A stretch of DNA of 64,000 nt from Longimicrobiales bacterium (GTDB lineage Bacteria > Gemmatimonadota > Gemmatimonadetes > Longimicrobiales > Gaopeijiaceae). The stretch covers positions 1,604,603-1,668,602 of the forward strand of contig OZ245327.1 in NCBI GenBank assembly GCA_965225805.1. The letters are read 5' to 3'. Below are positions 1 through 64,000 of this stretch, one piece after another. The notes beneath the pieces were generated by a model. It was not told the origin of the DNA and did not search any database. It saw nothing but the letters and a program-made list of their open reading frames with translations. Made by a program: the position numbers and the translations under genes. Position 1 is the first letter of the stretch. The number at the start of each line of letters is the position of its first letter.

Positions 1-607
1 CGTCGAAGCCGCCGGCGTAGCCCGCCGCGGCCAGCTCCTCCTGCACCAGGTCGGGCCGAATGCAGAGCATCTCCGAGCTCTCGGCGATGTCGGCGTGGCC
101 GCCCACGCGGTCGGTGAGGTCCGGCGCCACCTCGCGCACCGCGCTCTCCCACAACGACACGAACTCCAGCAGATCGGTATAGGCGTGGACGTCGCAATCG
201 GGAGCAACCGCGGCGCGGAGTTCGTCCAGCATCAAGGCGAGGGGCGCGAAGTTGCCGCCGTGGGACGGCACGAGGTAGACCGTACGGAAGCCGTGGCGCG
301 CGAGACTGACCACATAGTCCATGCAGATGGCCTTGAGCGTCTCCCCTCTGAGCGAAACGGTGCCCGGAAAGCCCATGTGGTGCTCCGAGCAACCCACCCG
401 AATCGTGGGACCCACGAGAGTGCGCCCCAGGCGGTGGGCCACCTCGAGCGCCAACCGGTCGCCGCGCGCCGCATCCACGAGGAGCGGCAGGTGCCTGCCG
501 TGCTGTTCAATCGCGCCCACGGCCACCACGACCGACGTAAACCCGTCGGCCAGCGCCCTCTCCACCTCGGGCCAGGTCATTTCTTCGAGGAGCAGGTTGT
601 GAAGCAT
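1..607 (-). CDS. creatininase / creatinine amidohydrolase (MftE-like) family protein; C-terminus runs off the window
   Basis: Own minus-strand translation from ATG (607..605): MLHNLLLEEMTWPEVERALADGFTSVVVAVGAIEQHGRHLPLLVDAARGD...VPSHGGN. The GxxEQHGxHLPL metal-site motif is typical of the family. It is not in the ORF track because it is open at the window edge. The 95..637 + ORF is its shadow. Confidence 0.65.
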   Translation of the reverse strand, partial: MLHNLLLEEMTWPEVERALADGFTSVVVAVGAIEQHGRHLPLLVDAARGDRLALEVAHRLGRTLVGPTIRVGCSEHHMGFPGTVSLRGETLKAICMDYVVSLARHGFRTVYLVPSHGGNFAPLALMLDELRAAVAPDCDVHAYTDLLEFVSLWESAVREVAPDLTDRVGGHADIAESSEMLCIRPDLVQEELAAAGYAGGFD

Positions 608-747
608 GGCCCCAACGTATGCGGAGATGGGGAATAGCTCCAGATCAAGCGGAAGAAAGGGACGTCCGGCCGGCCGCCCCGGATCTCTCCAGGACGGCCG
701 GCCATGTTGTCAGCCGCGGCGCACGAGTCGCCGCGACGAGGTGAAGA

Positions 748-2133
748 TCAGTTCGCCTGAGGCCGAATCGTCACCCGGATGACGTCCGTGATGGCCGGGT
801 AGTAGAACCCGTCGGCGGCCATCATGACATCGACCTCGTGCACGGTGCCTCCTTCCTCGTCGGCTCCGGTGTCCGGCTCCGCCTGGCGGGGCGCCTGGTT
901 GGGACCGGCCCCGGGAGCCTCGTTCATCTCGGTGCCCGCATCCCACAGCTGGACTTCGTCGGTGATGTCGCCGCTGATGGGCGCGCCGGCGGCGTCGAAC
1001 AGCCCGACACCCCTCTCATCCGGCGCGAAGAACAGGTCGTTCGACTGCACCAGCATGGTGGCGAAGGAGAGGTAGTCGCCCGGGTTGGCGTCGAAGGTGA
1101 AGGAATAGCTCTGCCCCGGGAATGCGGGGGCGGGATCCGACCCTCCCGCGGGTGTGGCAAAGGCACCCGACGTGACTCCGTCAACGGTCGCCAGCTCGTC
1201 CGCGAGCGCGGTCGGGACCCCGTCCTCGGCCAGCGCCTCCATGCCCTTGCTCGCGGCCTCGCCGTCATCGAAGAGGACGCCTGCTCCGGTGTGGACCGCG
1301 AAGACCCCGGGAGCGATGGGGGTGGTCAGGCCGGTGCGGCCAGCCAGCGCCTCGCCGAGTTCTCCGGCGGTGCCGTCTTCGGCGAGCCCCTCGAGGCCCT
1401 CCCCGCGGTCGGCTTCGCCTTCGGTGAAGATCGGATTCTCCGCGCTGTGCACCACCCACACCCCGGGCGCCAGCGGCACATCCGGAAGCGACATCATGTC
1501 GGAGGTCATCAGCGTGGTCGCCGTGCTGACGTTCTCGATGCGGAGGTGGAACATGCCGGCGCCTTTCGACTCCAGCGTGACGCGGATGACGTCGCTGACC
1601 TCGGGCAGGTTGCCGAACGCGTCGGTCACCAGGCGCACCTCGCGCTCGGGATCGGCTTCTCCGGTGTCGGGCCCGGCCTGGCTCGGTGCCTGGTCTGTGC
1701 CGGCGCCCGGTTCCTGGTTGATCTCGGTCCCGGCGTCCCAGAGCATGATCTGGTCGGTGACGTCACCGCTCACCGGCGCGCCATCGCCGTCATGGAGTGC
1801 GATCCCGCGGCCGTCGGGTGCGAAATAGTAGTCGTTCGAGTGCACGAACATGGTTGCAAAGGAAAGGTACATCCCGGGAGCGGCCGCGAAGTCGAACTCA
1901 TACGTGGCGCCCGCATGCAGCGGACCGGGCTCATCCGCTCCCGTCGGAACGGCGAATACACCGGAACCGAGGAAGTCGTAGGCAGCGGAGACGTTCTCGA
2001 TGGTGACCTCGAAAGTGGTCGCCGCAGGCGCCGGTGGCTCGACCGGCGGCGCGATCACTTCCTCATCGTCGCATGCTCCCAACATCACGGCTCCAGCGAG
2101 TGCATTGATCGCGAGTCGTCTGGAATATTTCAT
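748..2133 (-). CDS. spondin-domain lipoprotein (three tandem spondin_N-like repeats)
   Basis: 461-aa ORF with a lipoprotein signal (AVMLGAC). Three internal repeats carry TFEVTIENVS / GVWVVHS...GLEGLAEDG / LSFATM(F/L)V(H/Q)SND(Y/L)FFAP blocks, as in bacterial spondin-like proteins. Confidence 0.7.
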   Translation of the reverse strand: MKYSRRLAINALAGAVMLGACDDEEVIAPPVEPPAPAATTFEVTIENVSAAYDFLGSGVFAVPTGADEPGPLHAGATYEFDFAAAPGMYLSFATMFVHSNDYYFAPDGRGIALHDGDGAPVSGDVTDQIMLWDAGTEINQEPGAGTDQAPSQAGPDTGEADPEREVRLVTDAFGNLPEVSDVIRVTLESKGAGMFHLRIENVSTATTLMTSDMMSLPDVPLAPGVWVVHSAENPIFTEGEADRGEGLEGLAEDGTAGELGEALAGRTGLTTPIAPGVFAVHTGAGVLFDDGEAASKGMEALAEDGVPTALADELATVDGVTSGAFATPAGGSDPAPAFPGQSYSFTFDANPGDYLSFATMLVQSNDLFFAPDERGVGLFDAAGAPISGDITDEVQLWDAGTEMNEAPGAGPNQAPRQAEPDTGADEEGGTVHEVDVMMAADGFYYPAITDVIRVTIRPQAN

Positions 2134-2479
2134 AATTCTGGCTCCCCTTGTTTTCGGAGTGGTTGCTCACGACTGCTGGGGAGCGTCGATGTCCTGGTTC
2201 AGACACGGTCTGGCAATCCGATCCGAAGACCACCGGCGCTCCGCATCAGTCCGACACACGTCGATGGCAAGGAGCTTGCACGAATGATGCCGCAGAGGCT
2301 CGCCCCGGATGATTCGGCGGGATGAGCGAAGACTTCGTGGCGGCTCCTTACTTGGCCGACGTGACCGGGCCGGCGTATACTGCCTGACTTCAGCGCAACA
2401 TCAGGAGGAACCAGGATGTCTGACGAAGCCGATCCCGCGCCGCGACCTTGCCGCGCCCGCATCGGGGAGGGGGATTGAG

Positions 2480-3400
2480 ATGCTGCGCCAAGCCCTGCTC
2501 TGGGCATCGCGGAACGCGTGGCTCGAGGGCCAGATGCGGCGCCGCTCCTTTGCTCGCCGGGCGGTTTCCCGCTTCATGCCGGGCGAGACCGCCGAGGCGG
2601 CTCTGGAGGCCACCCGCAAGCTGCGCGAGCACGAGATCTCGACGGTGTTCACCAAGCTCGGCGAGGCCCTCGACGATCGGCACGAGATCGAGAAGGTCAT
2701 GCAGCACTACACGGGGCTGCTGGAGCGCATCGCGGCGGAGCGGCTGAACACCCAGATCTCGATCAAGCTCACCCAGCTCGGGCAGGATCTCGGGCAGGAC
2801 TTCGCACAGGCCAATCTCAAGCGCCTCGCGGAGTCGGCTGCGGCGAACGGCAACGTCGTCTGGGTGGACATGGAGGCGTCGCCGTACGTCGACGAGACCC
2901 TCGACATCTTCACCACCACGCTTGCCGAACACCCCAACCTCGGTCTGTGCGTGCAGGCGTACCTGTACCGCACGACGGCCGACGTGGAGCGGCTGCTCGC
3001 CCTGGGCGCCCGGCTGCGGCTGGTGAAGGGAGCCTACCAGGAGCCGGCGGAGATCGCCTATCCGCGCAAGGCCGATGTGGACGAGAACTTTCTGGCGCTG
3101 ACCCGGCTCATGCTCGAGAACGCCGACCCCTCCGCGCCTCAGGGGATCGCAACCCATGACATCGTTCTCCTGGCGCGCATTCTGGAGGAGGCGCGCGCCA
3201 GCGGCGTACCCTCGGGCGCATTCGAAGTGCAGATGCTCTATGGCATCCGAACGCGCGAGCAGTTGGCGCTGAGGCGCCGCGGCATCCCCGTGCGGGTTCT
3301 CATCAGCTACGGGCCGCATTGGTACGCGTGGTACATGCGGCGGCTGGCGGAGCGGCCCGCCAACCTGGGGTTCGTCGTCCGCAGTGTCTTCACGCGCTAG
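2480..3400 (+). CDS. proline dehydrogenase family protein
   Basis: In frame with track ORF 2309..3400. ATG 2480 gives MLRQALLWASRNAWLEGQMRR...FMPGETAEAALE...RLVKGAYQEP...MLYGIR, the typical stand-alone PRODH layout. Confidence 0.75.
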   Translation: MLRQALLWASRNAWLEGQMRRRSFARRAVSRFMPGETAEAALEATRKLREHEISTVFTKLGEALDDRHEIEKVMQHYTGLLERIAAERLNTQISIKLTQLGQDLGQDFAQANLKRLAESAAANGNVVWVDMEASPYVDETLDIFTTTLAEHPNLGLCVQAYLYRTTADVERLLALGARLRLVKGAYQEPAEIAYPRKADVDENFLALTRLMLENADPSAPQGIATHDIVLLARILEEARASGVPSGAFEVQMLYGIRTREQLALRRRGIPVRVLISYGPHWYAWYMRRLAERPANLGFVVRSVFTR

Positions 3401-5003
3401 AACCCGCCTCGCCGACGGGCTGCGGGCGAACCTGCTCTCGGCGGGCATCCCGGCGCGGGACGACGATGTCGATCGGGTTGTCGCGGAAGGCTATCTGGAC
3501 CGCGCGCCGGCGTTTCGCGAAGCCCTCGCGACCTTGGGGGAGGACGACATTCCGGACCCTCTGTCTGGGTGGTCGATTCCCGGGCCGGGGGTGGTCGAGG
3601 ACGGCGGTTCGACGGGACCACCCTGTGGCGCGGTGGATCCGGTGGACGTGGCTGAGGGACGGGTTGACTGGCCATCGACCATCGCCGGACTGGCCCCCTT
3701 GGTGCGCGCCCGCGCGATCTCGCCCGTCGAGCTGACCGAGCAGGCGCTCGCCCGTATCGAGGAGGACGATGACCGGGCGAACGCCTTCCAGCTGGTCCTG
3801 GCGGAGAGAGCGCGGGCGGCGGCCCGGCGAGCAGAAGACGAGTTGGCCAACGGCGCGTGGCGAGGGCCGCTGCACGGGATTCCGGTCGCGGTCAAGGATC
3901 TCGTGGCCATGAAGGACACGGTGACCACCGCCGGGTCGAAGGTCTTCGCCGGGCGGGTCACCGGCCACGACGCGACCGCGGTGGAGCGCCTGCGGGAAGC
4001 GGGCGCCGTCATCGTGGGGAAGACCCGCCTGTCGGAGTTCGCGTACTGGCCGGGGTCGACCAACCCCCACTACGGCCCCACCCCCAACCCCCGCGACCCC
4101 ACCCGCGACGCGGGTGGGTCCAGCAGCGGGTCGGCGGCGGCGGTGGCTCGCGGCATGGTGTACGGCGCCCTCGGGTCGGACACCGGGGGCTCGATCCGCA
4201 TCCCGGCGGCGCTCTGCGGGGTGGTCGGCCTCAAGCCCACCTTCGGGCGCGCGAGCCTCTTCGGTTGCACCCCGCTGGCCTGGTCGCTCGACCACCTGGG
4301 TCCTCTCGCGCGCAGCGTCGAAGACGCGGCGCTGCTGCTCGCCGCGATCGCCGGACCCGACCCGCGCGACGGCCGCACCCGGGCGAGCCGGCCGTTCGTG
4401 GCGGCCGGCGCGCGCGGTGGGCGGGACGGAGGTGTGCGCGGTCTGCGGGTCGGCGTGCCCCGTGAGCTGCACTCGCACACTCCTCCAGGGGCCGCGGCCT
4501 CTCGCTCGTGGGCGCGCGCAAACCAGGCGCTGGAGGAAGCGGGCGCGACTTTGGTGGAGGTCGACCTCGACGACATCCACCTGCTGCGCCAGGTGGCCGT
4601 TGTGACATTGGGGGTCGAAGCCGCGGCCTTTCATGCGCCCCTGCTGCGGGCCCGCTACGACGACTACGGCCAGTTCTGCCTGGGCCGTTTGCTCGGGGCC
4701 TTCACCTTCAACGCCGGGGACTTCCTCGGGGCACAGCGACTGAGGCACCGGATACGCGAGCGCTGGAACGCCATCCTGCAGAGCGTCGACCTGCTGAGCT
4801 TGCCGTGCCAGCCCGGCGTGGCTCCACCATTGGACATGCCTGCCTCGACGGACCTTACGAATCCCTTCAACGCGCTCGGCTGGCCTGCGATCAGCGTTCC
4901 CTGGGGCAACGGGGAGGGCGGCCTCCCGCTCGCAGTGCAGCTCGTCGCGAAGCCGTGGGATGAAGTCACGCTGTTGCGTGCAGCGCGGGTGCTCGACGGG
5001 TGA
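3384..5003 (+). CDS. amidase-signature family amidase
   Basis: GGSSSGSAAAVA amidase-signature motif and an upstream KD..A.K.T.TTAGS block. GTG 3384 overlaps the upstream stop, so the exact start is uncertain. Confidence 0.8.
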   Translation: MSSRARTRLADGLRANLLSAGIPARDDDVDRVVAEGYLDRAPAFREALATLGEDDIPDPLSGWSIPGPGVVEDGGSTGPPCGAVDPVDVAEGRVDWPSTIAGLAPLVRARAISPVELTEQALARIEEDDDRANAFQLVLAERARAAARRAEDELANGAWRGPLHGIPVAVKDLVAMKDTVTTAGSKVFAGRVTGHDATAVERLREAGAVIVGKTRLSEFAYWPGSTNPHYGPTPNPRDPTRDAGGSSSGSAAAVARGMVYGALGSDTGGSIRIPAALCGVVGLKPTFGRASLFGCTPLAWSLDHLGPLARSVEDAALLLAAIAGPDPRDGRTRASRPFVAAGARGGRDGGVRGLRVGVPRELHSHTPPGAAASRSWARANQALEEAGATLVEVDLDDIHLLRQVAVVTLGVEAAAFHAPLLRARYDDYGQFCLGRLLGAFTFNAGDFLGAQRLRHRIRERWNAILQSVDLLSLPCQPGVAPPLDMPASTDLTNPFNALGWPAISVPWGNGEGGLPLAVQLVAKPWDEVTLLRAARVLDG

Positions 5004-5419
5004 GGCGCGGCTGGAGGATTGCCCTGCTGGCGATCCTTGGCTGCAGCGAAGGCGGCCCTTCCGAGCCGCCGGACACACCGCAGGCACCCGGACTGCTTGA
5101 GCCTGCCGTTCCGCCTGCGGGATACGAAGGTCCGACGACGATGTTCGGCTTTCGGTACGGCTTCAAGGGGCAACTGACCCGGTCGGGGATCGGCGTGGGC
5201 CATCTTCCTCCAGAGGCCGGGGAGATGGACCGGGTTCCCTGGCTATGGATCGGCTGCTTCATCCGGGGAAATGCCGAAGCCCGCTATGTGAGGATCCACT
5301 CGGTCGCAGGGTCCGCTCTACCCTGTGGCTTCTCTTGGCACAGGGACCACCTGGATGGCGTGGTAGAGTCGCCACGCACGCCCCTGTGGGAGGCGCTCAT
5401 CGTCGTGATCGTACCCTGA
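5000..5419 (+). CDS. hypothetical lipoprotein
   Basis: GTGA start/stop overlap with the amidase gene. N-terminal LLAILGC lipobox. No recognisable family. Confidence 0.4.
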   Translation: MRRGWRIALLAILGCSEGGPSEPPDTPQAPGLLEPAVPPAGYEGPTTMFGFRYGFKGQLTRSGIGVGHLPPEAGEMDRVPWLWIGCFIRGNAEARYVRIHSVAGSALPCGFSWHRDHLDGVVESPRTPLWEALIVVIVP

Positions 5420-5514
5420 GGGCGCGAGCCGGGGCCTAAGCTGCTTCTCCTCGCCGTGCGTGTGGTAGACGCGCGTGCCGCCGGCGAGCACGGTGCAGGT
5501 GATCTGGCCTGGGC

Positions 5515-6546
5515 CTAAGCCAAGTCACGGTCCGGCCGGCTCCGGAGCACACGAGCCACCTCGTCGGGCGTTGCCGTCGCCGCCCCCCGTCGCGTCACCA
5601 CGACTGAAGCGGCCGCATTGGCCAGCACGGCCGCGCCCAGGATGTCCGAACCGGCCGCCAGGGCAAGCAGCAGCGCGCTCGCCACCGTGTCGCCGGCGCC
5701 GGTCACATCCGCCACCTCCCCCTGGCGAACCGGCGGGACGTCCCGCCATGCCCCGTCGCCCTCGAAGACGCGCATCCCCCGGCTTCCGCGAGTGAGCACC
5801 AGCGCAGGCGCACCCAGGCGGGTCAGGAGTTCTCTCCCGGCCGCTGTCACGTCGGCATCGTTGCGCAGAATGCGGCCCAGGACCGCTCCCGCCTCCTCTT
5901 CGTTCGGGGTTGCTACCGTAACGCCTCGGAACTCGGTCAGCTGATAGCGCGAATCCGCGCAGGAGGGGATTCCCCGCATGCGCGCCGCCTGGATGAGACA
6001 GGAACGCACCGGCGGCGCCAGGGTCGAGTACCCGTAGTCGGAAAGCAGCACCGCGTCCACTTCTCCAAACAGGGTGCGGGCGTGCCGGGTGAGTCGCTGG
6101 ATCCGGCTCGCGCCGTATTCCTCCCCTTGGTCGATCCGCAACACCTGCTGTTTGGCCGCGTTCGCGGCCCCCGCGAGAATGCGGGTCTTCATGACGGTGG
6201 GCCGCTCCGGGTCGCGCAGAATCCCGCGAGTGTCGACGCCCGCGGCCCCGAGCAGTTCGACCACCTCGTCCCCTTCCCGGTCTTGCCCCACCAGTCCGAG
6301 CGGCACCGGCTCGCCGCCCAGCGCGCGCACGTTGCGGGTGGCGTTGCCCGCGCCCCCCAGGTTCGTGTTGCCGCTTTCGTGCCGCAGGATGACCACGGGA
6401 GCCTCGCGCGAGAGGCGGGTGGGTCGGCCGATCAGGTAGCGGTCGAGCAGGAAATCGCCCGCCACCAGGATGCGCCGGCCCGCGATCGCATCGAGGGTCG
6501 CCAGGGCTCGGGCGCGCGCGTCGTTCAACGATTTGTCGGGGGGCAT
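5515..6546 (-). CDS. PfkB-family sugar kinase, RfaE/HldE domain-I-like (D-glycero-beta-D-manno-heptose-7-phosphate kinase)
   Basis: 343 aa with NLGGAGN and C-terminal DVTGAGDTV motifs of ribokinase/PfkB kinases. Lies directly upstream of a GmhB-like gene. Confidence 0.7.
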   Translation of the reverse strand: MPPDKSLNDARARALATLDAIAGRRILVAGDFLLDRYLIGRPTRLSREAPVVILRHESGNTNLGGAGNATRNVRALGGEPVPLGLVGQDREGDEVVELLGAAGVDTRGILRDPERPTVMKTRILAGAANAAKQQVLRIDQGEEYGASRIQRLTRHARTLFGEVDAVLLSDYGYSTLAPPVRSCLIQAARMRGIPSCADSRYQLTEFRGVTVATPNEEEAGAVLGRILRNDADVTAAGRELLTRLGAPALVLTRGSRGMRVFEGDGAWRDVPPVRQGEVADVTGAGDTVASALLLALAAGSDILGAAVLANAAASVVVTRRGAATATPDEVARVLRSRPDRDLA

Positions 6547-6553
6547 GGCGTCC

Positions 6554-7150
6554 TCACCGGGGATCCCGCGGCAGCGCGGTCACGATCGCCTGCGCGGCGG
6601 CGAGGAGGTCATCGCAGATCAGGTCGGGCTCGACGCGCCAGCGGTGCCGCTGGTACTCGATCTGGCCGCGTCCGTATCCGGTACGCAACAGAATCCCTCG
6701 CGCCCCCGCGGCGTGCCCCGTTTCCACATCCGTGATCATGTCCCCGGCCATCCAGGAAGAGGCGAGGTCCACCCCGTGCTCGCCCGCGGCCCGCTTGAGC
6801 ATCCCGGGAAGGGGCTTGCGACAATCGCACACGGCCGGCCGGCCCTCGGGGGGCAGGTGCGGGCAGTAGTAGACCGCCTCGACAAGCGCACCTTCGCGCG
6901 CCAGGCGGTCGACCAGCCGGCGGTGCACCTCGTTCAACACCTCCTCCGTAAAGTACCCGCGCGCAATCCCCGACTGGTTCGTCGCCACGAACACCCGGTA
7001 GCCCGCCTGGTTGAGCAGCCCAATCGCCTCGCCCGAGAAGTCGTGCAGGCGGAAGCGGTCGGGATGGTTGATGTAGCCCACCTCTCTCGCGACCGTGCCG
7101 TACAGGTCGAGGAAGACGGCTCCCGGAAGGGAGGTGCGGGCGGCGGACAT
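6554..7150 (-). CDS. gmhB: D,D-heptose 1,7-bisphosphate phosphatase-like HAD-IIIA protein
   Basis: VFLDLYGTV (motif I), VATNQSGI (motif II), CPH...CDCRKPLPGM (Zn loop + Lys), AGDMITDVETG (motif IV). Start taken at MSAARTS (7150), in frame with track ORF 6554..7201. Confidence 0.7.
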   Translation of the reverse strand: MSAARTSLPGAVFLDLYGTVAREVGYINHPDRFRLHDFSGEAIGLLNQAGYRVFVATNQSGIARGYFTEEVLNEVHRRLVDRLAREGALVEAVYYCPHLPPEGRPAVCDCRKPLPGMLKRAAGEHGVDLASSWMAGDMITDVETGHAAGARGILLRTGYGRGQIEYQRHRWRVEPDLICDDLLAAAQAIVTALPRDPR

Positions 7151-7407
7151 GATGCGACAGTATATCGCTCTCGCGACCAAGTGGGCAGTCCCGCCGCGCA
7201 CGCGTCGCGTCCCTCGGGCAAGACGAGCCGCGGCTCACGGATTGGCCGGGCCCCTGGGCGCGGGCAGCGTCTGTCGGGCCAATGCGCGAGACTGGAACAA
7301 CGCGCCGCTCGCTTCTACATTCCTGCCTCTCACCGGGTGTGCGCGGGGCAGGAGACGAGGGCAGGGACGCATCGGGTCCCGCGGACGCGGGGCCACAGCT
7401 CGGTAAC

Positions 7408-7480
7408 GGGGCCATAGCTCAGTCGGGAGAGCGCCTGCTTTGCAAGCAGGAGGTCGCCGGTTCGATTCCGGCTGGCTCCA
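7408..7480 (+). tRNA. tRNA-Ala(TGC): tRNA-Ala (anticodon TGC)
   Basis: Hand-folded cloverleaf of 73 nt: acceptor GGGGCCA/TGGCTCC with the G3:U70 alanine identity pair, D arm GCTC/GAGC, anticodon stem CCTGC/GCAGG with loop TTTGCAA, T arm GCCGG-TTCGATT-CCGGC, discriminator A. No encoded CCA. Confidence 0.93.
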
Positions 7481-7561
7481 TTGAACTTACGCGGTTGGGA
7501 CGCGGAGTGCCCGCCAATTAATTTCCGTTATTTGGGCCAGGAGCAGGTCCTCCGGCGGTCC

Positions 7562-7769
7562 TCAAGGGCCTTCCTGAGCTTGTCCTCGTCCGCGCTGGTA
7601 GCACTCGAGCACCGTCCGGGCCGTCTTCCATCCGCCCAGCTGGCAGAGCACCTTGAGCGGCTGGTTCATGAGGTCCGAGGCGAACTTCCGCCTGAGGGAG
7701 TGCCAACTGCGGCCACGCTTGGGCTCCAGCCCGGCGCGTGCCACGGGCTTCAACGTCAACGTCGGACCA
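7562..7769 (-). pseudogene. tyrosine integrase, C-terminal fragment only
   Basis: ...GLEPKRGRSWHSLRRKFASDLMNQPLKVLCQLGGWKTARTVLECYQR aligns with the last ~70 aa of the full integrase at 18480..19640. The upstream part is replaced by junction element A. Confidence 0.8.
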
Positions 7770-7935
7770 GCGGACTGCTGGTGGCGCGAATTACGGCAAG
7801 GAATCACGTAAGTTCAATTGGGACTGCACGATCTGCCATTCTTGCCGTTGGACCATGTCTGATTCCGTCGTGTCACAACTGCCGGAAAGACGGAGTCGAT
7901 TGGCGGGAATCCCGACCAATTCGGAGAGCGGGAAT
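7770..7935 (-). repeat. junction element copy A (about 150 nt, 4 copies in the window)
   Basis: The reverse complement reads GATTCCCGCCAATCG...CCAACGGCAAGAATGGCAGATCGTGCAGTCCCAATTGAACTTACGTGATTCCTTGCCGTAATTCGCGCCACCAGCAGTCCGC. It aligns with copies at 30090.., 42321.. and 46241.. Confidence 0.85.
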
Positions 7936-7989
7936 GCGTCGCACGGAATGGGATGGCCGCGGACGAAGTTCTGGGCGAGGAAGGAAGAG

Positions 7990-8340
7990 AGACAAGTCGA
8001 ACCGGGCGATCTCCCGCCCTTCCACGTGCGGTCTTGTCGGCCCAACCTCCCCCACCCGCCCCGCAGACAGCACCGCGGCTTGTTCGAGCACAGCGCGCGT
8101 CGCCTTGTGCTGCGTGTCGGGCGGGCAGCCGTGCTTCGTTGGGATCCGCTTGACCAAGCGGCGCAGGTTTGGCGCGGACGTTGTCGCGAAGCGTCCAGTC
8201 GATCCTGACGTTGTTTCGCAGGTCTGGACCGGCAGATCCGGATTGTCGCGCTCGATCGCGGCCATCGTGCAATCCACGGTCTGGCCGATGGTCGGCTGTC
8301 TTGCCTGGGCCTTCAGGCGCGCCCAGCAGGCGGCTCATGA
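7990..8340 (-). pseudogene. type I restriction enzyme HsdR, C-terminal remnant (frameshifted)
   Basis: Two minus frames together read ...[11 protein letters not shown] / [37 protein letters not shown]. This resembles the conserved HsdR C-terminal block (iDWt.re.vrA.lr..vkr.L.kyGYPPd....At..vleQae.l). No upstream helicase part is present. Confidence 0.4.
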
Positions 8341-8527
8341 ACGACTGGGCCGCGTATCTGGCGGGCTAGCTGCTAGACTCTCGAACCGGCGACGCCGCGA
8401 GCGGCACGCGTCCGCTCGCATGTCGGATCGTGTTGAAATTGGCGCACGGTAACCTGCGCAGCTAGGTTTTCGAGCCCAACGGGCGGAGTCGGGGTGCGGA
8501 ATCAGCAGGGAGAGCGACGGAACAATT

Positions 8528-9145
8528 ATGGGCCACGATTGCAGGGCATCATGGACGGCGCTATTCGGAAGCATCCCCGTCCTGGTCGGCTTGATCGCCG
8601 GATCAGAGCCCCTGAGTGCGCAGGATGTGGGAGAACGCGTCCGCGTGACGATTGGGGATGGAGTGGCCAGTACCGGCCAGTTCCAGGGCATAGCGGAAGA
8701 GAGTATCGACCTACTCCTAAGCGATGGCCCGACCGGCTCCATCCGCTCTTTCGCCCGCTCGGAGATCGTTCTGCTCGAACGGAGCCTCGGGACCACGCGG
8801 CAGTGGAAACGGGGGCTGCTTTGGGGCGGCGCAGGCGGCTTCGCCGCGGGACTCGTGAAGGGTCTGGTGTCGGGCTACGATACTTGCCCCCCCGCGACGT
8901 TGTGTTTTTCGCCTGAACAATACGAACATCATGAAGGCCTCTATGCGGCCCTGGTGTACGGGATAGGATTCGGTGCCGTGGGCGCGCTCTGGGGCGGTGG
9001 GATTGGGGCGCTGATCCGACGTGAGGAATGGGAAACCATCCCGCACGCGACTCCCAATGGCTTCGCGCTTAGCCCCGTCCTCGATGTCCGGCCAGGGCGG
9101 GACGAAGGCTCAACGACGTACTTGGGAATACGCGTCCAGTTCTAA
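8528..9145 (+). CDS. hypothetical secreted/membrane protein with glycine-zipper segments
   Basis: 205-aa ORF with an N-terminal hydrophobic signal-like segment and GFGAVGALWGGGIGAL glycine-rich helices. No family recognised. Confidence 0.45.
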   Translation: MGHDCRASWTALFGSIPVLVGLIAGSEPLSAQDVGERVRVTIGDGVASTGQFQGIAEESIDLLLSDGPTGSIRSFARSEIVLLERSLGTTRQWKRGLLWGGAGGFAAGLVKGLVSGYDTCPPATLCFSPEQYEHHEGLYAALVYGIGFGAVGALWGGGIGALIRREEWETIPHATPNGFALSPVLDVRPGRDEGSTTYLGIRVQF

Positions 9146-9328
9146 GGACCGCCGCAAGCGCCTTTCCCGCGCATCGGCTGGATGCCGATAATGGGAGGTG
9201 TCGAGTGTCGGCGAGCGTCGAGACCCGAAGGCCGACCCGGTCTTTTGAGGCGCCGGCTCTTGACCCGTTAGCTGTTAGCAGTCATGAGCAGCTTACCCTT
9301 TGAGGCCACGCTTCGCGGGTCCCCGGCG

Positions 9329-9355
9329 GGGGCTGGCGGGGGGCGGTGCCCCCTC
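9329..9355. repeat. orphan copy of the oriT-type hairpin
   Basis: GGGGCTGGCGGGGGGCGGTGCCCCCTC is nearly identical to the hairpin upstream of both intact mobC genes (13457..13483 and 46177..46203), but there is no mob gene next to it. Confidence 0.6.
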
Positions 9356-9621
9356 CTCGGCACGCGCACTGGCAAGCCGACGCAAGCTCACCTCTTCGCC
9401 CGATGATCGGCGGATGACCGGGCCTCGAACCGGCCAATCAGGTCTATCAGCTGGAGTGATCTCTCTTCGTATCTCATCTTTGAAATGCCGAGCGGTCTCG
9501 GATCGCAGCGGTCGGGTCTCCTCTGCGGATTGATGGTTCCTCCCGTAGAGTAACCCTTCAAGACCTAACCAGGGCAAAGCTGGTGGCGCGTAACCCGACA
9601 CCCGACAGTGGATGCTGCCCG

Positions 9622-10290
9622 CTACCGCAGCGGAGGCCCGCGGCCCGCGGCGAAGCGGTAGCCGACGCCGTGCGCGTTGAAGATGTAGACCGGGTCGGCC
9701 GCGTCGTCGCCGAGCTTCTTGCGGAGCTTCTTGAGGGCGGTGCGCACGCGGTCGGTGTCGCCGGAGCCCCGGCGCCCCCACACCTGCCGGAGTAGCGCCT
9801 CCGTGGTCACGACCCGTCCCCCGCCTGCCGACAGGACGCGCAGCAGCTCGAACTCGGTGGCCGAGAGCTGGACCTCTCGGCCGGCCACGGTGACGCGGCG
9901 CTGGCCGAAGTCGACGGCGAGTTCCCCGCACGCGAACGTCTCGGGCCGGGCGTGGGCGCGTAGCGCCGCCTGGACCCGCGCCAGCAGTTCGGTATGGGAG
10001 AACGGCTTGACGATGTAGTCGGCCGCGCCGCTCGCGAGCGCCTTGGCGATCGTCTCGTCCCGGCCGTAGCCGGAGATGAAGATGACCGGAAGGTCGGCGA
10101 GCGCGGGGATCCGCCCCATCAACTCGATCCCGTCCGTTCCGGGGAGGATGAGGTCGAGCAGCACGAGGCGGGGCTTCTCGGCGCGGATGATGCGGGCGAC
10201 CTCGTCGGGCTCGCCCGTCGCGACCGGGGCGTAGCCCGCGTCGGAGAGGATGTCGCGCACGTAGCGGAGCGTGTGCGGATCGTCGTCCAC
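9622..10290 (-). CDS. OmpR/PhoB-type response regulator (REC + winged helix); N-terminal strand missing from any ATG-initiated ORF
   Basis: ...LVLLDLILPGTDG...DYIVKPF... plus LSATEFELLRVL...VWG...GVGYRF. The RILVVDDD beta-1 strand lies upstream of the first Met and has no start codon in front of it. Confidence 0.7.
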   Translation of the reverse strand: MDDDPHTLRYVRDILSDAGYAPVATGEPDEVARIIRAEKPRLVLLDLILPGTDGIELMGRIPALADLPVIFISGYGRDETIAKALASGAADYIVKPFSHTELLARVQAALRAHARPETFACGELAVDFGQRRVTVAGREVQLSATEFELLRVLSAGGGRVVTTEALLRQVWGRRGSGDTDRVRTALKKLRKKLGDDAADPVYIFNAHGVGYRFAAGRGPPLR

Positions 10291-10334
10291 GACGAGGATG
10301 CGACCCTTGTCCCCCTGCCTCCCGGCCCGGCCGG

Positions 10335-10969
10335 ACGGCGCGCTCGGCGGGGCCGCCTCGGGTGCGGCCGCCCCGGAGGAACTCCGCGCGCTGCCGCTCC
10401 AGCTCCTCGAGCGGCTCCAGGTCCTGCATGGTGACGACGACCGACACGACCCGTCCGGCCGGCGAACGGATCGGCGTGACGTTCAAGAGCGTCCGGACGC
10501 TCCGCCCGTCGGCCACCGAGAGCTCGACCTCCTCGGCCCGCAGGGTCTCCGCGCTCCCGAGCTGCCGGGAGAGGGGAAGTGCCTCGAGCGAGACCTCCCG
10601 TCCGTCCTCGTGCCGGCACGTGATCACTTCGAGCAGTTGCTCCGGCGGGCGGCCCGGGGTGCGGAGGTGCTCGACGATGCGCCGCGCCTCGCGGTTGAAC
10701 GAGACCGGATGGCCGGTTGCGGCGTCGAACACCGCCACGCCGACCGGCGAGGTCTCGATGAGTGCCGCCAGGTCGGTCCGCGCCCGCTCGACCTCGCGGT
10801 GCGTGCGCGCGTTGGCGATCCGGCACTCCCCTTCCCGCGGCGGCTCCCATCCCCCGCCGGTCGCGCCTCGCGACACCCGTTCAACGGCTTCCCCCGGAAC
10901 GCTCGCGGGGGTTCTCCGCCGCCGCATTGGCGGCGGCGTCCCGGACAGGAGGGACACGTGGGACAACAT
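10335..10969 (-). pseudogene. PAS-domain sensor kinase remnant (kinase core deleted)
   Basis: SPVGVAVFDAATGHPVSFNREARRIV...RTLLNVTPIRSPAGRVVSVVVTMQDLEPLEELERQRAEFL stops at the point where the HisKA H-box should begin. About 60 nt later the response regulator continues in another frame. Confidence 0.6.
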
Positions 10970-10984
10970 CGGACAGGAGAGACA
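10942..10984 (-). repeat. direct 15-mer repeat TGTC(T/C)CTCCTGTCCG x2, 28-nt spacing
   Basis: Plus-strand CGGACAGGAGGGACA (10942..10956) and CGGACAGGAGAGACA (10970..10984). The same pair with the same spacing occurs at 36930..36972 in the second element copy. Confidence 0.55.
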
Positions 10985-11001
10985 CTTAGGCGATCTCCTA
11001 G

Positions 11002-12708
11002 CCCGGATTTCTCACACGAGCCGGTTGGCGGTGGTTAGGCGGGCGACTCGACGAGCCGTCGCGAGTGGCGGGGCCATTATGAGGCGAAATATCGGGCCGT
11101 CATAGTCGGATGCGGGGCGGAGAGGCGCCCGGGGAGGGGTGTGCGCGGCGTTGGCGGATCCCGGCGGGGCGAGCGGGCAGACCGGTCCCTCCGCCGCGGG
11201 GAAGCGGCGGGAGTCACGGTCCGGGGGTGGCGGTTTCTATCCGGGTAATCGGGCGTGGACGCGGGCGAAGGCGGAGGCGGAGGGATGCGCGGAGTCCATG
11301 GCGACCTTGACCCTGCGCGCCGAGACCATCACGCGCGCTCCGATTTTGAGGAGCTTCAGGCGCAGCGTGCCGGCGGTGGCGCGGGCCAGGCCGGTGCCGC
11401 AGAGCGCGCGGCGCAGCGCGGCCATGAGGATGGAGGCGAAGGCGGAGAAGAGGAGACGGAGCTGGTTGGCGGGGAAGCGGGTGGCGGAGGTCCGGTCGGC
11501 GAACAGATCGAGCTGCTGCTCCTTGATGGCGTTCTCGGCGTTGCCCCGGGGGCAGTACACGCGTTCGTAGACGGTCCGGGGGGAGACGGTCTCCGGGAGC
11601 GAGGTGACGACGAAGCGGGGGTTGGGCTTGCCGGGCAGATGCTCGGCCTTGGCGATGACGCGGCGCGAGCGGGACCAGCTCCTCCGGGTGGAGTGGGCGA
11701 ACTCCTCGTAGATGCGGACCGGGCGGCGGCGGCCCCGCGACTCGACCCGGGCGGCGAGGAGTTCCGGCGCGATTCTCCGGGCGAGCCGGGCGTTGCGGGC
11801 GACGCCGATGACGTAGTCCACGCCGTTGTCCTCGCACCAGGCCAGCAGTTCCTCGCGGGCGTAGGCGGAGTCGGCCCGCACCAGGATGCCGAGCCCGGGC
11901 CACCGGCGGCGCAGCCGGGCGACGATGCGGGCGAGCGCTTCGGTCGCGCCCGAAGCGGCGCCGGAGTTGCCCGGCCGGAGCACGGCGCACAGCGGGTGCT
12001 TGCCGCAGAAGATGTAGAGCGGCAGGAGGCAGTGGTGGCCGTAGTAGCCGTGGAAGGAGCGGCCCTCCTGGCGGCCGTGCACCTTGTCGTCCGTCGCGTC
12101 GATGTCGAGCACGAGCCGCGACGGCGGCAACCGTCCCGGCCAGGACTCGATGAACAGTTCGGTGAGCAGCGCCTGGAGCGCCTCGGGGTCATGGGCGATC
12201 CTGTGATACCGCTCCGACCTCCCGTCCCCGGGTGCGTGCTCGAGGCGGTTCAGCGTGCTCTTGCCCGCCAGCGCCGCGCAGCCCTTGCGCCCTCCCTCGA
12301 GCTTGCCGGACAACAGGGCCAGCAGGGGATCGTGCCGCAGGAAGTCGTGGTCGTTGAGGTCTTCGTATCCCAGGGCGATGCCGGTGATGCGCTGCGCGAC
12401 CAGCGTGCGCACCGAGTGCTCCGTCAGACGCGGATCGCGCCGGTCCGTGAAGCAGGCGGCCACCCGGTCGAACAGCCCGATCGAGCGGTCGGTCCCCCGC
12501 AGCAACAGGGCTCCCCCGTTCGAGGTGATCGAGCCGCCGTCGAACGCGGCCATCACCTTCCTGCCCCCGCACCCTTGAAATCCGAACGAAACGGGTCTAC
12601 ACTGTGTCGGCATCGGTCCTCCGGTTTGGTCACTGTCAAGTTATTGACCCACATAAACTTAACAGTCCCCGGAGGCCGGTGCCACCTTATTGCTTTGAGA
12701 AATTCAGG
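11002..12708 (-). mobile_element. IS1380-family insertion sequence with 4-bp CTAG target duplication
   Basis: Imperfect terminal inverted repeats CCCGGATTTCTCAC... (11002) and the reverse complement of ...GAGAAATTCAGG (12708) = CCTGAATTTCTCAA. Flanked by CTAG at 10998..11001 and 12709..12712. The paralogous empty site at about 36905..36935 reads straight through (GGCGATTTCCCAGGAGTTGAC). Confidence 0.85.
11237..12613 (-). CDS. IS1380-family DDE transposase
   Basis: 458 aa with FDGGSITSNGGALLL, HGYYGHHCLLPLYIF, RADSAYA, CPRGNAENAIKEQQLDLFADRTS blocks typical of IS1380 transposases. Confidence 0.85.
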   Translation of the reverse strand: MPTQCRPVSFGFQGCGGRKVMAAFDGGSITSNGGALLLRGTDRSIGLFDRVAACFTDRRDPRLTEHSVRTLVAQRITGIALGYEDLNDHDFLRHDPLLALLSGKLEGGRKGCAALAGKSTLNRLEHAPGDGRSERYHRIAHDPEALQALLTELFIESWPGRLPPSRLVLDIDATDDKVHGRQEGRSFHGYYGHHCLLPLYIFCGKHPLCAVLRPGNSGAASGATEALARIVARLRRRWPGLGILVRADSAYAREELLAWCEDNGVDYVIGVARNARLARRIAPELLAARVESRGRRRPVRIYEEFAHSTRRSWSRSRRVIAKAEHLPGKPNPRFVVTSLPETVSPRTVYERVYCPRGNAENAIKEQQLDLFADRTSATRFPANQLRLLFSAFASILMAALRRALCGTGLARATAGTLRLKLLKIGARVMVSARRVKVAMDSAHPSASAFARVHARLPG

Positions 12709-12776
12709 CTAGGAGTTGACTTCCTCGAATACGCCTCTTCACCGTTGAGGTCCTTGATACGGCTGGAATCGCAGTC

Positions 12777-13276
12777 ATGCAAACCCTGGAGGAGCAATTC
12801 AACACACGGGTAAGCGCGTTTCTGAGCCGGTCGGGCATGGGTCCGACGACGCTCGGCATGAAGGCGGTGGGCGACCCGAGCCTGCTGCGCCAGATCGAGC
12901 GGGGCCGCTCGCCGTCGCTGAGGACGGCGGACTGGGTTCTGGCGTACATCGCAGGCTTCGACCAGGACCCGGGCAGGGCGCAGGCTCCTCCCGGCCGAAC
13001 CCAAAGGTCGCGGCCCGGGGCGCGGGCGAAGAGAACGCGGAAGAGCGGAGCGGAGACCGGGACCGCGCGGGGAACGAGACCGCCGACCCGCTTCCTGCGG
13101 GTATCGGAGGTGCAGGCGCGGACGGGCCTGTCGCGGAGCACGATCTACCGGTGGTCGGCCGAGAGTCGCTTCCCCCCCCGATCCGGCTGAGCGGGCGCGT
13201 GGTGCGCTGGGTCGAGGCCGCGGTGGAGGACTGGATCCGCGAGCGGATCGCGGAGCGCCGGTGTGCAGGCGCATAG
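12777..13276 (+). pseudogene. alpA: AlpA-like (phage/island regulatory, excisionase-type HTH) gene with a 1-nt frameshift in a C8 run
   Basis: MQTLEEQFNTR...RFLRVSEVQARTGLSRSTIYRWSAESRFPP, then a premature stop. The paralog at 36345..36845 continues ...RFPPPIRLSERVLRWVEAEVEEWI. Copy 1 has TCCCCCCCCG (13171..13180) where copy 2 has CCCCCCGCC, so it is one base short. Confidence 0.8.
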
Positions 13277-13420
13277 GCGGCAGCGTGTGCGAAGGTAAGC
13301 CCGGCCCGAGATCTCGGGCCGCGTGAGCACGCGGAGAAGACCGGTCCGCCGTGTCGAGTCCGGGCACCCGCAGCGGCGGCGCACGGGCTTGTCGGACGCT
13401 GCTAAGGCCCGGGAGCCAGC

Positions 13421-13510
13421 CTACCCTCCGTGGCCACACTCCGTGTGTCTCCCGGAGGGGCTGGCGGGGGGCTGTGCCCCCTCTGACCCCCAACACCGGA
13501 ACGGTGCGCC
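13421..13510 (+). promoter_or_regulatory. oriT-like region (inverted repeat upstream of mobC)
   Basis: CCGTGGCCACACTCCGTGTGTCTCCCGGAGGGGCTGGCGGGGGGCTGTGCCCCCTCTGACCCCC. The GGGGGGC/GCCCCC hairpin is conserved at 46150..46240 on the other strand. Position immediately 5' of mobC-relaxase is typical for oriT. Confidence 0.5.
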
Positions 13511-13849
13511 GTGAGCGCCGGACGCGCCGTTTGGGTGAAGGTCCGCGCCAGTGACGCGGAGCGTGCCGAGTGGCACGCCAAGGCGCGCTCCGCCGGCTTG
13601 ACGCTGTCGGATCTGGTGCGCCGGTCGCTCGGCCGGGCGCGCACCTGGACCGTGCCGCACGCGGAGGTCGAGCGCGAGCGCACCCGGGAGGCGGCGCGCA
13701 TCGGAAACAACCTCAACCAGATCGCCAGGTGGGCCAATACCCACAAGGGGGCGGCCGAGGCCGTCGAGGTCATCGCCCGCCTTGTCGCCATCGAGCGGGC
13801 GCTCACGGCGCTGGCTCGCTTCGAGAGCCCGGACCGCGATGCACATTAA
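13511..13849 (+). CDS. mobC: MobC-family mobilization relaxosome accessory protein
   Basis: 112 aa: VWVKVRASDAERAEWHAKARSAGLTLSDLVRR...IGNNLNQIARWAN (ribbon-helix-helix plus the NNLNQIAR motif). Stop overlaps the relaxase start. Confidence 0.8.
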   Translation: MSAGRAVWVKVRASDAERAEWHAKARSAGLTLSDLVRRSLGRARTWTVPHAEVERERTREAARIGNNLNQIARWANTHKGAAEAVEVIARLVAIERALTALARFESPDRDAH

Positions 13850-15404
13850 GTTCCTGGCCCGTGGAACCGGCTCGGCGCGGGACGCGACCGGCTACCTCCT
13901 CGGGGAGCGGGACGCGACCGGGAAGCCGCGCGAGGGCGTCGAGGTGCTGCGGGGGAACCCGGAAATGGTGGCCGCGGTGGCCGACTCGCTCGACTTCGAG
14001 CACAGGTACACCTCCGGCGTGATCGCCTGGGCACCGGACGACCAACCCACCGACGAGCAGATCGAGGCGGTCCTGGACGCCTTCGAGGAGACGGCTTGGG
14101 CCGGGCTGGAGCGCGACCGCTACGCATGGACGGCGGTGCTCCACCGGGAGGAAGACGGCGGCGCGCACGTCCATGTCCTCGCGGCGCGATGCGACCTGGA
14201 GACCGGGCGGAGCCTCAACATCGCCCCTCCGGGTTGGCGGAAAACGTTCGATCCACTCCGGGACGCCTTCAACCACGAGCACGGTTGGAGCCGTCCGGAC
14301 GACTCGGCGCGGGCCAGGGTGGAGCAACCCGGCCACCGCGCCTACATCGAGGCGGCGCGGCTGCGGGCCGGGCTTCGGCTCGAATCCTCCCCCCGCGACC
14401 TGATCCGGGACTACTTGCTCCAGCGTGTCGAGCACGGAACGGTGCGGAATCGCCACGAAGTCGTCGCCGCCCTGCGGGAGGCGGGCCTCGAAGTGCCGCG
14501 CCAAGGCAAGGACTACATCACGGTGCTGGACCCCGACAGCGGGGACCGGTGGCGGCTGAAAGGAGAACTGTACGCATTTGATTTCGAGCGCGAACGATTT
14601 GACCGACCGGCTGCGGAGACGGCTGGAGACCGAACGCAGGGAGATCGAGGAGTTGACCGCGAGCGAGCTCGAAAGGCTCGGCGAGAACTCGCGGCGCGTT
14701 GCGAGGAACGCGCTCAGTACCATCGAGCGCGATACGGAGGAGGCGACCGGGCGGGTGCGCGAGTTGCTGCTCAAGGCGTGGCTCCGGCCGCTGATCGTCG
14801 GCCTGAGCCTCTGGCTCGGTTTCTTCGGCGGAAGCTGGGCGACGATGCAGTGGTTGTCGAGGAACATCCAAGCCCGGATCGAGACCGCGGCCGGGCTGGG
14901 CCGGGACATCGAGGACGCCCGGAGGACGCTGGCCCAGCTGGAGGAGGACACCTGGGGGCTCGTGTTCCACGAGATCAAGGGCGAGAGGTTCGTGGTGGTG
15001 CCGGACGGGGTGCTGGCCCGTCCGCCCTGGTGGGTGGACGACCGTCCGGCGTTGAAGCTGTCGAACGAGTGAAGGAGGTTTATGACCGCGTTAGAGGAGC
15101 AGTTGACGAGGGCCTTGCGGAGGTTGTCCGCGCAGTGCGAGACGGAACAGCGGCGGCAATCCGGGCAGGTCGAAGCCTTGCGGCGGCGCGTCGAGCGGCA
15201 AAGCGGGGAGAACGAAGCCTTGCGGCAGCGCGTCGAGCGGCTGAGCGCGGAGAACGAAGTCTTGCAGCGGCAAATCGAGCGGCTCGACGTGCAAGTGACA
15301 CGCTTGGCCGAGTATTACGGGACATCCGCCGTCGCGAGACCGCACGGCCTCCGTATCTGATGCGCCGCCCGGGACCGAATCGCGATCAGGGTCCGAGCCG
15401 TTGA
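13839..15404 (+). CDS. MobA/VirD2-type relaxase; only about the first 250 codons look selected in this frame
   Basis: MHIKFLARGTGSARDATGYLLGE...YTSGVIAW...GGAHVHVLAARCDLETG (catalytic Tyr region and HxH metal motif). The frame stays open to 15404. From about 14580 third-position G+C collapses in this frame while the +1 frame becomes codon-like. Confidence 0.7.
   Translation: MHIKFLARGTGSARDATGYLLGERDATGKPREGVEVLRGNPEMVAAVADSLDFEHRYTSGVIAWAPDDQPTDEQIEAVLDAFEETAWAGLERDRYAWTAVLHREEDGGAHVHVLAARCDLETGRSLNIAPPGWRKTFDPLRDAFNHEHGWSRPDDSARARVEQPGHRAYIEAARLRAGLRLESSPRDLIRDYLLQRVEHGTVRNRHEVVAALREAGLEVPRQGKDYITVLDPDSGDRWRLKGELYAFDFERERFDRPAAETAGDRTQGDRGVDRERARKARRELAARCEERAQYHRARYGGGDRAGARVAAQGVAPAADRRPEPLARFLRRKLGDDAVVVEEHPSPDRDRGRAGPGHRGRPEDAGPAGGGHLGARVPRDQGREVRGGAGRGAGPSALVGGRPSGVEAVERVKEVYDRVRGAVDEGLAEVVRAVRDGTAAAIRAGRSLAAARRAAKRGERSLAAARRAAERGERSLAAANRAARRASDTLGRVLRDIRRRETARPPYLMRRPGPNRDQGPSR
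14578..15072 (+). CDS. hypothetical coiled-coil / single-TM protein (ORF-B), nested in the +1 frame of the relaxase ORF
   Basis: TTG start 11 nt after AAAGGAG. Roughly nine of ten codons end in G/C by eye. Hydrophobic segment LRPLIVGLSLWLGFFGGSW. The paralog at 44588..45082 differs mostly by synonymous or conservative changes in this frame. Confidence 0.6.
   Translation: MISSANDLTDRLRRRLETERREIEELTASELERLGENSRRVARNALSTIERDTEEATGRVRELLLKAWLRPLIVGLSLWLGFFGGSWATMQWLSRNIQARIETAAGLGRDIEDARRTLAQLEEDTWGLVFHEIKGERFVVVPDGVLARPPWWVDDRPALKLSNE
15082..15360 (+). CDS. hypothetical coiled-coil protein (ORF-C), also inside the relaxase ORF in the +1 frame
   Basis: AGGAGG then ATG 15082. Heptad-repeat sequence EALRRRVERQSGENEALRQRVERLSAENEVLQRQIERL. 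High third-position G+C. Paralog at 44321..44578. Confidence 0.55.
   Translation: MTALEEQLTRALRRLSAQCETEQRRQSGQVEALRRRVERQSGENEALRQRVERLSAENEVLQRQIERLDVQVTRLAEYYGTSAVARPHGLRI
15172..15288 (+). repeat. 42-bp tandem repeat (about 2.8 units) inside ORF-C
   Basis: GAAGCCTTGCGGCGGCGCGTCGAGCGGCAAAGCGGGGAGAAC / GAAGCCTTGCGGCAGCGCGTCGAGCGGCTGAGCGCGGAGAAC / GAAGTCTTGCAGCGGCAAATCGAGCGGCTCGAC. Confidence 0.85.
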
Positions 15405-15620
15405 TGGTTTCCGGCCGTCACGGCCGCAAGCTCCCGCGCGCCACGGCTGCCACGATGATCGTGACGCAAACCGAAAGACGGCCAAGGATATACGGAACCG
15501 GCGGTGTGTCCGGATTGGAGGCGATTTCGTGTCCGCCTACCAACCGATGTCGGACGGACACCGGCGCTCTGGCCCCGGCGATGCGATTCCGGGAGCGGCA
15601 ACGCCGCTTGGTGAACGACG
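15405..15620 (+). repeat. non-coding module M2 (copy 1 of 3)
   Basis: GTCACGGCCGCAAGCTCCCGCGCGCCACGGC...GCAAACCGAAAGACGGCCAAGGATATACGGAACCGGCGGTGTGTCCGG...GATTTCGTGTCCGCC aligns with 20402..20600 and 60729..60900. Confidence 0.7.
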
Positions 15621-15857
15621 ACCGTGGCAGGTCGTTCGGCAGGTCCCGGCCCAGGCTCGTGGGGGACGGCTCCGAAGGGGGATCGGAGGTCGTGGCGTGC
15701 CACGTCATCTGGAGCACCGGGCTGTTACGTTAGAATCCGCAGTTGAAGGCATTGGGACATGGGGCTCGTCCACTGCGTCCCTAGGCGAATCAAGAACCAA
15801 GCCAGCGACGCCAGTACCAGCGCGGCGCCCGCAAGGCCCAGATCGGAGGGCCCAAAG

Positions 15858-16070
15858 ATGAATCGACAACACGTTACTTCGAGCAACATCTCTGCTGTCG
15901 GATACGACGCATCGGACGGGACGCTGGAGGTGGAATTCCACGATGGGAGCATCTATCAATACTCTGCTGTTCCAGCCTCGGTCTATCGGGGCCTGCTCGA
16001 CGCGCCATCGAAGGGTTCATACTTCCACGCCCACATCCGAACTACCTACCCGTATCGCCGACTGAGATAG
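15858..16070 (+). CDS. KTSC domain-containing small protein
   Basis: MNRQHVTSSNISAVGYDASDGTLEVEFHDGSIYQYSAVPASVYRGLLDAPSKGSYFHAHIRTTYPYRRL matches the KTSC pattern (S.i..vgYd....L.V.F..G..Y.Y..VP..v...l..A.S.G.yf...Ir..y.y). Lies 8 nt upstream of the OLD gene. Confidence 0.7.
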   Translation: MNRQHVTSSNISAVGYDASDGTLEVEFHDGSIYQYSAVPASVYRGLLDAPSKGSYFHAHIRTTYPYRRLR

Positions 16071-16078
16071 GCCTTGCC

Positions 16079-18052
16079 ATGAACATCCGGGAAATACGGG
16101 TCAAGAACTTCCGCTCCTTGCGCGATGCCACGCTATCGTGCGACCGCCTCACGGCGATCGTTGGCCGAAACGGCACAGGGAAGTCGTCGTTTCTTCGGGC
16201 CCTGGAGCTATTCTATGACCAATCCGCGATGGCAACTCCTGACGACTTCTACAACGGCGACATCGATCAGGACATTTCCATTACCGTAACGTTCTCGGAC
16301 CTTACGCCCGACGCGCTTCGTCTATTCTCTTCGTACGTGGACAAAGGTATGCTCTCCGTCACGCGAGTGTTCTCCGGCGAGCAGGGGAGGAACAACGGGA
16401 GGTATCACGGTACCCGTCTGCGAAATGAGGAGTTTGATCCCGTCCGAAACGCTGGGGGGTTGCGAGCGGTTACGACCGCGTACAGGAAGCTCCACGCGGA
16501 CCAGCCAGAGAAATACGGATCACTACCGCCGGTCACGAGGGGAGCCGATGCCCTGGCCGCGCTCGAAGATTGGGAGAATCGGCATCCGCAGGCGTGCAGC
16601 CCGGCCCTCGACGAGGGTCAGTTCTTTGGTTTCAAAGGTGTTGGGAAGGGATACCTGGGGAAGCACACCACGTTCATACGCATTCCGGCCGTCCGTGATG
16701 CGCTGTCCGATGCCACGGAGGCACGAGGCTCGTCCATGACACAGCTCATGGACAAGGTCGTGCGCGGAACCCTCGCGTCACGAGCCGACGTGATGAGCTT
16801 CGAAGCAGAGGTAAAGGCTCGGTACGTAACGCTATTCGATTCCTCGAACCTGGAGGAGCTACGGGGCTTGGAGTCGCAGCTGGCTGCGACGCTGGGTCAG
16901 TATGCCCCCAATGCGGGGATCACTCTGGACTGGTCACAGCTCGATGGGCCGCAGATTCCGATGCCGCAGGCGCAGGTGAAGCTGTCGGAGGACGGGTATG
17001 AGTCGGCGGTGGGCCGAGCCGGACATGGCCTTCAAAGAGCCTTCATTCTTACGGCGCTGCAGCATCTTGTGGCGACGCAAGTTGCTGATCCGAGCGAGAA
17101 AGCCAGTGGAGAATCGGGGGAGGCCACGTCCGATGCAGGCAGCGACGATCTTCCCAGTCTCGTCCTCGCCATCGAAGAACCCGAGCTGTACCAACACCCC
17201 AGCCGTCAGCGCCACATGGCGTCGGTGTTGTACGATTTGGCCATGGGTTCCATCCCAGGTGTCGCAAAACGGACTCAAGTCCTCTACACGACGCACGCGC
17301 CCCTCTTCGTAGGGCTCGACCGGGTCGATCAGATAAGGCTCCTCAGAAAGCGGAGTCACCAACCGACGCAACCGCCGGTCACGATGGTTCACGCCACAAG
17401 CCTGACACAGGTCGCGGAGGAACTCTGGAGCATTTCGGATCGGAAGGGAGTCAAGTACACGGCCGAGACGCTCCGACCCCGTATGCAAGTCCTTCTGACG
17501 CCGTGGATGAACGAAGGGTTCTTCGCGGATGTTGTCGTGCTAGTAGAAGGAGAAGGCGATCGCTCGGCGCTACTCGCCGTCGGAGAGCTGGAGGGCCACG
17601 ACATGGAATCGATGGGGATCTGCGTCGTACCGTGTGGCGGCAAGCGGAGCCTGGATCGACCGACCGTCGTGTTCCGAGAGTTGGGTATTCCCACCTACGT
17701 GATCTGGGACAACGACAACGGTAGTCGCAATGCGAGGCCTGAAGACAACAGGCACCTGCTGCGGCTTGTCGAAGCCGAGGAGCAGGATTGGCCTGCGGGC
17801 GTCTGGGACACGCACGCCGCCTTGGACGGAAATCTCGAACGCGTGCTGAAGCGAGAGATATCGGAGGGGGTCTTTGAAGACCTACTCAGTGACCGACGGG
17901 ATGAGTTCGGGATGAAGAAAAACCGGGCGCGGAAGAACCCGTTCATCCTGCGCTCAATCATCAGGGACGCGAACGCCAAGGGGCTAGGGAGTCGCACGCT
18001 GAGCGACATCGTGAACGCGATCGTCCAGATCCATCCCATGCACGGAGATTGA
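16079..18052 (+). CDS. OLD-family ATP-dependent endonuclease (ABC ATPase + TOPRIM)
   Basis: IREIRVKNFRSLRD...IVGRNGTGKSSFLRALE (Walker A), LVLAIEEPELYQHP (Walker B/D-loop), VVLVEGEGDRSAL and VIWDNDNG (TOPRIM Glu and DxD). Confidence 0.85.
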   Translation: MNIREIRVKNFRSLRDATLSCDRLTAIVGRNGTGKSSFLRALELFYDQSAMATPDDFYNGDIDQDISITVTFSDLTPDALRLFSSYVDKGMLSVTRVFSGEQGRNNGRYHGTRLRNEEFDPVRNAGGLRAVTTAYRKLHADQPEKYGSLPPVTRGADALAALEDWENRHPQACSPALDEGQFFGFKGVGKGYLGKHTTFIRIPAVRDALSDATEARGSSMTQLMDKVVRGTLASRADVMSFEAEVKARYVTLFDSSNLEELRGLESQLAATLGQYAPNAGITLDWSQLDGPQIPMPQAQVKLSEDGYESAVGRAGHGLQRAFILTALQHLVATQVADPSEKASGESGEATSDAGSDDLPSLVLAIEEPELYQHPSRQRHMASVLYDLAMGSIPGVAKRTQVLYTTHAPLFVGLDRVDQIRLLRKRSHQPTQPPVTMVHATSLTQVAEELWSISDRKGVKYTAETLRPRMQVLLTPWMNEGFFADVVVLVEGEGDRSALLAVGELEGHDMESMGICVVPCGGKRSLDRPTVVFRELGIPTYVIWDNDNGSRNARPEDNRHLLRLVEAEEQDWPAGVWDTHAALDGNLERVLKREISEGVFEDLLSDRRDEFGMKKNRARKNPFILRSIIRDANAKGLGSRTLSDIVNAIVQIHPMHGD

Positions 18053-18176
18053 GGGCGAGGGCTCGGCCGGTAGCTGTGACAGCTGAGGTTCCGAACCGTT
18101 CCCTTCGAGCCGGGCAGGGCCTGCCGAACCACCTTCCACTGGTCAAACACGCCCTGCCGAGCGAAGTTTCAGGCGC

Positions 18177-18192
18177 GCAGATCGTGCAGTCC
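18177..18192 (+). promoter_or_regulatory. conserved 16-mer GCAGATCGTGCAGTCC upstream of an integrase start (function unknown)
   Basis: The same 16-mer lies about 18-20 nt upstream of every integrase ATG of this family and inside all four junction elements. Confidence 0.4.
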
Positions 18193-18209
18193 ATCACGAG
18201 AGGAATCGA

Positions 18210-18385
18210 ATGATGGCACGCACGAAGCGGGACCGGCGCAGCTACAGCGCCGGCGAGTGGGGCCGGAACCGGGTCAGGGTGTTTCCCGATCCGAAGACCG
18301 GCATTTTTCAGATCGAGTGGCGAGAGAACGGGCGCAGGCTCACCCGGTCGCTCAAACACCGCGACTGGGCTCGCGCGAAGCGGCA
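18210..18385 (+). pseudogene. tyrosine integrase, N-terminal fragment (about 58 codons)
   Basis: MMARTKRDRRSYSAGEWGRNRVRVFPDPKTGIFQIEWRENGRRLTRSLKHRDWARAKR, after which homology stops. Confidence 0.8.
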
Positions 18386-18479
18386 TACCTCATCGGATTC
18401 ACATCTTACTGTGACCGTTGAGCTTACGCGATTCGGAGGGGTCGTTCCCGCTGTTTGATTCCCGCCGAATCGACCGGGA

Positions 18480-19640
18480 TCAGGTGCGGAGCCTCGGGCG
18501 GCTTTCCAGAGCCTTCCTGAGTTGTCCCGTGTCGGCCTGCTGGTAGCAGCGCAAAACCGTCTGGGCCTCCTTCCAGCCACCCAGCTCGCACAGCACCTTC
18601 AGCGGAAGGTCCATGAGGTCGGACGCGAATTTCCGCCTCAGCGAGTGCCAGCCGCGCCCGCGCTTGCGTCCCAGCCCCGCAAGGTCTTCGGCCCTGTTCC
18701 ACCAGTAGCGGACCGGCGACTTGCCCATGCACTTCGAGGCATCCCTGGATGCGGGCAACACCGGCGCGTCTCCGTTTCCGGGATTCCTGCGTTGCGCCTC
18801 TTCCAAGGCGGCGAGCGCCTCGGCGGTCACGGGCGTGCGGTGCTCGTATCCGCTCTTCTCGTGCTCGGCGCGCCACAGGATCGTCCTGTCCTCGAAGTCG
18901 ATGTCAGTCCACCTGAGGTGGCGGATGGCACCGATCCGGTGACCGGTCTCGTGAGCGAGCACGAGCGCGACGTGGAACCGCCAGTCCACCCGGCGCGACA
19001 CTCGTAGCATCGCGTCGTATTCCTCGTCGGAAAGGACGATCCGCGTCGGGTTCTTCTCCTTGGGCAGCTTGAGCCCTCGCAGCGGATTCGAGTCGAGCAG
19101 CAGACGGCCCTGCTCGTCCCTCGATTTGGAAGCCCAGTTGAGGACCGCGATCAGGAACTTCAGGTCGTTCTCGATCGTCCGATTCAACACCGGCTGGCGG
19201 CTCGGTCCGAGCCTGCCCGCGCGGCGTTCCCGGATGAACCGGTCCCAGTCCCGCTGCGAAAGCGTCTCGGGTCTTCGGTTTGGCCCGAGGAAGTCGAGGA
19301 ACATCCGCAACTGCATTCTGTCCCGCTGCTGAGTCTTCTCGGTCTTGGTTGGCGTCACCTCCTCGCCGTAGATTTCAAAAAGCGTTCCCAGAGTGAGCGG
19401 CTCCGGTTCGGCTTCCGCCTTGCCGTTCAGGTCCGGGCTTGCGAACCCGGCGGCGAACTCGTCCGCCTGCCGTTTGGCTCGGGTCCAGTCACGGTGACCC
19501 AAGGACCTCGTGAGCCTGCGCCCGTTCTCCCGCCACTCGATCTGGTACAAGCCGGTTTTCCGGTCGGGGAACACCCGGACCCGGTTCCGGCCCCATTCGC
19601 CAGCGCCGTAAGAGCGCCGACTTCGTTTCGTGCGTGCCAT
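18480..19640 (-). CDS. int: tyrosine recombinase / integrase (the only apparently intact copy of the family)
   Basis: MARTKRSRRSYGAGEWGRNRVRV...HVALVLAHETGHRIGAIRHLRW...GRGWHSLRRKFASDL...LGGWKEAQTVLRCYQ (R...HxxR...Y-type catalytic blocks). ATG at 19640 is preceded by GAGGAA and the 16-mer. Confidence 0.85.
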   Translation of the reverse strand: MARTKRSRRSYGAGEWGRNRVRVFPDRKTGLYQIEWRENGRRLTRSLGHRDWTRAKRQADEFAAGFASPDLNGKAEAEPEPLTLGTLFEIYGEEVTPTKTEKTQQRDRMQLRMFLDFLGPNRRPETLSQRDWDRFIRERRAGRLGPSRQPVLNRTIENDLKFLIAVLNWASKSRDEQGRLLLDSNPLRGLKLPKEKNPTRIVLSDEEYDAMLRVSRRVDWRFHVALVLAHETGHRIGAIRHLRWTDIDFEDRTILWRAEHEKSGYEHRTPVTAEALAALEEAQRRNPGNGDAPVLPASRDASKCMGKSPVRYWWNRAEDLAGLGRKRGRGWHSLRRKFASDLMDLPLKVLCELGGWKEAQTVLRCYQQADTGQLRKALESRPRLRT

Positions 19641-19671
19641 CTTTCGATTCCTCCGATTGATGGACTGCACG

Positions 19672-19687
19672 ATCTGCGCAACGGAAT
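19672..19687 (-). promoter_or_regulatory. conserved 16-mer GCAGATCGTGCAGTCC upstream of the integrase
   Basis: Plus strand reads GGACTGCACGATCTGC, 32 nt from ATG 19640. Confidence 0.4.
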
Positions 19688-20057
19688 CTCGCTGGACTCA
19701 GGCTGCTTGACCAGTGCGGCAACCGCGCCGTTCGCTTCTTGAGCCGCGCCCGAGCACTTCGCCGGGTTCTCTGGAAAGCGATGCAGGAGCGGCTGCCGGA
19801 AGCCGCTCAGCATCCACCGCTCTCCACCCTGCCGCCCGCGAATCCGGTCGTGCGGTCCACCGCAGATCGCCCGGATCTTGACCGCCGCTCGGCCGGGGCC
19901 GGTGGCGTACCGCGCGTGCACATCGACATCGGGGTGCATGTGCACGGAATCGTCGTGTCCATGTGCGCGGGCAGGAGCTACGTATGTCGCTGCCCACGTT
20001 GTGGTTACACCACGGCCGCACACACGGCGGTGCCGTTCCAGAGGGTGCGGCCGTGGC

Positions 20058-20175
20058 GGGAGCGACCCCGCCCTTCGGGTGCCTGGTACGGCACGGCGAC
20101 GGTCGGGATGTGCACGGCCATCCCAACCTCGCCTGGGGTCGCTCCCGGTCCATCAATCCCATGCGGGAAGGCCAA
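20058..20175 (+). repeat. structured repeat M1, copy 1
   Basis: GGGAGCGACCCC (20058) ... GGGGTCGCTCCC (20135) closes about 65 nt that contain the hairpins GGGATG-N8-CATCCC and GTGCC-N6-GGCAC. Followed by TCCATCAATCCCATGCGGGAAGGC. Confidence 0.8.
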
Positions 20176-20308
20176 ACGGCGAGCCGGAACGGGCGCGTCC
20201 CGGCCTTGGTCGGCGATGCCGGACAGCCCGACGGCCAAGTGGTCGGGCAACGGGTCCTCCAGCGCCTCGAAGCGACTCTCGACACCCTTCCGGGACGGAC
20301 TGTTGGCT

Positions 20309-20600
20309 GGGAGCGACCCCGCAGCGGAGGGGCGGATGGGGATGTACATCGCCATCCTGCCCGATGCCCATCGAGGCATGCCTCGATGGGGGGTCGCTCC
20401 CAGCCACGGCCCCGATGGCCGGATCGGCATCGCCGCTCCGGCGGCCGTGGCACAACCGCAAGCGCGCCAGCGACATACGGAACCGGCGGCGTGTACATCG
20501 CAGACGCGATTTCGTGTCCGGCGACCCCCGAAGCACCATGTACACTCGTGGATCGGCATCGGTACGGGCGCCCGGCGGTCAAAACGGGTCCCCCCGACAG
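20309..20600 (+). repeat. structured repeat M1 copy 2 (20309..20401) followed by module M2 copy 2
   Basis: GGGAGCGACCCC...GGGGTCGCTCCC with inner hairpin ATGCC-N6-GGCAT. The downstream sequence aligns with 15405..15620 and 60729..60900. Confidence 0.8.
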
Positions 20601-21401
20601 ACGGCTCGAATGCCACCACGGGGAGGACGTTGGAGGTAGAGACGCCATCGGGCTACGCCTTCGCCTCGGCGACAACCCTGTGGCGGACTCGGCCGCCGAT
20701 ACGCGGGCGGTGACGATGGGCGGTGCGGCGCACGGCCACGGGGAGAATTATAACCCAGTGTAGGACAGCGGTTTATGGATATAGTCGCTTGCTCGTGATC
20801 ACCCCGGCGATCACCCTTTGAGCACGGGATACCGGCATCCAATGGGCCGACGGAACTTCGCCGATTCGGTTCGGTTGTCCTGTGGTGTCTCGCGTCATGC
20901 CGTACGGTCTCCTGCGGGTTCGAGCGCTGAGCGCGTCTGGACCCATCCCGTTAGCGACGAGTGTCACTCACTTCCTATCGTCCAGCTCAGCAGCACCAGA
21001 AACAGCGACACGATAGCCCCCACAAGGGTGAACAACCATCTCTAGCCCGCGCTACGTGGCCCTTTGGGGGGTCGAAAGGGTGCGATCACCAGCCTCAGCG
21101 CCGATGTCGGATTCCGCGCAGCCGCCGATCACTACTGCGGCTCGGGCAAGGGCAGCGACGGCGATCATGTGACTTACACGGCCTGCGGACTTGGGGAATC
21201 CCATGGACCGGCGCCCAGACCGGACGCGCTCACCGTCGCCACCGCCGCGGCGCTGCTCGCCCAGCTCACCGCAGCCCCCACCATCGCGTTGCCGTTCTGG
21301 TCACGCACCTCGGCCGTGACGCCATACCGCAACAGACGGTCACGGTCAGCCAGAAGACCGGCGCAACCGGAGGCTGCGGACTGATACGCGAGAGATCATG
21401 C

Positions 21402-24400
21402 TCACCTTCTCGGCAGTCCCCGGATGACCTGGACTTGCGTACCCGACGCCATGGCCGCCGCAGATGTTGCGTCTCCGACAAACCAGTCACGCGCGATTGT
21501 TCGTACCTGGCCCGATGCACGATCAATGATCAACGCCGCCCGCCCGCCGGTGTCGCGGTCCAGGGTCGTCGAGCCCTCGGGGCCCATCAGCGTGATGCGG
21601 TCCAGGGCCTCGGACCATTCGGGCTCGAAGGGGATCGCGAACAGGAAACTGCCGCCCCCGTGGTCGAGTGCGTCCGGCGTGAAGCTGAACGAGAACAGGC
21701 GGCGCCCCTCCGCATCGAGGCCCTCGAGCCGGTAGGGACCGGGGGCCTCGGGGAGTTTCAGCCGCGCGTCATGTGCGAATGCGGGCTCCAGGCGCAGGCC
21801 CCCTTCGTGGACGCCGCCCCACAGCAGCAGGGTTTCCTGCATGGCCGCGCGCTGGGCGAAGCGGGCCTGGGCCGACGCAAGATCCAACCGATAGTCGAGA
21901 GCCTTGTTGAAGTTGGCGTCGCTGATCCAAGGCTGACGGAATCTCCAGTTGGGACATTCATCGGCCTGCATCACGTCAGAGTGTTTCTCAGGGCTAAGCA
22001 ACCGACCGAATCCCGTGTCGTCGCCGGCTATGAACCTGTGTCCCCAAGCTCCGATGGAACCATCCGGGTAGGGGAAATAGGCTGGATGATCCTCCGGGCC
22101 GTCGCAGCGGGCGTGCCAAAGACTCAGGTTGTGGCCGAGTTCGTGGGCAACGACGCGATAGAGTCCGCTGGGCTTGTCCCATATCCCTGAAATGGCGGTG
22201 TATCCGTACAGGTGGGCCCAGCCATGGGGCCCCCAGCCCGAGCCGTGGGGATAGAGGAAAACCCCATGGTAATATTCATTTGTCCCGCTGGCTTCCAGAT
22301 GCCTCAGCATATCAATCTCGCCAAGGAGCTGCAGATCACCGTTCACCATCGTGTCGGCGTACGTGAAATAGGGCTCCCGGAGCCTCACGTTCAGACCGCC
22401 AATCGGCAGCATCCCTCGGACACGACCCATCGTCCCGTAGGAGTCGGTACCGGCCATTTCACGCGTGACGTCCTCAACCACCGGATTGGTCTCCTGGTTG
22501 GCCTCCGTACTGTATAGCACGGGAACGATGGTCAGATTTAGGGGCGGGAGTTCCCGCACGTCAAGGGCGAGATGGCCCGACGCCGGAAAGCGGGTACGGC
22601 TTCCCGACTTCAAGGGCAGGACCCCGTCGGGATCCAACTCCACGACCATCTCGAGGCCGGGTTGCAGGACGTGTCCCGGAATCCTCGCGTTGAAGGAATG
22701 GCCGAGGCGGCCTTCCTCCACATCGAGGGGAATGCCCAGCGCGGGCGGCTCCAGGGAGGCGCTGTATACCTCCTGGCCACGGACCAAGAAGGTGGCTTGG
22801 CCCTCATGTCCGACGATGTAGCGTTGGTCGGCGGTTGCGAACACGCGGAGCAGCGCCTCACGGCCCGCGATGAGCGGAACGCCGCCGCTCAGGTCCTGGC
22901 TGGCCTGGGTCAGGTGGGCGGCCGGAACCGACAGGGCAACGGTCTCGGGGTTGGCCAGCACCAGAAGATCACCGGCCACGATCTCCCATCCCGAGCATTT
23001 CGGTCCCTCGGTATTCGATCCAGGGGCCTCGCACACGGTCGGCACCGGGCCGAAGGCAACCGAAACCCCCGTGCCGGAACCATCGAACGTCAGCGTGGCC
23101 TCCGTGCCCACCGTGGCGCCGGCCGCAAACGATGCGCCGGGGGACGATAGCGTACCTCCCCGCACGGAGAGGGGGATCGTCATCGCGAACGGGGTGCCCT
23201 CGGCCACGCTGAACCCCAGTGTCGCTGGGCCCGGCGACGTTGCGTCACCGTCCGTTCGGGTCACCTCCGCCGTCAGCGTAAACGGAGAGCCAGGGTTGTG
23301 CGCCAAATGGAGTTCTTTCAGGCTGGCAAGACCGGAGAACACCCCTTCGGGCAACGCGGTCAAGTCGTTCAAGCCCAGATTCAGCCATTTCAGGCTGGCG
23401 AGGCCGGAGAACACCCCTTCGGGCAAGGCGGTCAAGTCGTTGGCGCCCAAATCCAGCATACGCAGGCGGGACAGGTCGGCGAAGATGCCAACAGGCAACT
23501 CTGTGAGTCCGTTAGTGTCCAAACCGAGAGACGACAGCTTTGAGAGGCCGGAGAACACCCCCGCAGGCAACTCCGTGAGTCGATTCACAAATAACGGCAG
23601 GTCCTCCAGGTTTGAGAGGTCGGAAAACACTCCTTCGGGCAACGCGGTGAGTTCGTTGAGGCTCAACTGCAGCGATCGTAAGCGGGATAGGCCGGAGAAC
23701 ACCCCTTCGGGCAAGGCGGTCAAGTCGTTCCCGCCCAGATTCAGCCATTCCAGTGCGGCGAAGCCCAGGAAATCGCCTTCGCGTAAGACGGTGATGGGGT
23801 CATCCTCCCGTGCGCACCCCTGCCACTCCACCTTCGGAAAGCACAGGTCCAACCCGTGGATCGACGCCAAATGCCGGTCCTCGACCTCTGCGCAGTCGCC
23901 GAGGCCTGCCTGCTGGACGATCTCGTCTCCGACCTGCGGCGTCCGGTCGCACACGCCTTCCTCGATCGTCACCGCTGCGCTGGCAACGACGCCAAGCCCA
24001 TATCCAGCATCACTCCCAGGCGTGTCCAGGGTCAGCGTGAACACCTCGCGCACCGGCTCTATGTCGTCATCGTCATTGATGGCGATCTCGATCACCGCAG
24101 CACTTGCCCCTGCCGCGATCTCGACCGCGCCCCCGCCGCCGTCCGTGTAGTCGGACCCGTCCGCGTCCGAGGTCGCCGGGTCGCCATCTACCCCGAGCGT
24201 GTAGCGCACGCTGATCGCCGAATCCGGCACCGGGTCGACCGTCAGTGCCAGCGTGACCACACCGCCCTCTGGGGCCGACTCTGCACCGCTGTCCAGTGTC
24301 ACCATGGAACCCACCGACACCGTCACGGTCGCGGTGCCCGACACCGAGCCGGCCGTCGCCGTGATCGTCGCCGTCCCGTTTGCTGCGGCAGTTACCAGCC

Positions 24401-24725
24401 CGGAGTTACTCACCGTGGCCACCGCGGCGCTGCCGCTCGCCCAAGTTACGGAGGCGCTGGCCATCGCCTGGCCGTGTTGGTCGCGCACCTCGGCCCGGAG
24501 CTGTACGGTCTCCCCCAGGGCCGTGAGTTCTGCGGTCGCGGGGGTCACCATAACCGTCGTAGGCCGGGGGGGATCGGGAGGAGGCGCCGGCGGCTCCGTG
24601 GAGCCGTCCCCGCAGGCCGCTGCCCAAGCGACTGTTGCCATCGCTGATGTCAAGACGATGAAGAGCCGCTTACGGCTATTCCTGCCTCTCGCCAGGAAGG
24701 TGCTCACGAAGCGAGGCCGTTTCAA
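21402..24725 (-). CDS. large lipoprotein: Big_2 Ig-like + Calx-beta-like + LRR array + C-terminal metzincin-like zinc protease domain
   Basis: 1107 aa. TTG start after AAAGGAGGA. Lipobox WAAAC. VTPATAELTALGETVQLRAEVRDQHG (Big_2). LRR units L..L.L..N.LTALPEGVFSGL. HELGHNLSLWH (HExxHxxxxxH). Confidence 0.8.
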   Translation of the reverse strand: MKRPRFVSTFLARGRNSRKRLFIVLTSAMATVAWAAACGDGSTEPPAPPPDPPRPTTVMVTPATAELTALGETVQLRAEVRDQHGQAMASASVTWASGSAAVATVSNSGLVTAAANGTATITATAGSVSGTATVTVSVGSMVTLDSGAESAPEGGVVTLALTVDPVPDSAISVRYTLGVDGDPATSDADGSDYTDGGGGAVEIAAGASAAVIEIAINDDDDIEPVREVFTLTLDTPGSDAGYGLGVVASAAVTIEEGVCDRTPQVGDEIVQQAGLGDCAEVEDRHLASIHGLDLCFPKVEWQGCAREDDPITVLREGDFLGFAALEWLNLGGNDLTALPEGVFSGLSRLRSLQLSLNELTALPEGVFSDLSNLEDLPLFVNRLTELPAGVFSGLSKLSSLGLDTNGLTELPVGIFADLSRLRMLDLGANDLTALPEGVFSGLASLKWLNLGLNDLTALPEGVFSGLASLKELHLAHNPGSPFTLTAEVTRTDGDATSPGPATLGFSVAEGTPFAMTIPLSVRGGTLSSPGASFAAGATVGTEATLTFDGSGTGVSVAFGPVPTVCEAPGSNTEGPKCSGWEIVAGDLLVLANPETVALSVPAAHLTQASQDLSGGVPLIAGREALLRVFATADQRYIVGHEGQATFLVRGQEVYSASLEPPALGIPLDVEEGRLGHSFNARIPGHVLQPGLEMVVELDPDGVLPLKSGSRTRFPASGHLALDVRELPPLNLTIVPVLYSTEANQETNPVVEDVTREMAGTDSYGTMGRVRGMLPIGGLNVRLREPYFTYADTMVNGDLQLLGEIDMLRHLEASGTNEYYHGVFLYPHGSGWGPHGWAHLYGYTAISGIWDKPSGLYRVVAHELGHNLSLWHARCDGPEDHPAYFPYPDGSIGAWGHRFIAGDDTGFGRLLSPEKHSDVMQADECPNWRFRQPWISDANFNKALDYRLDLASAQARFAQRAAMQETLLLWGGVHEGGLRLEPAFAHDARLKLPEAPGPYRLEGLDAEGRRLFSFSFTPDALDHGGGSFLFAIPFEPEWSEALDRITLMGPEGSTTLDRDTGGRAALIIDRASGQVRTIARDWFVGDATSAAAMASGTQVQVIRGLPRR

Positions 24726-24956
24726 CGTCTCCTCCTTTCAACGATTGCCGGAAGCGGGCAAACGAACGCCGAGGGTCGACCGCCGGTCCCGCGATGCCTA
24801 GGCTCATCAATGCTCGGCCAAAGGTAGGGCATCTGGCTCGCACTTGATACAATACAGACAAGATTTAATAATACATACAGTTGGGCGCCCAAGCTGCGAG
24901 CATAGATTGCTTGGACAGGACGGGTGGACAAGACGTGAGTGTACTTATTGCTATCG

Positions 24957-25832
24957 CTATTTTGTATGTATCTTTCTTCCGAAGCGGAGGTGGCATCCGA
25001 CATCTGCTTGCACGGCCTTGCCGGAGCCCTGTGGGGTTTTGAGGGGAGGCATTGGGACCGCTGCTTCACGGAGGGCAGAAACGCCGCCGCCAACGAAGCT
25101 CTTTGGAAGCCGGACGCGAATAGCTTCCCTACCGGGCTGGCGCCAGGACGGCCACCTGCCTGACCCATTGCGAGTGAGCTGGTCCGGGCAGCGCACCTCC
25201 GCCGCGTTCTGGGCCTTTGGCAGCGGCGCCTTGAGGTGCTTCTGGATGTGGCCGGGCTTCGGCAGCGCCGCCCGGATCGCCTCGCCCGCTGGGTTGTCGA
25301 CCCGGTAGCCCTGCGCGATCGCCCACTTCATCACCGTCCCGATCCGCTCCCGCACCCGCTTGGCCGTCGTGTGCTTCGCGCTCCAGATCGGCATCAGCAC
25401 GCCCATGACGTCGGCCGACGTGATCCGGTCCACCCGCTTCCCCCCGATCCTCGGATGCACGTACATGCGAAGCGTCGACGCCCACTGGGCCGCGTGCTTG
25501 GCGCTCCACGAGGTACGATGCATGGCGAAGACCTTCGCCGCCGCTCGCTCGAACGTCGGCACCGAGCGGCGGCGTGTCGCCCTCGGGTCGCCTCCCGCTC
25601 TGGCCACCTTGCGGTTGGCCAGCGCGGCGTCCCGCGCCTCGGCCAGCGTCACGAGGCGGACGGGACCGAGCCCCAGTTCCCGGCGCTTGCCGTGGATGAA
25701 CAGCCGCTGGATCCACTGCTTGTAGCCGGACGGCTTGACGCGGAGCACGAGGCCGTGCTCGTCCCAGTAGAGCCCCGGCTCGTGGACGCTTCGCACGAAG
25801 GCGGCGGTGAGTTTCCTGCCGTGTTTGCCCAT
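24957..25832 (-). pseudogene. P4-type (DUF4102 arm-binding) tyrosine integrase, N-terminal half only
   Basis: KLTAAFVRSVHEPGLYWDEHGLVLRVKPSGYKQWIQRLFIHGKRRELGLGP...AEARDAALANRKVARAGGDP...KHAAQWASTLRMYVHP. Family-like sequence stops near 25200. No catalytic domain follows. Confidence 0.65.
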
Positions 25833-26561
25833 CTGGTCACCCTTTCGCGATCACCCCATTGATCACCCTTTCGGTACTGGAACACACCGAACGTCCTGGA
25901 ACGGCAGTATAACATAAGTCACGGTACGGCAACATGTTCACCCATCTTATCGGACTTCCTGAAACCCCGCTGGATCATGCAGTGGCGGAGCGGCGCTCAG
26001 GCATCACGCCGCACCGGCGCGGGGGGAAGGGGGCGGCGCCCCCAAGCGCGACCTCCACGGGAGCGCGACGCGCGGGGGGTTCGAAGGGGGGGCGGGAGCC
26101 ATCCCCTCGCCAGCCCCGTTGTATGACAACGGGTAGGCTGGCTGAGCCACCTAACAGTGGCTCAGCCAGCCCTGCGGACGACCTCGAAGCCGCTCACGGA
26201 GCGCCGCTCGAAGACCGGGGATCGGAGACGGTTCGGCACCTCGCCGATGCCGCGCGGCGAATCGGTGCGAGGCATATCCGACCGAGTCCCGCGTGTTCGA
26301 CCTCGCTCTGGTCAGGAGCCGCTACCGGCAGTTCTATGGACCCCGGTCGGGCAAGGTCGTGCTGCGAATTTGACGGATAGGGTCGGCGGGTCCCACCTCG
26401 CAGACAGGGGGGACGCGCACCGTGGTCGAAAGAAGCCGAGGTGCTGTCGCCGGGGGGGCGGGGTGAGGTTGGGGGCCGACGAAACCGCCCTTGGACAGGG
26501 TGGGAGATCGCCCGGTTGGACTTGTCTCACGTCCTTCCACACCCGCAACTTCGTCCGCACC

Positions 26562-26747
26562 AGATCACGAGTGCCACGCGGAACCGCCAGTCCATCGACA
26601 GCGACGCCTGGAGCAGTGCGTCGTACTCCGCCTGGGTGAGAATCACGCGCGTGAGGTTCTTCTCCTTCGGCACCTTGAGGCCTCTCAGGGGGTTGGATTC
26701 GAGGAGGAGTCTTCCCTCCTCGTCCCTCCGACTTCGCGGCCAAGTAC
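26562..26747 (-). pseudogene. internal fragment of the island integrase family
   Basis: Own translation SRRDEEGRLLLESNPLRGLKVPKEKNLTRVILTQAEYDALLQASLSMDWRFRVALVI aligns with residues about 170-235 of 18480..19640. Confidence 0.7.
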
Positions 26748-26783
26748 AGTAGCGCCCGCTGGCGCCGAGGGTGGACAGCCTGG

Positions 26784-29282
26784 TCAGCGGCTTTGCCGAA
26801 TCCCGGCGGTCAACGTTCTAGGCAATCCCGGCCTTGCTCCCGCTGGCCTCCGCGCAGCGACATAGCGGGCGTCGGCCAGGTTTCGTACTCCCACATACAA
26901 ACTGCGACTATTGGACATCCTGTACTCGCCGGTCAGGTTCAGCACGACGAAGCGGTCGATTCGCTCGTTGCCGGGGATCGGACCCTGCCCCGCCCGCGCG
27001 CGGGCCGCCGCCGATCCCCAGAGGTCGAAGCCCACCGACCAGCGGTCACCCTCCACCGCGATGCTCGCAGCATATTGATGCTCGGGAAGGTAGGGGAGTT
27101 TGTCGTTCCGGGAAACCTCGCCCCACGCGCCGAATTCGCTCTCGAAGTCTGTGCGGAATTCGGCACGCGTGAAAGTGTAGGATGCGCCTACGGGTGTGCG
27201 CAGTGAAGGCACCTCAAGGTGGGGATCAAACTCGACGGAGAGCTCGAGGCCGACGATGCCGACCTGCCCGCCGTTGAAGAGATCGCCCGCGCCACTCTCC
27301 CCTGTGGCGAGTGTGCCGCGGCCCAGGATGTTCTCGTAGTCGGTGTAGAAACCGGTTGCCTGCGCGGTCATCGAGGGCTTCCGCACTTGGGCTCCGAGCT
27401 CGTAGTTGATGCTGCGCTCCGCCTCCGTTCGCTCATCAGCCCCTGGGCCGCCGGCGCCAAACCCTCGATGGATCCCCCCGTACAGGTGCGTCGAGGGAGT
27501 CGCCTCGACCGAGACTCCCACTCCGGGAATCCAGGCGGCGATCGTGTTGTCCCTGACCCGGGTGGGAGCCGAGCGGCCCGGGTCGTCCTTTGCGTAGTCC
27601 GTGCGCCGGAAGTCGACGTCCTCGTACCGAATACCGGGCACGACGAGCCACCTTCCAATCTCGATCTGGTCCTGGAGGTGAAATGCCACCGCGCTCGCCT
27701 CTCCCACCCGGTTCGTCTGAGAGCCCGGCGCCCCTTCGGAAGTCAGCACCATCCGCTGCGCGGTCATGCGATACCCGTCCTCCCACTGGAACCGATCCTC
27801 TTCGTCCGTGTGAACGCGCACTCCCAACTCGACGTCGTGACTCATCGCCCCCGTCTCCAGATGAAGACCCGCAATGAACTGGAGACCCTGAGAGAGGTAC
27901 TCCCGGTTGTTCGCCCTGACGGCCAGCGCGTCCGGGCCGGAGTCGGCTCCCCGCAAGATATCGAAAGCCGCGCGATGATTGCCGGCATCTCTGAGCACAC
28001 TGGAGATCGAGGTCCCCAGCACGCTCTGAAGCTTGTACCAGTTGCGGGCGAAGCTGTTGCGATACAGCGTCGTGGTGAAGTCCAGGTGCCTTCCGAGCCT
28101 CAGAAAGTGGCGGATCTGAATCTGGGAGTGCTCGGCGTCCATGATATCGGGTTCGGAGGCGACATAGCGCTGGAGGGCATCCCGACGGAAGTCGTCGTCC
28201 AGGAGTCCGAGGTAGGTCTCGTTCGACACTTCGTCGGTGTATCCCACCTTGATCTCCACCTGCTGGTAGACCGTAGCGGCCTGGCGAGAGTTGAGTCGCA
28301 CCTTCGCCACGTAATCGCCTACCCTGAATCCCGTGTTGCCACCCTGGGGCAGTCGCTTGTACCCATCCGTTCCTATCTGGTAGGTCTCGACCATCCAGCC
28401 GACGTGCTCGCTGGATCCTCCGGCTCGGCCGATCCCCTTGAAAGTCGAACCGCTTCCACCGGCCACGTCCAGAGACCAGCCGAACTCGTCGGGAATCCCG
28501 GTGGAAATGAAGTTGATCGCCCCGCCGATCGTGCTGGGACCGTATCGGATCTGGCTGGAGCCCTTGCGCACCTCGATCGCCTGCATCCGGCCTACCACGG
28601 GGAAGTAGTACGCGGCGGGCGCGGAGTACGGAGCGGGCGCGATGAGGACACCGTCCTCCATAAGGGTGATCTTGGCGCTTCGCTCAGCACCCGTGCCGCG
28701 GATACCTATGTTGGGTCGAAGTCCGTACCCCTCCTCTTCGCTCACATTGACCCCGGGGACCTTGCGGAGAAAATCGTGCACGTCGTCGAAGGCGAGGTTC
28801 ATGGCACTCATGGCCGAACGGCTCAAGTAATGCGCCGCTCCCGGGACGTGGGGATCCGCTCCCACCATCCGCATGCGTGTTTGAAGCACCAGGATCGGGT
28901 TGAGGGCGATCGGCTCGGCCGTGAGCGCGACCACCAGCTCGATGCGATCGCCCGGCTCGATCCGCACTTCCTCCGTGTGACGCCTGTATCCGATCCGTTG
29001 GAACTGGATCGAGACAGTGCCGGCAGGGACATTTATCAGCCCGTAGTGACCGTGTTGGTCCGTCAGGGTCTTGATCCTCGTTCCGGCGATTTCCACGGTG
29101 ACTCCCGCTAGCGGTGCACCGTGCTCGGCGGTCTTGACCTCTCCCGCCACGAAACCCCTGGCCAGTGAATCGGGCTCCTGACCCCCGAGTCCGAAGGGGA
29201 CGGCACCCGCAGCGAGGACAGAAGGGAGAAGCGCGCGTCCCAGCTTGACCGACTTGGCAAGCGCCGACAGGTACATTGACAT
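26784..29282 (-). CDS. TonB-dependent outer-membrane receptor with N-terminal carboxypeptidase-regulatory-like domain
   Basis: 832 aa with a signal peptide. GEVKTAEHGAPLAGVTVEIAGT...TDQHGHYGLINVPAG (CarbopepD_reg-like), then plug and beta-barrel, ending in an aromatic-rich barrel. Confidence 0.8.
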   Translation of the reverse strand: MSMYLSALAKSVKLGRALLPSVLAAGAVPFGLGGQEPDSLARGFVAGEVKTAEHGAPLAGVTVEIAGTRIKTLTDQHGHYGLINVPAGTVSIQFQRIGYRRHTEEVRIEPGDRIELVVALTAEPIALNPILVLQTRMRMVGADPHVPGAAHYLSRSAMSAMNLAFDDVHDFLRKVPGVNVSEEEGYGLRPNIGIRGTGAERSAKITLMEDGVLIAPAPYSAPAAYYFPVVGRMQAIEVRKGSSQIRYGPSTIGGAINFISTGIPDEFGWSLDVAGGSGSTFKGIGRAGGSSEHVGWMVETYQIGTDGYKRLPQGGNTGFRVGDYVAKVRLNSRQAATVYQQVEIKVGYTDEVSNETYLGLLDDDFRRDALQRYVASEPDIMDAEHSQIQIRHFLRLGRHLDFTTTLYRNSFARNWYKLQSVLGTSISSVLRDAGNHRAAFDILRGADSGPDALAVRANNREYLSQGLQFIAGLHLETGAMSHDVELGVRVHTDEEDRFQWEDGYRMTAQRMVLTSEGAPGSQTNRVGEASAVAFHLQDQIEIGRWLVVPGIRYEDVDFRRTDYAKDDPGRSAPTRVRDNTIAAWIPGVGVSVEATPSTHLYGGIHRGFGAGGPGADERTEAERSINYELGAQVRKPSMTAQATGFYTDYENILGRGTLATGESGAGDLFNGGQVGIVGLELSVEFDPHLEVPSLRTPVGASYTFTRAEFRTDFESEFGAWGEVSRNDKLPYLPEHQYAASIAVEGDRWSVGFDLWGSAAARARAGQGPIPGNERIDRFVVLNLTGEYRMSNSRSLYVGVRNLADARYVAARRPAGARPGLPRTLTAGIRQSR

Positions 29283-29915
29283 GTCGATGTCCTCTTTTGG
29301 GAAACGCGATGGCGGTGCAGCGGAAGAAGGACCTCAATCTACCTGGCCCGGCAAGCCCGGCAAGGCTGCTAACAGTGCTCACCGGGGCGTCGCGAGCAGC
29401 TCCTCGGCGCCGCGGTCGCGTTCCGCCCTGCCTCTACCCCTCGGGAACGCGAGATCGTCGATCCTGGGCGATCCCGCAGCCCGAAGGTTACCCGAAAACG
29501 CCCCGGAACCCGCAGAAACGGCCTCTGAGCCGCGTCTGGAAGAACGCTGGGTTTGTAACACGCGCAACGCCCTGCTGGTTTGGACCTGCCCCGCTTTCAC
29601 GGACGGTTGGTTCTTGGGGTAGATGTTGTCTGATGCGGTTTGCCTCTCCCTGGCGGAGAGGGGCGGCGGGATCGGACCCTCGTTCGGATGGCGGGTCTCC
29701 CGGCGTCCGAACGAGGGTGGGCAAGCGAAGCGAGGCAGGCCGGCACGCGAGTCGGCGCCGCGAGATCACGGATCCGTGGCTGGCCGGGATGCTGGCACGA
29801 AGCCCATCGCGCAGGTGCGGGAACGTGGTGAGGACGATCCGACGCATCATCGCCGCGGAGGCGTAGGGCGTGCTTCGCCTGCAACCGCCGCAGCTTCGGC
29901 TGGCGGCGGTTCCCC

Positions 29916-29954
29916 CCGTCTTCCCACCGGGAGCCAGTCCCGGTGGGAAGACGG
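29916..29954. other. perfect 17-bp-stem hairpin, preceded by a second imperfect hairpin at 29883..29912
   Basis: CCGTCTTCCCACCGGGA-GCCAG-TCCCGGTGGGAAGACGG. No T-tract on either strand, so a terminator role is unproven. Confidence 0.3.
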
Positions 29955-30089
29955 AGGTTATGTTCCTACTGGGCCTGGTCGACAACACCGGGTCTCAAGA
30001 GGCATCCTCGAAAGCTTGAGAAACCACCGGAATCCACCCCCAAAACGCCTCGGGCCGTCCAACGAAATAGGACCGCCTCCGTGTGGGCC

Positions 30090-30205
30090 GATTCCCGCCA
30101 ATCGAACCCGGTTTTCCTGCCATCGCGGCCCGACGTAGTCAGATACTGGTCAACGGCAAGAAACGCAGATCGTGCAGTCCTGTATGACGTTAGAAGATTT
30201 CCTGC
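30090..30205 (+). repeat. junction element copy B (5' part; interrupted by the group II intron, 3' part at 32266..32293)
   Basis: GATTCCCGCCAATCG...CAACGGCAAGAAACGCAGATCGTGCAGTCCTGTATGACGTTAGAAGATTTCCTGC, then the intron, then CGCGATTTAGGTCACCTGTGATCCGCCG. Collinear with uninterrupted copy C. Confidence 0.85.
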
Positions 30206-32265
30206 GTGCGCCGTGGAAAGGCGCGCCTTCCTTGCGGGTGCAAATCCCGCCCGGCAACTGTCGCTCCAGCCGGTAGCAACCGGAGCGGCTCATGGAGGTA
30301 ACGACATGGGTTGAAGCACTTCGGTACGGGCCGCGCACGATACGCGACACCCTACACGGGCACGAAGCTGGAAACGGCGGAGACGGCCAAGGGAGGAGCT
30401 AAGTCGGAAGGCGGTTCAGCGACCACGCGGGCCGAAACGCGAGTGAACGCCGAGCAGGCCTCGAAACATCAAACGCGGGAGCCGACCCTCCGCAAGAAAG
30501 GGGAAGGCCGCCGACTGGCCGGGAAAAGAAGAGCGACGGGACAACCGGCTGGTTTCCGCCGGGGTAGTGGCGTCGGCACGTGTGGAAGATGGAGAGTGTG
30601 GCAACACGGGAAGCCCCGTCGGTGCCGTGGCACGCGGCAACCGGAACCCCGCGAGGGGCAGGCCGGGCCGGCAGGGTGGCGGATGGGCCCGTAGTACCGG
30701 GGACGCGGGGTAATGCCCGCCGAGGGAAGGGGCCCTGAGTTGGGAGCGGTACGGAAAGGAGGCAGGGACATGGCCACTGGCGCGAGCCTAACAGGGTCGG
30801 TGAGCGTTCGGAAACTCCAGACCGTGCTACATGCGAAAGCGAAGGAAGAACCCGGACAGCGCTTTCACGCCCTTGTCGACAAGGTATGGCGGGAGGACTT
30901 CCTGCTGGCGGCATGGGGGATGGTGCGGCGCAACGGCGGAGCGGCTGGAGTGGATGGTGAGACGGTCGCGGACATCGGGGCGCACGGAGTGGAGCGCTGG
31001 GTCGGGGAACTGTCGCGGGACCTGAGGGAGGGCACCTACAAGCCGAGTCCGGTGCGGCAGGTGCTCATTCCGAAGAAGCAGCCGGGGAAGTTCCGTCCCT
31101 GGGCATCCCCTGCCTGAGGGACCGGGTTGCGCAGACGTCGGCAATGCTGGTGCTGTCGCCGATCTTCGAGGCGGACCTGGAGCCGGAGCAGTACGGATAC
31201 CGGCCGGGACGAAGCGCCAAGGACGCGGTCAGGCGGATCCACCGCCTGCTGCACACGGGCCGCAACGAGGTAGTCGATGCGGACCTCTCGAACTATTTCG
31301 GCGAGATACCGCACACCGAGTTGATGAAGAGCATCGCACGGCGCGTGAGCGACGGGCGGATGCTTGGACTCATCAAGGCGTGGCTGGAGATGCCGGTGGT
31401 CGAGGAGGACGGTGAAGGCGGCACGCGCCGCACGAACCGGGCGCGGAAGGAGAGAAAGGGGACTCCGCAAGGGGCTCCGATCTCGCCGCTGTTGAGCAAC
31501 ATCTACATGCGGCGGTTCATCCTTGGCTGGAAGGCGCTGGGTCATGCCCGGCGCTTCGGTGCGGAGATCGTGAACTATGCGGATGACTTCTGCGTGCTCG
31601 GAAGGGCCCCGGCGGCGGAGATGCTGGCGGCGGTCAACCGGCTCATGGAACGACTGAAGCTACCGGTCAACGCCCGGAAAACCCGATGCCTCCGATGCCC
31701 CGAGGAGCCTCTCGAGTTCCTTGGATATCGCATCGGCTGGAACTATCGTCGGACGGATGCGAGCCGGTACATCGGTACCCGGCCGAGCAAGGCGAGCGTT
31801 CAAAGCATACGCCGCAGGATCCGCGCGCAAACGGCCCCACGGTACGAGGGCTGTCCAGCAGAGGAGGTTGTAGGGCGCCTCAATCGGATGGTATCCGGAT
31901 GGGCAAACTACTTCACACTCGGCCAGGTCAGTCCGGCCTACGCGGCTGTGGATACGTACGCGGCCCAGCGGTTGCGACAGTGGTTCTGCCGGAAGCACAA
32001 GGTGAAATCAGGAAAATACGTGCGATTTTCCCACTGGTGGCTGTGGGAGGAATGCGGCCTCACGCGCCTTGCGCTGACGACACGACACCTTCCGTGGGCG
32101 AAGGCATGATCCCGACTGAGAGCCGGATGCGGGAAACCCGCACGTCCGGTTCGATGAGCAGGGGGTGGAAACGGACCTATGGGAGCCGGACTTGGCACCG
32201 CGCGAAAGCAAGCGGATCAAATACACACCGGACCCTAAGGGCACCGCGCCACCCCCTGACTCCAC
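30206..32265 (+). mobile_element. group II intron (about 2.06 kb)
   Basis: 5' GTGCG at 30206. Domain V GAGCCGGATGCGGGAAACCCGCACGTCCGGTTC at 32117..32149. Ends ...TCCAC. Boundaries are fixed by comparison with the intron-less paralogous site at 42431..42445. Carries an RT/maturase ORF. Confidence 0.8.
30770..32109 (+). pseudogene. group II intron reverse transcriptase/maturase, frameshifted near 31097
   Basis: MATGASL...GVDGETV...KKQPGKFRP then a stop. One extra C would restore ...[29 protein letters not shown], which joins ORF 31144..32109 (NYADDFCVL = YADD motif; maturase X domain). Confidence 0.8.
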
Positions 32266-32329
32266 CGCGATTTAGGTCACCTGTGATCCGCCGAAGCGGC
32301 AGGCGGACGAAGCCGCCGCAGGACTCGCG

Positions 32330-33289
32330 ATGTACGAGCCCAACGGCAAGGCCGAAGCCGAGCACGAGCCGCTCACCTTGGAAAGGCTTTTTGACATCTA
32401 CGGTGAAGAGGTGACGCCCAACAAGGCGTATACGTCCCGCATGCACGACCGGGCGGCGACGGCGACGTTCCTCGACTTCCTCGGACGGGACCGAAGACCC
32501 GAGACGCTGTCGCGGAGGGACTGGGACCGGTTCATACGGGCGCGGCGCGCGGGAAGAGTCGGTCCGAGCGGCCAGCCCGTGTCCGACCAGACCATCCACG
32601 GAGACCTCACGTTCCTGATGGCGGTGCTCAACTGGGCCGCGAGGTCGAGAGACGAGCACGGCCGCCTGCTCCTCGACAGAAACCCGCTCAAGGGTCTCAG
32701 GAAGCCCGTCGAGAAGAACCCGGTTCGCGTAGTCGTTACGGACAAGGAATACCGGGCGCTTCTGAAGGTGTCCCGCCGGGTCGGCTGGCGGTTCCACGTC
32801 GCGCTCGTGCTCGCGCACGAGACCGGGCACCGAATCGGGGCTATCAGGAACCTCAGGTGGGCCGATATAGACCTCGACCGCGAAACCATCCGGTGGCGCA
32901 GCGAGCACGAGAAGACCGGATACGAGCACCGGACGCCGTTGTCCGCAAAGGCACTCGCCGTTCTCAAGCAGGCGTGGAAGAGGAGCCCCGGGATCGGGGA
33001 CGCGCCGGTGCTGCCCTCGGCGACCCGTCCCCTGAAAAGTGTGAGCCCGTCGCAGCCGCGCGTCTGGTGGTGCAAAGCCGAGCAACTCGCGGGGATTGAG
33101 CGGAAGCGCCGCAGGGGTTGGCACTCGCTGAGGCGCAAGTTCGCCAGCGACTTGATGGATCAGCCGCTGAAAGTGCTCTGCGAACTCGGCGGCTGGAAGA
33201 ACGCCAAGACGGTGCTCAACTGCTACCAGAGGCCGGACGAGGGACAGCTTCGGAAGGCTCTGGAAGCCCGCCGCGGGGCGCGAGACTAA
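32330..33289 (+). pseudogene. island integrase lacking about the first 65 codons (homology starts about 32294)
   Basis: ...KRQADEAAAGLAMYEPNGKAEAEHEPLTLERLFDIYGEEV...HETGHRIGAIRNLRW...GWHSLRRKFASDL. The N-terminal MARTKR...RDW block is replaced by junction element B plus the intron. Confidence 0.7.
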
Positions 33290-33449
33290 GAGTCTCGTTT
33301 GGCGGGAATCAAACAGCGGGAATTCGATCCCAAAATCCCGTAAGTTCAAGTTATCACGAGAGATCCCAGCCTCGGGATCAACGTCGGACCATCTAAGCGG
33401 ATGCGGGATTGTCGCGCGTCGGGATAGTCTTCGTGTCTTGGGTGAGCCG

Positions 33450-34739
33450 TCAGTACAGTTCGTACACCTCCACGCGCTCGACGCCAAGATCGTCGGTGGA
33501 TATGACGGTCAGCCTCCCGTCGCTGATGTGCTGGATGCGAAGGCTGGCAGGGCCCGTGACCTGGCCCAGGAAGCTGCCGTCGGCGCCGAAGACATCTCGC
33601 GCGACCGTCTCGGCGCCTCGAATCGCGAAGCGCCGCGCCCAGATCTCGCCGCTGTCGGCGATAAGCAGCGAGTTCCAGGCGGGGAGCCGATCGGGCATGG
33701 GCATCTCTTCGTAGCGGCGCAGGGCGGCCTCCACCTGGGCGTCGTCCATAGGCTCGCGGTCGCCGGTGGAGCCGCGCACCCAGGCTTCGAGGTGCGCGTC
33801 GGTGGGGACGGACGGCTCTTCGGCGAGGCGCACGATGCGCTCAAGGGTGCCAAAGGGGTCGTAGAGGGAGAATTCGTAGGACCGGCCCGTGGTCACGGCC
33901 ATGCGCCCTTCCGGGGAGGCGGTGGCGGCGGGGGCGGGCGAGAAGGGCACCCGCATGATCTGGATCGACATGTTGGTGCCGCTACCCTGGACGGAAGTCT
34001 GGGTGGCCTGACCGGGAACTGTCGCGACGGTGTCGATCAGGGCGCCCGCCAGGTCGTGCCGGACCAGATACTCGGGTCTGCTTCCGAGAGGGTCCGATAT
34101 CGATTCGAGGGCGTCTTCCAAGCTCGAGACGCCCTCCAGCGAGGGGAGGTTCAGGGATTGCACGCGGCTGAGGAAGGCGCCCGGCCCTGCCAGCCGGATC
34201 GGGCGGATCATGGGCCGCTCGCCTGGGCCCTTGAAGCCCGCCGTTGCCAGCAGTTCGCCGTCCGTGTCGAAGCGGGTGATGCGGTTGAGCCGCGTGTCTA
34301 CCGCAACGATGGCACCGTCCGCCGTGGGCCAGGCTCCGGCGAGCGCCCGGAACTCGCCCGGTCCCTCTCCCTCTCCCCCGATGGTTTGGAGGTGGGCGCC
34401 GTCGGCATCGAAGATACGGATCTCGCCGATCTGCCCGTCGGCGACGATCAAGTTGCCCGCGCCGTCGACCGCGACCGAGGCGATGCGCCCGAAGAGCACC
34501 GCGACGGGGCCGTCGATGGCACCGATGGAGAGGACCGGTTCCGGGACGATGGTGGCGTGGACGGCGTCGCCGGGCGGATTGGTGACGATTGCGACGCCCG
34601 CTGAGTCGGTGAACTGGGCTGGGGTGGGCAGGGGTTCCCCGTTGTCGCCGCAGGCGGCAAGGGGCGCCAGCGCACCGCATAGCCACGCGCCGGTCGTGTG
34701 GAAGGGCCGCCGGAGCCGCGGCAATCGCTCTCTTCTCAT
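33450..34739 (-). CDS. 6-bladed beta-propeller-like lipoprotein
   Basis: Start taken at MRRERLPRL...LAPLAAC (lipobox). Repeated VAVDGAGNLIVADGQIGEIRIFDADG / AIVAVDTRLNRITRFDTDG type blades. Track ORF 33450..35132 is over-extended. Confidence 0.55.
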   Translation of the reverse strand: MRRERLPRLRRPFHTTGAWLCGALAPLAACGDNGEPLPTPAQFTDSAGVAIVTNPPGDAVHATIVPEPVLSIGAIDGPVAVLFGRIASVAVDGAGNLIVADGQIGEIRIFDADGAHLQTIGGEGEGPGEFRALAGAWPTADGAIVAVDTRLNRITRFDTDGELLATAGFKGPGERPMIRPIRLAGPGAFLSRVQSLNLPSLEGVSSLEDALESISDPLGSRPEYLVRHDLAGALIDTVATVPGQATQTSVQGSGTNMSIQIMRVPFSPAPAATASPEGRMAVTTGRSYEFSLYDPFGTLERIVRLAEEPSVPTDAHLEAWVRGSTGDREPMDDAQVEAALRRYEEMPMPDRLPAWNSLLIADSGEIWARRFAIRGAETVARDVFGADGSFLGQVTGPASLRIQHISDGRLTVISTDDLGVERVEVYELY

Positions 34740-34821
34740 CCTGTGGTTCGTTTGCATTTGCCCTCTGTGGACGGGTGGGATGATCGTCGCACTCCTCTTG
34801 GGACGCGGGGACGGCCGTCGC

Positions 34822-34930
34822 GTTTGCCTTCCCGCAAGGGATCCTTGGTTCGAGAGCGACGCCTGGGGGGTGAAAGAACACCTGGCCCCGAGCCCGTGCC
34901 GGGCCCTCGAACTGGGGGACTCCCCACCAT
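34822..34930 (-). repeat. structured repeat M1, degenerate copy 3
   Basis: The reverse complement GGGGAGTCCCCCAGTTCGAGGGCCCGGCACGGGCTCGGGGCCAGG...GGCGTCGCTCTCGAACCAAGGATCCCTTGCGGGAAGGC aligns with 53883..53998. Confidence 0.6.
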
Positions 34931-35815
34931 TTGTCAACGCTTCTGGAAGCGGGGCTGTAACCCCGCGTCCAAGGAGGAGATGAGGCGGCATGACTCTCTG
35001 CAGGTTGAGCACGTCCGGGTCATTAGCATGGCGCAAGCGAGCGCGAGCAGATGGCCACGGCCGCGCCGGAGGCACCCACCGCACGGGGAGCCGGTCCGTG
35101 TGAACGTTTTCCGGCTTCCACCGGGACGTCACAGTGACGAAAATTTTCGTAGAGCATGATAGCCGACGATTCGCCGGATGTCAACGAGGGTCTTCGTAGG
35201 AGGCGCTCAGGTCCCGCGATGGTCGGTTTTTTGACTACCATGATATGCGACGGCGGCGGCGGGGCGGATGTCGTCGGCCCGACCCCAACCGGGCTTATAT
35301 GAAGGCCGCCCAACGGGCTGGCCCTCAGTTTGACTCGTCTTTTTACCCCGGAGTATCCTGGCTAGTTCGTCATCTTCGATGGAGCACGGCCTTCCCGGCC
35401 TGACGCGGCAGGGCGCGATCGCGGAGCGGAACCCCGAACTGGTTGATCCAGCGGATCACATCTCCGCAGGTCGTCTCAGAAAGATGGATGGCGCGAGCCG
35501 TCTCGTAGACGGACAGTCCGCCGCATGAGAGAAGGCGAGGGAGGTCCGAGGGATGGATGCAAGCAAAGACGCCCCACAGGTGCCCGCGCTCGGAGGCGGA
35601 AGGATCGGCCGAACGGAAGATCCGCTCTAGCGCGAGGCCGTCAGGGCGACCGGCGACGCCGGCGAGGTGAGTGCCTGCAAGCCCGGCAAAGAACTTGTAG
35701 GATTCGCCCGCCCGCGCGGTTGGCGGGGCCTTGGCGCGGGGTTGTCGAACCACGCCAGCGGAAGGGGCACCTGGGGGAGGCGCCGCTCGGGGTCGTAGGC
35801 GAGCCGACGCAAGGG

Positions 35816-36245
35816 CCGGGGCGGACCCTCCGGACTTGGCGGCGATCCACTCGGCCATCTCCGCCAGCCCCGCGCCTCCGTGGCGGAAGATGCGTTCCGC
35901 CCGCTTCGAGCCGTCGCCGCCGACTACGCAGACGTGATGCGCTTCCGACGCCCAGTCCACGCCGGCGAACCAAGCCTTGGGTTCTACCATGCTTCCTCCC
36001 GTGTGAAGGTGTCACTTGACAGCGAAGGCTCTGCCGCGATGCCCGCCAATCCCTGTACTGGCGCTCGATGGCGCAAACTCCCCACTGGGCATCCATCGCG
36101 GCTTCCGGGCCGGGGTACAACTCCCCCGTAGGTGCTCGGTGGCACAGGTATGCTGTGGTTACTCCCGGCCCGGTAGCCTGCCGCTGTTGTTAGAATCTTT
36201 CGATCTAACGCGAAGCATTTGCAAAGGGTACAGGGTATGCTGGCT
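35816..36245 (-). mobile_element. IS110-family fragment: left non-coding end plus the first 58 transposase codons
   Basis: Base-for-base match to 51843..52271 wherever I compared them, including MVEPKAWFAGVDWASEAHHVCVV...AAKSGGSAP. Identity ends after CCCCGG at 35816. The rest of ORF 35370..35990 is unrelated (HTH-like tail). Confidence 0.8.
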
Positions 36246-36344
36246 TGTCTCTCTTAGCGGCGTCCGACAAGCCCGTCCGCGGCATCTTCGGGTGCCCGGA
36301 CTCGACGCGGCGGACCGGCCTTCTCCGCGTGCTCACGCGGCCGC

Positions 36345-36845
36345 CTATTCGCCTGCACACCGGCGCTCCGCGATCCGCCTGCGGATCCACTCCTCGACCT
36401 CGGCCTCGACCCAGCGCAACACGCGCTCGCTCAGTCGGATCGGCGGGGGGAAGCGACCCTCGGCCACCCAGTCGTAGATCGTGCTCCGTCCCAGGCTCGT
36501 CCGGGCCTGCACCTCCGATACCCGCAGGAAGCGGGTCGGCGGTCTCGTTCTCCGCGCGTTCCCGGTCTCCGCTCTGCTCTTCCGCGTTCTCCTCGCCCGC
36601 GCCCCGGGCCTCGACCTCCGGGTTCGGCCGGGAGGAGCCTGCGCGCCGCCCGGGTCCAGGTCGTAGCCTGCGATGTACGCCAGAACCCGGTCCGCCGTCC
36701 TGAGCGACGGCGAGCGGCCCCGCTCGATCTGGCGCAGCAGGTTCGGGCCGGCCGCCGCCTTCGTGCCGAGCGTCGTCGGACCCATGCCCGGCCAGCTCGG
36801 GAACGCGCTTAGCCGTGTGTTGAATTGCTCTTCCAGCGTTGCCAT
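36345..36845 (-). CDS. alpA: AlpA-like regulatory/excisionase-type HTH protein (intact copy)
   Basis: MATLEEQFNTRLS...RFLRVSEVQARTSLGRSTIYDWVAEGRFPPPIRLSERVLRWVEAEVEEWIRRRI. Confidence 0.7.
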   Translation of the reverse strand: MATLEEQFNTRLSAFPSWPGMGPTTLGTKAAAGPNLLRQIERGRSPSLRTADRVLAYIAGYDLDPGGAQAPPGRTRRSRPGARARRTRKSRAETGNARRTRPPTRFLRVSEVQARTSLGRSTIYDWVAEGRFPPPIRLSERVLRWVEAEVEEWIRRRIAERRCAGE

Positions 36846-37588
36846 TGTGACTGCCGCTCCAGCCGCATCAGGCCCCGTAACGGTGAAAGGGCCCTTCCCG
36901 CGATGTCAACTCCTGGGAAATCGCCCGAGTGTCTCTCCTGTCCGATGTTGTCTCACGTGTCCCTCCTGTCCGGGACGCCGCCGCCAATGCGGTGGCGGAG
37001 CGCCCCCGCGGGGAAGGGGCGGGCGAGGACGGTGTGGCGGGTTGCGAGGCCCGGCCCAGGGAGCCGGGCCCGGGTGGGGTCGAGGAGGGAAACGAGCTGG
37101 GCGGCGTGGCGGAGCTCGAAATGCCCAGGGAAACCGGACACCGTCCTAACGGTGCCGGGCGGGTGGCTCCGGTGAGGACGGTGCGAGCGGGCGCCTCGCC
37201 GGGGTCCGGCGCGGAGGGGGATCCCGTGAAAAGCTGCCCGCCAGGGGCTGGCCGACCTGTTACTGGCCGGGAGTCAGCATACCTTCGTGGCCACAAAGAG
37301 GCAGCCTGCGGGGAAGGCCGTTCAGCAGGTGTCGCGAGGCACGGTCCGCCGAGCCTGCTTCTCCAGCGCCACGCCGGGCTTCATGGCGGCTTGGAGACCG
37401 CCGTACTCGTCAACGATGCCCCTCGACAGGTCATCCGCAGGTTTGCGGCCCCGTCATGGCGGCCTCGTTGGCTAAGCACAAGTATGGCATATACATAATA
37501 GGACTACGGTCATAGTCATGGCCTGCACCTGAGAGGTTAGAATCGTTGGTGGAGACGAGGTGGGCGGCAATCCAGCAGCGACGAACTC

Positions 37589-40500
37589 ATGGAACGTTTG
37601 GCTTGGGGTACACCTGTCGGGCGCGGCCTCCTCGTGGCGGCGTCGCTGTCGGCGACTCTTTGGGCGTACGCCTGCGGCGACGGGGCCACGGAACCCCCGG
37701 CCCCGCCCCCCGACCCTCCGCGGCCGACGACCGTGGCGGTTACGCCCGCGACCGCCCAGCTCGGCGCCTTGGGCGCCACCGTGCAGCTCTCGGCCGAAGT
37801 GCGCGACCAGAACGGACAGGCGATGGCGGGTGCTGCGGTGACCTGGGCGAGCGACGCCACCGCCGTGGCCACGGTCGGTGGATCCGGGTTGGTGACGGCG
37901 GCGGGCAACGGGCCGGCGACGATCACGGCGACGGCGGGCTCGGCATCGGGCATCGCGACGGTGACGGTGGCCCAGGAGGTAAGCGCGGTTGCGGTCTCTC
38001 CGGCGGCCGACACGCTGGTGACGGGCGACACGCTACGCTTGGCGGCCGAAGCGGCCGACGCGAACGGCCATGCAGTGCCGGAGGCGGAGTTCTCGTGGGC
38101 ATCCAGCGACACGCTGGTCGCCGTGGTGGACGACGCGGGTCTCCTGACCGGGGTCGGCGCGGGCGAGGTGGAGATCACGGCCACCGCGGCGGGAGTCACG
38201 GGCCGCGCGGCACTCGCGGTGGTGGCTCCGGCACCGACAACCGTAGCGGTTACCCCCGACACGCTGGCGTTGACGGCCATCGGACAGACCGCGCAGCTCA
38301 CCGCCGAGGTGCGCGACCAGGCCGGGCGTGCGATGGGTGGCGTTCCGGTGTCCTGGTCGAGCGCCGACACGACCGTCGCAGCGGTGGACTCGGCCGGGTC
38401 GGTCACGGCGGCGGGCAGCGGCACGACGACGGTCACAGCGACGGCGGACTCAGCATCGGGCGAAGCCGTGGCGGCGGTGATGCAGTCGGCGGGTTCGGTC
38501 GTCGTGTCGCCGCCTGCGGACACGGTCGCGCCGGGCGACACGCTCCGGCTTGTCGCCGAAGCGTTCGACGAGAACGGGCACCGGGTCGAGGGAGCGAAGT
38601 TCACCTGGTCGTCGAGCAATGCCTCGGTGGCTACCGTGGATGCGACGGGATTGGTCACGGGCGTCGCGGAGGGGACGGCCATGATCACGGCCACGACGGG
38701 AGACGCCTCGGGGACATCCGCGATCACCGTCGAGAACCCGGACCGTGCGGCGCTGGTGGCGCTCTACGAGGCCACCGACGGGCCGAACTGGGTCAACAAC
38801 GAGAACTGGCTGACCGACGCCCCGCTGGGGGACTGGCACGGGGTGGAAACCGATACTTCCGGGCGAGTTATCCGGCTGGTTCTCGCCGGTCGCTGGGACA
38901 ACGATGCCGGCGAGTATGTGCGCTATGGCCTGAAGGGTTTGCTACCGACGGAACTCGCGGATCTTGCTAACCTGAAGGAGCTGCACCTTCAATTCAACGG
39001 TCTGACCGGTCCGATTCCTTCCGAACTCGGCGGCCTCGCCAAGCTGGAGCGATTAGACCTCGGCGGAAACAACCTTTCCGGCCCGATCCCGCCCGAACTT
39101 GGCGGCCTCGCCAAGCTGGAGCGATTAGGCCTCGGCGGAAACAACCTCACCGGCCCGATCCCGCCCGAACTTGGCGGCCTCGCCAAGCTGGAGCGATTAG
39201 GCCTCGGCGGAAACAACCTCACCGGCCCGATCCCGCCCGAACTCGGCGACCTCGCCAACCTGACCTGGCTGAACCTCAGACTGAACGATCTTCTTTCCGG
39301 CCCGATCCCGTCCGAACTCGGCGACCTCGCCAAGCTGACCCAGCTGTACCTCGGCTGGAACAACCTCACCGGCCCGATCCCACCCGAGATCGGCAACCTC
39401 ACTGGGCTGCGGGTTCTGAATCTCGCTTTCAATGACCTGACCGGCACCATCCCCGAGAGCTTACTCAAGCTCGATGGGCTTGAATACTTCAGGTTTGGTG
39501 AGAACGCCGGTCTCTGCGCGCCGGGCACCTCTGCCTTCTTCTCATGGCTGGAAAGGATGGAGCATCGCGCCGACGGTCCCTACTGCAACGCGTCCGACGC
39601 GGATGTGCTCGAAACCCTCTACCAGACGTCCGGCGGACCGAACTGGGCGAACTCCGACGGCTGGCTCGGGACTCCGGCTCTGGAGGAATGGTACGGAGTG
39701 ACCGCCGACTCCCTCGGTCGTGTCGTGACGCTCGACCTCACCGACAACGGGCTGACAGGTCGCCTGCGGGCCGATCTGGGCAAGCTGGCCCAGATGCGCC
39801 GTCTGCGTATCGGAGACAACGGGCTGTCCGGTCGCCTGCCGTTGTCTCTCACCCGCCTGTCGCTTGTCGAACTCCACTACACCGACACCGAGCTGTGCGC
39901 GCCATCCGACGCCTCCTTTCAGACGTGGTTGGCCGGAATACCGTCGCATGAGGGCACCGGCGAGGAGTGTGCCCCGCTAACGGACCGGGAGATCCTTGAG
40001 ATCTTCTACTTTGCGACCGGCGGACCGAATTGGACCAATAACGACAACTGGCTCAGCGATGCACCGCTCCGAGAGTGGTCCGGCGTCTCGACGGACAGCG
40101 ATGGACGGGTTAGGTACTTAGACCTGTTCGAGAACGGCTTGACCGGCGCCCTGCCGCCGGAACTCGGTGGTCTTACACGCCTGGAAGTTCTATCGTTCTT
40201 GCAGAATTGGGAGTTGTCTGGCCGGATTCCCCCTGAGCTCGGAAATCTTGCACGACTTGAGCAACTACTCCTTTCGTTTACGGCTTTGACGGGGCCCATT
40301 CCTCCGGAACTTGGCCGGCTCTCCAAGCTGACGCGGTTTTACGTTTGGCGCACCGGCCTATCCGGCCCCATCCCGCCCGAACTCGGAAATCTGGCCAATC
40401 TGACCAGTATTGCGCTCGGCGAAAACGAATTGACCGGCCCGATCCCTCGGGAACTCGGCAACCTCACCAAGCTGGAAGAACTCCTTTTGGTCAGGAATGC

Positions 40501-42271
40501 GCTGACCGGTTCCGTTCCACCCGAACTCGGCAAGCTCTCCAGTCTGGAACAGCTCTGGCTCGATCAGAACGACTTGACGGGCTCGATTCCTTCAGAACTG
40601 GGACAGCTAACCAGGCTCCGGGAACTCGGAGTCACGAACAACGCAACGATGTCGGGCGTTCTTCCGCCAAGCCTGACCGCTCTTCGGGAACTCGACGAGT
40701 TTACGGCTGCAGGCACGGGCCTGTGCGCGCCTTCGAACCCCGCGTTCGAGGCTTGGCTGGCAGGGATCCGGAAGCGGCGCATCGCCAGTTGCAACGCCGG
40801 AGATGCCGCCGCCGCGTACCTGGTCCAAGCAGTGCAGTCGCGCGATTTTCCTGTCCCACTGGTTGCCGGCGAGCGGGCGCTGCTGCGCGTGTTTCCAACA
40901 GCCCAGCGCGCGACAAGCGCCGGCATTCCGGCGGTCCGGGCCCGGTTTTACCTTGACGGCCGGGAGGTGCACGTGGAGAACATCCCGGCAGCAACCACGC
41001 CCATCCCGACGGACGTCTACGAGGGCGATCTCTCGAAATCCGCCAACGCCGAGATTCCCGGTCATATCGTACAGCCAGGACTCGAGATGGTCATCGAGGT
41101 CGACCCTGACGGGACGCTGGACTCGGCGCTGGGGGTGGCGAAGCGGATTCCGGGCACGGGCCGTGCGACCGTTGAAGTGCAGGCAATGCCCACACTCGAT
41201 CTGACGCTGGTCCCGTTCTTGTGGGCCGCCAACCCGGACTCCTCGATTCTGCACCTCGCCAGCGGCATGGCGGCGGATCCGGAGAACCACGAGATGCTCA
41301 GGGATACCCGGACGCTGCTGCCGGTTGGCGTCTTGGACGTGGAGGCGCACGAGCCCGTCCTGACGGACCACAACAAGGGCGTGAGCCTGGGCACATTGGA
41401 AGCCATCCGCCTGATGGAAGGCGGCAGCGGCCACTACATGGCCTTCGTGTCGCCAAGGAGAGATCTGGGATTGGCTGGCTATGCGCGCGGCAATCGGCTA
41501 AGCGCATCAATGCCTTTTCCTGCAACCATAGCTCACGAGCTCGGGCACAACATGAGTCTCAACCATGCTCCATGTGGCGGTGCCGCAGGACTCGATAGCG
41601 GTTATCCCTATTCCGACGGATCGAGCGGAAGCTGGGGGTATGATCATGAAGGCGGCTGGGTGTTGGTGCATCCATCGCGGCCAGATCTTATGTCGTATTG
41701 TGGGCCGGAGTGGGTCAGCGACTATCATTTCACGAACGCGCTTCGTTATCGGTTGGTGGACGAGGTGCCTCGGGCGGCTGTGGCAGCTGCGAACGTCACC
41801 CGCGGGCTCCTGCTGTGGGGCGGAATTGACGCTGACACGGTGCCATACCTGGAACCGGCGTTCGTCGTTGACGCGCGCCCGGCCCTGCCGTCCTCTGCCG
41901 GCGCGTACACCGTGACCGGCCGGACCGGCGGCGGGACCGAACTCTTCTCGCTCAGCTTCGCCATGCCCGAGACGGCCGATGGCGACGGGAGTTCATCCTT
42001 CGCCTTCGTGCTTCCGGTGCGGGCCGGGTGGGAAGGCAGCCTGGCCAGCATCACCCTCACGGGCCCCTCGGGGTACGCCACACTGGATGGAGAGAGCAAC
42101 CTTGGGATGGCGATCCTGCGCAATCCGCGAACGCGGCAGGTGCGGGGGATACTGCGGGACTTGCCGGCTCCGATCCAGGCCGCCATGGACGCGGCCGGGC
42201 GCGCCGGCCGGGCGGGGCTGGAGGTGCTGTTCAGCCGCGGGATACCGGGAGCGGAGGGGTGGCGGCGATGA
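37589..42271 (+). CDS. giant lipoprotein: 4-5 Big_2 domains + two LRR arrays + C-terminal metzincin-like domain (paralog of 21402..24725)
   Basis: 1560 aa. Lipobox WAYAC. The N-terminus EPPAPPPDPPRPTTV is shared with the paralog. Plant-type LRR units LTGPIPPELG.L..L..L.L..N. HELGHNMSLNH. Confidence 0.8.
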   Translation: MERLAWGTPVGRGLLVAASLSATLWAYACGDGATEPPAPPPDPPRPTTVAVTPATAQLGALGATVQLSAEVRDQNGQAMAGAAVTWASDATAVATVGGSGLVTAAGNGPATITATAGSASGIATVTVAQEVSAVAVSPAADTLVTGDTLRLAAEAADANGHAVPEAEFSWASSDTLVAVVDDAGLLTGVGAGEVEITATAAGVTGRAALAVVAPAPTTVAVTPDTLALTAIGQTAQLTAEVRDQAGRAMGGVPVSWSSADTTVAAVDSAGSVTAAGSGTTTVTATADSASGEAVAAVMQSAGSVVVSPPADTVAPGDTLRLVAEAFDENGHRVEGAKFTWSSSNASVATVDATGLVTGVAEGTAMITATTGDASGTSAITVENPDRAALVALYEATDGPNWVNNENWLTDAPLGDWHGVETDTSGRVIRLVLAGRWDNDAGEYVRYGLKGLLPTELADLANLKELHLQFNGLTGPIPSELGGLAKLERLDLGGNNLSGPIPPELGGLAKLERLGLGGNNLTGPIPPELGGLAKLERLGLGGNNLTGPIPPELGDLANLTWLNLRLNDLLSGPIPSELGDLAKLTQLYLGWNNLTGPIPPEIGNLTGLRVLNLAFNDLTGTIPESLLKLDGLEYFRFGENAGLCAPGTSAFFSWLERMEHRADGPYCNASDADVLETLYQTSGGPNWANSDGWLGTPALEEWYGVTADSLGRVVTLDLTDNGLTGRLRADLGKLAQMRRLRIGDNGLSGRLPLSLTRLSLVELHYTDTELCAPSDASFQTWLAGIPSHEGTGEECAPLTDREILEIFYFATGGPNWTNNDNWLSDAPLREWSGVSTDSDGRVRYLDLFENGLTGALPPELGGLTRLEVLSFLQNWELSGRIPPELGNLARLEQLLLSFTALTGPIPPELGRLSKLTRFYVWRTGLSGPIPPELGNLANLTSIALGENELTGPIPRELGNLTKLEELLLVRNALTGSVPPELGKLSSLEQLWLDQNDLTGSIPSELGQLTRLRELGVTNNATMSGVLPPSLTALRELDEFTAAGTGLCAPSNPAFEAWLAGIRKRRIASCNAGDAAAAYLVQAVQSRDFPVPLVAGERALLRVFPTAQRATSAGIPAVRARFYLDGREVHVENIPAATTPIPTDVYEGDLSKSANAEIPGHIVQPGLEMVIEVDPDGTLDSALGVAKRIPGTGRATVEVQAMPTLDLTLVPFLWAANPDSSILHLASGMAADPENHEMLRDTRTLLPVGVLDVEAHEPVLTDHNKGVSLGTLEAIRLMEGGSGHYMAFVSPRRDLGLAGYARGNRLSASMPFPATIAHELGHNMSLNHAPCGGAAGLDSGYPYSDGSSGSWGYDHEGGWVLVHPSRPDLMSYCGPEWVSDYHFTNALRYRLVDEVPRAAVAAANVTRGLLLWGGIDADTVPYLEPAFVVDARPALPSSAGAYTVTGRTGGGTELFSLSFAMPETADGDGSSSFAFVLPVRAGWEGSLASITLTGPSGYATLDGESNLGMAILRNPRTRQVRGILRDLPAPIQAAMDAAGRAGRAGLEVLFSRGIPGAEGWRR
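39030..39245 (+). repeat. three near-identical 72-bp tandem repeats (24-aa LRR units)
   Basis: GGCGGCCTCGCCAAGCTGGAGCGATTAG(A/G)CCTCGGCGGAAACAACCT(TT/CA)CCGGCCCGATCCCGCCCGAACTT x3. Units 2 and 3 are identical. Confidence 0.9.
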
Positions 42272-42320
42272 CGAAACGTTCCGGCAAGGGATTCGCCGCA
42301 GGGGGGAGCGAGGTGACATG

Positions 42321-42464
42321 GATTCCCGCCAATCGGTTCCGTCTTTCCCGCTGTCGCGACATGATCGAGTCAGTGACGGCCCAACGGCAAGAAACGCAGA
42401 TCGTGCAGTTCTGTATGACTTTAGACGATTTCCTGCCGGGATTTACGCCACCAGTAATCCGCCG
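42321..42464 (+). repeat. junction element copy C (uninterrupted reference copy)
   Basis: GATTCCCGCCAATCGGTTCCGTCTTTCCCGC...CCAACGGCAAGAAACGCAGATCGTGCAGTTCTGTATGACTTTAGACGATTTCCTGCCGGGATTTACGCCACCAGTAATCCGCCG. Confidence 0.85.
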
Positions 42465-42671
42465 TCCCAAGGTGAGCGGCTCGGGCTCGGCTTCCGCCTT
42501 GCCAGCGGGCTCGTGGACCGCGAAGCCAGCGGCAACCTCATCCGCCTGCCTCTTGGCCCTCACCCAGTCGCGGTGCTTCAGCGACCGGGTGAGCCTGCGC
42601 CCGTTCTCGCGCCACTCAATCTGGTACAGGCCGGTTTTCGGGTCGGGGAACACCCTCACCCGGTTCCGGCC

Positions 42672-44089
42672 CCTGTACCCTTGTCGTCGGGGTGTGTACC
42701 AAGTTCGTTCGTAGCGATGGCGACCGGTCCGGGAGTAACCAAAAGGCCCCTGTGCCTGCGAGCACCTCGAATGGAGCAGTGCCCCGGCCGGGAGCCGCGG
42801 TGGATGCCCAGTGGGGAGTATGCGCCTTCGAGCGCCAGTACAGGGACCGGCTGGCATCGCGGCACCGTCCGTCCGCTCGATTCCATCCCGTTCATCTTCG
42901 CGAGGAGAGCTTATGGCAAGAGATTCCGCCTGCTTCGCCGGAGTCGACTGGGCCACGGAGACGCATCACGTCTGCGTGGTCGGCGATGACGGATCGAAGC
43001 AGGAAGAGCGTACCTTCCGGCACAGCGGGAAGGAGCTGGCCAGGATGGCCGATTGGATCGCCGCCAGGTGCGGTGGCGATGCCTCCGGGATCCCCATCGC
43101 CATCGAGGTCCCGCACGGACCGGTGGTCGAGAGCCTGATGGACCGGGGTTTCGCGGTCTACTCGATCAACCCGAAGCAGCTCGATCGCTTCCGCGACCGC
43201 TTCTCCCCGGCCGGTGCCAAGGACGACAGCCGCGATGCGCGCGTGCTCGCCGACGCGCTTCGCACCGACAGCCACTGCTTCCGACGCATCGATCCCCTCG
43301 CCCCGGTCGTCATCGAACTGCGGGAGTGGTCGCGCATCGCCGAAGAGCTGACCCGGGAGCGCACACGCCTCTCCAACCGCGTGCGTGACCAGCTCTGGCG
43401 CTACTACCCGCAGATCCTCGAGGCCACCGAGAATGTGGCCCAGCCCTGGGTCCTCGAGCTCTGGGCACGGGCACCCACGCCGGCCAAGGCCCGCCGGATC
43501 CAGCGCCGCACCCTGGAGGCCCTTCTCAAACGGCACAGGATCCGCCGGATCACGGCCTACGAGTTGCTCGATCTCCTGCGTGTGCCGGCGATTGCCGTCG
43601 CACCGGGAACCACCGAGGCCGCCGTAGCCCACATCAGGAGCGCCACCGAGCGCCTCGGCCTGGTGCACCGGCAACTCGCCGAGGCCAAGCGCGAAATCGG
43701 CCGCCTCCTCGGGTCTCTGTCCACCCCCGAAGAGACCACCTCTGAAGAGCAGAGCCCGGCGAGCAGCGCGACGCGACGATCCTCTCCTCCCTGCCCGGAG
43801 TCGGTCAGACCGTCCTCGCCGCGCTGCTCGCCGAGGCACCGCAACTGGTGGCCAAACGCGACTACCTGGCCCTGCGGTGCCTGTGCGGAGTCGCGCCGGT
43901 GACCAGACGATCCGGCAAGTCAATGATCGTCGTCCGTCGGCTTGCCGCGCACCCGCGCCTCCGTGACGCGGTTTACCACTGGGCTCGTGTCGCCGTCCAA
44001 CATGACGCCACGAGCAAGAAGAAGTACGCCGTCCTTCGCGCACGCGGTCACACTCACGGCCGCGCCCTGCGCTCCGTCGCTGACCGGCT
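42672..44089 (+). mobile_element. IS110-family element (copy a, about 1.42 kb) inserted in the integrase gene
   Basis: Removing 42672..44089 restores CACCCGGTTCCGGCC|CCATTCGCC, the reverse complement of the intact GGCGAATGGGGCCGGAACCGGGTG seen in other integrase copies. Boundaries can slide by 2 nt (CC). Confidence 0.8.
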
Positions 44090-44108
44090 CCATTCGCCGG
44101 CGCCGTAG
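42913..44108 (+). pseudogene. IS110-family transposase (DEDD N-terminal + C-terminal domain), frameshifted near 43750
   Basis: MARDSACFAGVDWATETHHVCVV...INPKQLDRFRDRFSPAGAKDDSRDARVLADAL... then an out-of-frame tail. The +1 frame (43848..44108) restores RDYLALRCLCGVAPVTRRSGKS...DAVYHWARVAV, as in copy b. Confidence 0.75.
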
Positions 44109-44159
44109 CTCCGGCGGCTTCGTTTCGTGCGTGCCATCGTTCGATTCCTCTCGATTGAT

Positions 44160-44175
44160 GGACTGCACGATCTGC
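44160..44175 (-). promoter_or_regulatory. conserved 16-mer GCAGATCGTGCAGTCC upstream of the integrase start
   Basis: Plus strand reads GGACTGCACGATCTGC, 23 nt from ATG 44137. Confidence 0.4.
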
Positions 44176-44276
44176 GCGCCCGAAAGCTCGCACTTGGGAA
44201 GCTGCTTCGCCAGACGGGCGGTTGACGGCGCGCCGGACGCTGCGGCGTTCGGGTGGCAGGGGACTTGACGCCATCG

Positions 44277-45821
44277 TCAACGGCTCGGACCCTGATCGCC
44301 ATCCGGTCCCGGGGAGCGGATCAGATACGGAGGCCGCGCGGTCTCGCGGCGGCGGATGTCCCGTAATACTCGGCCAAGCGTGTCACTTGCCCGTCGAGCC
44401 GCTCGATTTGCCGCTGCAAGGCTTCGTTCTCCTCGCTTTGCCGCTCGACGCGCCCTCGCAAGGCTTCGACATGCTGCCGTAAGACGTCGACCTGCCCGGA
44501 GTGCCGCCGCTGTTCCGTCTCGTACTGCGCGGACAACCTCTTCAAGGCCTCCGTCAACTGCCGTTCCAACTCGCTCATACAGCTCCCTCACTCGTTCGAC
44601 AGCTTCACGGCAGGCCGATCGCGCCAGGTCCAGCCCGTATTGTCCAGCGTCCCCGCTGGCAGCACCACGACCCGCTCCCCGTCGATCTCCAGCAGCGCGA
44701 CCCCCCAGGTGTCCACCTCCATCTGCGCGAGCGTCCGCCGGGCTTCGTTGATGTCGTAGTCCAGTTCCGCGACCCTCTCGATCCGGGCCTGGATGCTCCG
44801 CGACACCCACCGCATCGTCGCCCAGCCTCCGCCGAAGATGCCGAGCCAAAGACTCAGGCCGACGACGAAGGGCCGGAGCCACGCCTTCAGCAGCAACTCG
44901 CGCATCCGCCCAGTCGCCTCCTCCGTATCGCGCTCGATGGTACTGAGCGCGCTCCTCGCGACGCGCCGCGAGTTCTCGGCGAGCCGCGCGAGCTCGCTCG
45001 CGGTCAACTCCTCGATTTCCCTGCGTTCGGTCTCCAGCCGCCGCCGCAGCCGTTCGGTCAAATCGTTCGCGCTCGAAGTCAACTCCGTACAGTGCTCCTT
45101 TCAGCCGCCACCGGTCCCCCGTCTCCGGGTCCAGCGCGGTGATGTAGTTCATGCCTTGGCGCGGCACTTCGAGGCCCGCCTCCCGCAGGGCGGCGACGAC
45201 ATCGTGACGATTCCGCGCCGCGCCTTGCTCGACACGCTGGAGCAGGTAGTCCCGGATCAGTTCGCGGGGGGAGGATTCGAGCCGGAGCCCGGCCCGCAGC
45301 CGCGCCGCCTCGACATAGGCACGGTGTCCGGGCTGCTGCACCCTGGCCCGCTCTGGGTCGTCGGGCCGGCTCCAGCCGTGCTCGTGGTTGAAGGCGTCGC
45401 GGAGCGGATCGAACGTCCGGCGCCAGCCGGGAGGGGCGATGTTGAGGCTCCGCCCGGTCTCCAGGTCGCACCGAGCGGCGAGGACATGCACGTGAGCGCC
45501 TCCGCCGCGCTCGCGGTGGAGCACGGCCGTCCAGGCGTAGCGGTCGGGCTCCAGTCCCGCCCACGCGGTTTCCTCGAAGGCGTCCAGGACCGCCTCGATC
45601 GGCTCGTCGGTGGGGTGGTCGTCCGGGGCCCAGGCGATCACGCCGGACGTGTACCTGTGCTCGAAGTCGAGCGAGTCGGCGACGGCGGCCACCATGTCCG
45701 GGTTCCCCCGCAGCACCTCGACGCCCTCGCGCGGCTTCCCGGCCGCGTCCCGCTCCCCGAGGAGGTAGTCGGCCGCGTCCCGCGCCGCGCCGGTCCCGCG
45801 GGCCAGGAACTTAATGTGCAT
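44277..45821 (-). CDS. MobA/VirD2-type relaxase, copy 2 (same nested-ORF layout)
   Basis: MHIKFLARGTGAARDAADYLLGE...GGAHVHVLAARCDLETG. The first half is strongly conserved with copy 1. The second half is poorly conserved in this frame. Confidence 0.7.
   Translation of the reverse strand: MHIKFLARGTGAARDAADYLLGERDAAGKPREGVEVLRGNPDMVAAVADSLDFEHRYTSGVIAWAPDDHPTDEPIEAVLDAFEETAWAGLEPDRYAWTAVLHRERGGGAHVHVLAARCDLETGRSLNIAPPGWRRTFDPLRDAFNHEHGWSRPDDPERARVQQPGHRAYVEAARLRAGLRLESSPRELIRDYLLQRVEQGAARNRHDVVAALREAGLEVPRQGMNYITALDPETGDRWRLKGALYGVDFERERFDRTAAAAAGDRTQGNRGVDRERARAARRELAARREERAQYHRARYGGGDWADARVAAEGVAPALRRRPESLARHLRRRLGDDAVGVAEHPGPDREGRGTGLRHQRSPADARADGGGHLGGRAAGDRRGAGRGAASGDAGQYGLDLARSACREAVERVRELYERVGTAVDGGLEEVVRAVRDGTAAALRAGRRLTAACRSLARARRAAKRGERSLAAANRAARRASDTLGRVLRDIRRRETARPPYLIRSPGPDGDQGPSR
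44321..44578 (-). CDS. ORF-C paralog (coiled-coil)
   Basis: MSELERQLTEALKRLSAQYETEQRRHSGQVDVLRQHVEALRGRVERQSEENEALQRQIERLDGQVTRLAEYYGTS. Confidence 0.55.
   Translation of the reverse strand: MSELERQLTEALKRLSAQYETEQRRHSGQVDVLRQHVEALRGRVERQSEENEALQRQIERLDGQVTRLAEYYGTSAAARPRGLRI
44588..45082 (-). CDS. ORF-B paralog (coiled-coil + TM)
   Basis: MTSSANDLTERLRRRLETERREIEELTASELARL...LRPFVVGLSLWLGIFGGGW... The TTG start and the upstream in-frame TGA are conserved with copy 1. Confidence 0.6.
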   Translation of the reverse strand: MTSSANDLTERLRRRLETERREIEELTASELARLAENSRRVARSALSTIERDTEEATGRMRELLLKAWLRPFVVGLSLWLGIFGGGWATMRWVSRSIQARIERVAELDYDINEARRTLAQMEVDTWGVALLEIDGERVVVLPAGTLDNTGWTWRDRPAVKLSNE

Positions 45822-46149
45822 CGTGGTCCGGTCTCTCGAAGCGAGCCAGCGCCGCGAGCGAGCGCTCGATGGCGATCAGGTGGCCGATCACCTCGACGGC
45901 CTCGACCGCCCCCTTGCGGGTATTCGCCCACCGAGCGATCTGGTTGAGGTTGTTGCCGACGCGCGCCAACTCCCGCGTGCGCTCGCGCTCCACGTCCGCG
46001 TGCGGCACGGTCCAGGTGCGCGCCCGGTCGAGCGACCGGCGCACCAGATCCGACAGCGTCAAGCCTGCGGAGCGCGCCTTGGCGTGCCATTCGGCACGCT
46101 CCGCGTCGCTGGCGCGGACCTTCACCCAAACGGCGCGACCGGCGCTCAT
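45811..46149 (-). CDS. mobC: MobC-family relaxosome protein, copy 2
   Basis: MSAGRAVWVKVRASDAERAEWHAKARSAGLTLSDLVRRSLDRARTWTVPHADVERERTRELARVGNNLNQIARWAN. Confidence 0.8.
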   Translation of the reverse strand: MSAGRAVWVKVRASDAERAEWHAKARSAGLTLSDLVRRSLDRARTWTVPHADVERERTRELARVGNNLNQIARWANTRKGAVEAVEVIGHLIAIERSLAALARFERPDHDAH

Positions 46150-46240
46150 GGCGCGCCGTTTCCGTCTTGGGGGTCAGAGGGGGCACGGCCCCCCGCCAGC
46201 CCCTCCGGGAGACACACGAAGTGTGGCCACGGGGGGTAGG
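46150..46240 (-). promoter_or_regulatory. oriT-like region, copy 2
   Basis: The reverse complement carries GTGGCCACACTTCGTGTGTCTCCCGGAGGGGCTGGCGGGGGGCCGTGCCCCCTCTGACCCCC. Confidence 0.5.
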
Positions 46241-46381
46241 CGGAACTCCAAGGCCGCGAATCACGGCAGGAAATCACGTAAGTCTAATCAGGACTGCACG
46301 ATCTGCGTTTCTTTCCGTTGGATCGCGACGGGTTCCACCCTGCGTCAATGGCGGGGAAATCGCCATCGAGTGGCGGGAATT
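46241..46381 (-). repeat. junction element copy D
   Basis: The reverse complement reads AATTCCCGCCAC...CCAACGGAAAGAAACGCAGATCGTGCAGTCCTGATTAGACTTACGTGATTTCCTGCCGTGATTCGCGGCCTTGGAGTTCCG and abuts the oriT region. Confidence 0.8.
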
Positions 46382-46641
46382 TGCAGGTATCGCCGACCGA
46401 GCTTCCGGCACAACGCGACCACAGGCAATCAGAGGGCAGGTATCCCGAACTGCCCGCCATCCAAAGGGAGGAACCTACGATCTGTCGCGCTTCACGCTGT
46501 AGTCCCGCCGGTCGAGGCACTGGCCCCGGCCTCCCGCGACGCCGGCCCCGACCCGAACTTGCCCAGCTTGCTCCCTCCGCCCCAGACTCTGCGTACCGAT
46601 TCTGTTGACGCTCCCGGCCCACACACACACGAAAGACCCCC

Positions 46642-49600
46642 ATGCTCTCCAACGACGACATCAGATTCGGGAATACGAGAGGGCGTCCCGTGCGTTTCTT
46701 CCGCGTCCAAGTTAGCTGGGACGGCGGACAGACCTTTGTGCCGGCGTTGGTCATGAGGGGGGATGTCGGGGACGGGCAAGATAGGAACAAGCGCCCCTTC
46801 ACGGTGGCCTGGGCGGCGACGAGCGAGCTTGAGCGTCGTGTGGTGGCTGCCCTCGGGCGCGTGGAGCATGGGTACTCAGCCAAGGACACCAAGAACGCAC
46901 TGAGGGGGCTCCTGAGGCACATTCCGCGCGATTACGTTCCAACCGATTCGCGGGTTCCCGAAGATCTGGAAAAACGAATTGCCGAGTCACCCTGGCGGCT
47001 GGAAAACCGGTACGGTCCCTTGAAGGCGTGGGAGCAAGAGGCCGACTCAGCTGCGCTACGGCGGGCCGTGATGACGGACAGGGCCGACGTGCCGGGCAAA
47101 GACCGTCTCCTCAGCCTAGTGCGATCAAGGTATCCGGGTTGGCTCGGGTTTAGCGACCCACGTTTCGACGGGGGGCTGTACGACGAGGTTCAATACAAAC
47201 TGGAGACCGTTGCGAAGGCTAAGGAACTCCTCTCCAAGCAAGCGCTCAGGAGCCTGATCGACGCTGGCGACCATGGAGAGATGATCGAGCGGCTCAAGGT
47301 CATCGGACGGGACACCAATCTCCTCTTCCGGCCCTACAGCCCCGGCGGGGATCTGGACTTGCTCTATCACGCAGGCCTGGAGCACCGCGTTTTCTGCGAG
47401 GCATTTCTGAGTCTCCTGCACGGCGACGACGATGCCCCCCACCGCCTCGATCGGTACTCCGATCAGGTCAGGTCCATGGGTTTACCTCCGAACGTTAACC
47501 GATGGGCCATGCCCACCTACTTCCTCTTCTTCCTCTATCCGAACGAAGAGGTCCTCATCAAGCCCGGAACGGTTCGCACGCTCTTGGACCTGGGAGGGTG
47601 GGGTGGAAAGCTCGGGGTTGAGCCGTCGGGAGAGGAGTACGTCCGGGTCCGCACTGCCTACTCTGACCTACGGGAAGCGCTTGAAAAGCATGAGCCGCGA
47701 CACATGATTGATGTCCAGGGCTTCGCTTGGGTCGCGGTGCAGGAAGCGAAAGAGAGGGCCAAAGCGGCCAAGCGGGCGCGCGAGACGGGAGACGAGCAGG
47801 ATCCCCGCATCGACCGGGCGATGGAGGAGTTCGAGCGGGAAGCCGATGCCCACGACCTGATCAGGCAGCAGAAGCTACTTGAACAAGCTCAGGTTCGTTT
47901 CCGCGAGATCTTCGGAACCGTTTCGAAGATCAAGTCGCTCTCCCCGGATGGTTTCTTCGATCTCTTCAATGAACTCGACGCACGCAACAGCCGATCGACT
48001 GGGCTCTTCCGCCTCGGACTTAGCTTTCCGAAGAATCGGAACACCCAGGCTTACCGTGACTTGGAGGACGATCTCCCAACCTTCCGAAGAGCACTCGTGG
48101 AGCTTCTTTATGGTGCCGGGTCCGAGGCCGAGAGTCTCGACCGCATGTGGGAGATCGGACGCGTGCGTGGACGCGTGCGAAACTACATCACGGAATCACT
48201 CATAATGCCCAGCGCCCTACTCTTCCTCCAGGATCCAACCAAATGGTCTTCCGTCATGAAGATGGAGGTCAAGGAGAAGAAGGTGGCGCTAGCGGGTATC
48301 GCTCCCGTGTTGGCCGACGATGCGTCGCTCGGCGAGCGCTTCGTCGCCTTGGAGCGCGCCCTGATCCAGCTGCCCCCCAAGTACGGTAGGAATCACTGGA
48401 CTCCGATGACCATTTCGGCGTTCTACTTCAACCAGGACGTCGAGCGCCACTTCGATGGTCCGCCTCGTCCGAAGCCCCGCCCTAGCCCTCGGTCTCTCAC
48501 GTCCCTGATCCAATCCCTCGAAGACTGCGGACTCCGTTTCTCGCGCGAAACCGTCGCCAACTATGTCCTCGCGTTACAAACCAAGCAGTTCGCGATCTTG
48601 ACGGGCGTTTCCGGTACCGGAAAGACCTCGCTCGCAATCGAGGTCGCGAGATACTTCGGGTTACGGGCCGAAGATCCTGACGCGCTATCATCGAAGAACG
48701 CGGCGGACAGCGGCGATGGCCACTATACGGTCGTCCCCGTGCGGCCCGATTGGGTCGACAACCGTGGCTTGCTCGGGTACTACAATCCGCTGACGAACGA
48801 CTATTCGCCGACTCCCGTCCTCCGCCTTCTCCTCAGGGCGCGCGCGGAAAGGAAGCGTGCCCAGGAAGAGGAACGGAAGCCTTCGCCGTTCTTCGTCGTC
48901 CTCGACGAGATGAATCTCGCCCGTGTGGAACACTACTTCTCGGACTTTCTCTCGGCGATGGAGTCGGGAGAAGCGGTGCCGCTTCACCACGACCCCTCCG
49001 TCGAGCGCCGTGAGATGCAAGCGAGCGGTTCCAGCCGCAGTGACGCCGATGCGTCTGTGCCCATCCCCATGACGCTCAAGGTCCCGGACAACGTCTTCTT
49101 CACCGGCACGGTCAACGTGGACGAGACCACATACATGTTCAGCCCCAAAGTGCTCGACCGGGCCTTTACCTGCGAACTGAACGAGGTGGACCTGCGAAGC
49201 TACGAGAGCGGCCGCGGCGACGATGGTCCGAACGAGCTGACGTTGGACGCGCTCCGCCCGCTTGGCCGCTCCCATCGGGGAGAGCCGTCCGAGGTCCAGG
49301 GGAAGCGGTCTCAAAGCGGGTGGAAACCCAATCGGCACGACTGGCTGGAGTTCTGCAAGCTCTCGGGTGGCCGGTTCCGCGACCGGCTCTTGGAACTCCA
49401 CGGAGTCCTCGAAGGGGAGCATCGCCACTTCGGGTACCGCGTTGCAAACGAAATCGCACGCTTCGTACTCCTCGCACACGCGCAGTCAAGCAACAAAGAT
49501 ATCGCGGTCGAGGCCGCCTTCGATCTGGCAGTCTTGCAAAAGGTGCTGCCGAAGTTCCACGGAACGCAGCAGGAGTTGGAGCCGCTCCTCCGGCGGCTCC

Positions 49601-49896
49601 TCGGTTTCGCTGTGGCAGGTGGGGTCGTGGCCGGTGCCTCGGGGGATGAGCCAAGACTCGACGAGTGGCTGGTGAAGAAGGGCCGTCTGCGGGCCAGGGC
49701 CGCGAGAGTTGAGATCCCCGAAGCAGAGAGCGAGGGAACGACGGACCTGGAATCGCCCGAATCGGTGGGCGACGCTCCTGAGCGTAAGACTGAGGACTCC
49801 GCGGTGCGTGCTCCCGTCCTGCCCCGAACCGGGGCGAAGATCTGGAGGATGTTGCGTCGACTCGAACAGCGGGGCTTCACGTCCTTCGTCGAGTGA
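46642..49896 (+). CDS. McrB-like AAA+ (AAA_5) NTPase with an N-terminal extension of about 640 aa
   Basis: FAILTGVSGTGKTSLA (Walker A), FFVVLDEMNLARVEHYFSDFLS (Walker B and the McrB-type MNLA block), FFTGTVNVDETTYMFSPKVLDRAF. The N-terminal 640 aa are unassigned. Confidence 0.8.
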   Translation: MLSNDDIRFGNTRGRPVRFFRVQVSWDGGQTFVPALVMRGDVGDGQDRNKRPFTVAWAATSELERRVVAALGRVEHGYSAKDTKNALRGLLRHIPRDYVPTDSRVPEDLEKRIAESPWRLENRYGPLKAWEQEADSAALRRAVMTDRADVPGKDRLLSLVRSRYPGWLGFSDPRFDGGLYDEVQYKLETVAKAKELLSKQALRSLIDAGDHGEMIERLKVIGRDTNLLFRPYSPGGDLDLLYHAGLEHRVFCEAFLSLLHGDDDAPHRLDRYSDQVRSMGLPPNVNRWAMPTYFLFFLYPNEEVLIKPGTVRTLLDLGGWGGKLGVEPSGEEYVRVRTAYSDLREALEKHEPRHMIDVQGFAWVAVQEAKERAKAAKRARETGDEQDPRIDRAMEEFEREADAHDLIRQQKLLEQAQVRFREIFGTVSKIKSLSPDGFFDLFNELDARNSRSTGLFRLGLSFPKNRNTQAYRDLEDDLPTFRRALVELLYGAGSEAESLDRMWEIGRVRGRVRNYITESLIMPSALLFLQDPTKWSSVMKMEVKEKKVALAGIAPVLADDASLGERFVALERALIQLPPKYGRNHWTPMTISAFYFNQDVERHFDGPPRPKPRPSPRSLTSLIQSLEDCGLRFSRETVANYVLALQTKQFAILTGVSGTGKTSLAIEVARYFGLRAEDPDALSSKNAADSGDGHYTVVPVRPDWVDNRGLLGYYNPLTNDYSPTPVLRLLLRARAERKRAQEEERKPSPFFVVLDEMNLARVEHYFSDFLSAMESGEAVPLHHDPSVERREMQASGSSRSDADASVPIPMTLKVPDNVFFTGTVNVDETTYMFSPKVLDRAFTCELNEVDLRSYESGRGDDGPNELTLDALRPLGRSHRGEPSEVQGKRSQSGWKPNRHDWLEFCKLSGGRFRDRLLELHGVLEGEHRHFGYRVANEIARFVLLAHAQSSNKDIAVEAAFDLAVLQKVLPKFHGTQQELEPLLRRLLGFAVAGGVVAGASGDEPRLDEWLVKKGRLRARAARVEIPEAESEGTTDLESPESVGDAPERKTEDSAVRAPVLPRTGAKIWRMLRRLEQRGFTSFVE

Positions 49897-51650
49897 TCGC
49901 CCACGCCTACTCCACCGGCAACATCGCCGTCCGCCGGTGGGATGCCGGTCCGGACGGACCAGAACATGCTGGCCCCGTTCCCCAGCGGTTGCAGACCGAA
50001 TGGAAGTGGGTCGTCGAGGCACCGGAGAAAGCGCTGGACGACATGGCGCACGCGTTGCCAAGAACTGCGTTCACCCGACCCGCGAACAGAGTGCTCATCC
50101 TGGACTTGGTCAACTCGGTAGGCATCCTCGACCTTCCGCACATCGGGCAGGTGGAGCTCGTAACGGGGAAGTTCCACGAGGACGACTTCGAGGCGATGCT
50201 TCGAGACATCACCGAATGGTCGGCCGCTCTGCCTTTCTCAGCCGATCAGCCCGCTTCGTTCCGCTACGCCAACAGTAGGGTACTCCGTGACGAGATCCTC
50301 TACCATACCTTCGTCTATCTTCGCCACGTCCTCTCCGACCGCGCTCCCCGATCGTCCCGTTTGATGCCTGCGCTAAAGAGGATTCACATGGAGCCCCACC
50401 GAATCTGGCTCACGGATCGCCACGAGGTGCGGATCGAGACCGCCTCCCGGGTCGACTCGCGTACCCTCATAGACCTGATTGCGCGGGGCGGACGACCGGT
50501 TTCCGAGGCGTCCCTGTCGCCGAAGGGAAGAGCGCTGGCCGAGCGGTTGGGCATGCGACTCCCCGAAGTGGTCACGGAACGGAGGATCAGGGCCACGACC
50601 GATACCCAGGAGAACCGGTTCGTGAAAGCCTTTGTCCACCAAGCCACCGGGATCATCGCGCGGATCCGGTCGGCGACCGAGGCTCGCCGCCCGACATCGT
50701 TCAGCACGCGCGTGCTGCGAGACTGCGAGCGAATGACGGAGTCGTTGACCCCGGTCGTTCGGCATCCGATGTGGAAGGAGGTGGGACGGATGACCAGAAT
50801 CCCGTTCTCTTCCACCGTCCTGCAACGCCATCGCGGATACCGGCGGGTCCTCAGGCATTGGGCGAGAATCAGGCTGGCCCCGCGAATCCCGCTGAACCGG
50901 GACGAGATGCGCGACATGCTGGAACTCAAGAACATCGCGCTCCTTTACGAACTGTGGACGTTCCATCGCCTCGCGTCCTGCATCAATCAGTTGGTAGGAC
51001 CCCCCAAACAAACCGGTCGGATGATCGGCGATGACTTCCAAGTGGATCTCGCAAGGGGAGAAGCGTTCGAGTGGGCTTCTGGAATCCGGTTGGCGTACAA
51101 CCCCACGTTTTCTCGCCGGGCCGCTCATGTCCCGAATCGATCCTATTCCGTAGAACTGCGACCCGACGCTGCCCTCTGGATTCCGAGTGGAGTGAACCGC
51201 GGAATCCATCTCTTCGATGCCAAGTTTCGGCTTCGCTCCCTCTCCGAAGCCGGGGCGACGGAATCCTCGGGCGGTGCCACAACCGAGAAAACCGACGAGA
51301 GGAGAGGCAACTTCAAGCGAGCCGACATCTACAAGATGCACACCTACAGGGATGCGATTCAGGGCGCCCGCTCCGTGTGGATTCTCTATCCGGGCAGCGA
51401 GTTCCGTTTCTTCACCGCCTCCGGTAGAGGCCGAGTCACGTCCCCAGGAGGGTTGCCGGACGCGCTACTGGGGGTGGGAGCGATCCCGCTGGTGCCGAGT
51501 CGCGAAAACGGGGCGGCGAGCGTTCGGTCGGGCGTAAGCGGGCCGCTGGAAGCAACGCTTCGGCGACTGTTGGCGTCAGGGAAAGACCGAGGCTCTCCCG
51601 AGTGGCACTCGTCTTCTACGACGCACTCGAAGGTGCCGACATCGGTGTAG
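49893..51650 (+). CDS. McrC-like / DUF2357-type PD-(D/E)xK nuclease partner
   Basis: GTGA overlap with the upstream gene. IHLFDAKFRL...ADIYKMHTYRDAI...VWILYPG resembles the McrC nuclease core (D...DAK...Y.m..Y). Confidence 0.7.
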   Translation: MIAHAYSTGNIAVRRWDAGPDGPEHAGPVPQRLQTEWKWVVEAPEKALDDMAHALPRTAFTRPANRVLILDLVNSVGILDLPHIGQVELVTGKFHEDDFEAMLRDITEWSAALPFSADQPASFRYANSRVLRDEILYHTFVYLRHVLSDRAPRSSRLMPALKRIHMEPHRIWLTDRHEVRIETASRVDSRTLIDLIARGGRPVSEASLSPKGRALAERLGMRLPEVVTERRIRATTDTQENRFVKAFVHQATGIIARIRSATEARRPTSFSTRVLRDCERMTESLTPVVRHPMWKEVGRMTRIPFSSTVLQRHRGYRRVLRHWARIRLAPRIPLNRDEMRDMLELKNIALLYELWTFHRLASCINQLVGPPKQTGRMIGDDFQVDLARGEAFEWASGIRLAYNPTFSRRAAHVPNRSYSVELRPDAALWIPSGVNRGIHLFDAKFRLRSLSEAGATESSGGATTEKTDERRGNFKRADIYKMHTYRDAIQGARSVWILYPGSEFRFFTASGRGRVTSPGGLPDALLGVGAIPLVPSRENGAASVRSGVSGPLEATLRRLLASGKDRGSPEWHSSSTTHSKVPTSV

Positions 51651-51842
51651 CCGTCATGAAGGCCGTGGAGGCGTCTCTGCCACCCGCGCGCGCGCCGCAT
51701 TGAGATGCAGCGCCGCTTCGAGGCGCTGGAGCAGCGGGACGCCGACCGGCCGCCCCGGGGCGGCCGGAGCCCAATCGCGCCCAAGAGCGCGTCCCGTCCC
51801 GATTGCCCCACGGGGGCTGGCTCATGACCCTTACCGGTCAGG

Positions 51843-52097
51843 AGCCAGCATACCCTGTACCCTTTGCAAATGCTTCGCGTTAGATCGAAAGATTCTAACA
51901 ACAGCGGCAGGCTACCAGGCCGGGAGTAACCACAGCATACCTGTGCCACCGAGCACCTACGGGGGAGTTGTACCCCGGCCCGGAAGCCGCGATGGATGCC
52001 CAGTGGGGAGTTTGCGCCATCGAGCGCCAGTACAGGGATTGGCGGGCATCGCGGCAGAGCCTTCGCTGTCAAGTGACACCTTCACACGGGAGGAAGC
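51843..52097 (+). ncRNA. candidate IS110 bridge-RNA locus (left non-coding end)
   Basis: 255-nt non-coding leader, matching the decayed copy at 35991..36245 wherever compared. In IS110-group elements this end is known to encode the guide (bridge) RNA. No fold was computed here. Confidence 0.3.
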
Positions 52098-53348
52098 ATG
52101 GTAGAACCCAAGGCTTGGTTCGCCGGCGTGGACTGGGCGTCGGAAGCGCATCACGTCTGCGTAGTCGGCGGCGACGGCTCGAAGCGGGCGGAACGCATCT
52201 TCCGCCACGGAGGCGCGGGGCTGGCGGAGATGGCCGAGTGGATCGCCGCCAAGTCCGGAGGGTCCGCCCCGGACATTCCGGTGGCGATCGAAGTCCCGCA
52301 CGGGCCGGTCGTCGAGAGCCTCATGGACCGGGGGTTCGCGGTCTACGCGATAAACCCGAAGCAGCTCGACCGGTTCCGCGACCGCTTCTCGCCGGCCGGC
52401 GCCAAGGACGACAGCCTCGATGCCCGCGTCCTCGCCGACGCGCTGAGGACCGATCTTCGCCACTTCCGGAGGATCGACCCGGTCGACCCGACCGTCATCG
52501 AACTCAGGGCATGGTCGCGGATCGCCGAGGAGCTCACCCGGGACCGCGTTCGCCTGTCGAACCGCGTGCGAGAGCAGCTGTGGCGCTACTACCCGCAGAT
52601 CCTCGAAGCGGTCGGAAGCGTGGTCGAGCCCTGGTTCCTCGACCTCTGGGCCAAGGTTCCGACGCCCGCGAAGGCCCGGCGGGTCCAGCGCCGGACCCTC
52701 GAGAGCCTGCTCAAGCGCCACAGGATCCGGCGGATCACGGCCGACCAACTCGTCGAGATCCTCCGCGCCCCGGCCATCGCCGTCGCACCCGGTACCACCG
52801 AGGCCGCGGTGGCCCACATCCGGAGCGCTTCCGAACGCCTCCGCCTCATACAGCGCCAACTCGCCGACGCCAAGCGGAAGATCGCCCGCCTGATCGACGT
52901 CTTGGCCGGCAGCGAGGACTCCGGCTCCGGCCAACCCGGCGGGCAGCGCGACGTGACGGTCCTCTCCTCCCTGTCCGGAGTCGGCCAGACCGTCCTCGCC
53001 ACGCTGCTCGCCGAGGCCCCCCAAGCGCTGGCGCGCCGGGACTACAAGGCGCTGCGGTGCATGTGCGGCGTAGCGCCGGTCACACGGCGATCCGGCAAGT
53101 ACAAGCTCGTCGTGCGCCGCATGGCCGCCCACGCCCGCCTTCGCGACGCAGTGTACCACTGGGCACGGGTCGCGGTCCAGCTCGATCCCGTCAGCAAGGC
53201 CAAGTACGCCGCCCTTCGCGGGCGCGGCCACGGCCATGCGCGCGCCTTGCGTTCCGTCGCGGACCGCCTGCTCGCAGTCGCCTGCGCCATGCTCAGAACC
53301 CAGACCTGCTACCGGCCTCCACAGCCAGCGGAGGATCATGCGGCCTGA
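52098..53348 (+). CDS. IS110-family transposase
   Basis: 416 aa: FAGVDWASEAHHVCVV (DEDD N-terminus), INPKQLDRFRDRFSPAGAKDD, LSSLSGVGQTVLATLLAE, CGVAPVTRRSGK. Confidence 0.85.
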   Translation: MVEPKAWFAGVDWASEAHHVCVVGGDGSKRAERIFRHGGAGLAEMAEWIAAKSGGSAPDIPVAIEVPHGPVVESLMDRGFAVYAINPKQLDRFRDRFSPAGAKDDSLDARVLADALRTDLRHFRRIDPVDPTVIELRAWSRIAEELTRDRVRLSNRVREQLWRYYPQILEAVGSVVEPWFLDLWAKVPTPAKARRVQRRTLESLLKRHRIRRITADQLVEILRAPAIAVAPGTTEAAVAHIRSASERLRLIQRQLADAKRKIARLIDVLAGSEDSGSGQPGGQRDVTVLSSLSGVGQTVLATLLAEAPQALARRDYKALRCMCGVAPVTRRSGKYKLVVRRMAAHARLRDAVYHWARVAVQLDPVSKAKYAALRGRGHGHARALRSVADRLLAVACAMLRTQTCYRPPQPAEDHAA

Positions 53349-53432
53349 TCTCCCCCCTGGACGCGGGGTTACAGGCCCGCTTCAGGAACCGTTGACTAAT
53401 GGTGGGGAGTCCCACAACGGCAACGGCGCGTC

Positions 53433-53700
53433 ATGAGCGCTGGACGCGCCGTGTGGGTGAAGGTCCGCGTGAGCGACGCGGAGCGTGTGCCGAGTGGCAC
53501 GCCAAGGCGCGCTCGGTGGGCTTGACGCTGTCGGATCTGGTCGTCGGCGGCCACAAGGCGGCTGCCGAGGCGGTCGAGCTCGTCGCCCACCTGGTCGTCA
53601 TCGGGAGAGCGCGCTCCGGGCTCGCCGACCAGCCGGGGCTGATGCAACGCGCCGACACATGGCGGACGGTTCGCCTCGCGGGAGTCCTCTACCAATGATT
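53433..53700 (+). pseudogene. mobC remnant (2-nt insertion plus internal deletion of about 30 codons)
   Basis: MSAGRAVWVKVRVSDAERV then a frameshift (GAGCGTGTGCCGAG versus GAGCGTGCCGAG in copy 1). The next frame reads AEWHAKARSVGLTLSDLVV-GGHKAAAEAVELVAHLVVI. Confidence 0.75.
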
Positions 53701-53882
53701 TGCGCACCTCTGGCGCCGTGGGTCATGGCCGTATACGCCCGCGAAATCGACAAGGGGTGCCGATGCGCACCCCGGCGCCCAAGACGTGCGCACCGGCGGG
53801 GCGACGGAAGCTGCTGTGCGCAAAGGTCTTGCGCCTCGCTGTCCAGGGCGGCCGGGGCCGCAGGGCTCACTCGGACGGGGCT

Positions 53883-53998
53883 GGGAGCGACCCCCCAGTC
53901 CGAGGGCCTGGTACGGGTTCGGGGCCGGGCGCGTTTGCGCACCCCTGCCCCCGTCCCCTGGGGTCGCTCCCGATCCATCAATCCCTGTGGGAAGGCTA
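53883..53998 (+). repeat. structured repeat M1, copy 4 (about 270 nt upstream of dcm)
   Basis: GGGAGCGACCCC (53883)...CCTGGTACGG...GGGGTCGCTCCC (53960) GATCCATCAATCCCTGTGGGAAGGC. Confidence 0.8.
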
Positions 53999-54268
53999 TC
54001 GGGCAACCGCGGAAGACAGCGTTCTTCGGACTTCGCGGTGTTTGCGGGGGCGGCCGCCATTGGGGCTCCAGCCTTGCTCGGCTCGAAACCCGAAGAATCA
54101 ACCGAAGGCCGTTCGCAGCCGAGTCCGGTGACGGCAACATTCGAGCTTGACCCAAGTCCCGTCTCCAGTTCCCTTTGGATCGATAGGCTTCCGCGATCTT
54201 CCACACACTAGCGCTGTAGCCGCGTCGTCCATGAATCCACCCACGATCCCCACACGAACGGCGAAGCC

Positions 54269-55342
54269 GTGCCATACCAGCGAGTGAAGGTATTCGACTT
54301 CTTCTCTGGTTGCGGCGGGGCCAGCCGTGGTTTCCAGGACGCCGGAATGGACATCGTGTTCGCTCTCGATTGGGACGCGGACGCCGAGCGGACCTTCCAA
54401 CGGAATTTCCCGTCATCCGCCTTTGAGTCCAAGGACATTCGGGAGGTGGAGGAGGACTCCGTCCACAAGCTTGTGGTCAAACACCGGCCGCATCCTGTTC
54501 TCTTCTGCGGATGTGCCCCTTGCCAGCCGTTCACCAAACAGAACACCATCCGTCCCGAACCCGAGGAGGATGAACGGGTGCCGTTGCTTCTCGATTTCCT
54601 GCGGTTCATCCGAAGGTGCGAGCCCGACATCGTGTTCGTCGAGAATGTCCCGGGTATCCAGAACGTATCTCCTGACTCCGAGCCGCTCGCCGGGTTTCTT
54701 CAGGGATTGAAGGACGCTGGATACCCCGGTCCGGCACGCGCTTCGGTACCCTTGAGGCGGTACGGAGTCCCCCAGAGCCGCCGCAGATTTCTCCTGCTCG
54801 CGAGTCGACACGGACCGATCGAACTCCCACCCGAGACCCACGGTCCGGGAACGCCCAACCCGGAATTCGCCACGGTGCGCGACTGGATCGGAGACCTTCC
54901 CAAGATCGACGCCGGCCAGAGCCACCCGGAGATTCCCAACCACCGGGCGGCCGGCCTGTCCTCGCTCAACGCGAAGCGCATCAGGGCAACCCCGGAGGGC
55001 GGTGGCAACAGGGATTGGTTGGAGGAGGATCTTCGGCTGGAGTGCCACAAGAAGGCCACCGGATACAGTGATGCCTACGGTCGTATGTCGTGGGACCGGC
55101 CCGCCTCCGGTCTCACGACACGATGCATCAGCTATTCGAACGGCCGATTCGGCCACCCCGACCAGGATCGTGCGATCAGCGTCCGGGAAGCCGCGTGCCT
55201 TCAGACATTCCCGATGGGTTTTCGCTTCTCCGGTAGCCTGAACTCGATGGCTCGGCAGATCGGCAACGCGGTGCCGGTGCGTTTGGCGACCATTGTTGGA
55301 GAGCACGTCGCCAGACATCTGGTCGCGGCAGGCGCGACCTGA
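54269..55342 (+). CDS. dcm: DNA (cytosine-5)-methyltransferase
   Basis: FDFFSGCGGASRGF (motif I), GCAPCQPFT (PC catalytic motif IV), ENVPG (VI), QSRRRFLLLAS (VIII), QIGNAVPV (X). The start is GTG 54269 or GTG 54284. Confidence 0.9.
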   Translation: MPYQRVKVFDFFSGCGGASRGFQDAGMDIVFALDWDADAERTFQRNFPSSAFESKDIREVEEDSVHKLVVKHRPHPVLFCGCAPCQPFTKQNTIRPEPEEDERVPLLLDFLRFIRRCEPDIVFVENVPGIQNVSPDSEPLAGFLQGLKDAGYPGPARASVPLRRYGVPQSRRRFLLLASRHGPIELPPETHGPGTPNPEFATVRDWIGDLPKIDAGQSHPEIPNHRAAGLSSLNAKRIRATPEGGGNRDWLEEDLRLECHKKATGYSDAYGRMSWDRPASGLTTRCISYSNGRFGHPDQDRAISVREAACLQTFPMGFRFSGSLNSMARQIGNAVPVRLATIVGEHVARHLVAAGAT

Positions 55343-58317
55343 TGGCGATGGACGTAAGCTTCAAGGCCCGGGCCAGGACGCTGGACATGCTGGGGAGACA
55401 GCAGATCGCCGGCATACCCACCGCCATCAGCGAGCTTTTCAAGAACGCGTACGACGCAGACGCCGAGCGGGTGGAGGTGGACTATTACCGCAGCAACAGA
55501 CTCTTTGTGCTGCGGGACGATGGTTTCGGGATGGAAGCGGAGGAATTCGTCGAGCGATGGCTCACCATCGCTACCGAGACCAGCGTCAAGCGGAAGCGCG
55601 CGGAAAGGCGGCTCCCTCGGTCGGAGAAGCGCACCAGGCCCGTACTGGGGGAGAAGGGAATCGGTCGCCTCGCCATCGCTACAATCGCTCCTCAGGTGCT
55701 GGTGCTCACCCGCGCCCTTCGCGACGGCGTCTTGTCCGATCTCACAGCCGCCTTCCTGAACTGGAGGCTCTTCGAGTGCCCCCGGCTCGACCTCCAGGAT
55801 ATCCGGATTCCGCTTCGCACGTTTCCAGGCGACAGTTTGCCCGACAGCGAGGACGTGGCAGACATGGTCGGCTATTTCCAGAGCCGGAACGCACACCTTC
55901 GGGAGCAAGTCGACCCGAGCGAATGGGACCTGATCGAGACCGACCTCGCGCGGTTCGCGGTCGATCCTCTGGACATGGCCGATTTTTTGGGTGAGCCGAC
56001 GCTTCTCGCCGGGGGTCACGGTACGCACTTCTACCTTCTCCCCGCGTCCTCCAACCTAGCCTATGACATCGCTGGGGATACAGATTCCGATGTCGCGCCG
56101 CCGATCCAGAGAGCACTGCTGGGATTCACCACCCCCTCAATGGCGGGCCGTGCCGAACCGGTCATCCGCACCGTCTTTCGGGACCACAGCACTGACGGAA
56201 TCTGCGAAGACCTCATCGGCGGACACGAGTTCTTCACTCCCTACGATTACGAGAACGCGGATCACCAGGTCTGGGGACGATTCGACGATTACGGCCAGTT
56301 CAAGGGCAACGTCTCCGTCTACGCAGAGACCGTGCACGACCATGTGATCAACTGGAGCGGAGGCAAGGGACGGAAAACGGCTTGCGGTCCCTTCCGCATC
56401 AGGTTCGCCGCAATCGAAGGCGCGGCCAGATATTCGACCCTTCCGCCCGCGGAACACGGTCGCATGCTTGAGAAGACCAGAAGAATCGGTGGCTTGTACA
56501 TCTATCGGGACGGCGTGCGCATTCAACCCTACGGAAACACGGACTACGACTGGCTGGAGATCGAGCTGCGCCGGACGAAGAGCGCGTCGTACTACTACTT
56601 CTCGTACCGGCAGATGTTCGGAATGGTCGAAATCGATTCCACCCACAACAGAGGTCTTCAAGAAAAAGCGGGTCGTGAAGGCTTTCGCGCCAACAAAGCC
56701 TACCGTGATCTGCGCGACATTCTGAAGAGTTTTCTCGTCCAGATCGCCGCCGACTTCTTCCGCGAGGAGGGAGTTCAAGGCGAGAGGTTTGCGAGTCGCA
56801 AGCGGGAGTTGGACGAGACCGAGCGACATCGGCGTGCGCGAGCCAGGCAGGTCACCGCCAAGCGCGGCAAGTTCAAGAAGGACTTGGCCGCGTTCTTCGA
56901 CCGAATGGAGATGGAGAAACCGCTTGAGAGAGTCATGGCACTGGGACTGGAGGCCGAGTCGCGTGTAAGGGAGGCCGGCCGCGATCCGGACCGCGCGAGG
57001 GCGGCCAGGCGGATCATCAAGATCGAACGCGATGCAAGGAGAGACCTCGGGGATCTGGAGGCCCGCTACCGGGTTTCCAAGCCGAGGATCGGCATGACCC
57101 GGGCCTTGCAGAAGGAGTGGAGAGACTATCGGGAGGCGTTCGAGGATCTCGTCGGCAGCGTGCGGGACATCCGCGACTCGATTGAGAGTGTCGTCACGAA
57201 GGAGGTGACCAAAGCGGGGGTTGACGTGAGTGCCAGAGAGCGCATGGAATCGGCTCTCACCGAGATCGGACAATCTGCGAGGCGCGACACGAAGGCGGGC
57301 CGGAGAGAAGTGGAAAAGGTGGCCGAGGAGATCTGGACCGGCACGCGAACGATAGCGAGCCAATGTGTGCGAGAGGTCGAGTCGACGATTCGCGCCGTGA
57401 TGGCCGACTTCGCTCGGCGTGATCTTCAGGGCATGGACGACCAGCGCCTGATCGCGGAACGTTCGGGCCTGGAGGCGCGGATCCGCGAGGCACTGGAGAA
57501 CGCCACCCTCACCCTCGACTCCTTGCGCTCGCAACTGGCGGCCATCGACTTGAAGGGCAAGTCCTCTCTCGTGGATCAGCTCGCGGCGGTGGAACAGAGC
57601 AACGTCACCCTAAAGGAACAAGCGGCGGCCGACCTCCAGCTCGCCCAGCTCGGCATGGCGATCGAGATCATCAGCCACGAATTCGGGGCCGCCATCCGAT
57701 CCGTCCGATCGGGGCTTCGTAGCCTCAGGAGATGGGCCGACGTGAACCAGGAACTGATGTCGCTGTACCAGGGCATCCGCGGCAGCTTCGACCATCTCGA
57801 CGGTTACCTGACTCTCTTCACGCCCCTCCAGAGAAGGCTTTACAGAAAGGCGGTGGACATTCGCGGCTGGGAGATCCACGAGTTCCTGGCCAACCTGTTC
57901 GGCCAGCGGCTGGCCAGACACAACGTCGAACTGACCAGGACCGAGGCGTTCGCCAGCGCCGCCGTTCGAAGCTATCCATCATCCTTCTACCCGGTGTTCG
58001 TCAATCTCGTGGACAATGCGATCTATTGGCTTTCCGGCCAGAACGAGCGCCTTGAACGACGAATCGAGCTTGATGCGTCGGGCAACAGGTTCCGCATCTC
58101 GGACTCGGGTCCCGGGATCCACACCCGGGATTGCGACGACATCTTCGACATCGGGTTCACTCGCAAGCCGGGAGGTCGCGGCATGGGGTTGCATATCGCG
58201 AGGGCAACGCTGCGCGAGATTGGCTATGACCTGAACCTTGAAGCGAGCGAGCCGGGCCATGGGACGACATTCCTGATCGCACCGATCGAGGACGAGGACG
58301 AAGAGACCGATGCCTAG
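55342..58317 (+). CDS. double GHKL protein: N-terminal MORC/Hsp90-like ATPase head + coiled coil + C-terminal histidine-kinase core (DHp + CA)
   Basis: The ATG overlaps the dcm TGA (TGATG). Head: ELFKNAYDA, DDGFGM, GEKGIGRLA. Tail: IEIISHEF (H-box, His codon 57676..57678), NLVDNAIYW (N), DSGPGI (G1), GGRGMGLHIA (G2). No TM or PAS/HAMP seen. Confidence 0.75.
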   Translation: MAMDVSFKARARTLDMLGRQQIAGIPTAISELFKNAYDADAERVEVDYYRSNRLFVLRDDGFGMEAEEFVERWLTIATETSVKRKRAERRLPRSEKRTRPVLGEKGIGRLAIATIAPQVLVLTRALRDGVLSDLTAAFLNWRLFECPRLDLQDIRIPLRTFPGDSLPDSEDVADMVGYFQSRNAHLREQVDPSEWDLIETDLARFAVDPLDMADFLGEPTLLAGGHGTHFYLLPASSNLAYDIAGDTDSDVAPPIQRALLGFTTPSMAGRAEPVIRTVFRDHSTDGICEDLIGGHEFFTPYDYENADHQVWGRFDDYGQFKGNVSVYAETVHDHVINWSGGKGRKTACGPFRIRFAAIEGAARYSTLPPAEHGRMLEKTRRIGGLYIYRDGVRIQPYGNTDYDWLEIELRRTKSASYYYFSYRQMFGMVEIDSTHNRGLQEKAGREGFRANKAYRDLRDILKSFLVQIAADFFREEGVQGERFASRKRELDETERHRRARARQVTAKRGKFKKDLAAFFDRMEMEKPLERVMALGLEAESRVREAGRDPDRARAARRIIKIERDARRDLGDLEARYRVSKPRIGMTRALQKEWRDYREAFEDLVGSVRDIRDSIESVVTKEVTKAGVDVSARERMESALTEIGQSARRDTKAGRREVEKVAEEIWTGTRTIASQCVREVESTIRAVMADFARRDLQGMDDQRLIAERSGLEARIREALENATLTLDSLRSQLAAIDLKGKSSLVDQLAAVEQSNVTLKEQAAADLQLAQLGMAIEIISHEFGAAIRSVRSGLRSLRRWADVNQELMSLYQGIRGSFDHLDGYLTLFTPLQRRLYRKAVDIRGWEIHEFLANLFGQRLARHNVELTRTEAFASAAVRSYPSSFYPVFVNLVDNAIYWLSGQNERLERRIELDASGNRFRISDSGPGIHTRDCDDIFDIGFTRKPGGRGMGLHIARATLREIGYDLNLEASEPGHGTTFLIAPIEDEDEETDA

Positions 58318-59905
58318 CAATGGCTTTACCGAGCACTGTCGAGAGATCGCCCGGCGATTCCTCCTGACAGCGATCGTCGTTGATGACGAACTCTCGGTTC
58401 CCGCGGACCCACCCGTCCACGGCGATCTGACGGCTCCAGAGCGGAGCGCACCGGTGCGACGCGGGCCAACATCGGTGAACCCCCAGCTCCATCCCCGCCG
58501 ACCGCTCAAAATCGACCCGATCACATGGTCTTTCGCCCGCCAAGGCATGGTTTGCGGCGTGATGTCACCCGAAGGAAGGCAAGACGACCTTGGCGCCCTC
58601 GCCAATGCCGTCGCTCGTGCGGACATCGTCATTCTGGACTGGCGGCTGAGCCGATCTAGCGGTGCGAACGCGTTGCCGTTGTTGAAGCGAATCCTGACAG
58701 AGGATCAGCCGAACCGGCTTCGCCTGATCGCTGTCTATACGGGAGAACCCGACCACGAGGCGATTCGCGAAAAGATCGCAGACGGTCTGAACAGCCTCGA
58801 TACCTCCGATCAGGCGGTATCGGCAGGAGATAGCCACCGTGGTCGGATCGACTTCCGGGCCTGTCGTATCGTCGTATACGGGAAACCCGGTTCTCTTGCC
58901 CCCGAGCGGAGGAGAGTCAGGGAAACAGCGTTGGCCGACCGGCTCATCGGCGATTTCGCGGAGATGGTCGAGGGGCTATTGCCCAGCTTGGTTCTGACGG
59001 CATTGGCTGCGGTCCGAGACAACGTGTACCGTGTACTGGAGCGCTTCGGGCGGGACTTGGATCCGGCCTTCCTGGTACACCGCGCCTGTCTCCCACAGCC
59101 TCCAGAATCGGAGCAGCACATCGTCGAACAGATCGCCAGCGAACTCCACGGGATCATGGACGATGTGGTAGGCAGGACGAGTCCGGCGGGAATCGAGGCG
59201 ATCGAGCGGTGGATCGGCGATCGCTTCGGGAATGACGATGTCGTGTTCGGTCCGAAACACAAGGCGGCCACGCCCATCGTCCTTAAGATGCTGAAGGATG
59301 GACTGAAGGAGCAACCCGGACCTCTAGGCCTCGGAAAGTACCACCTTCTCTCGCATGGGCTTTCGGGCGGCCTTGCCATGAGCCATGAGCTTGATCGCCG
59401 TCTCGCGTCGGCGATGGACTTGAGACAGGTGGTTGCGGACACTGAGCGGCAATTGTCGATGGGGACGGTTGTCCGCCAGACCGGAGACGAGGGTTCAGCG
59501 CTCCTGTGCGTCACACCGAGATGCGACAGCGTCCGATTGACCGGTAAGTCATCTTTCCTCTTTCTTCCTCTGTCAACTGCGAAGGAAAACACGCCGCAGG
59601 TCGTGGTCCCGACTGACGACCGCGGTTTCCGCCGCATGACCATAATCATGAATCCATCGCAGTGGCGTATTGAGGACTTCGAGCCCGAACCAGCCCGGCA
59701 GTGCGTCCTCGCACGCCGCAGTGGGCCGGATCAGCCTTTCACCTTCAAGGATGTCGCTGGCGCAGCATACCGTTGGGTGGGAGAGCTGAAGGCGGAAGTC
59801 GCGCAGTCCATTGCCCAAGGGATCGCGGAGAGAATGTCCCGGATGCCCCTAAACAGGTCGGAATGGCTCAGGCGGTCGGCGCGCGTTGGAGAGCGAGCAA
59901 GGTAA
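58310..59905 (+). CDS. REC (receiver) domain protein with an unassigned C-terminal region of about 340 aa
   Basis: 8-nt overlap with the upstream gene. LLTAIVVDDE (acidic pocket), ADIVILDWRL (phospho-acceptor Asp codon 58637..58639), LIAVYTGEP, IVVYGKPG (conserved Lys-Pro). I recognise no motif in residues about 190-531. Confidence 0.65.
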   Translation: MPSNGFTEHCREIARRFLLTAIVVDDELSVPADPPVHGDLTAPERSAPVRRGPTSVNPQLHPRRPLKIDPITWSFARQGMVCGVMSPEGRQDDLGALANAVARADIVILDWRLSRSSGANALPLLKRILTEDQPNRLRLIAVYTGEPDHEAIREKIADGLNSLDTSDQAVSAGDSHRGRIDFRACRIVVYGKPGSLAPERRRVRETALADRLIGDFAEMVEGLLPSLVLTALAAVRDNVYRVLERFGRDLDPAFLVHRACLPQPPESEQHIVEQIASELHGIMDDVVGRTSPAGIEAIERWIGDRFGNDDVVFGPKHKAATPIVLKMLKDGLKEQPGPLGLGKYHLLSHGLSGGLAMSHELDRRLASAMDLRQVVADTERQLSMGTVVRQTGDEGSALLCVTPRCDSVRLTGKSSFLFLPLSTAKENTPQVVVPTDDRGFRRMTIIMNPSQWRIEDFEPEPARQCVLARRSGPDQPFTFKDVAGAAYRWVGELKAEVAQSIAQGIAERMSRMPLNRSEWLRRSARVGERAR

Positions 59906-59923
59906 TTTGCTGGCAGGTGCCAC

Positions 59924-60367
59924 TCACACCTCCGATCCCTTGACGGCCTCCCCTTCCTCCGGTCGCAGGAACCCGGCAATCCGTCTGGCCACCACCGCGA
60001 CATCCGTCGTCTCGCACTCCCAGATCACCATTACCCGCCAGCCGAGGTCGTGCAGGGCGGTCTCGTTGCGCCGGTCGCGGATCACGTTCCCTTTGAACTT
60101 GTCCTCCCAGAACTGCACACGGGTCTTGGGGCTTGAGGCGTACTTGCAGCCGGGATGCCGATGCCAGAAACATCCATGCACCATGATGACGGCCCGATGG
60201 CGGGGGAGCACGATGTCCGGGGAACCTGGAAGACGCTTGCAGTGCAGGCGGAAGCGGAAGCCGAGTCTGTGAGCGATCCGGCGGACGATCATCTCCGGCA
60301 TGGTGTCGCGGCTGCGGATCCGGGACATCATCTCACTTCGTGTTAGGCTGTCGACGATGTCGGTCAT
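59924..60367 (-). CDS. vsr: very short patch repair endonuclease
   Basis: RSEMMSRIRSRDTMPEMIVRRIAHRLGFRFRLHCKRLPGSPDIVLPRHRAVIMVHGCFWHRH...FWEDKFKGNVIRDRRN...GWRVMVIWECE. Convergent with the REC gene, stops 18 nt apart. Confidence 0.9.
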   Translation of the reverse strand: MTDIVDSLTRSEMMSRIRSRDTMPEMIVRRIAHRLGFRFRLHCKRLPGSPDIVLPRHRAVIMVHGCFWHRHPGCKYASSPKTRVQFWEDKFKGNVIRDRRNETALHDLGWRVMVIWECETTDVAVVARRIAGFLRPEEGEAVKGSEV

Positions 60368-60608
60368 TGTTCGTGACGCCGGCAGACGGGTAATGTTCGC
60401 TCATGCGCGAGGAACGGGAAATTACTCAGACCGGCGTTCACCAGCCAACCGAGCCACCGCGTACGGGGTTGCGTTGGAGTCGTCTCCGCCCGTCGCTCAT
60501 GGTCTCCGCGCCTCGGCATGTGCACCTTGCTGGCATCCGGTGCTTACCTGCGCCGGCACAGCTGGCACACAGTCGGGTCGCGTGTGGGTAAGGGGGGCTC
60601 ACAAGCAA

Positions 60609-60900
60609 AACGGCCTTCCCGCACGGGATTGCTGGCCGGGAGCGACCCCCGAAGGAGGGTGGGATGGGAGTGCACATCCCAACCGTCGCGGTGCCGTATG
60701 AGGCATGCCGAACAGGTGGGTCGCTCCCGTCCACGGCCGCAAGCGCCCGCGCGTCACGGCCGCCCCGGCGGCTTCGGCACAAACGAAAGTACGCCAGCAA
60801 CTTGCGGCATCGGCGGTGTGTCCCGTCCGGACGCGGTTCTCGTGCACAACGACCCCGATGTCTGACGGACACCTCTGGATCGGCAACGGCACCCGCCCAT
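60609..60900. repeat. structured repeat M1 copy 5 (60609..60728) plus module M2 copy 3
   Basis: CGGCCTTCCCGCACGGGATTGCTGGCCGGGAGCGACCCC...GGGATG-N8-CATCCC...GTGCC-N6-GGCAT...GGGTCGCTCCC. In reverse complement it aligns with copies 1 and 4. The downstream part aligns with 15405.. and 20402.. Confidence 0.8.
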
Positions 60901-60906
60901 GGGCGG

Positions 60907-61895
60907 TCAAATCCCGCCCCCGGAGAAGCGGCTCGAAACCCATACCGAATAGCCGTGGATCATTCCTCCGGGGAGGCCCGATCGGAGCAGAGCCCTCATC
61001 TCAACGAGGCGGTGAAGGCAGCCGTTGAGACCGCCCAATTCCTTGACCGCCGCGTCGTCCATTCCCCGGATGGCATTCTCGACGCGCGCAATCTCGCGCC
61101 GGACGGCTGCGATGGTCTTGGGCTGCTGGTTGGGCTCTTGGGCGGTGGCGGCGCCGACCCAGTTTCCCAGGATCGTCCGTGCGCGTTCGAGTTCCCTCCG
61201 ACCGCCTGCGACCCTGGCGACCTCGACCGACAGGCTCTGCTCCCTCAGCGCTTCCCATAGCCCATGGTGCCGATCCCGCCACGAGCGGAGCGCGGTCGAG
61301 GTGTCGTAGCCGGGATCGGCGGGCACGAACACGGCGCGGCTGGAGTCCAGCGCCACGGGCATCCCGCGGGGAAGTACCGCCGCGCGCCCCCGGCGGCGCC
61401 CCGGTAGATCCGGACGGGCAGGAGCGAGCGACTGATGTCGAGTACCTCGAACGCGGCGACCTTCTCCGCCTCGGTGGGCAGCCAGGGCAGGCCGGTGTGC
61501 TCGATCACGTAGTCGAAGGAGAGCAGGCGGCGCATGGCCACCTCGGGCGAGGTGATCCTCCGGTGGCGCACACCTTCGGCACCCAGTGCGCGGTAGATGC
61601 CGCGCGCGCAGATCCGGCAGACCTTCAGGTCTCCGACCATCTCCTCGGCGGCCAGCCTTCGGTCCCTCAGGCCCTGCACGAACCGGAGCGCCGTGAAGCG
61701 GCTGACCCCGAGCCACGCAGAGAACTGCTTGCGGGTGAACACGCCTCCGTGCAGGCTCGCCAAGGCGATCCACTCGGCGCGGCGGCCCGTCAAGCCGAAC
61801 GGCTCCAGCGCCTTCTCGCGCCCCTGTAGATGGTCGATCACCAAGGCCGCCGTTGGTCGAGGGCTTTGCTGTACATGAGGGTTCCCAATTCCCAC
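60907..61895 (-). pseudogene. winged-helix (replication-relaxation-like?) protein, frameshifted in a C-run near 61368
   Basis: Frame 1 reads ...GVFTRKQFSAWLGVSRFTALRFVQGLRDRRLAAEE...LPVRIYRG...RYFP. Frame 2 continues RGMPVALDSSRAVFVPADPGYDTSTALRSWRDRHHGLWEAL... The family call is tentative. Confidence 0.4.
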
Positions 61896-62131
61896 GGGCG
61901 CACCCTGGTTCCGTGGTCGGGACCGAGAACCGTGGAGGTTGTCACTGCCGACAGAATCGGAAGAGGGCTTGCGGCGGCGTCAAGTCGCGTATGCGGGCCA
62001 TAGTCCCGAGCCGTCCGGTGCCGTCCCGGACGCGGACCTGCTTCCGGCAGCGCTCCTCCATCGCTTTCGAGAAGCCAACAGCGCGGGTATCGCACTGGTC
62101 AAGCCGCCTTCGTCCAGCGAGATTCCTTCGC

Positions 62132-62147
62132 GCAGATCGTGCAGTCC
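62132..62147 (+). promoter_or_regulatory. conserved 16-mer GCAGATCGTGCAGTCC upstream of the integrase start
   Basis: 18 nt upstream of ATG 62165. Context ...GAGATTCCTTCGCGCAGATCGTGCAGTCCATCAAGAGAGGAATCGAATGATG. Confidence 0.4.
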
Positions 62148-62164
62148 ATCAAGAGAGGAATCGA

Positions 62165-63331
62165 ATGATGGCACGCACGAAACGAAGTCGGCGCTCCTAC
62201 GGCGCTGGCGAATGGGGCCGGAACCGGGTCCGGGTGTTTCCGGATGCCAAGACCGGCATTTTCCAGATCGAGTGGCGAGAGAACGGGCGCAGGCTCACCC
62301 GGTCCCTCAAACACCGCGACTGGTCGCGCGCGAAGCGGCAAGCGGACGAGTTCGCCGCGGGCTTCGCGGGGCCGGGCCTGAACGGCGAGGCCGAAGCCGA
62401 GCCCGAGCCGCTCAAGCTGGGATCGCTTTTTGACATCTACGGCGAAGAGGTGACGCCCACGAAGGGGAGACGGACGCGCCAGCGCGACTTGGTCGCGACC
62501 AGGATGTTCCTCCGCTTCTTCGGACGGGACCGAAGACCCGAAACACTGTCGCAGCGCGACTGGGATCGGTTCATCCGGGAACGGCGCGCGGGCAGGGCCG
62601 GACGCTCGGGCAAGCCCGTAGGCAACCGGACGATCGAATGGGACCTGACGTTCCTGATGACGGTGCTCAACTGGGCCGCAAGGTCAAGGGACGAACACGG
62701 ACGGCTGCTCCTCGACTCCAACCCGCTCAAGGGCCTCAGAAAGCCCAAGGAGAAGAATCCCAACCGGGTCGTCCTCACCGAGGACGAATACTAGGCGCTG
62801 CTCGGGGTTTCCCGGCAGGTCGGCTGGCGGTTCCATGTCGCGCTCGTGCTCGCGCACGAGACCGGGCACCGGATCGGTGCCATCCGCGAGCTCCGTTGGG
62901 ATGACATCGACATCGAGGGCCGCGAGGTCCGGTGGCGCGCGGAGCACGAGAAGACCGGCTACGAACACGTCACGCCCCTGACCGCCGAGGGGGTCGCCGC
63001 CCTGGAGGAGGAACGAAGCAGGAGCGAAGGAACCAAGAATGGCCCGGTGCTGCCGTCGCCGAGGGATGCCACGCAGTGCATGAGCCGCGTTGCCGCCCAC
63101 AAGTGGTGGAAGAAGGCGGAGACCCTCGCGGGACTGGAGCCGAGGCGGGGACGGGGCTGGCACTCGCTCCGTCGCAAGTTCGCTTCCGATCTCATGGACC
63201 TGCCGCTCAAGGTGCTTTGCGAGCTTGGCGGCTGGAAGAAGGCCCAGACGGTGCTGCGCTGCTACCAGCAACCCGACGCGGTACAACTCAGGAAGGCTCT
63301 GGACAACCGCCGCCGCAACGGTCGGGCCTGA
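62165..63331 (+). pseudogene. island integrase with a single in-frame TAG (62792..62794)
   Basis: MMARTKRSRRSYGAGEWGRNRVRV...VVLTEDEY*ALLGVSRQVGWRFHVALVLAHETGHRIGAIRELRW...GWHSLRRKFASDL. Both ORFs (61853..62794 and 62846..63331) are in the same frame. Confidence 0.8.
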
Positions 63332-63814
63332 TCCGAATCGGCGGGAACCAATCGGCGAGAATCAGGCCCGCCAAGCCTGTAACTCCAAACTCTACAGTCA
63401 GATGCAGACTTCATAGCATTTGCGGGGTAGGCTGGCTCTCCGGCCTTAAGGGCGTCCGACAAGCCCGTCGCCGACGTGTCCGAGACCCGGCGGCGGCCGG
63501 CGCCGATGCGGTGGCGGCGCACCCCCGCAAACGCTCCGGGAAACCCGTTCAACGGGCCTCGCAAAGCGCGGCCGACGGCGGGATGGAGGCCCGCGACGCC
63601 GGGCCGTCCATGTACCTGCGAAGCCGGAGCGGCAACTGATCCCCACCAGCGCCCCTGTCGCGGGACACGGGCGTCAGTTACGCCGTGGATGGATCAACCT
63701 GAACTACGCGTCTCCTCCCGCGTTTCGCCTCGTTTGGTCGTGCTGCCCTTCACACGCTTCGGTGACCCGAAGGGAAACACTTTGCGGATTTGATCCGCAA
63801 TTGGTTTCAATCCG

Positions 63815-64000
63815 GCCCGGGGGGGGAGAAAGGCCCCCCACGCCACCCGCATGCCCGCCGGCGTCCGTTCCCGCGCCCGTTGATGGCTTGGCGCAGTACG
63901 GGGTTGTTCTGTCTCGCCAGCTCCAGGGCTTCCTCCAGAGACAGGACGCGGGGCTCCTGCGCCTCGAGCGGCGCTGCAGCGATCGATGCGGCGAGGATGC
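63815..64000 (-). pseudogene. TolC-like outer-membrane efflux protein, N-terminal fragment entering from the window edge
   Basis: Own translation ...ILAASIAAAPLEAQEPRVLSLEEALELARQNNPVLRQAI..., then it degenerates and stops near 63815. There is not enough room before the integrase for a full gene. Confidence 0.35.

What the first reader, a model, noticed from the sequence alone, without database searches (positions are those of the whole stretch)
58310..59905. Receiver-domain protein whose ~340-aa output domain matches nothing I can recognise
- The REC fold is clear: LLTAIVVDDE, ADIVILDWRL, LIAVYTGEP, IVVYGKPG. It carries an unusual ~55-aa Pro/Arg-rich insertion after beta-1.
- Residues about 190-531 have no DNA-binding HTH, GGDEF/EAL, PNP, nuclease (PD-D/ExK, HNH, PLD) or TIR motif that I can spot.
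- As the last gene of the dcm operon, this is the logical place for the effector of the candidate system.
Basis: partly seen in the sequence, partly recalled or inferred. Interest (0 to 1): 0.7.

Follow-up and report, generated by a model that had tools for sequence, protein, structure and literature searches.

The report
Receiver-fused effector of methylase-linked kinase cassette
This gene encodes the receiver-domain partner of a DNA-methylase-linked, MORC-like histidine kinase, a three-gene cassette predicted in 2021 but never tested; its unannotated C-terminal half folds partly like a MazF/CcdB toxin and is probably the switchable effector of a restriction-like defence module.

Summary
The ORF is real (58310-59905, +, 531 aa). 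Its N-terminus is a divergent receiver, Pfam PF19192 Response_reg_2 (E 4e-33), with all phospho-acceptor residues intact. It is not an orphan novelty. Bellieny-Rabelo et al. 2021 (PMC8011034) described this family by computation, together with the adjacent 991-aa paraMORC/HEF_HK kinase, the C5-methylase and Vsr.

The C-terminal ~335 aa is still undescribed: nothing in Pfam, NCBIfam, PADLOC or PDB sequences. A confident AlphaFold model (pLDDT 92.8) shows a helical subdomain plus a beta-barrel. The barrel's only structural neighbours are MazF/PemK toxins, and only at fold level (Foldseek E 7.5e-3, TM 0.5-0.65, no profile similarity).

In 72 species-level loci with enough upstream DNA, the methylase (69) and the kinase (70) lie collinear upstream. 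No separate nuclease is conserved. Related cassettes carry a receiver-only protein plus a separate HNH endonuclease. The kinase's N-terminal ATPase is homologous to that of BbrUII/HgiDII restriction enzymes.

Best reading: a phosphorylation-gated effector, probably acting on nucleic acid, of a mobile restriction-like module. This is inferred, not shown. Verdict: new member of a known but uncharacterised kind; moderate interest.

The parts
54269..55342 (+). C5 cytosine DNA methyltransferase (357 aa), first gene of the cassette
   Evidence: PF00145 E 2.5e-49 and TIGR00675. Its stop overlaps the next gene's ATG by 1 nt. It is collinear upstream of the receiver gene in 69 of 72 related loci.
55342..58317 (+). 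991-aa paraMORC-type GHKL ATPase fused through a coiled coil to a histidine kinase (HK-like, HEF_HK family)
   Evidence: HATPase_c_3 at residues 27-125, HEF_HK PF19191 at 769-835 (E 4e-27), HATPase_c at 882-979. The N-terminal 113 aa match the BbrUII/HgiDII restriction-enzyme model, E 3e-23. Motifs are conserved in 69 homologues.
55432..55665 (+). ATP-binding motifs of the N-terminal GHKL head (ELFKNAYDA, DDGFGM, GEKGIG)
   Evidence: Positions. At least 95% conserved across 69 homologues.
57646..57846 (+). DHp-like HEF_HK domain with the presumed phospho-His (H779 in ISHEF)
   Evidence: PF19191 covers residues 769-835. The H of HEF is at least 95% conserved.
57985..58278 (+). Catalytic HATPase_c domain of the kinase (N, G1 and G2 boxes DNAIYW, DSGPG, GGRGMG)
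58310..59905 (+). The finding: 531-aa receiver-plus-effector protein (RR-like)
58358..58891 (+). Response_reg_2 receiver domain (residues 17-194)
   Evidence: PF19192 E 4e-33. Key residues D25/D26, D110, T144, K192 are conserved.
58391..58510 (+). About 40-aa Pro/Arg-rich disordered insertion between beta-1 and alpha-1 (residues 28-67)
   Evidence: 9 Pro and 5 Arg. pLDDT ~33. Family-wide loop extension.
58637..58639 (+). Codon of D110, the predicted phospho-acceptor
   Evidence: 100% conserved in 118 sequences.
58973..59425 (+). Helical subdomain of the output region (residues ~222-372) with conserved R236, D251, H257, R258, E278, W301
   Evidence: AlphaFold model pLDDT 92.8. Conservation. No structural neighbour.
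59447..59791 (+). Beta-barrel subdomain (residues ~380-494) with a MazF/CcdB-like fold
   Evidence: Foldseek top hits are MazF from about six species, E 7.5e-3 and weaker, probability 0.95-1.0, target-normalised TM 0.5-0.65.
59507..59536 (+). Signature loop C400-V-T-P403-R-C405-D406-S-V-R409. C405 and D406 are invariant even in the most distant partner proteins.
59792..59887 (+). C-terminal helices (residues 495-526) carrying the conserved L-K/R-x-E-x-A ... S-R511-x-G motif and SEWLRR
59924..60367 (-). Vsr very-short-patch repair endonuclease, convergent; an accessory of the C5 methylase
   Evidence: PF03852 and TIGR00632. Present within 10 kb in 43 of 72 related loci, in three different positions.

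Best explanation
The protein is the phosphorylation-gated output subunit of a self-contained, horizontally mobile three-gene cassette: C5 DNA methylase, paraMORC-histidine kinase, and receiver-effector. Vsr is an optional accessory.

Proposed mechanism:
1. The methylase marks host DNA, and Vsr repairs the T:G mismatches that 5-methylcytosine deamination creates. The domains are shown; the roles follow from established knowledge.
2. The 991-aa protein uses its MORC/MutL-like GHKL+S5 head to engage DNA with ATP. This head is homologous to the ATPase head of BbrUII/HgiDII restriction enzymes. It reports unmodified or foreign DNA through its coiled coil to the C-terminal kinase. This step is inferred.
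3. The kinase autophosphorylates on H779 and transfers the phosphoryl group to D110 of this protein. All catalytic residues are conserved; the transfer itself is inferred.
4. Phosphorylation of the receiver, probably through dimerisation, releases or assembles the C-terminal module: a helical subdomain plus a MazF/CcdB-like barrel carrying the invariant G385, C405-D406 and R511. That module then attacks nucleic acid.

I lean towards DNA cleavage, acting as the 'R' activity of a signal-transduction-coupled restriction system. RNA cleavage with abortive infection is the close alternative. The module takes the place that a separate HNH endonuclease occupies in sister cassettes.

The confidence of 0.5 applies to 'phospho-gated effector of a methylase-linked defence-like cassette'. 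For DNA cleavage specifically I would give about 0.25-0.3.
For: Family and partners:
- PF19192, HEF_HK and HATPase_c_3 hits.
- Published 91.6% linkage of the two genes and enrichment of R-M genes around them (PMC8011034).

Cassette integrity:
- Of 72 GTDB species-level loci with enough upstream DNA, 69 have the methylase and 70 the full kinase, collinear at fixed spacing.
- Clustering of all flanking ORFs finds no other conserved gene. A frequently adjacent type I R-M system (about 21-25 loci) is the only recurrent neighbour.
- Gene order is permuted in distant versions while the trio is kept, for example Rhizobium kinase-receiver-methylase-Vsr.

Effector position:
- Deinococcus gobiensis and Klebsiella cassettes have methylase, GHKL-kinase, a receiver-only protein, then a separate HNH endonuclease.

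Ancestry:
- The kinase's N-terminus matches NF050001 (BbrUII/HgiDII restriction enzyme) at E 3e-23.
- A full member of that family sits with dcm and vsr in L092.

Fold and conservation:
- The model has pLDDT 92.8.
- Its only consistent structural neighbours are MazF/PemK toxins.
- The C-D ... R signature persists in every non-HNH partner protein down to undetectable overall identity.

Signalling residues:
- Intact in the receiver and in the kinase.

Mobility:
- 59-75% identity across different phyla.
- IS or integrase disruptions in 7 of 72 loci.
- In the window, GC is 0.62 against 0.65-0.70 in the flanks, and the region carries IS110, relaxase and integrase genes.

Precedent:
- Detocs shows that a kinase-receiver-effector operon can be a true anti-phage system (10.1101/2023.01.24.525353).
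Against: - No biochemical or genetic test exists for any member.
- The output domain has no known nuclease motif. PD-(D/E)xK, HNH and PLD are absent from Pfam and Foldseek results.
- The MazF similarity is weak: no hit reaches E<=1e-3, rmsd is 4-6 A, and it has no profile support (hhalign probability 0.3%).
- By my secondary-structure mapping, the MazF catalytic Arg and Thr are not conserved. This mapping is inference only.
- The domain is unrelated to the C-terminal part of BbrUII/HgiDII enzymes.
- A diffusible phosphorylated effector cannot itself tell self from foreign DNA. True 'restriction' would need it to stay in complex with the kinase; otherwise the outcome is abortive infection.
- PADLOC does not list the protein as a defence component.
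- I could not inspect model coordinates, so I could not test whether the invariant residues cluster in space.
Confidence: 0.5

Rival explanations
1. It is a regulatory two-component system, as the 2021 paper suggested. The kinase senses an intracellular cue such as NTP level or DNA state. The receiver protein's C-terminal domain is a DNA- or protein-binding regulator that tunes expression or activity of the methylase or of neighbouring R-M systems, and it is not an effector.
For: - The discoverers of the family proposed this (PMC8011034).
- No catalytic motif is recognisable in the output domain.
- The helical subdomain contains a helix-helix-beta-hairpin stretch (residues ~269-320) that could be a winged-helix-like element. 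This rests on my reading of secondary structure only.
- A type I R-M system is often adjacent.
Against: - No HTH or winged-helix hit appears in Pfam or in the Foldseek results.
- The cassette travels as a unit between phyla and on plasmids, independent of any fixed target genes.
- Sister cassettes put an HNH nuclease, not a regulator, after the receiver.
- The kinase's sensor head derives from a restriction-enzyme ATPase.
- The invariant Cys-Asp and Arg look catalytic rather than structural.
Confidence: 0.2
2. It is an abortive-infection toxin. The barrel is a true, highly diverged MazF/PemK-type endoribonuclease, held inactive in cis by the helical subdomain and receiver. After phosphorylation it cleaves cellular and phage RNA and arrests growth. 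The methylase only stops the sensor firing on host DNA.
For: - All significant structural neighbours are MazF-family RNases from several species.
- MazF works as a dimer, which fits receiver-driven dimerisation. This rests on established knowledge of MazF and of receiver domains.
- Detocs shows that two-component abortive infection exists.
- A freely diffusing activated effector is easier to reconcile with abortive infection than with site-specific restriction.
Against: - There is no sequence-profile similarity to MazF and no Pfam PemK or CcdB hit.
- The MazF catalytic Arg in the beta1-beta2 loop has no conserved counterpart, because that hairpin is short. The family's own invariants (C405, D406, R511) are not MazF residues (the mapping is inferred).
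- Sister systems use HNH, typically a DNase.
Confidence: 0.2
3. It is a decaying or non-functional remnant: the operon in this window is a relic on a degraded mobile island and the protein has no current function.
For: - The island carries an IS110 element, an integrase reading frame broken by a stop, and a relaxase.
- 7 of 72 related loci are visibly disrupted.
Against: - All three genes in the window are full length and translationally coupled.
- Every signalling and ATP-binding motif is intact.
- The protein shares 57-75% identity over its full length with the 31 homologues in alignment A1, and 58 of the best 120 hits align over 100% of the query.
Confidence: 0.05

Closest known systems
RR-like / HK-like 'TCS-like' pair of Bellieny-Rabelo, Pretorius & Moleleki 2021 (Pfam PF19192 Response_reg_2 + PF19191 HEF_HK)
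   Same: Same protein family (115 bits to PF19192). Same partner: HATPase_c_3 + HEF_HK + HATPase_c. Same upstream C5 methylase and downstream Vsr. This is exactly the arrangement reported for 644 regions in 628 strains.
   Different: Nothing essential; this is another member. The paper characterised only the receiver and DHp-like domains and proposed a regulatory role. The ~335-aa C-terminal domain, its fold and its signature were not described there.
BbrUII/HgiDII family Type II restriction enzymes (NCBIfam NF050001), a GHKL/paraMORC-type enzyme family paired with an m5C methylase and Vsr
   Same: The N-terminal GHKL ATPase head of the partner kinase is homologous (E 3e-23). The same methylase and Vsr company is seen in L092.
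   Different: Only about 113 aa match (82 bits against a family cutoff of 550). The restriction enzyme's C-terminal part is replaced by a coiled coil plus histidine kinase. The receiver protein's output domain is unrelated to that C-terminal part (hhalign probability 0.2%).
Detocs (DtcA kinase, DtcB buffer receiver, DtcC receiver-PNP effector)
   Same: Same logic: a cytoplasmic sensor kinase, phosphotransfer to a receiver fused to a toxic effector in place of a DNA-binding domain, encoded in one operon and found in defence contexts.
   Different: Different families throughout. There is no TPR sensor, no buffer receiver and no PNP domain. This cassette has a DNA methylase and a MORC-like ATPase sensor, which Detocs lacks. 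There is no PADLOC hit.
MazF/PemK/Kid (and CcdB) toxins
   Same: The barrel subdomain with its C-terminal helix has this fold as its only structural neighbour (probability up to 1.0, TM 0.5-0.65 on the target).
   Different: No sequence or profile similarity. The catalytic residues are apparently not conserved. There is no antitoxin gene. The barrel is embedded after a receiver and a 150-aa helical subdomain, and it has its own invariant C-D ... R signature.
Prokaryotic MORC/paraMORC restriction-modification operons (Iyer, Abhiman & Aravind 2008)
   Same: A GHKL+S5 ATPase is linked to cytosine methylases, Vsr and a nuclease component. Nuclease modules are exchangeable (RecB-like, TIR, HxH).
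   Different: Here a histidine kinase and a receiver are inserted between the ATPase and the presumed effector. That paper does not mention a receiver.

Membership tests
Pfam PF19192 Response_reg_2 / RR-like OG_4 (PMC8011034) | HMM match above the gathering score | tested here: met
   115.5 bits against a cutoff of 27, residues 17-194.
Pfam PF19192 Response_reg_2 / RR-like OG_4 (PMC8011034) | Conserved acidic pair, phospho-acceptor Asp, Thr and Lys of the (beta-alpha)5 receiver | tested here: met
   D25, D26, D110, T144 and K192 are present and 91-100% conserved.
Pfam PF19192 Response_reg_2 / RR-like OG_4 (PMC8011034) | Adjacent gene encoding HEF_HK (usually with an N-terminal HATPase_c_3) | tested here: met
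   The upstream 991-aa gene has PF13589 + PF19191 + PF02518, with an 8-nt overlap.
Pfam PF19192 Response_reg_2 / RR-like OG_4 (PMC8011034) | Neighbourhood enriched in R-M genes, typically a C5 methylase upstream and Vsr downstream | tested here: met
   In relatives: methylase in 69 of 72 loci, Vsr in 43 of 72.
Canonical two-component response regulator | Match to the standard receiver model PF00072 | tested here: not met
   Only PF19192 is reported at E<=1.
Canonical two-component response regulator | Phosphotransfer from the cognate kinase His to the receiver Asp | not testable with these tools
Canonical two-component response regulator | Known output domain (HTH, GGDEF, EAL and the like) | tested here: not met
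   No hit beyond residue 194 in Pfam or NCBIfam. No such fold appears in Foldseek results.
Detocs | DtcA/DtcB/DtcC homologues (TPR kinase, buffer receiver, receiver-PNP) | tested here: not met
   No PADLOC hit for the receiver protein, and only REase_II/LeoA fragments for the kinase. There is no third receiver gene in the operon.
MazF/PemK/CcdB toxin superfamily | Characteristic SH3-like barrel with a C-terminal helix | tested here: inconclusive
   MazF chains are the top Foldseek hits for two models (E 7.5e-3 to 0.4, TM on target 0.5-0.65, rmsd 4-6 A), but none reaches E<=1e-3.
MazF/PemK/CcdB toxin superfamily | Sequence-profile membership (PemK_toxin / CcdB) | tested here: not met
   No Pfam hit. 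hhalign of the barrel profile against five MazF-family sequences gives probability 0.3%.
MazF/PemK/CcdB toxin superfamily | Adjacent antitoxin gene | tested here: not met
   No small upstream or downstream partner exists in the window or in the 79 related loci.
Type II R-M of the BbrUII/HgiDII kind | Full-length match of the R protein to NF050001 | tested here: not met
   The kinase protein scores 82 bits against a cutoff of 550, on its N-terminal 113 aa only. A true member scores 753 bits.
Type II R-M of the BbrUII/HgiDII kind | Cognate methylase adjacent | tested here: met
   The C5 methylase lies immediately upstream and is translationally coupled.
Known nuclease folds (PD-(D/E)xK, HNH, PLD) | Catalytic motif or fold in residues 196-531 | tested here: not met
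   No Pfam hit and no restriction-endonuclease-like Foldseek neighbour. The candidate 'P-x-C-D ... E492-x-K494' fails because E492 and K494 are not conserved in distant members.

The most novel reading that the evidence does not exclude
The cassette is a restriction system with a built-in signal-transduction step. A MORC-like ATPase clamps DNA, reads its methylation state, and converts that into a His-to-Asp phosphorelay. The relay licenses a previously unrecognised effector class: the 'C-D barrel', a MazF/CcdB-derived module with an invariant Cys-Asp and Arg. This effector is shared by many GHKL-kinase cassettes that pair with m5C, N6A or N4/N6 methylases, and is interchangeable with HNH nucleases.
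Probability: 0.3. Interest if true: 0.8.

Novelty: new member of a known kind. Interest (0 to 1): 0.5.

Why it matters
If the reading is right, this widespread cassette would be the first restriction-like system in which self/non-self recognition on DNA is passed to the effector by a histidine-aspartate phosphorelay. The output domain alone has more than 1300 clusters at 50% identity, across many phyla and on plasmids.

It would also add a new effector fold to the defence repertoire. Bacterial MORC-type ATPases, whose biochemistry is still poorly understood, would be linked to a readable output, namely phosphorylation.

Practically, it gives a small, clonable three-gene unit with clear point mutants to test: H779, D110, C405, D406 and R511.

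Tried and rejected
- **PD-(D/E)xK reading** of 'TPRCD ... GELK'. Rejected: E492 and K494 are not conserved in distant members, and the fold is not restriction-endonuclease-like.
- **Zinc or deaminase-like 'C-x4-C' site.** Rejected as a universal feature: C400 is replaced in the Campylobacter and Allorhizobium partners, and only C405-D406 are invariant.
- **True MazF homology.** The profile comparison was negative. Only fold-level similarity is claimed.
- **Homology of the output domain to the C-terminal part of a bona fide BbrUII/HgiDII enzyme.** Negative.
- **Library searches.** PDB sequence searches with the single protein and with a profile found nothing. BFVD viral structures gave only noise. 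PADLOC gave no hit.
- **A separate conserved nuclease gene in 79 related loci.** None found. The only recurrent neighbour is a type I R-M system.
- **L059 as an intact kinase and receiver without a methylase.** Rejected: an integrase-bearing element has replaced the methylase and clipped the kinase start.
- **Source organism.** Exact look-ups of two window proteins failed.
- **The search for related loci with the diverse alignment A2.** It failed for lack of a conserved stretch, so A1 was used instead.
- **Three-dimensional check.** I had no access to model coordinates, so I could not test whether the invariant residues cluster.
Full report
**1. What is at the coordinates**

The window contains an ATG-to-TAA ORF at 58310-59905 on the + strand, encoding 531 aa. 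Three genes are translationally coupled:
- A C5 cytosine methylase at 54269-55342 (PF00145, E 2.5e-49).
- A 991-aa protein at 55342-58317, whose ATG overlaps the methylase stop by one base.
- The finding itself, whose ATG lies 8 nt before the stop of the 991-aa gene.

A Vsr gene (59924-60367, - strand) converges on it, 18 nt downstream.

**2. The receiver domain**

Residues 17-194 match Pfam PF19192 Response_reg_2 at 115.5 bits (cutoff 27, E 4e-33). The standard receiver model PF00072 does not match.

In an alignment with 117 representatives at 50% clustering, the key residues are conserved: D25 98%, D26 94%, D110 100%, T144 91%, K192 99%.

The insertion after beta-1 is real but about 40 residues (28-67; 9 Pro, 5 Arg). 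It is predicted disordered (pLDDT ~33). It is a property of the whole family rather than of this protein (PMC8011034; distant members).

**3. The family is already described**

A full-text search for the Pfam names found Bellieny-Rabelo, Pretorius & Moleleki 2021 (Genome Biol Evol; PMC8011034). [quoted passage not shown]
- The two genes are adjacent in 91.6% of 644 regions.
- The kinase-like protein usually carries an N-terminal HATPase_c_3 (paraMORC-like) domain.
- C5 methylases lie upstream and Vsr often directly downstream.

They proposed a cytoplasmic two-component-like system that might regulate R-M systems. They did not analyse the ~335 residues C-terminal to the receiver. No other paper in the library uses these names for this system. 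Iyer et al. 2008 on paraMORCs does not mention a receiver.

The window's partner protein has exactly the published architecture: HATPase_c_3 at 27-125, HEF_HK at 769-835, HATPase_c at 882-979. In 69 homologues several features are at least 95% conserved:
- The ATP-binding motifs of both GHKL domains.
- An S5-like 'GGLYIYR..PYG' segment.
- The His of the HEF box (H779).

**4. The output domain**

Residues ~196-531 hit nothing in Pfam, NCBIfam or PADLOC. They also hit nothing among PDB sequences, whether searched alone or as a 103-sequence profile.

Searched alone against 1.84 billion cluster representatives, the domain finds 1358 clusters at E<=1e-3. Most of the best 150 are ~500-600-aa proteins in which the match starts at about residue 190-250, leaving room for an N-terminal receiver; the rest are shorter. 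A few are receiver-less ORFs on very short contigs.

A first full-length AlphaFold model was mediocre (pLDDT 65). A second model of residues 196-531, built on a diverse alignment, is confident (pLDDT 92.8, pTM 0.85). It shows three elements:
- Helix alpha-5 of the receiver.
- An eight-helix subdomain (~222-372) with one beta-hairpin.
- An eight-stranded barrel (~380-494) followed by two helices.

Foldseek against the PDB gives no hit at E<=1e-3. However, about 25 of the top 50 hits, including ranks 1-18, are MazF/PemK toxins, from E. coli, Klebsiella, S. aureus, M. tuberculosis and Deinococcus. The figures are: best E 7.5e-3, probability 0.95-1.0, TM 0.5-0.65 normalised on the ~105-aa targets, rmsd 4-6 A.

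The weaker full-length model returns the same family first. That is not independent evidence. The helical subdomain has no neighbour, and BFVD gives only noise.

At sequence level the similarity is not detectable. hhalign of the barrel profile against five MazF-family sequences gives probability 0.3%. By my secondary-structure mapping, the MazF catalytic Arg and Thr have no conserved counterparts; this is inference.

I therefore claim a MazF/CcdB-like fold, not membership of that family.

**5. Conserved residues**

Within the close-to-moderate family, the conserved polar residues are R236, D251, H257, R258, E278, C400, C405, D406, R409, R511, E518 and R521.

I then added the partner proteins of very distant cassettes: Pantoea, Pseudoalteromonas, Rhizobium, Allorhizobium, Campylobacter, Burkholderia glumae and Agrobacterium. 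With these, the universal core shrinks to three elements:
- A Gly at the start of the first barrel strand (G385).
- The dipeptide C405-D406, after a hydrophobic strand and usually a Pro.
- An Arg (R511) in a C-terminal 'L-K/R-x-E-x-A ... S-R-x-G' helix.

hhalign links our profile to the Rhizobium protein at 95% and to the Allorhizobium protein at 75%.

Two tempting readings fail:
- **PD-(D/E)xK.** E492 and K494 are not conserved.
- **A two-Cys zinc or deaminase-like site.** C400 is not universal.

**6. Genomic context in relatives**

A scan of GTDB species genomes returned 79 loci from many groups: Acidobacteriota, Gemmatimonadota, Rhodothermales, Opitutales, Nitrospirota, Latescibacterota, Binatia, several Proteobacteria, Chloroflexota and others. 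Identity between phyla reaches 59-75%, which points to horizontal transfer.

Among the 72 loci with enough upstream DNA:
- 69 have the C5 methylase and 70 the complete kinase, collinear at constant spacing.
- Vsr is present in 43: 25 upstream on the same strand, 14 downstream convergent, 4 downstream co-directional.

Clustering all flanking ORFs found no other conserved gene. The only recurrent neighbour is a type I hsdR-hsdM-hsdS set in about 21-25 loci.

Seven loci are visibly decayed:
- 1.25-kb and 2.15-kb insertions split the receiver gene in two loci.
- ~1.4-1.5-kb insertions split the kinase gene in two loci.
- The methylase is lost in three loci; two of these also have an incomplete kinase.

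No separate nuclease accompanies the trio. If the cassette restricts anything, the activity must therefore reside in the kinase protein or, more plausibly, in this protein's output domain.

**7. Sister cassettes and ancestry**

The kinase's first ~113 residues match NCBIfam NF050001, the BbrUII/HgiDII family restriction enzyme, at E 3e-23, but far below the family cutoff (82 against 550 bits). A true member (753 bits) sits beside a C5 methylase and Vsr on a Deinococcus plasmid. Its C-terminal part is unrelated to our output domain.

Other plasmid hits to the same ATPase head show shorter GHKL-kinase proteins (650-800 aa) paired with other methylase types, namely Eco57I-like, N6 and N4/N6.

Two of these are especially informative. 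In Deinococcus gobiensis and Klebsiella variicola, the gene after the kinase encodes a receiver-only protein of 215 or 168 aa, with weak PF00072 hits. The next gene is an HNH endonuclease (PF01844, E 3.8e-10 and 3.4e-4).

So the position that the 'C-D barrel' occupies as a fusion in our family is occupied by a stand-alone DNA endonuclease in relatives. This is the strongest contextual argument that the output domain is an effector acting on nucleic acid.

**8. Local context in the window**

The cassette sits in a mobile, defence-rich stretch:
- An AAA-like 1084-aa gene plus a DUF2357/PDDEXK_7 (McrC-like) gene at 46642-51650.
- An IS110 transposase at 52098-53348.
- A relaxase at 44277-45821.
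- An AbiEi-like regulator at 61245-61895.
- An integrase whose reading frame is broken.

GC in the cassette is 0.62, against 0.65-0.70 around it.

**9. Mechanism and its status**

Shown:
- Domain identities.
- Conservation of all signalling and ATP-binding residues.
- Fixed three-gene architecture.
- Mobility.
- Fold-level similarity to MazF.
- Substitution by HNH in sister systems.

Inferred:
- The MORC-like head senses unmodified DNA.
- H779-to-D110 phosphotransfer occurs.
- Phosphorylation activates the output domain.
- That domain cleaves DNA (my preference) or RNA.

Detocs provides the validated precedent for a defensive kinase-receiver-effector operon. It shares no family with this cassette, and PADLOC finds nothing here.

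The main rival is the regulatory role proposed in 2021. I rate it lower for three reasons: no DNA-binding fold is detected, the cassette has no fixed target genes, and relatives carry a nuclease in the equivalent place.

**10. Verdict**

The effector interpretation is plausible and now better supported, but still untested. The gene is a new member of a family that is already named yet functionally uncharacterised.

What this analysis adds:
- A confident model of the output domain.
- Its MazF/CcdB-like barrel.
- The invariant G ... C-D ... R signature, shared by partner proteins of many GHKL-kinase cassettes.
- The HNH substitution.

Interest is moderate (0.5). It would be high if a phosphorelay-gated restriction mechanism were demonstrated.

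Noticed in passing
window 46642-49896 and 49893-51650 (+): A 1084-aa protein with only a weak AAA_16 hit is followed, with overlapping genes, by a 585-aa DUF2357 + PDDEXK_7 (McrC-like) protein. This looks like a McrBC-like or other ATPase-nuclease defence pair just upstream of the cassette. PADLOC has no hit for the second protein.
   Followed up: partly
window 52098-53348 (+): An IS110-family transposase (DEDD_Tnp_IS110 + Transposase_20) is inserted between the McrC-like gene and the dcm operon.
   Followed up: partly
window 61853-63331 (+), 61245-61895 (-), 44277-45821 (-): The tyrosine-integrase C-terminal half (62846-63331) is separated by a stop or frame break from a 313-aa upstream ORF. 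An AbiEi-like HTH protein and a MobA/VirD2-type relaxase lie nearby. The region looks like a degraded integrative mobilisable element.
   Followed up: partly
window 37589-42271 (+): A 1560-aa protein carries Big_2/Big_1 Ig-like domains, many leucine-rich repeats and a Peptidase_M66 segment. It is unrelated to the finding.
   Followed up: no
L087 4544-9511 (Deinococcus gobiensis plasmid P2); L085 4676-9545 (Klebsiella variicola plasmid): Sister cassettes have an Eco57I-like or N6 methylase, a shorter GHKL-histidine kinase, a receiver-only protein, and a separate HNH endonuclease. I did not find this four-gene variant described in the papers read.
   Followed up: partly
L084 8262-9491, L088 8182-9177, L089 7073-8266, L091 7125-8444: Partner proteins of other GHKL-kinase subfamilies (331-439 aa, annotated hypothetical or response regulator) share the C-terminal 'hydrophobic strand - x - C-D ... 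L-R-x-E ... R-x-G' signature with the finding, despite no detectable overall similarity. This suggests a much wider effector domain family.
   Followed up: partly
L024 8140-10289, L066 8800-10052, L017 and L063 within the kinase gene, L059 upstream of the kinase: Insertions of 1.25-2.15 kb, or integrase-bearing elements, interrupt the receiver, kinase or methylase genes in several MAGs. This pattern of decay is typical of costly or selfish modules.
   Followed up: partly
L093 434-1456, L094 162-1184, L095 203-1222: Receiver-less ORFs consist only of the output domain (339-340 aa), on short metagenomic contigs. One is directly followed by Vsr, and none has a kinase upstream. It is unclear whether they are relics or stand-alone versions.
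   Followed up: partly
about 21-25 of the related loci, e.g. L004 14085-19621, L045 417-5354: A complete type I R-M set (hsdR, hsdM, hsdS) lies immediately next to the Vsr-methylase-kinase-receiver cassette. This recurrent defence-island pairing was also noted statistically in PMC8011034.
   Followed up: partly
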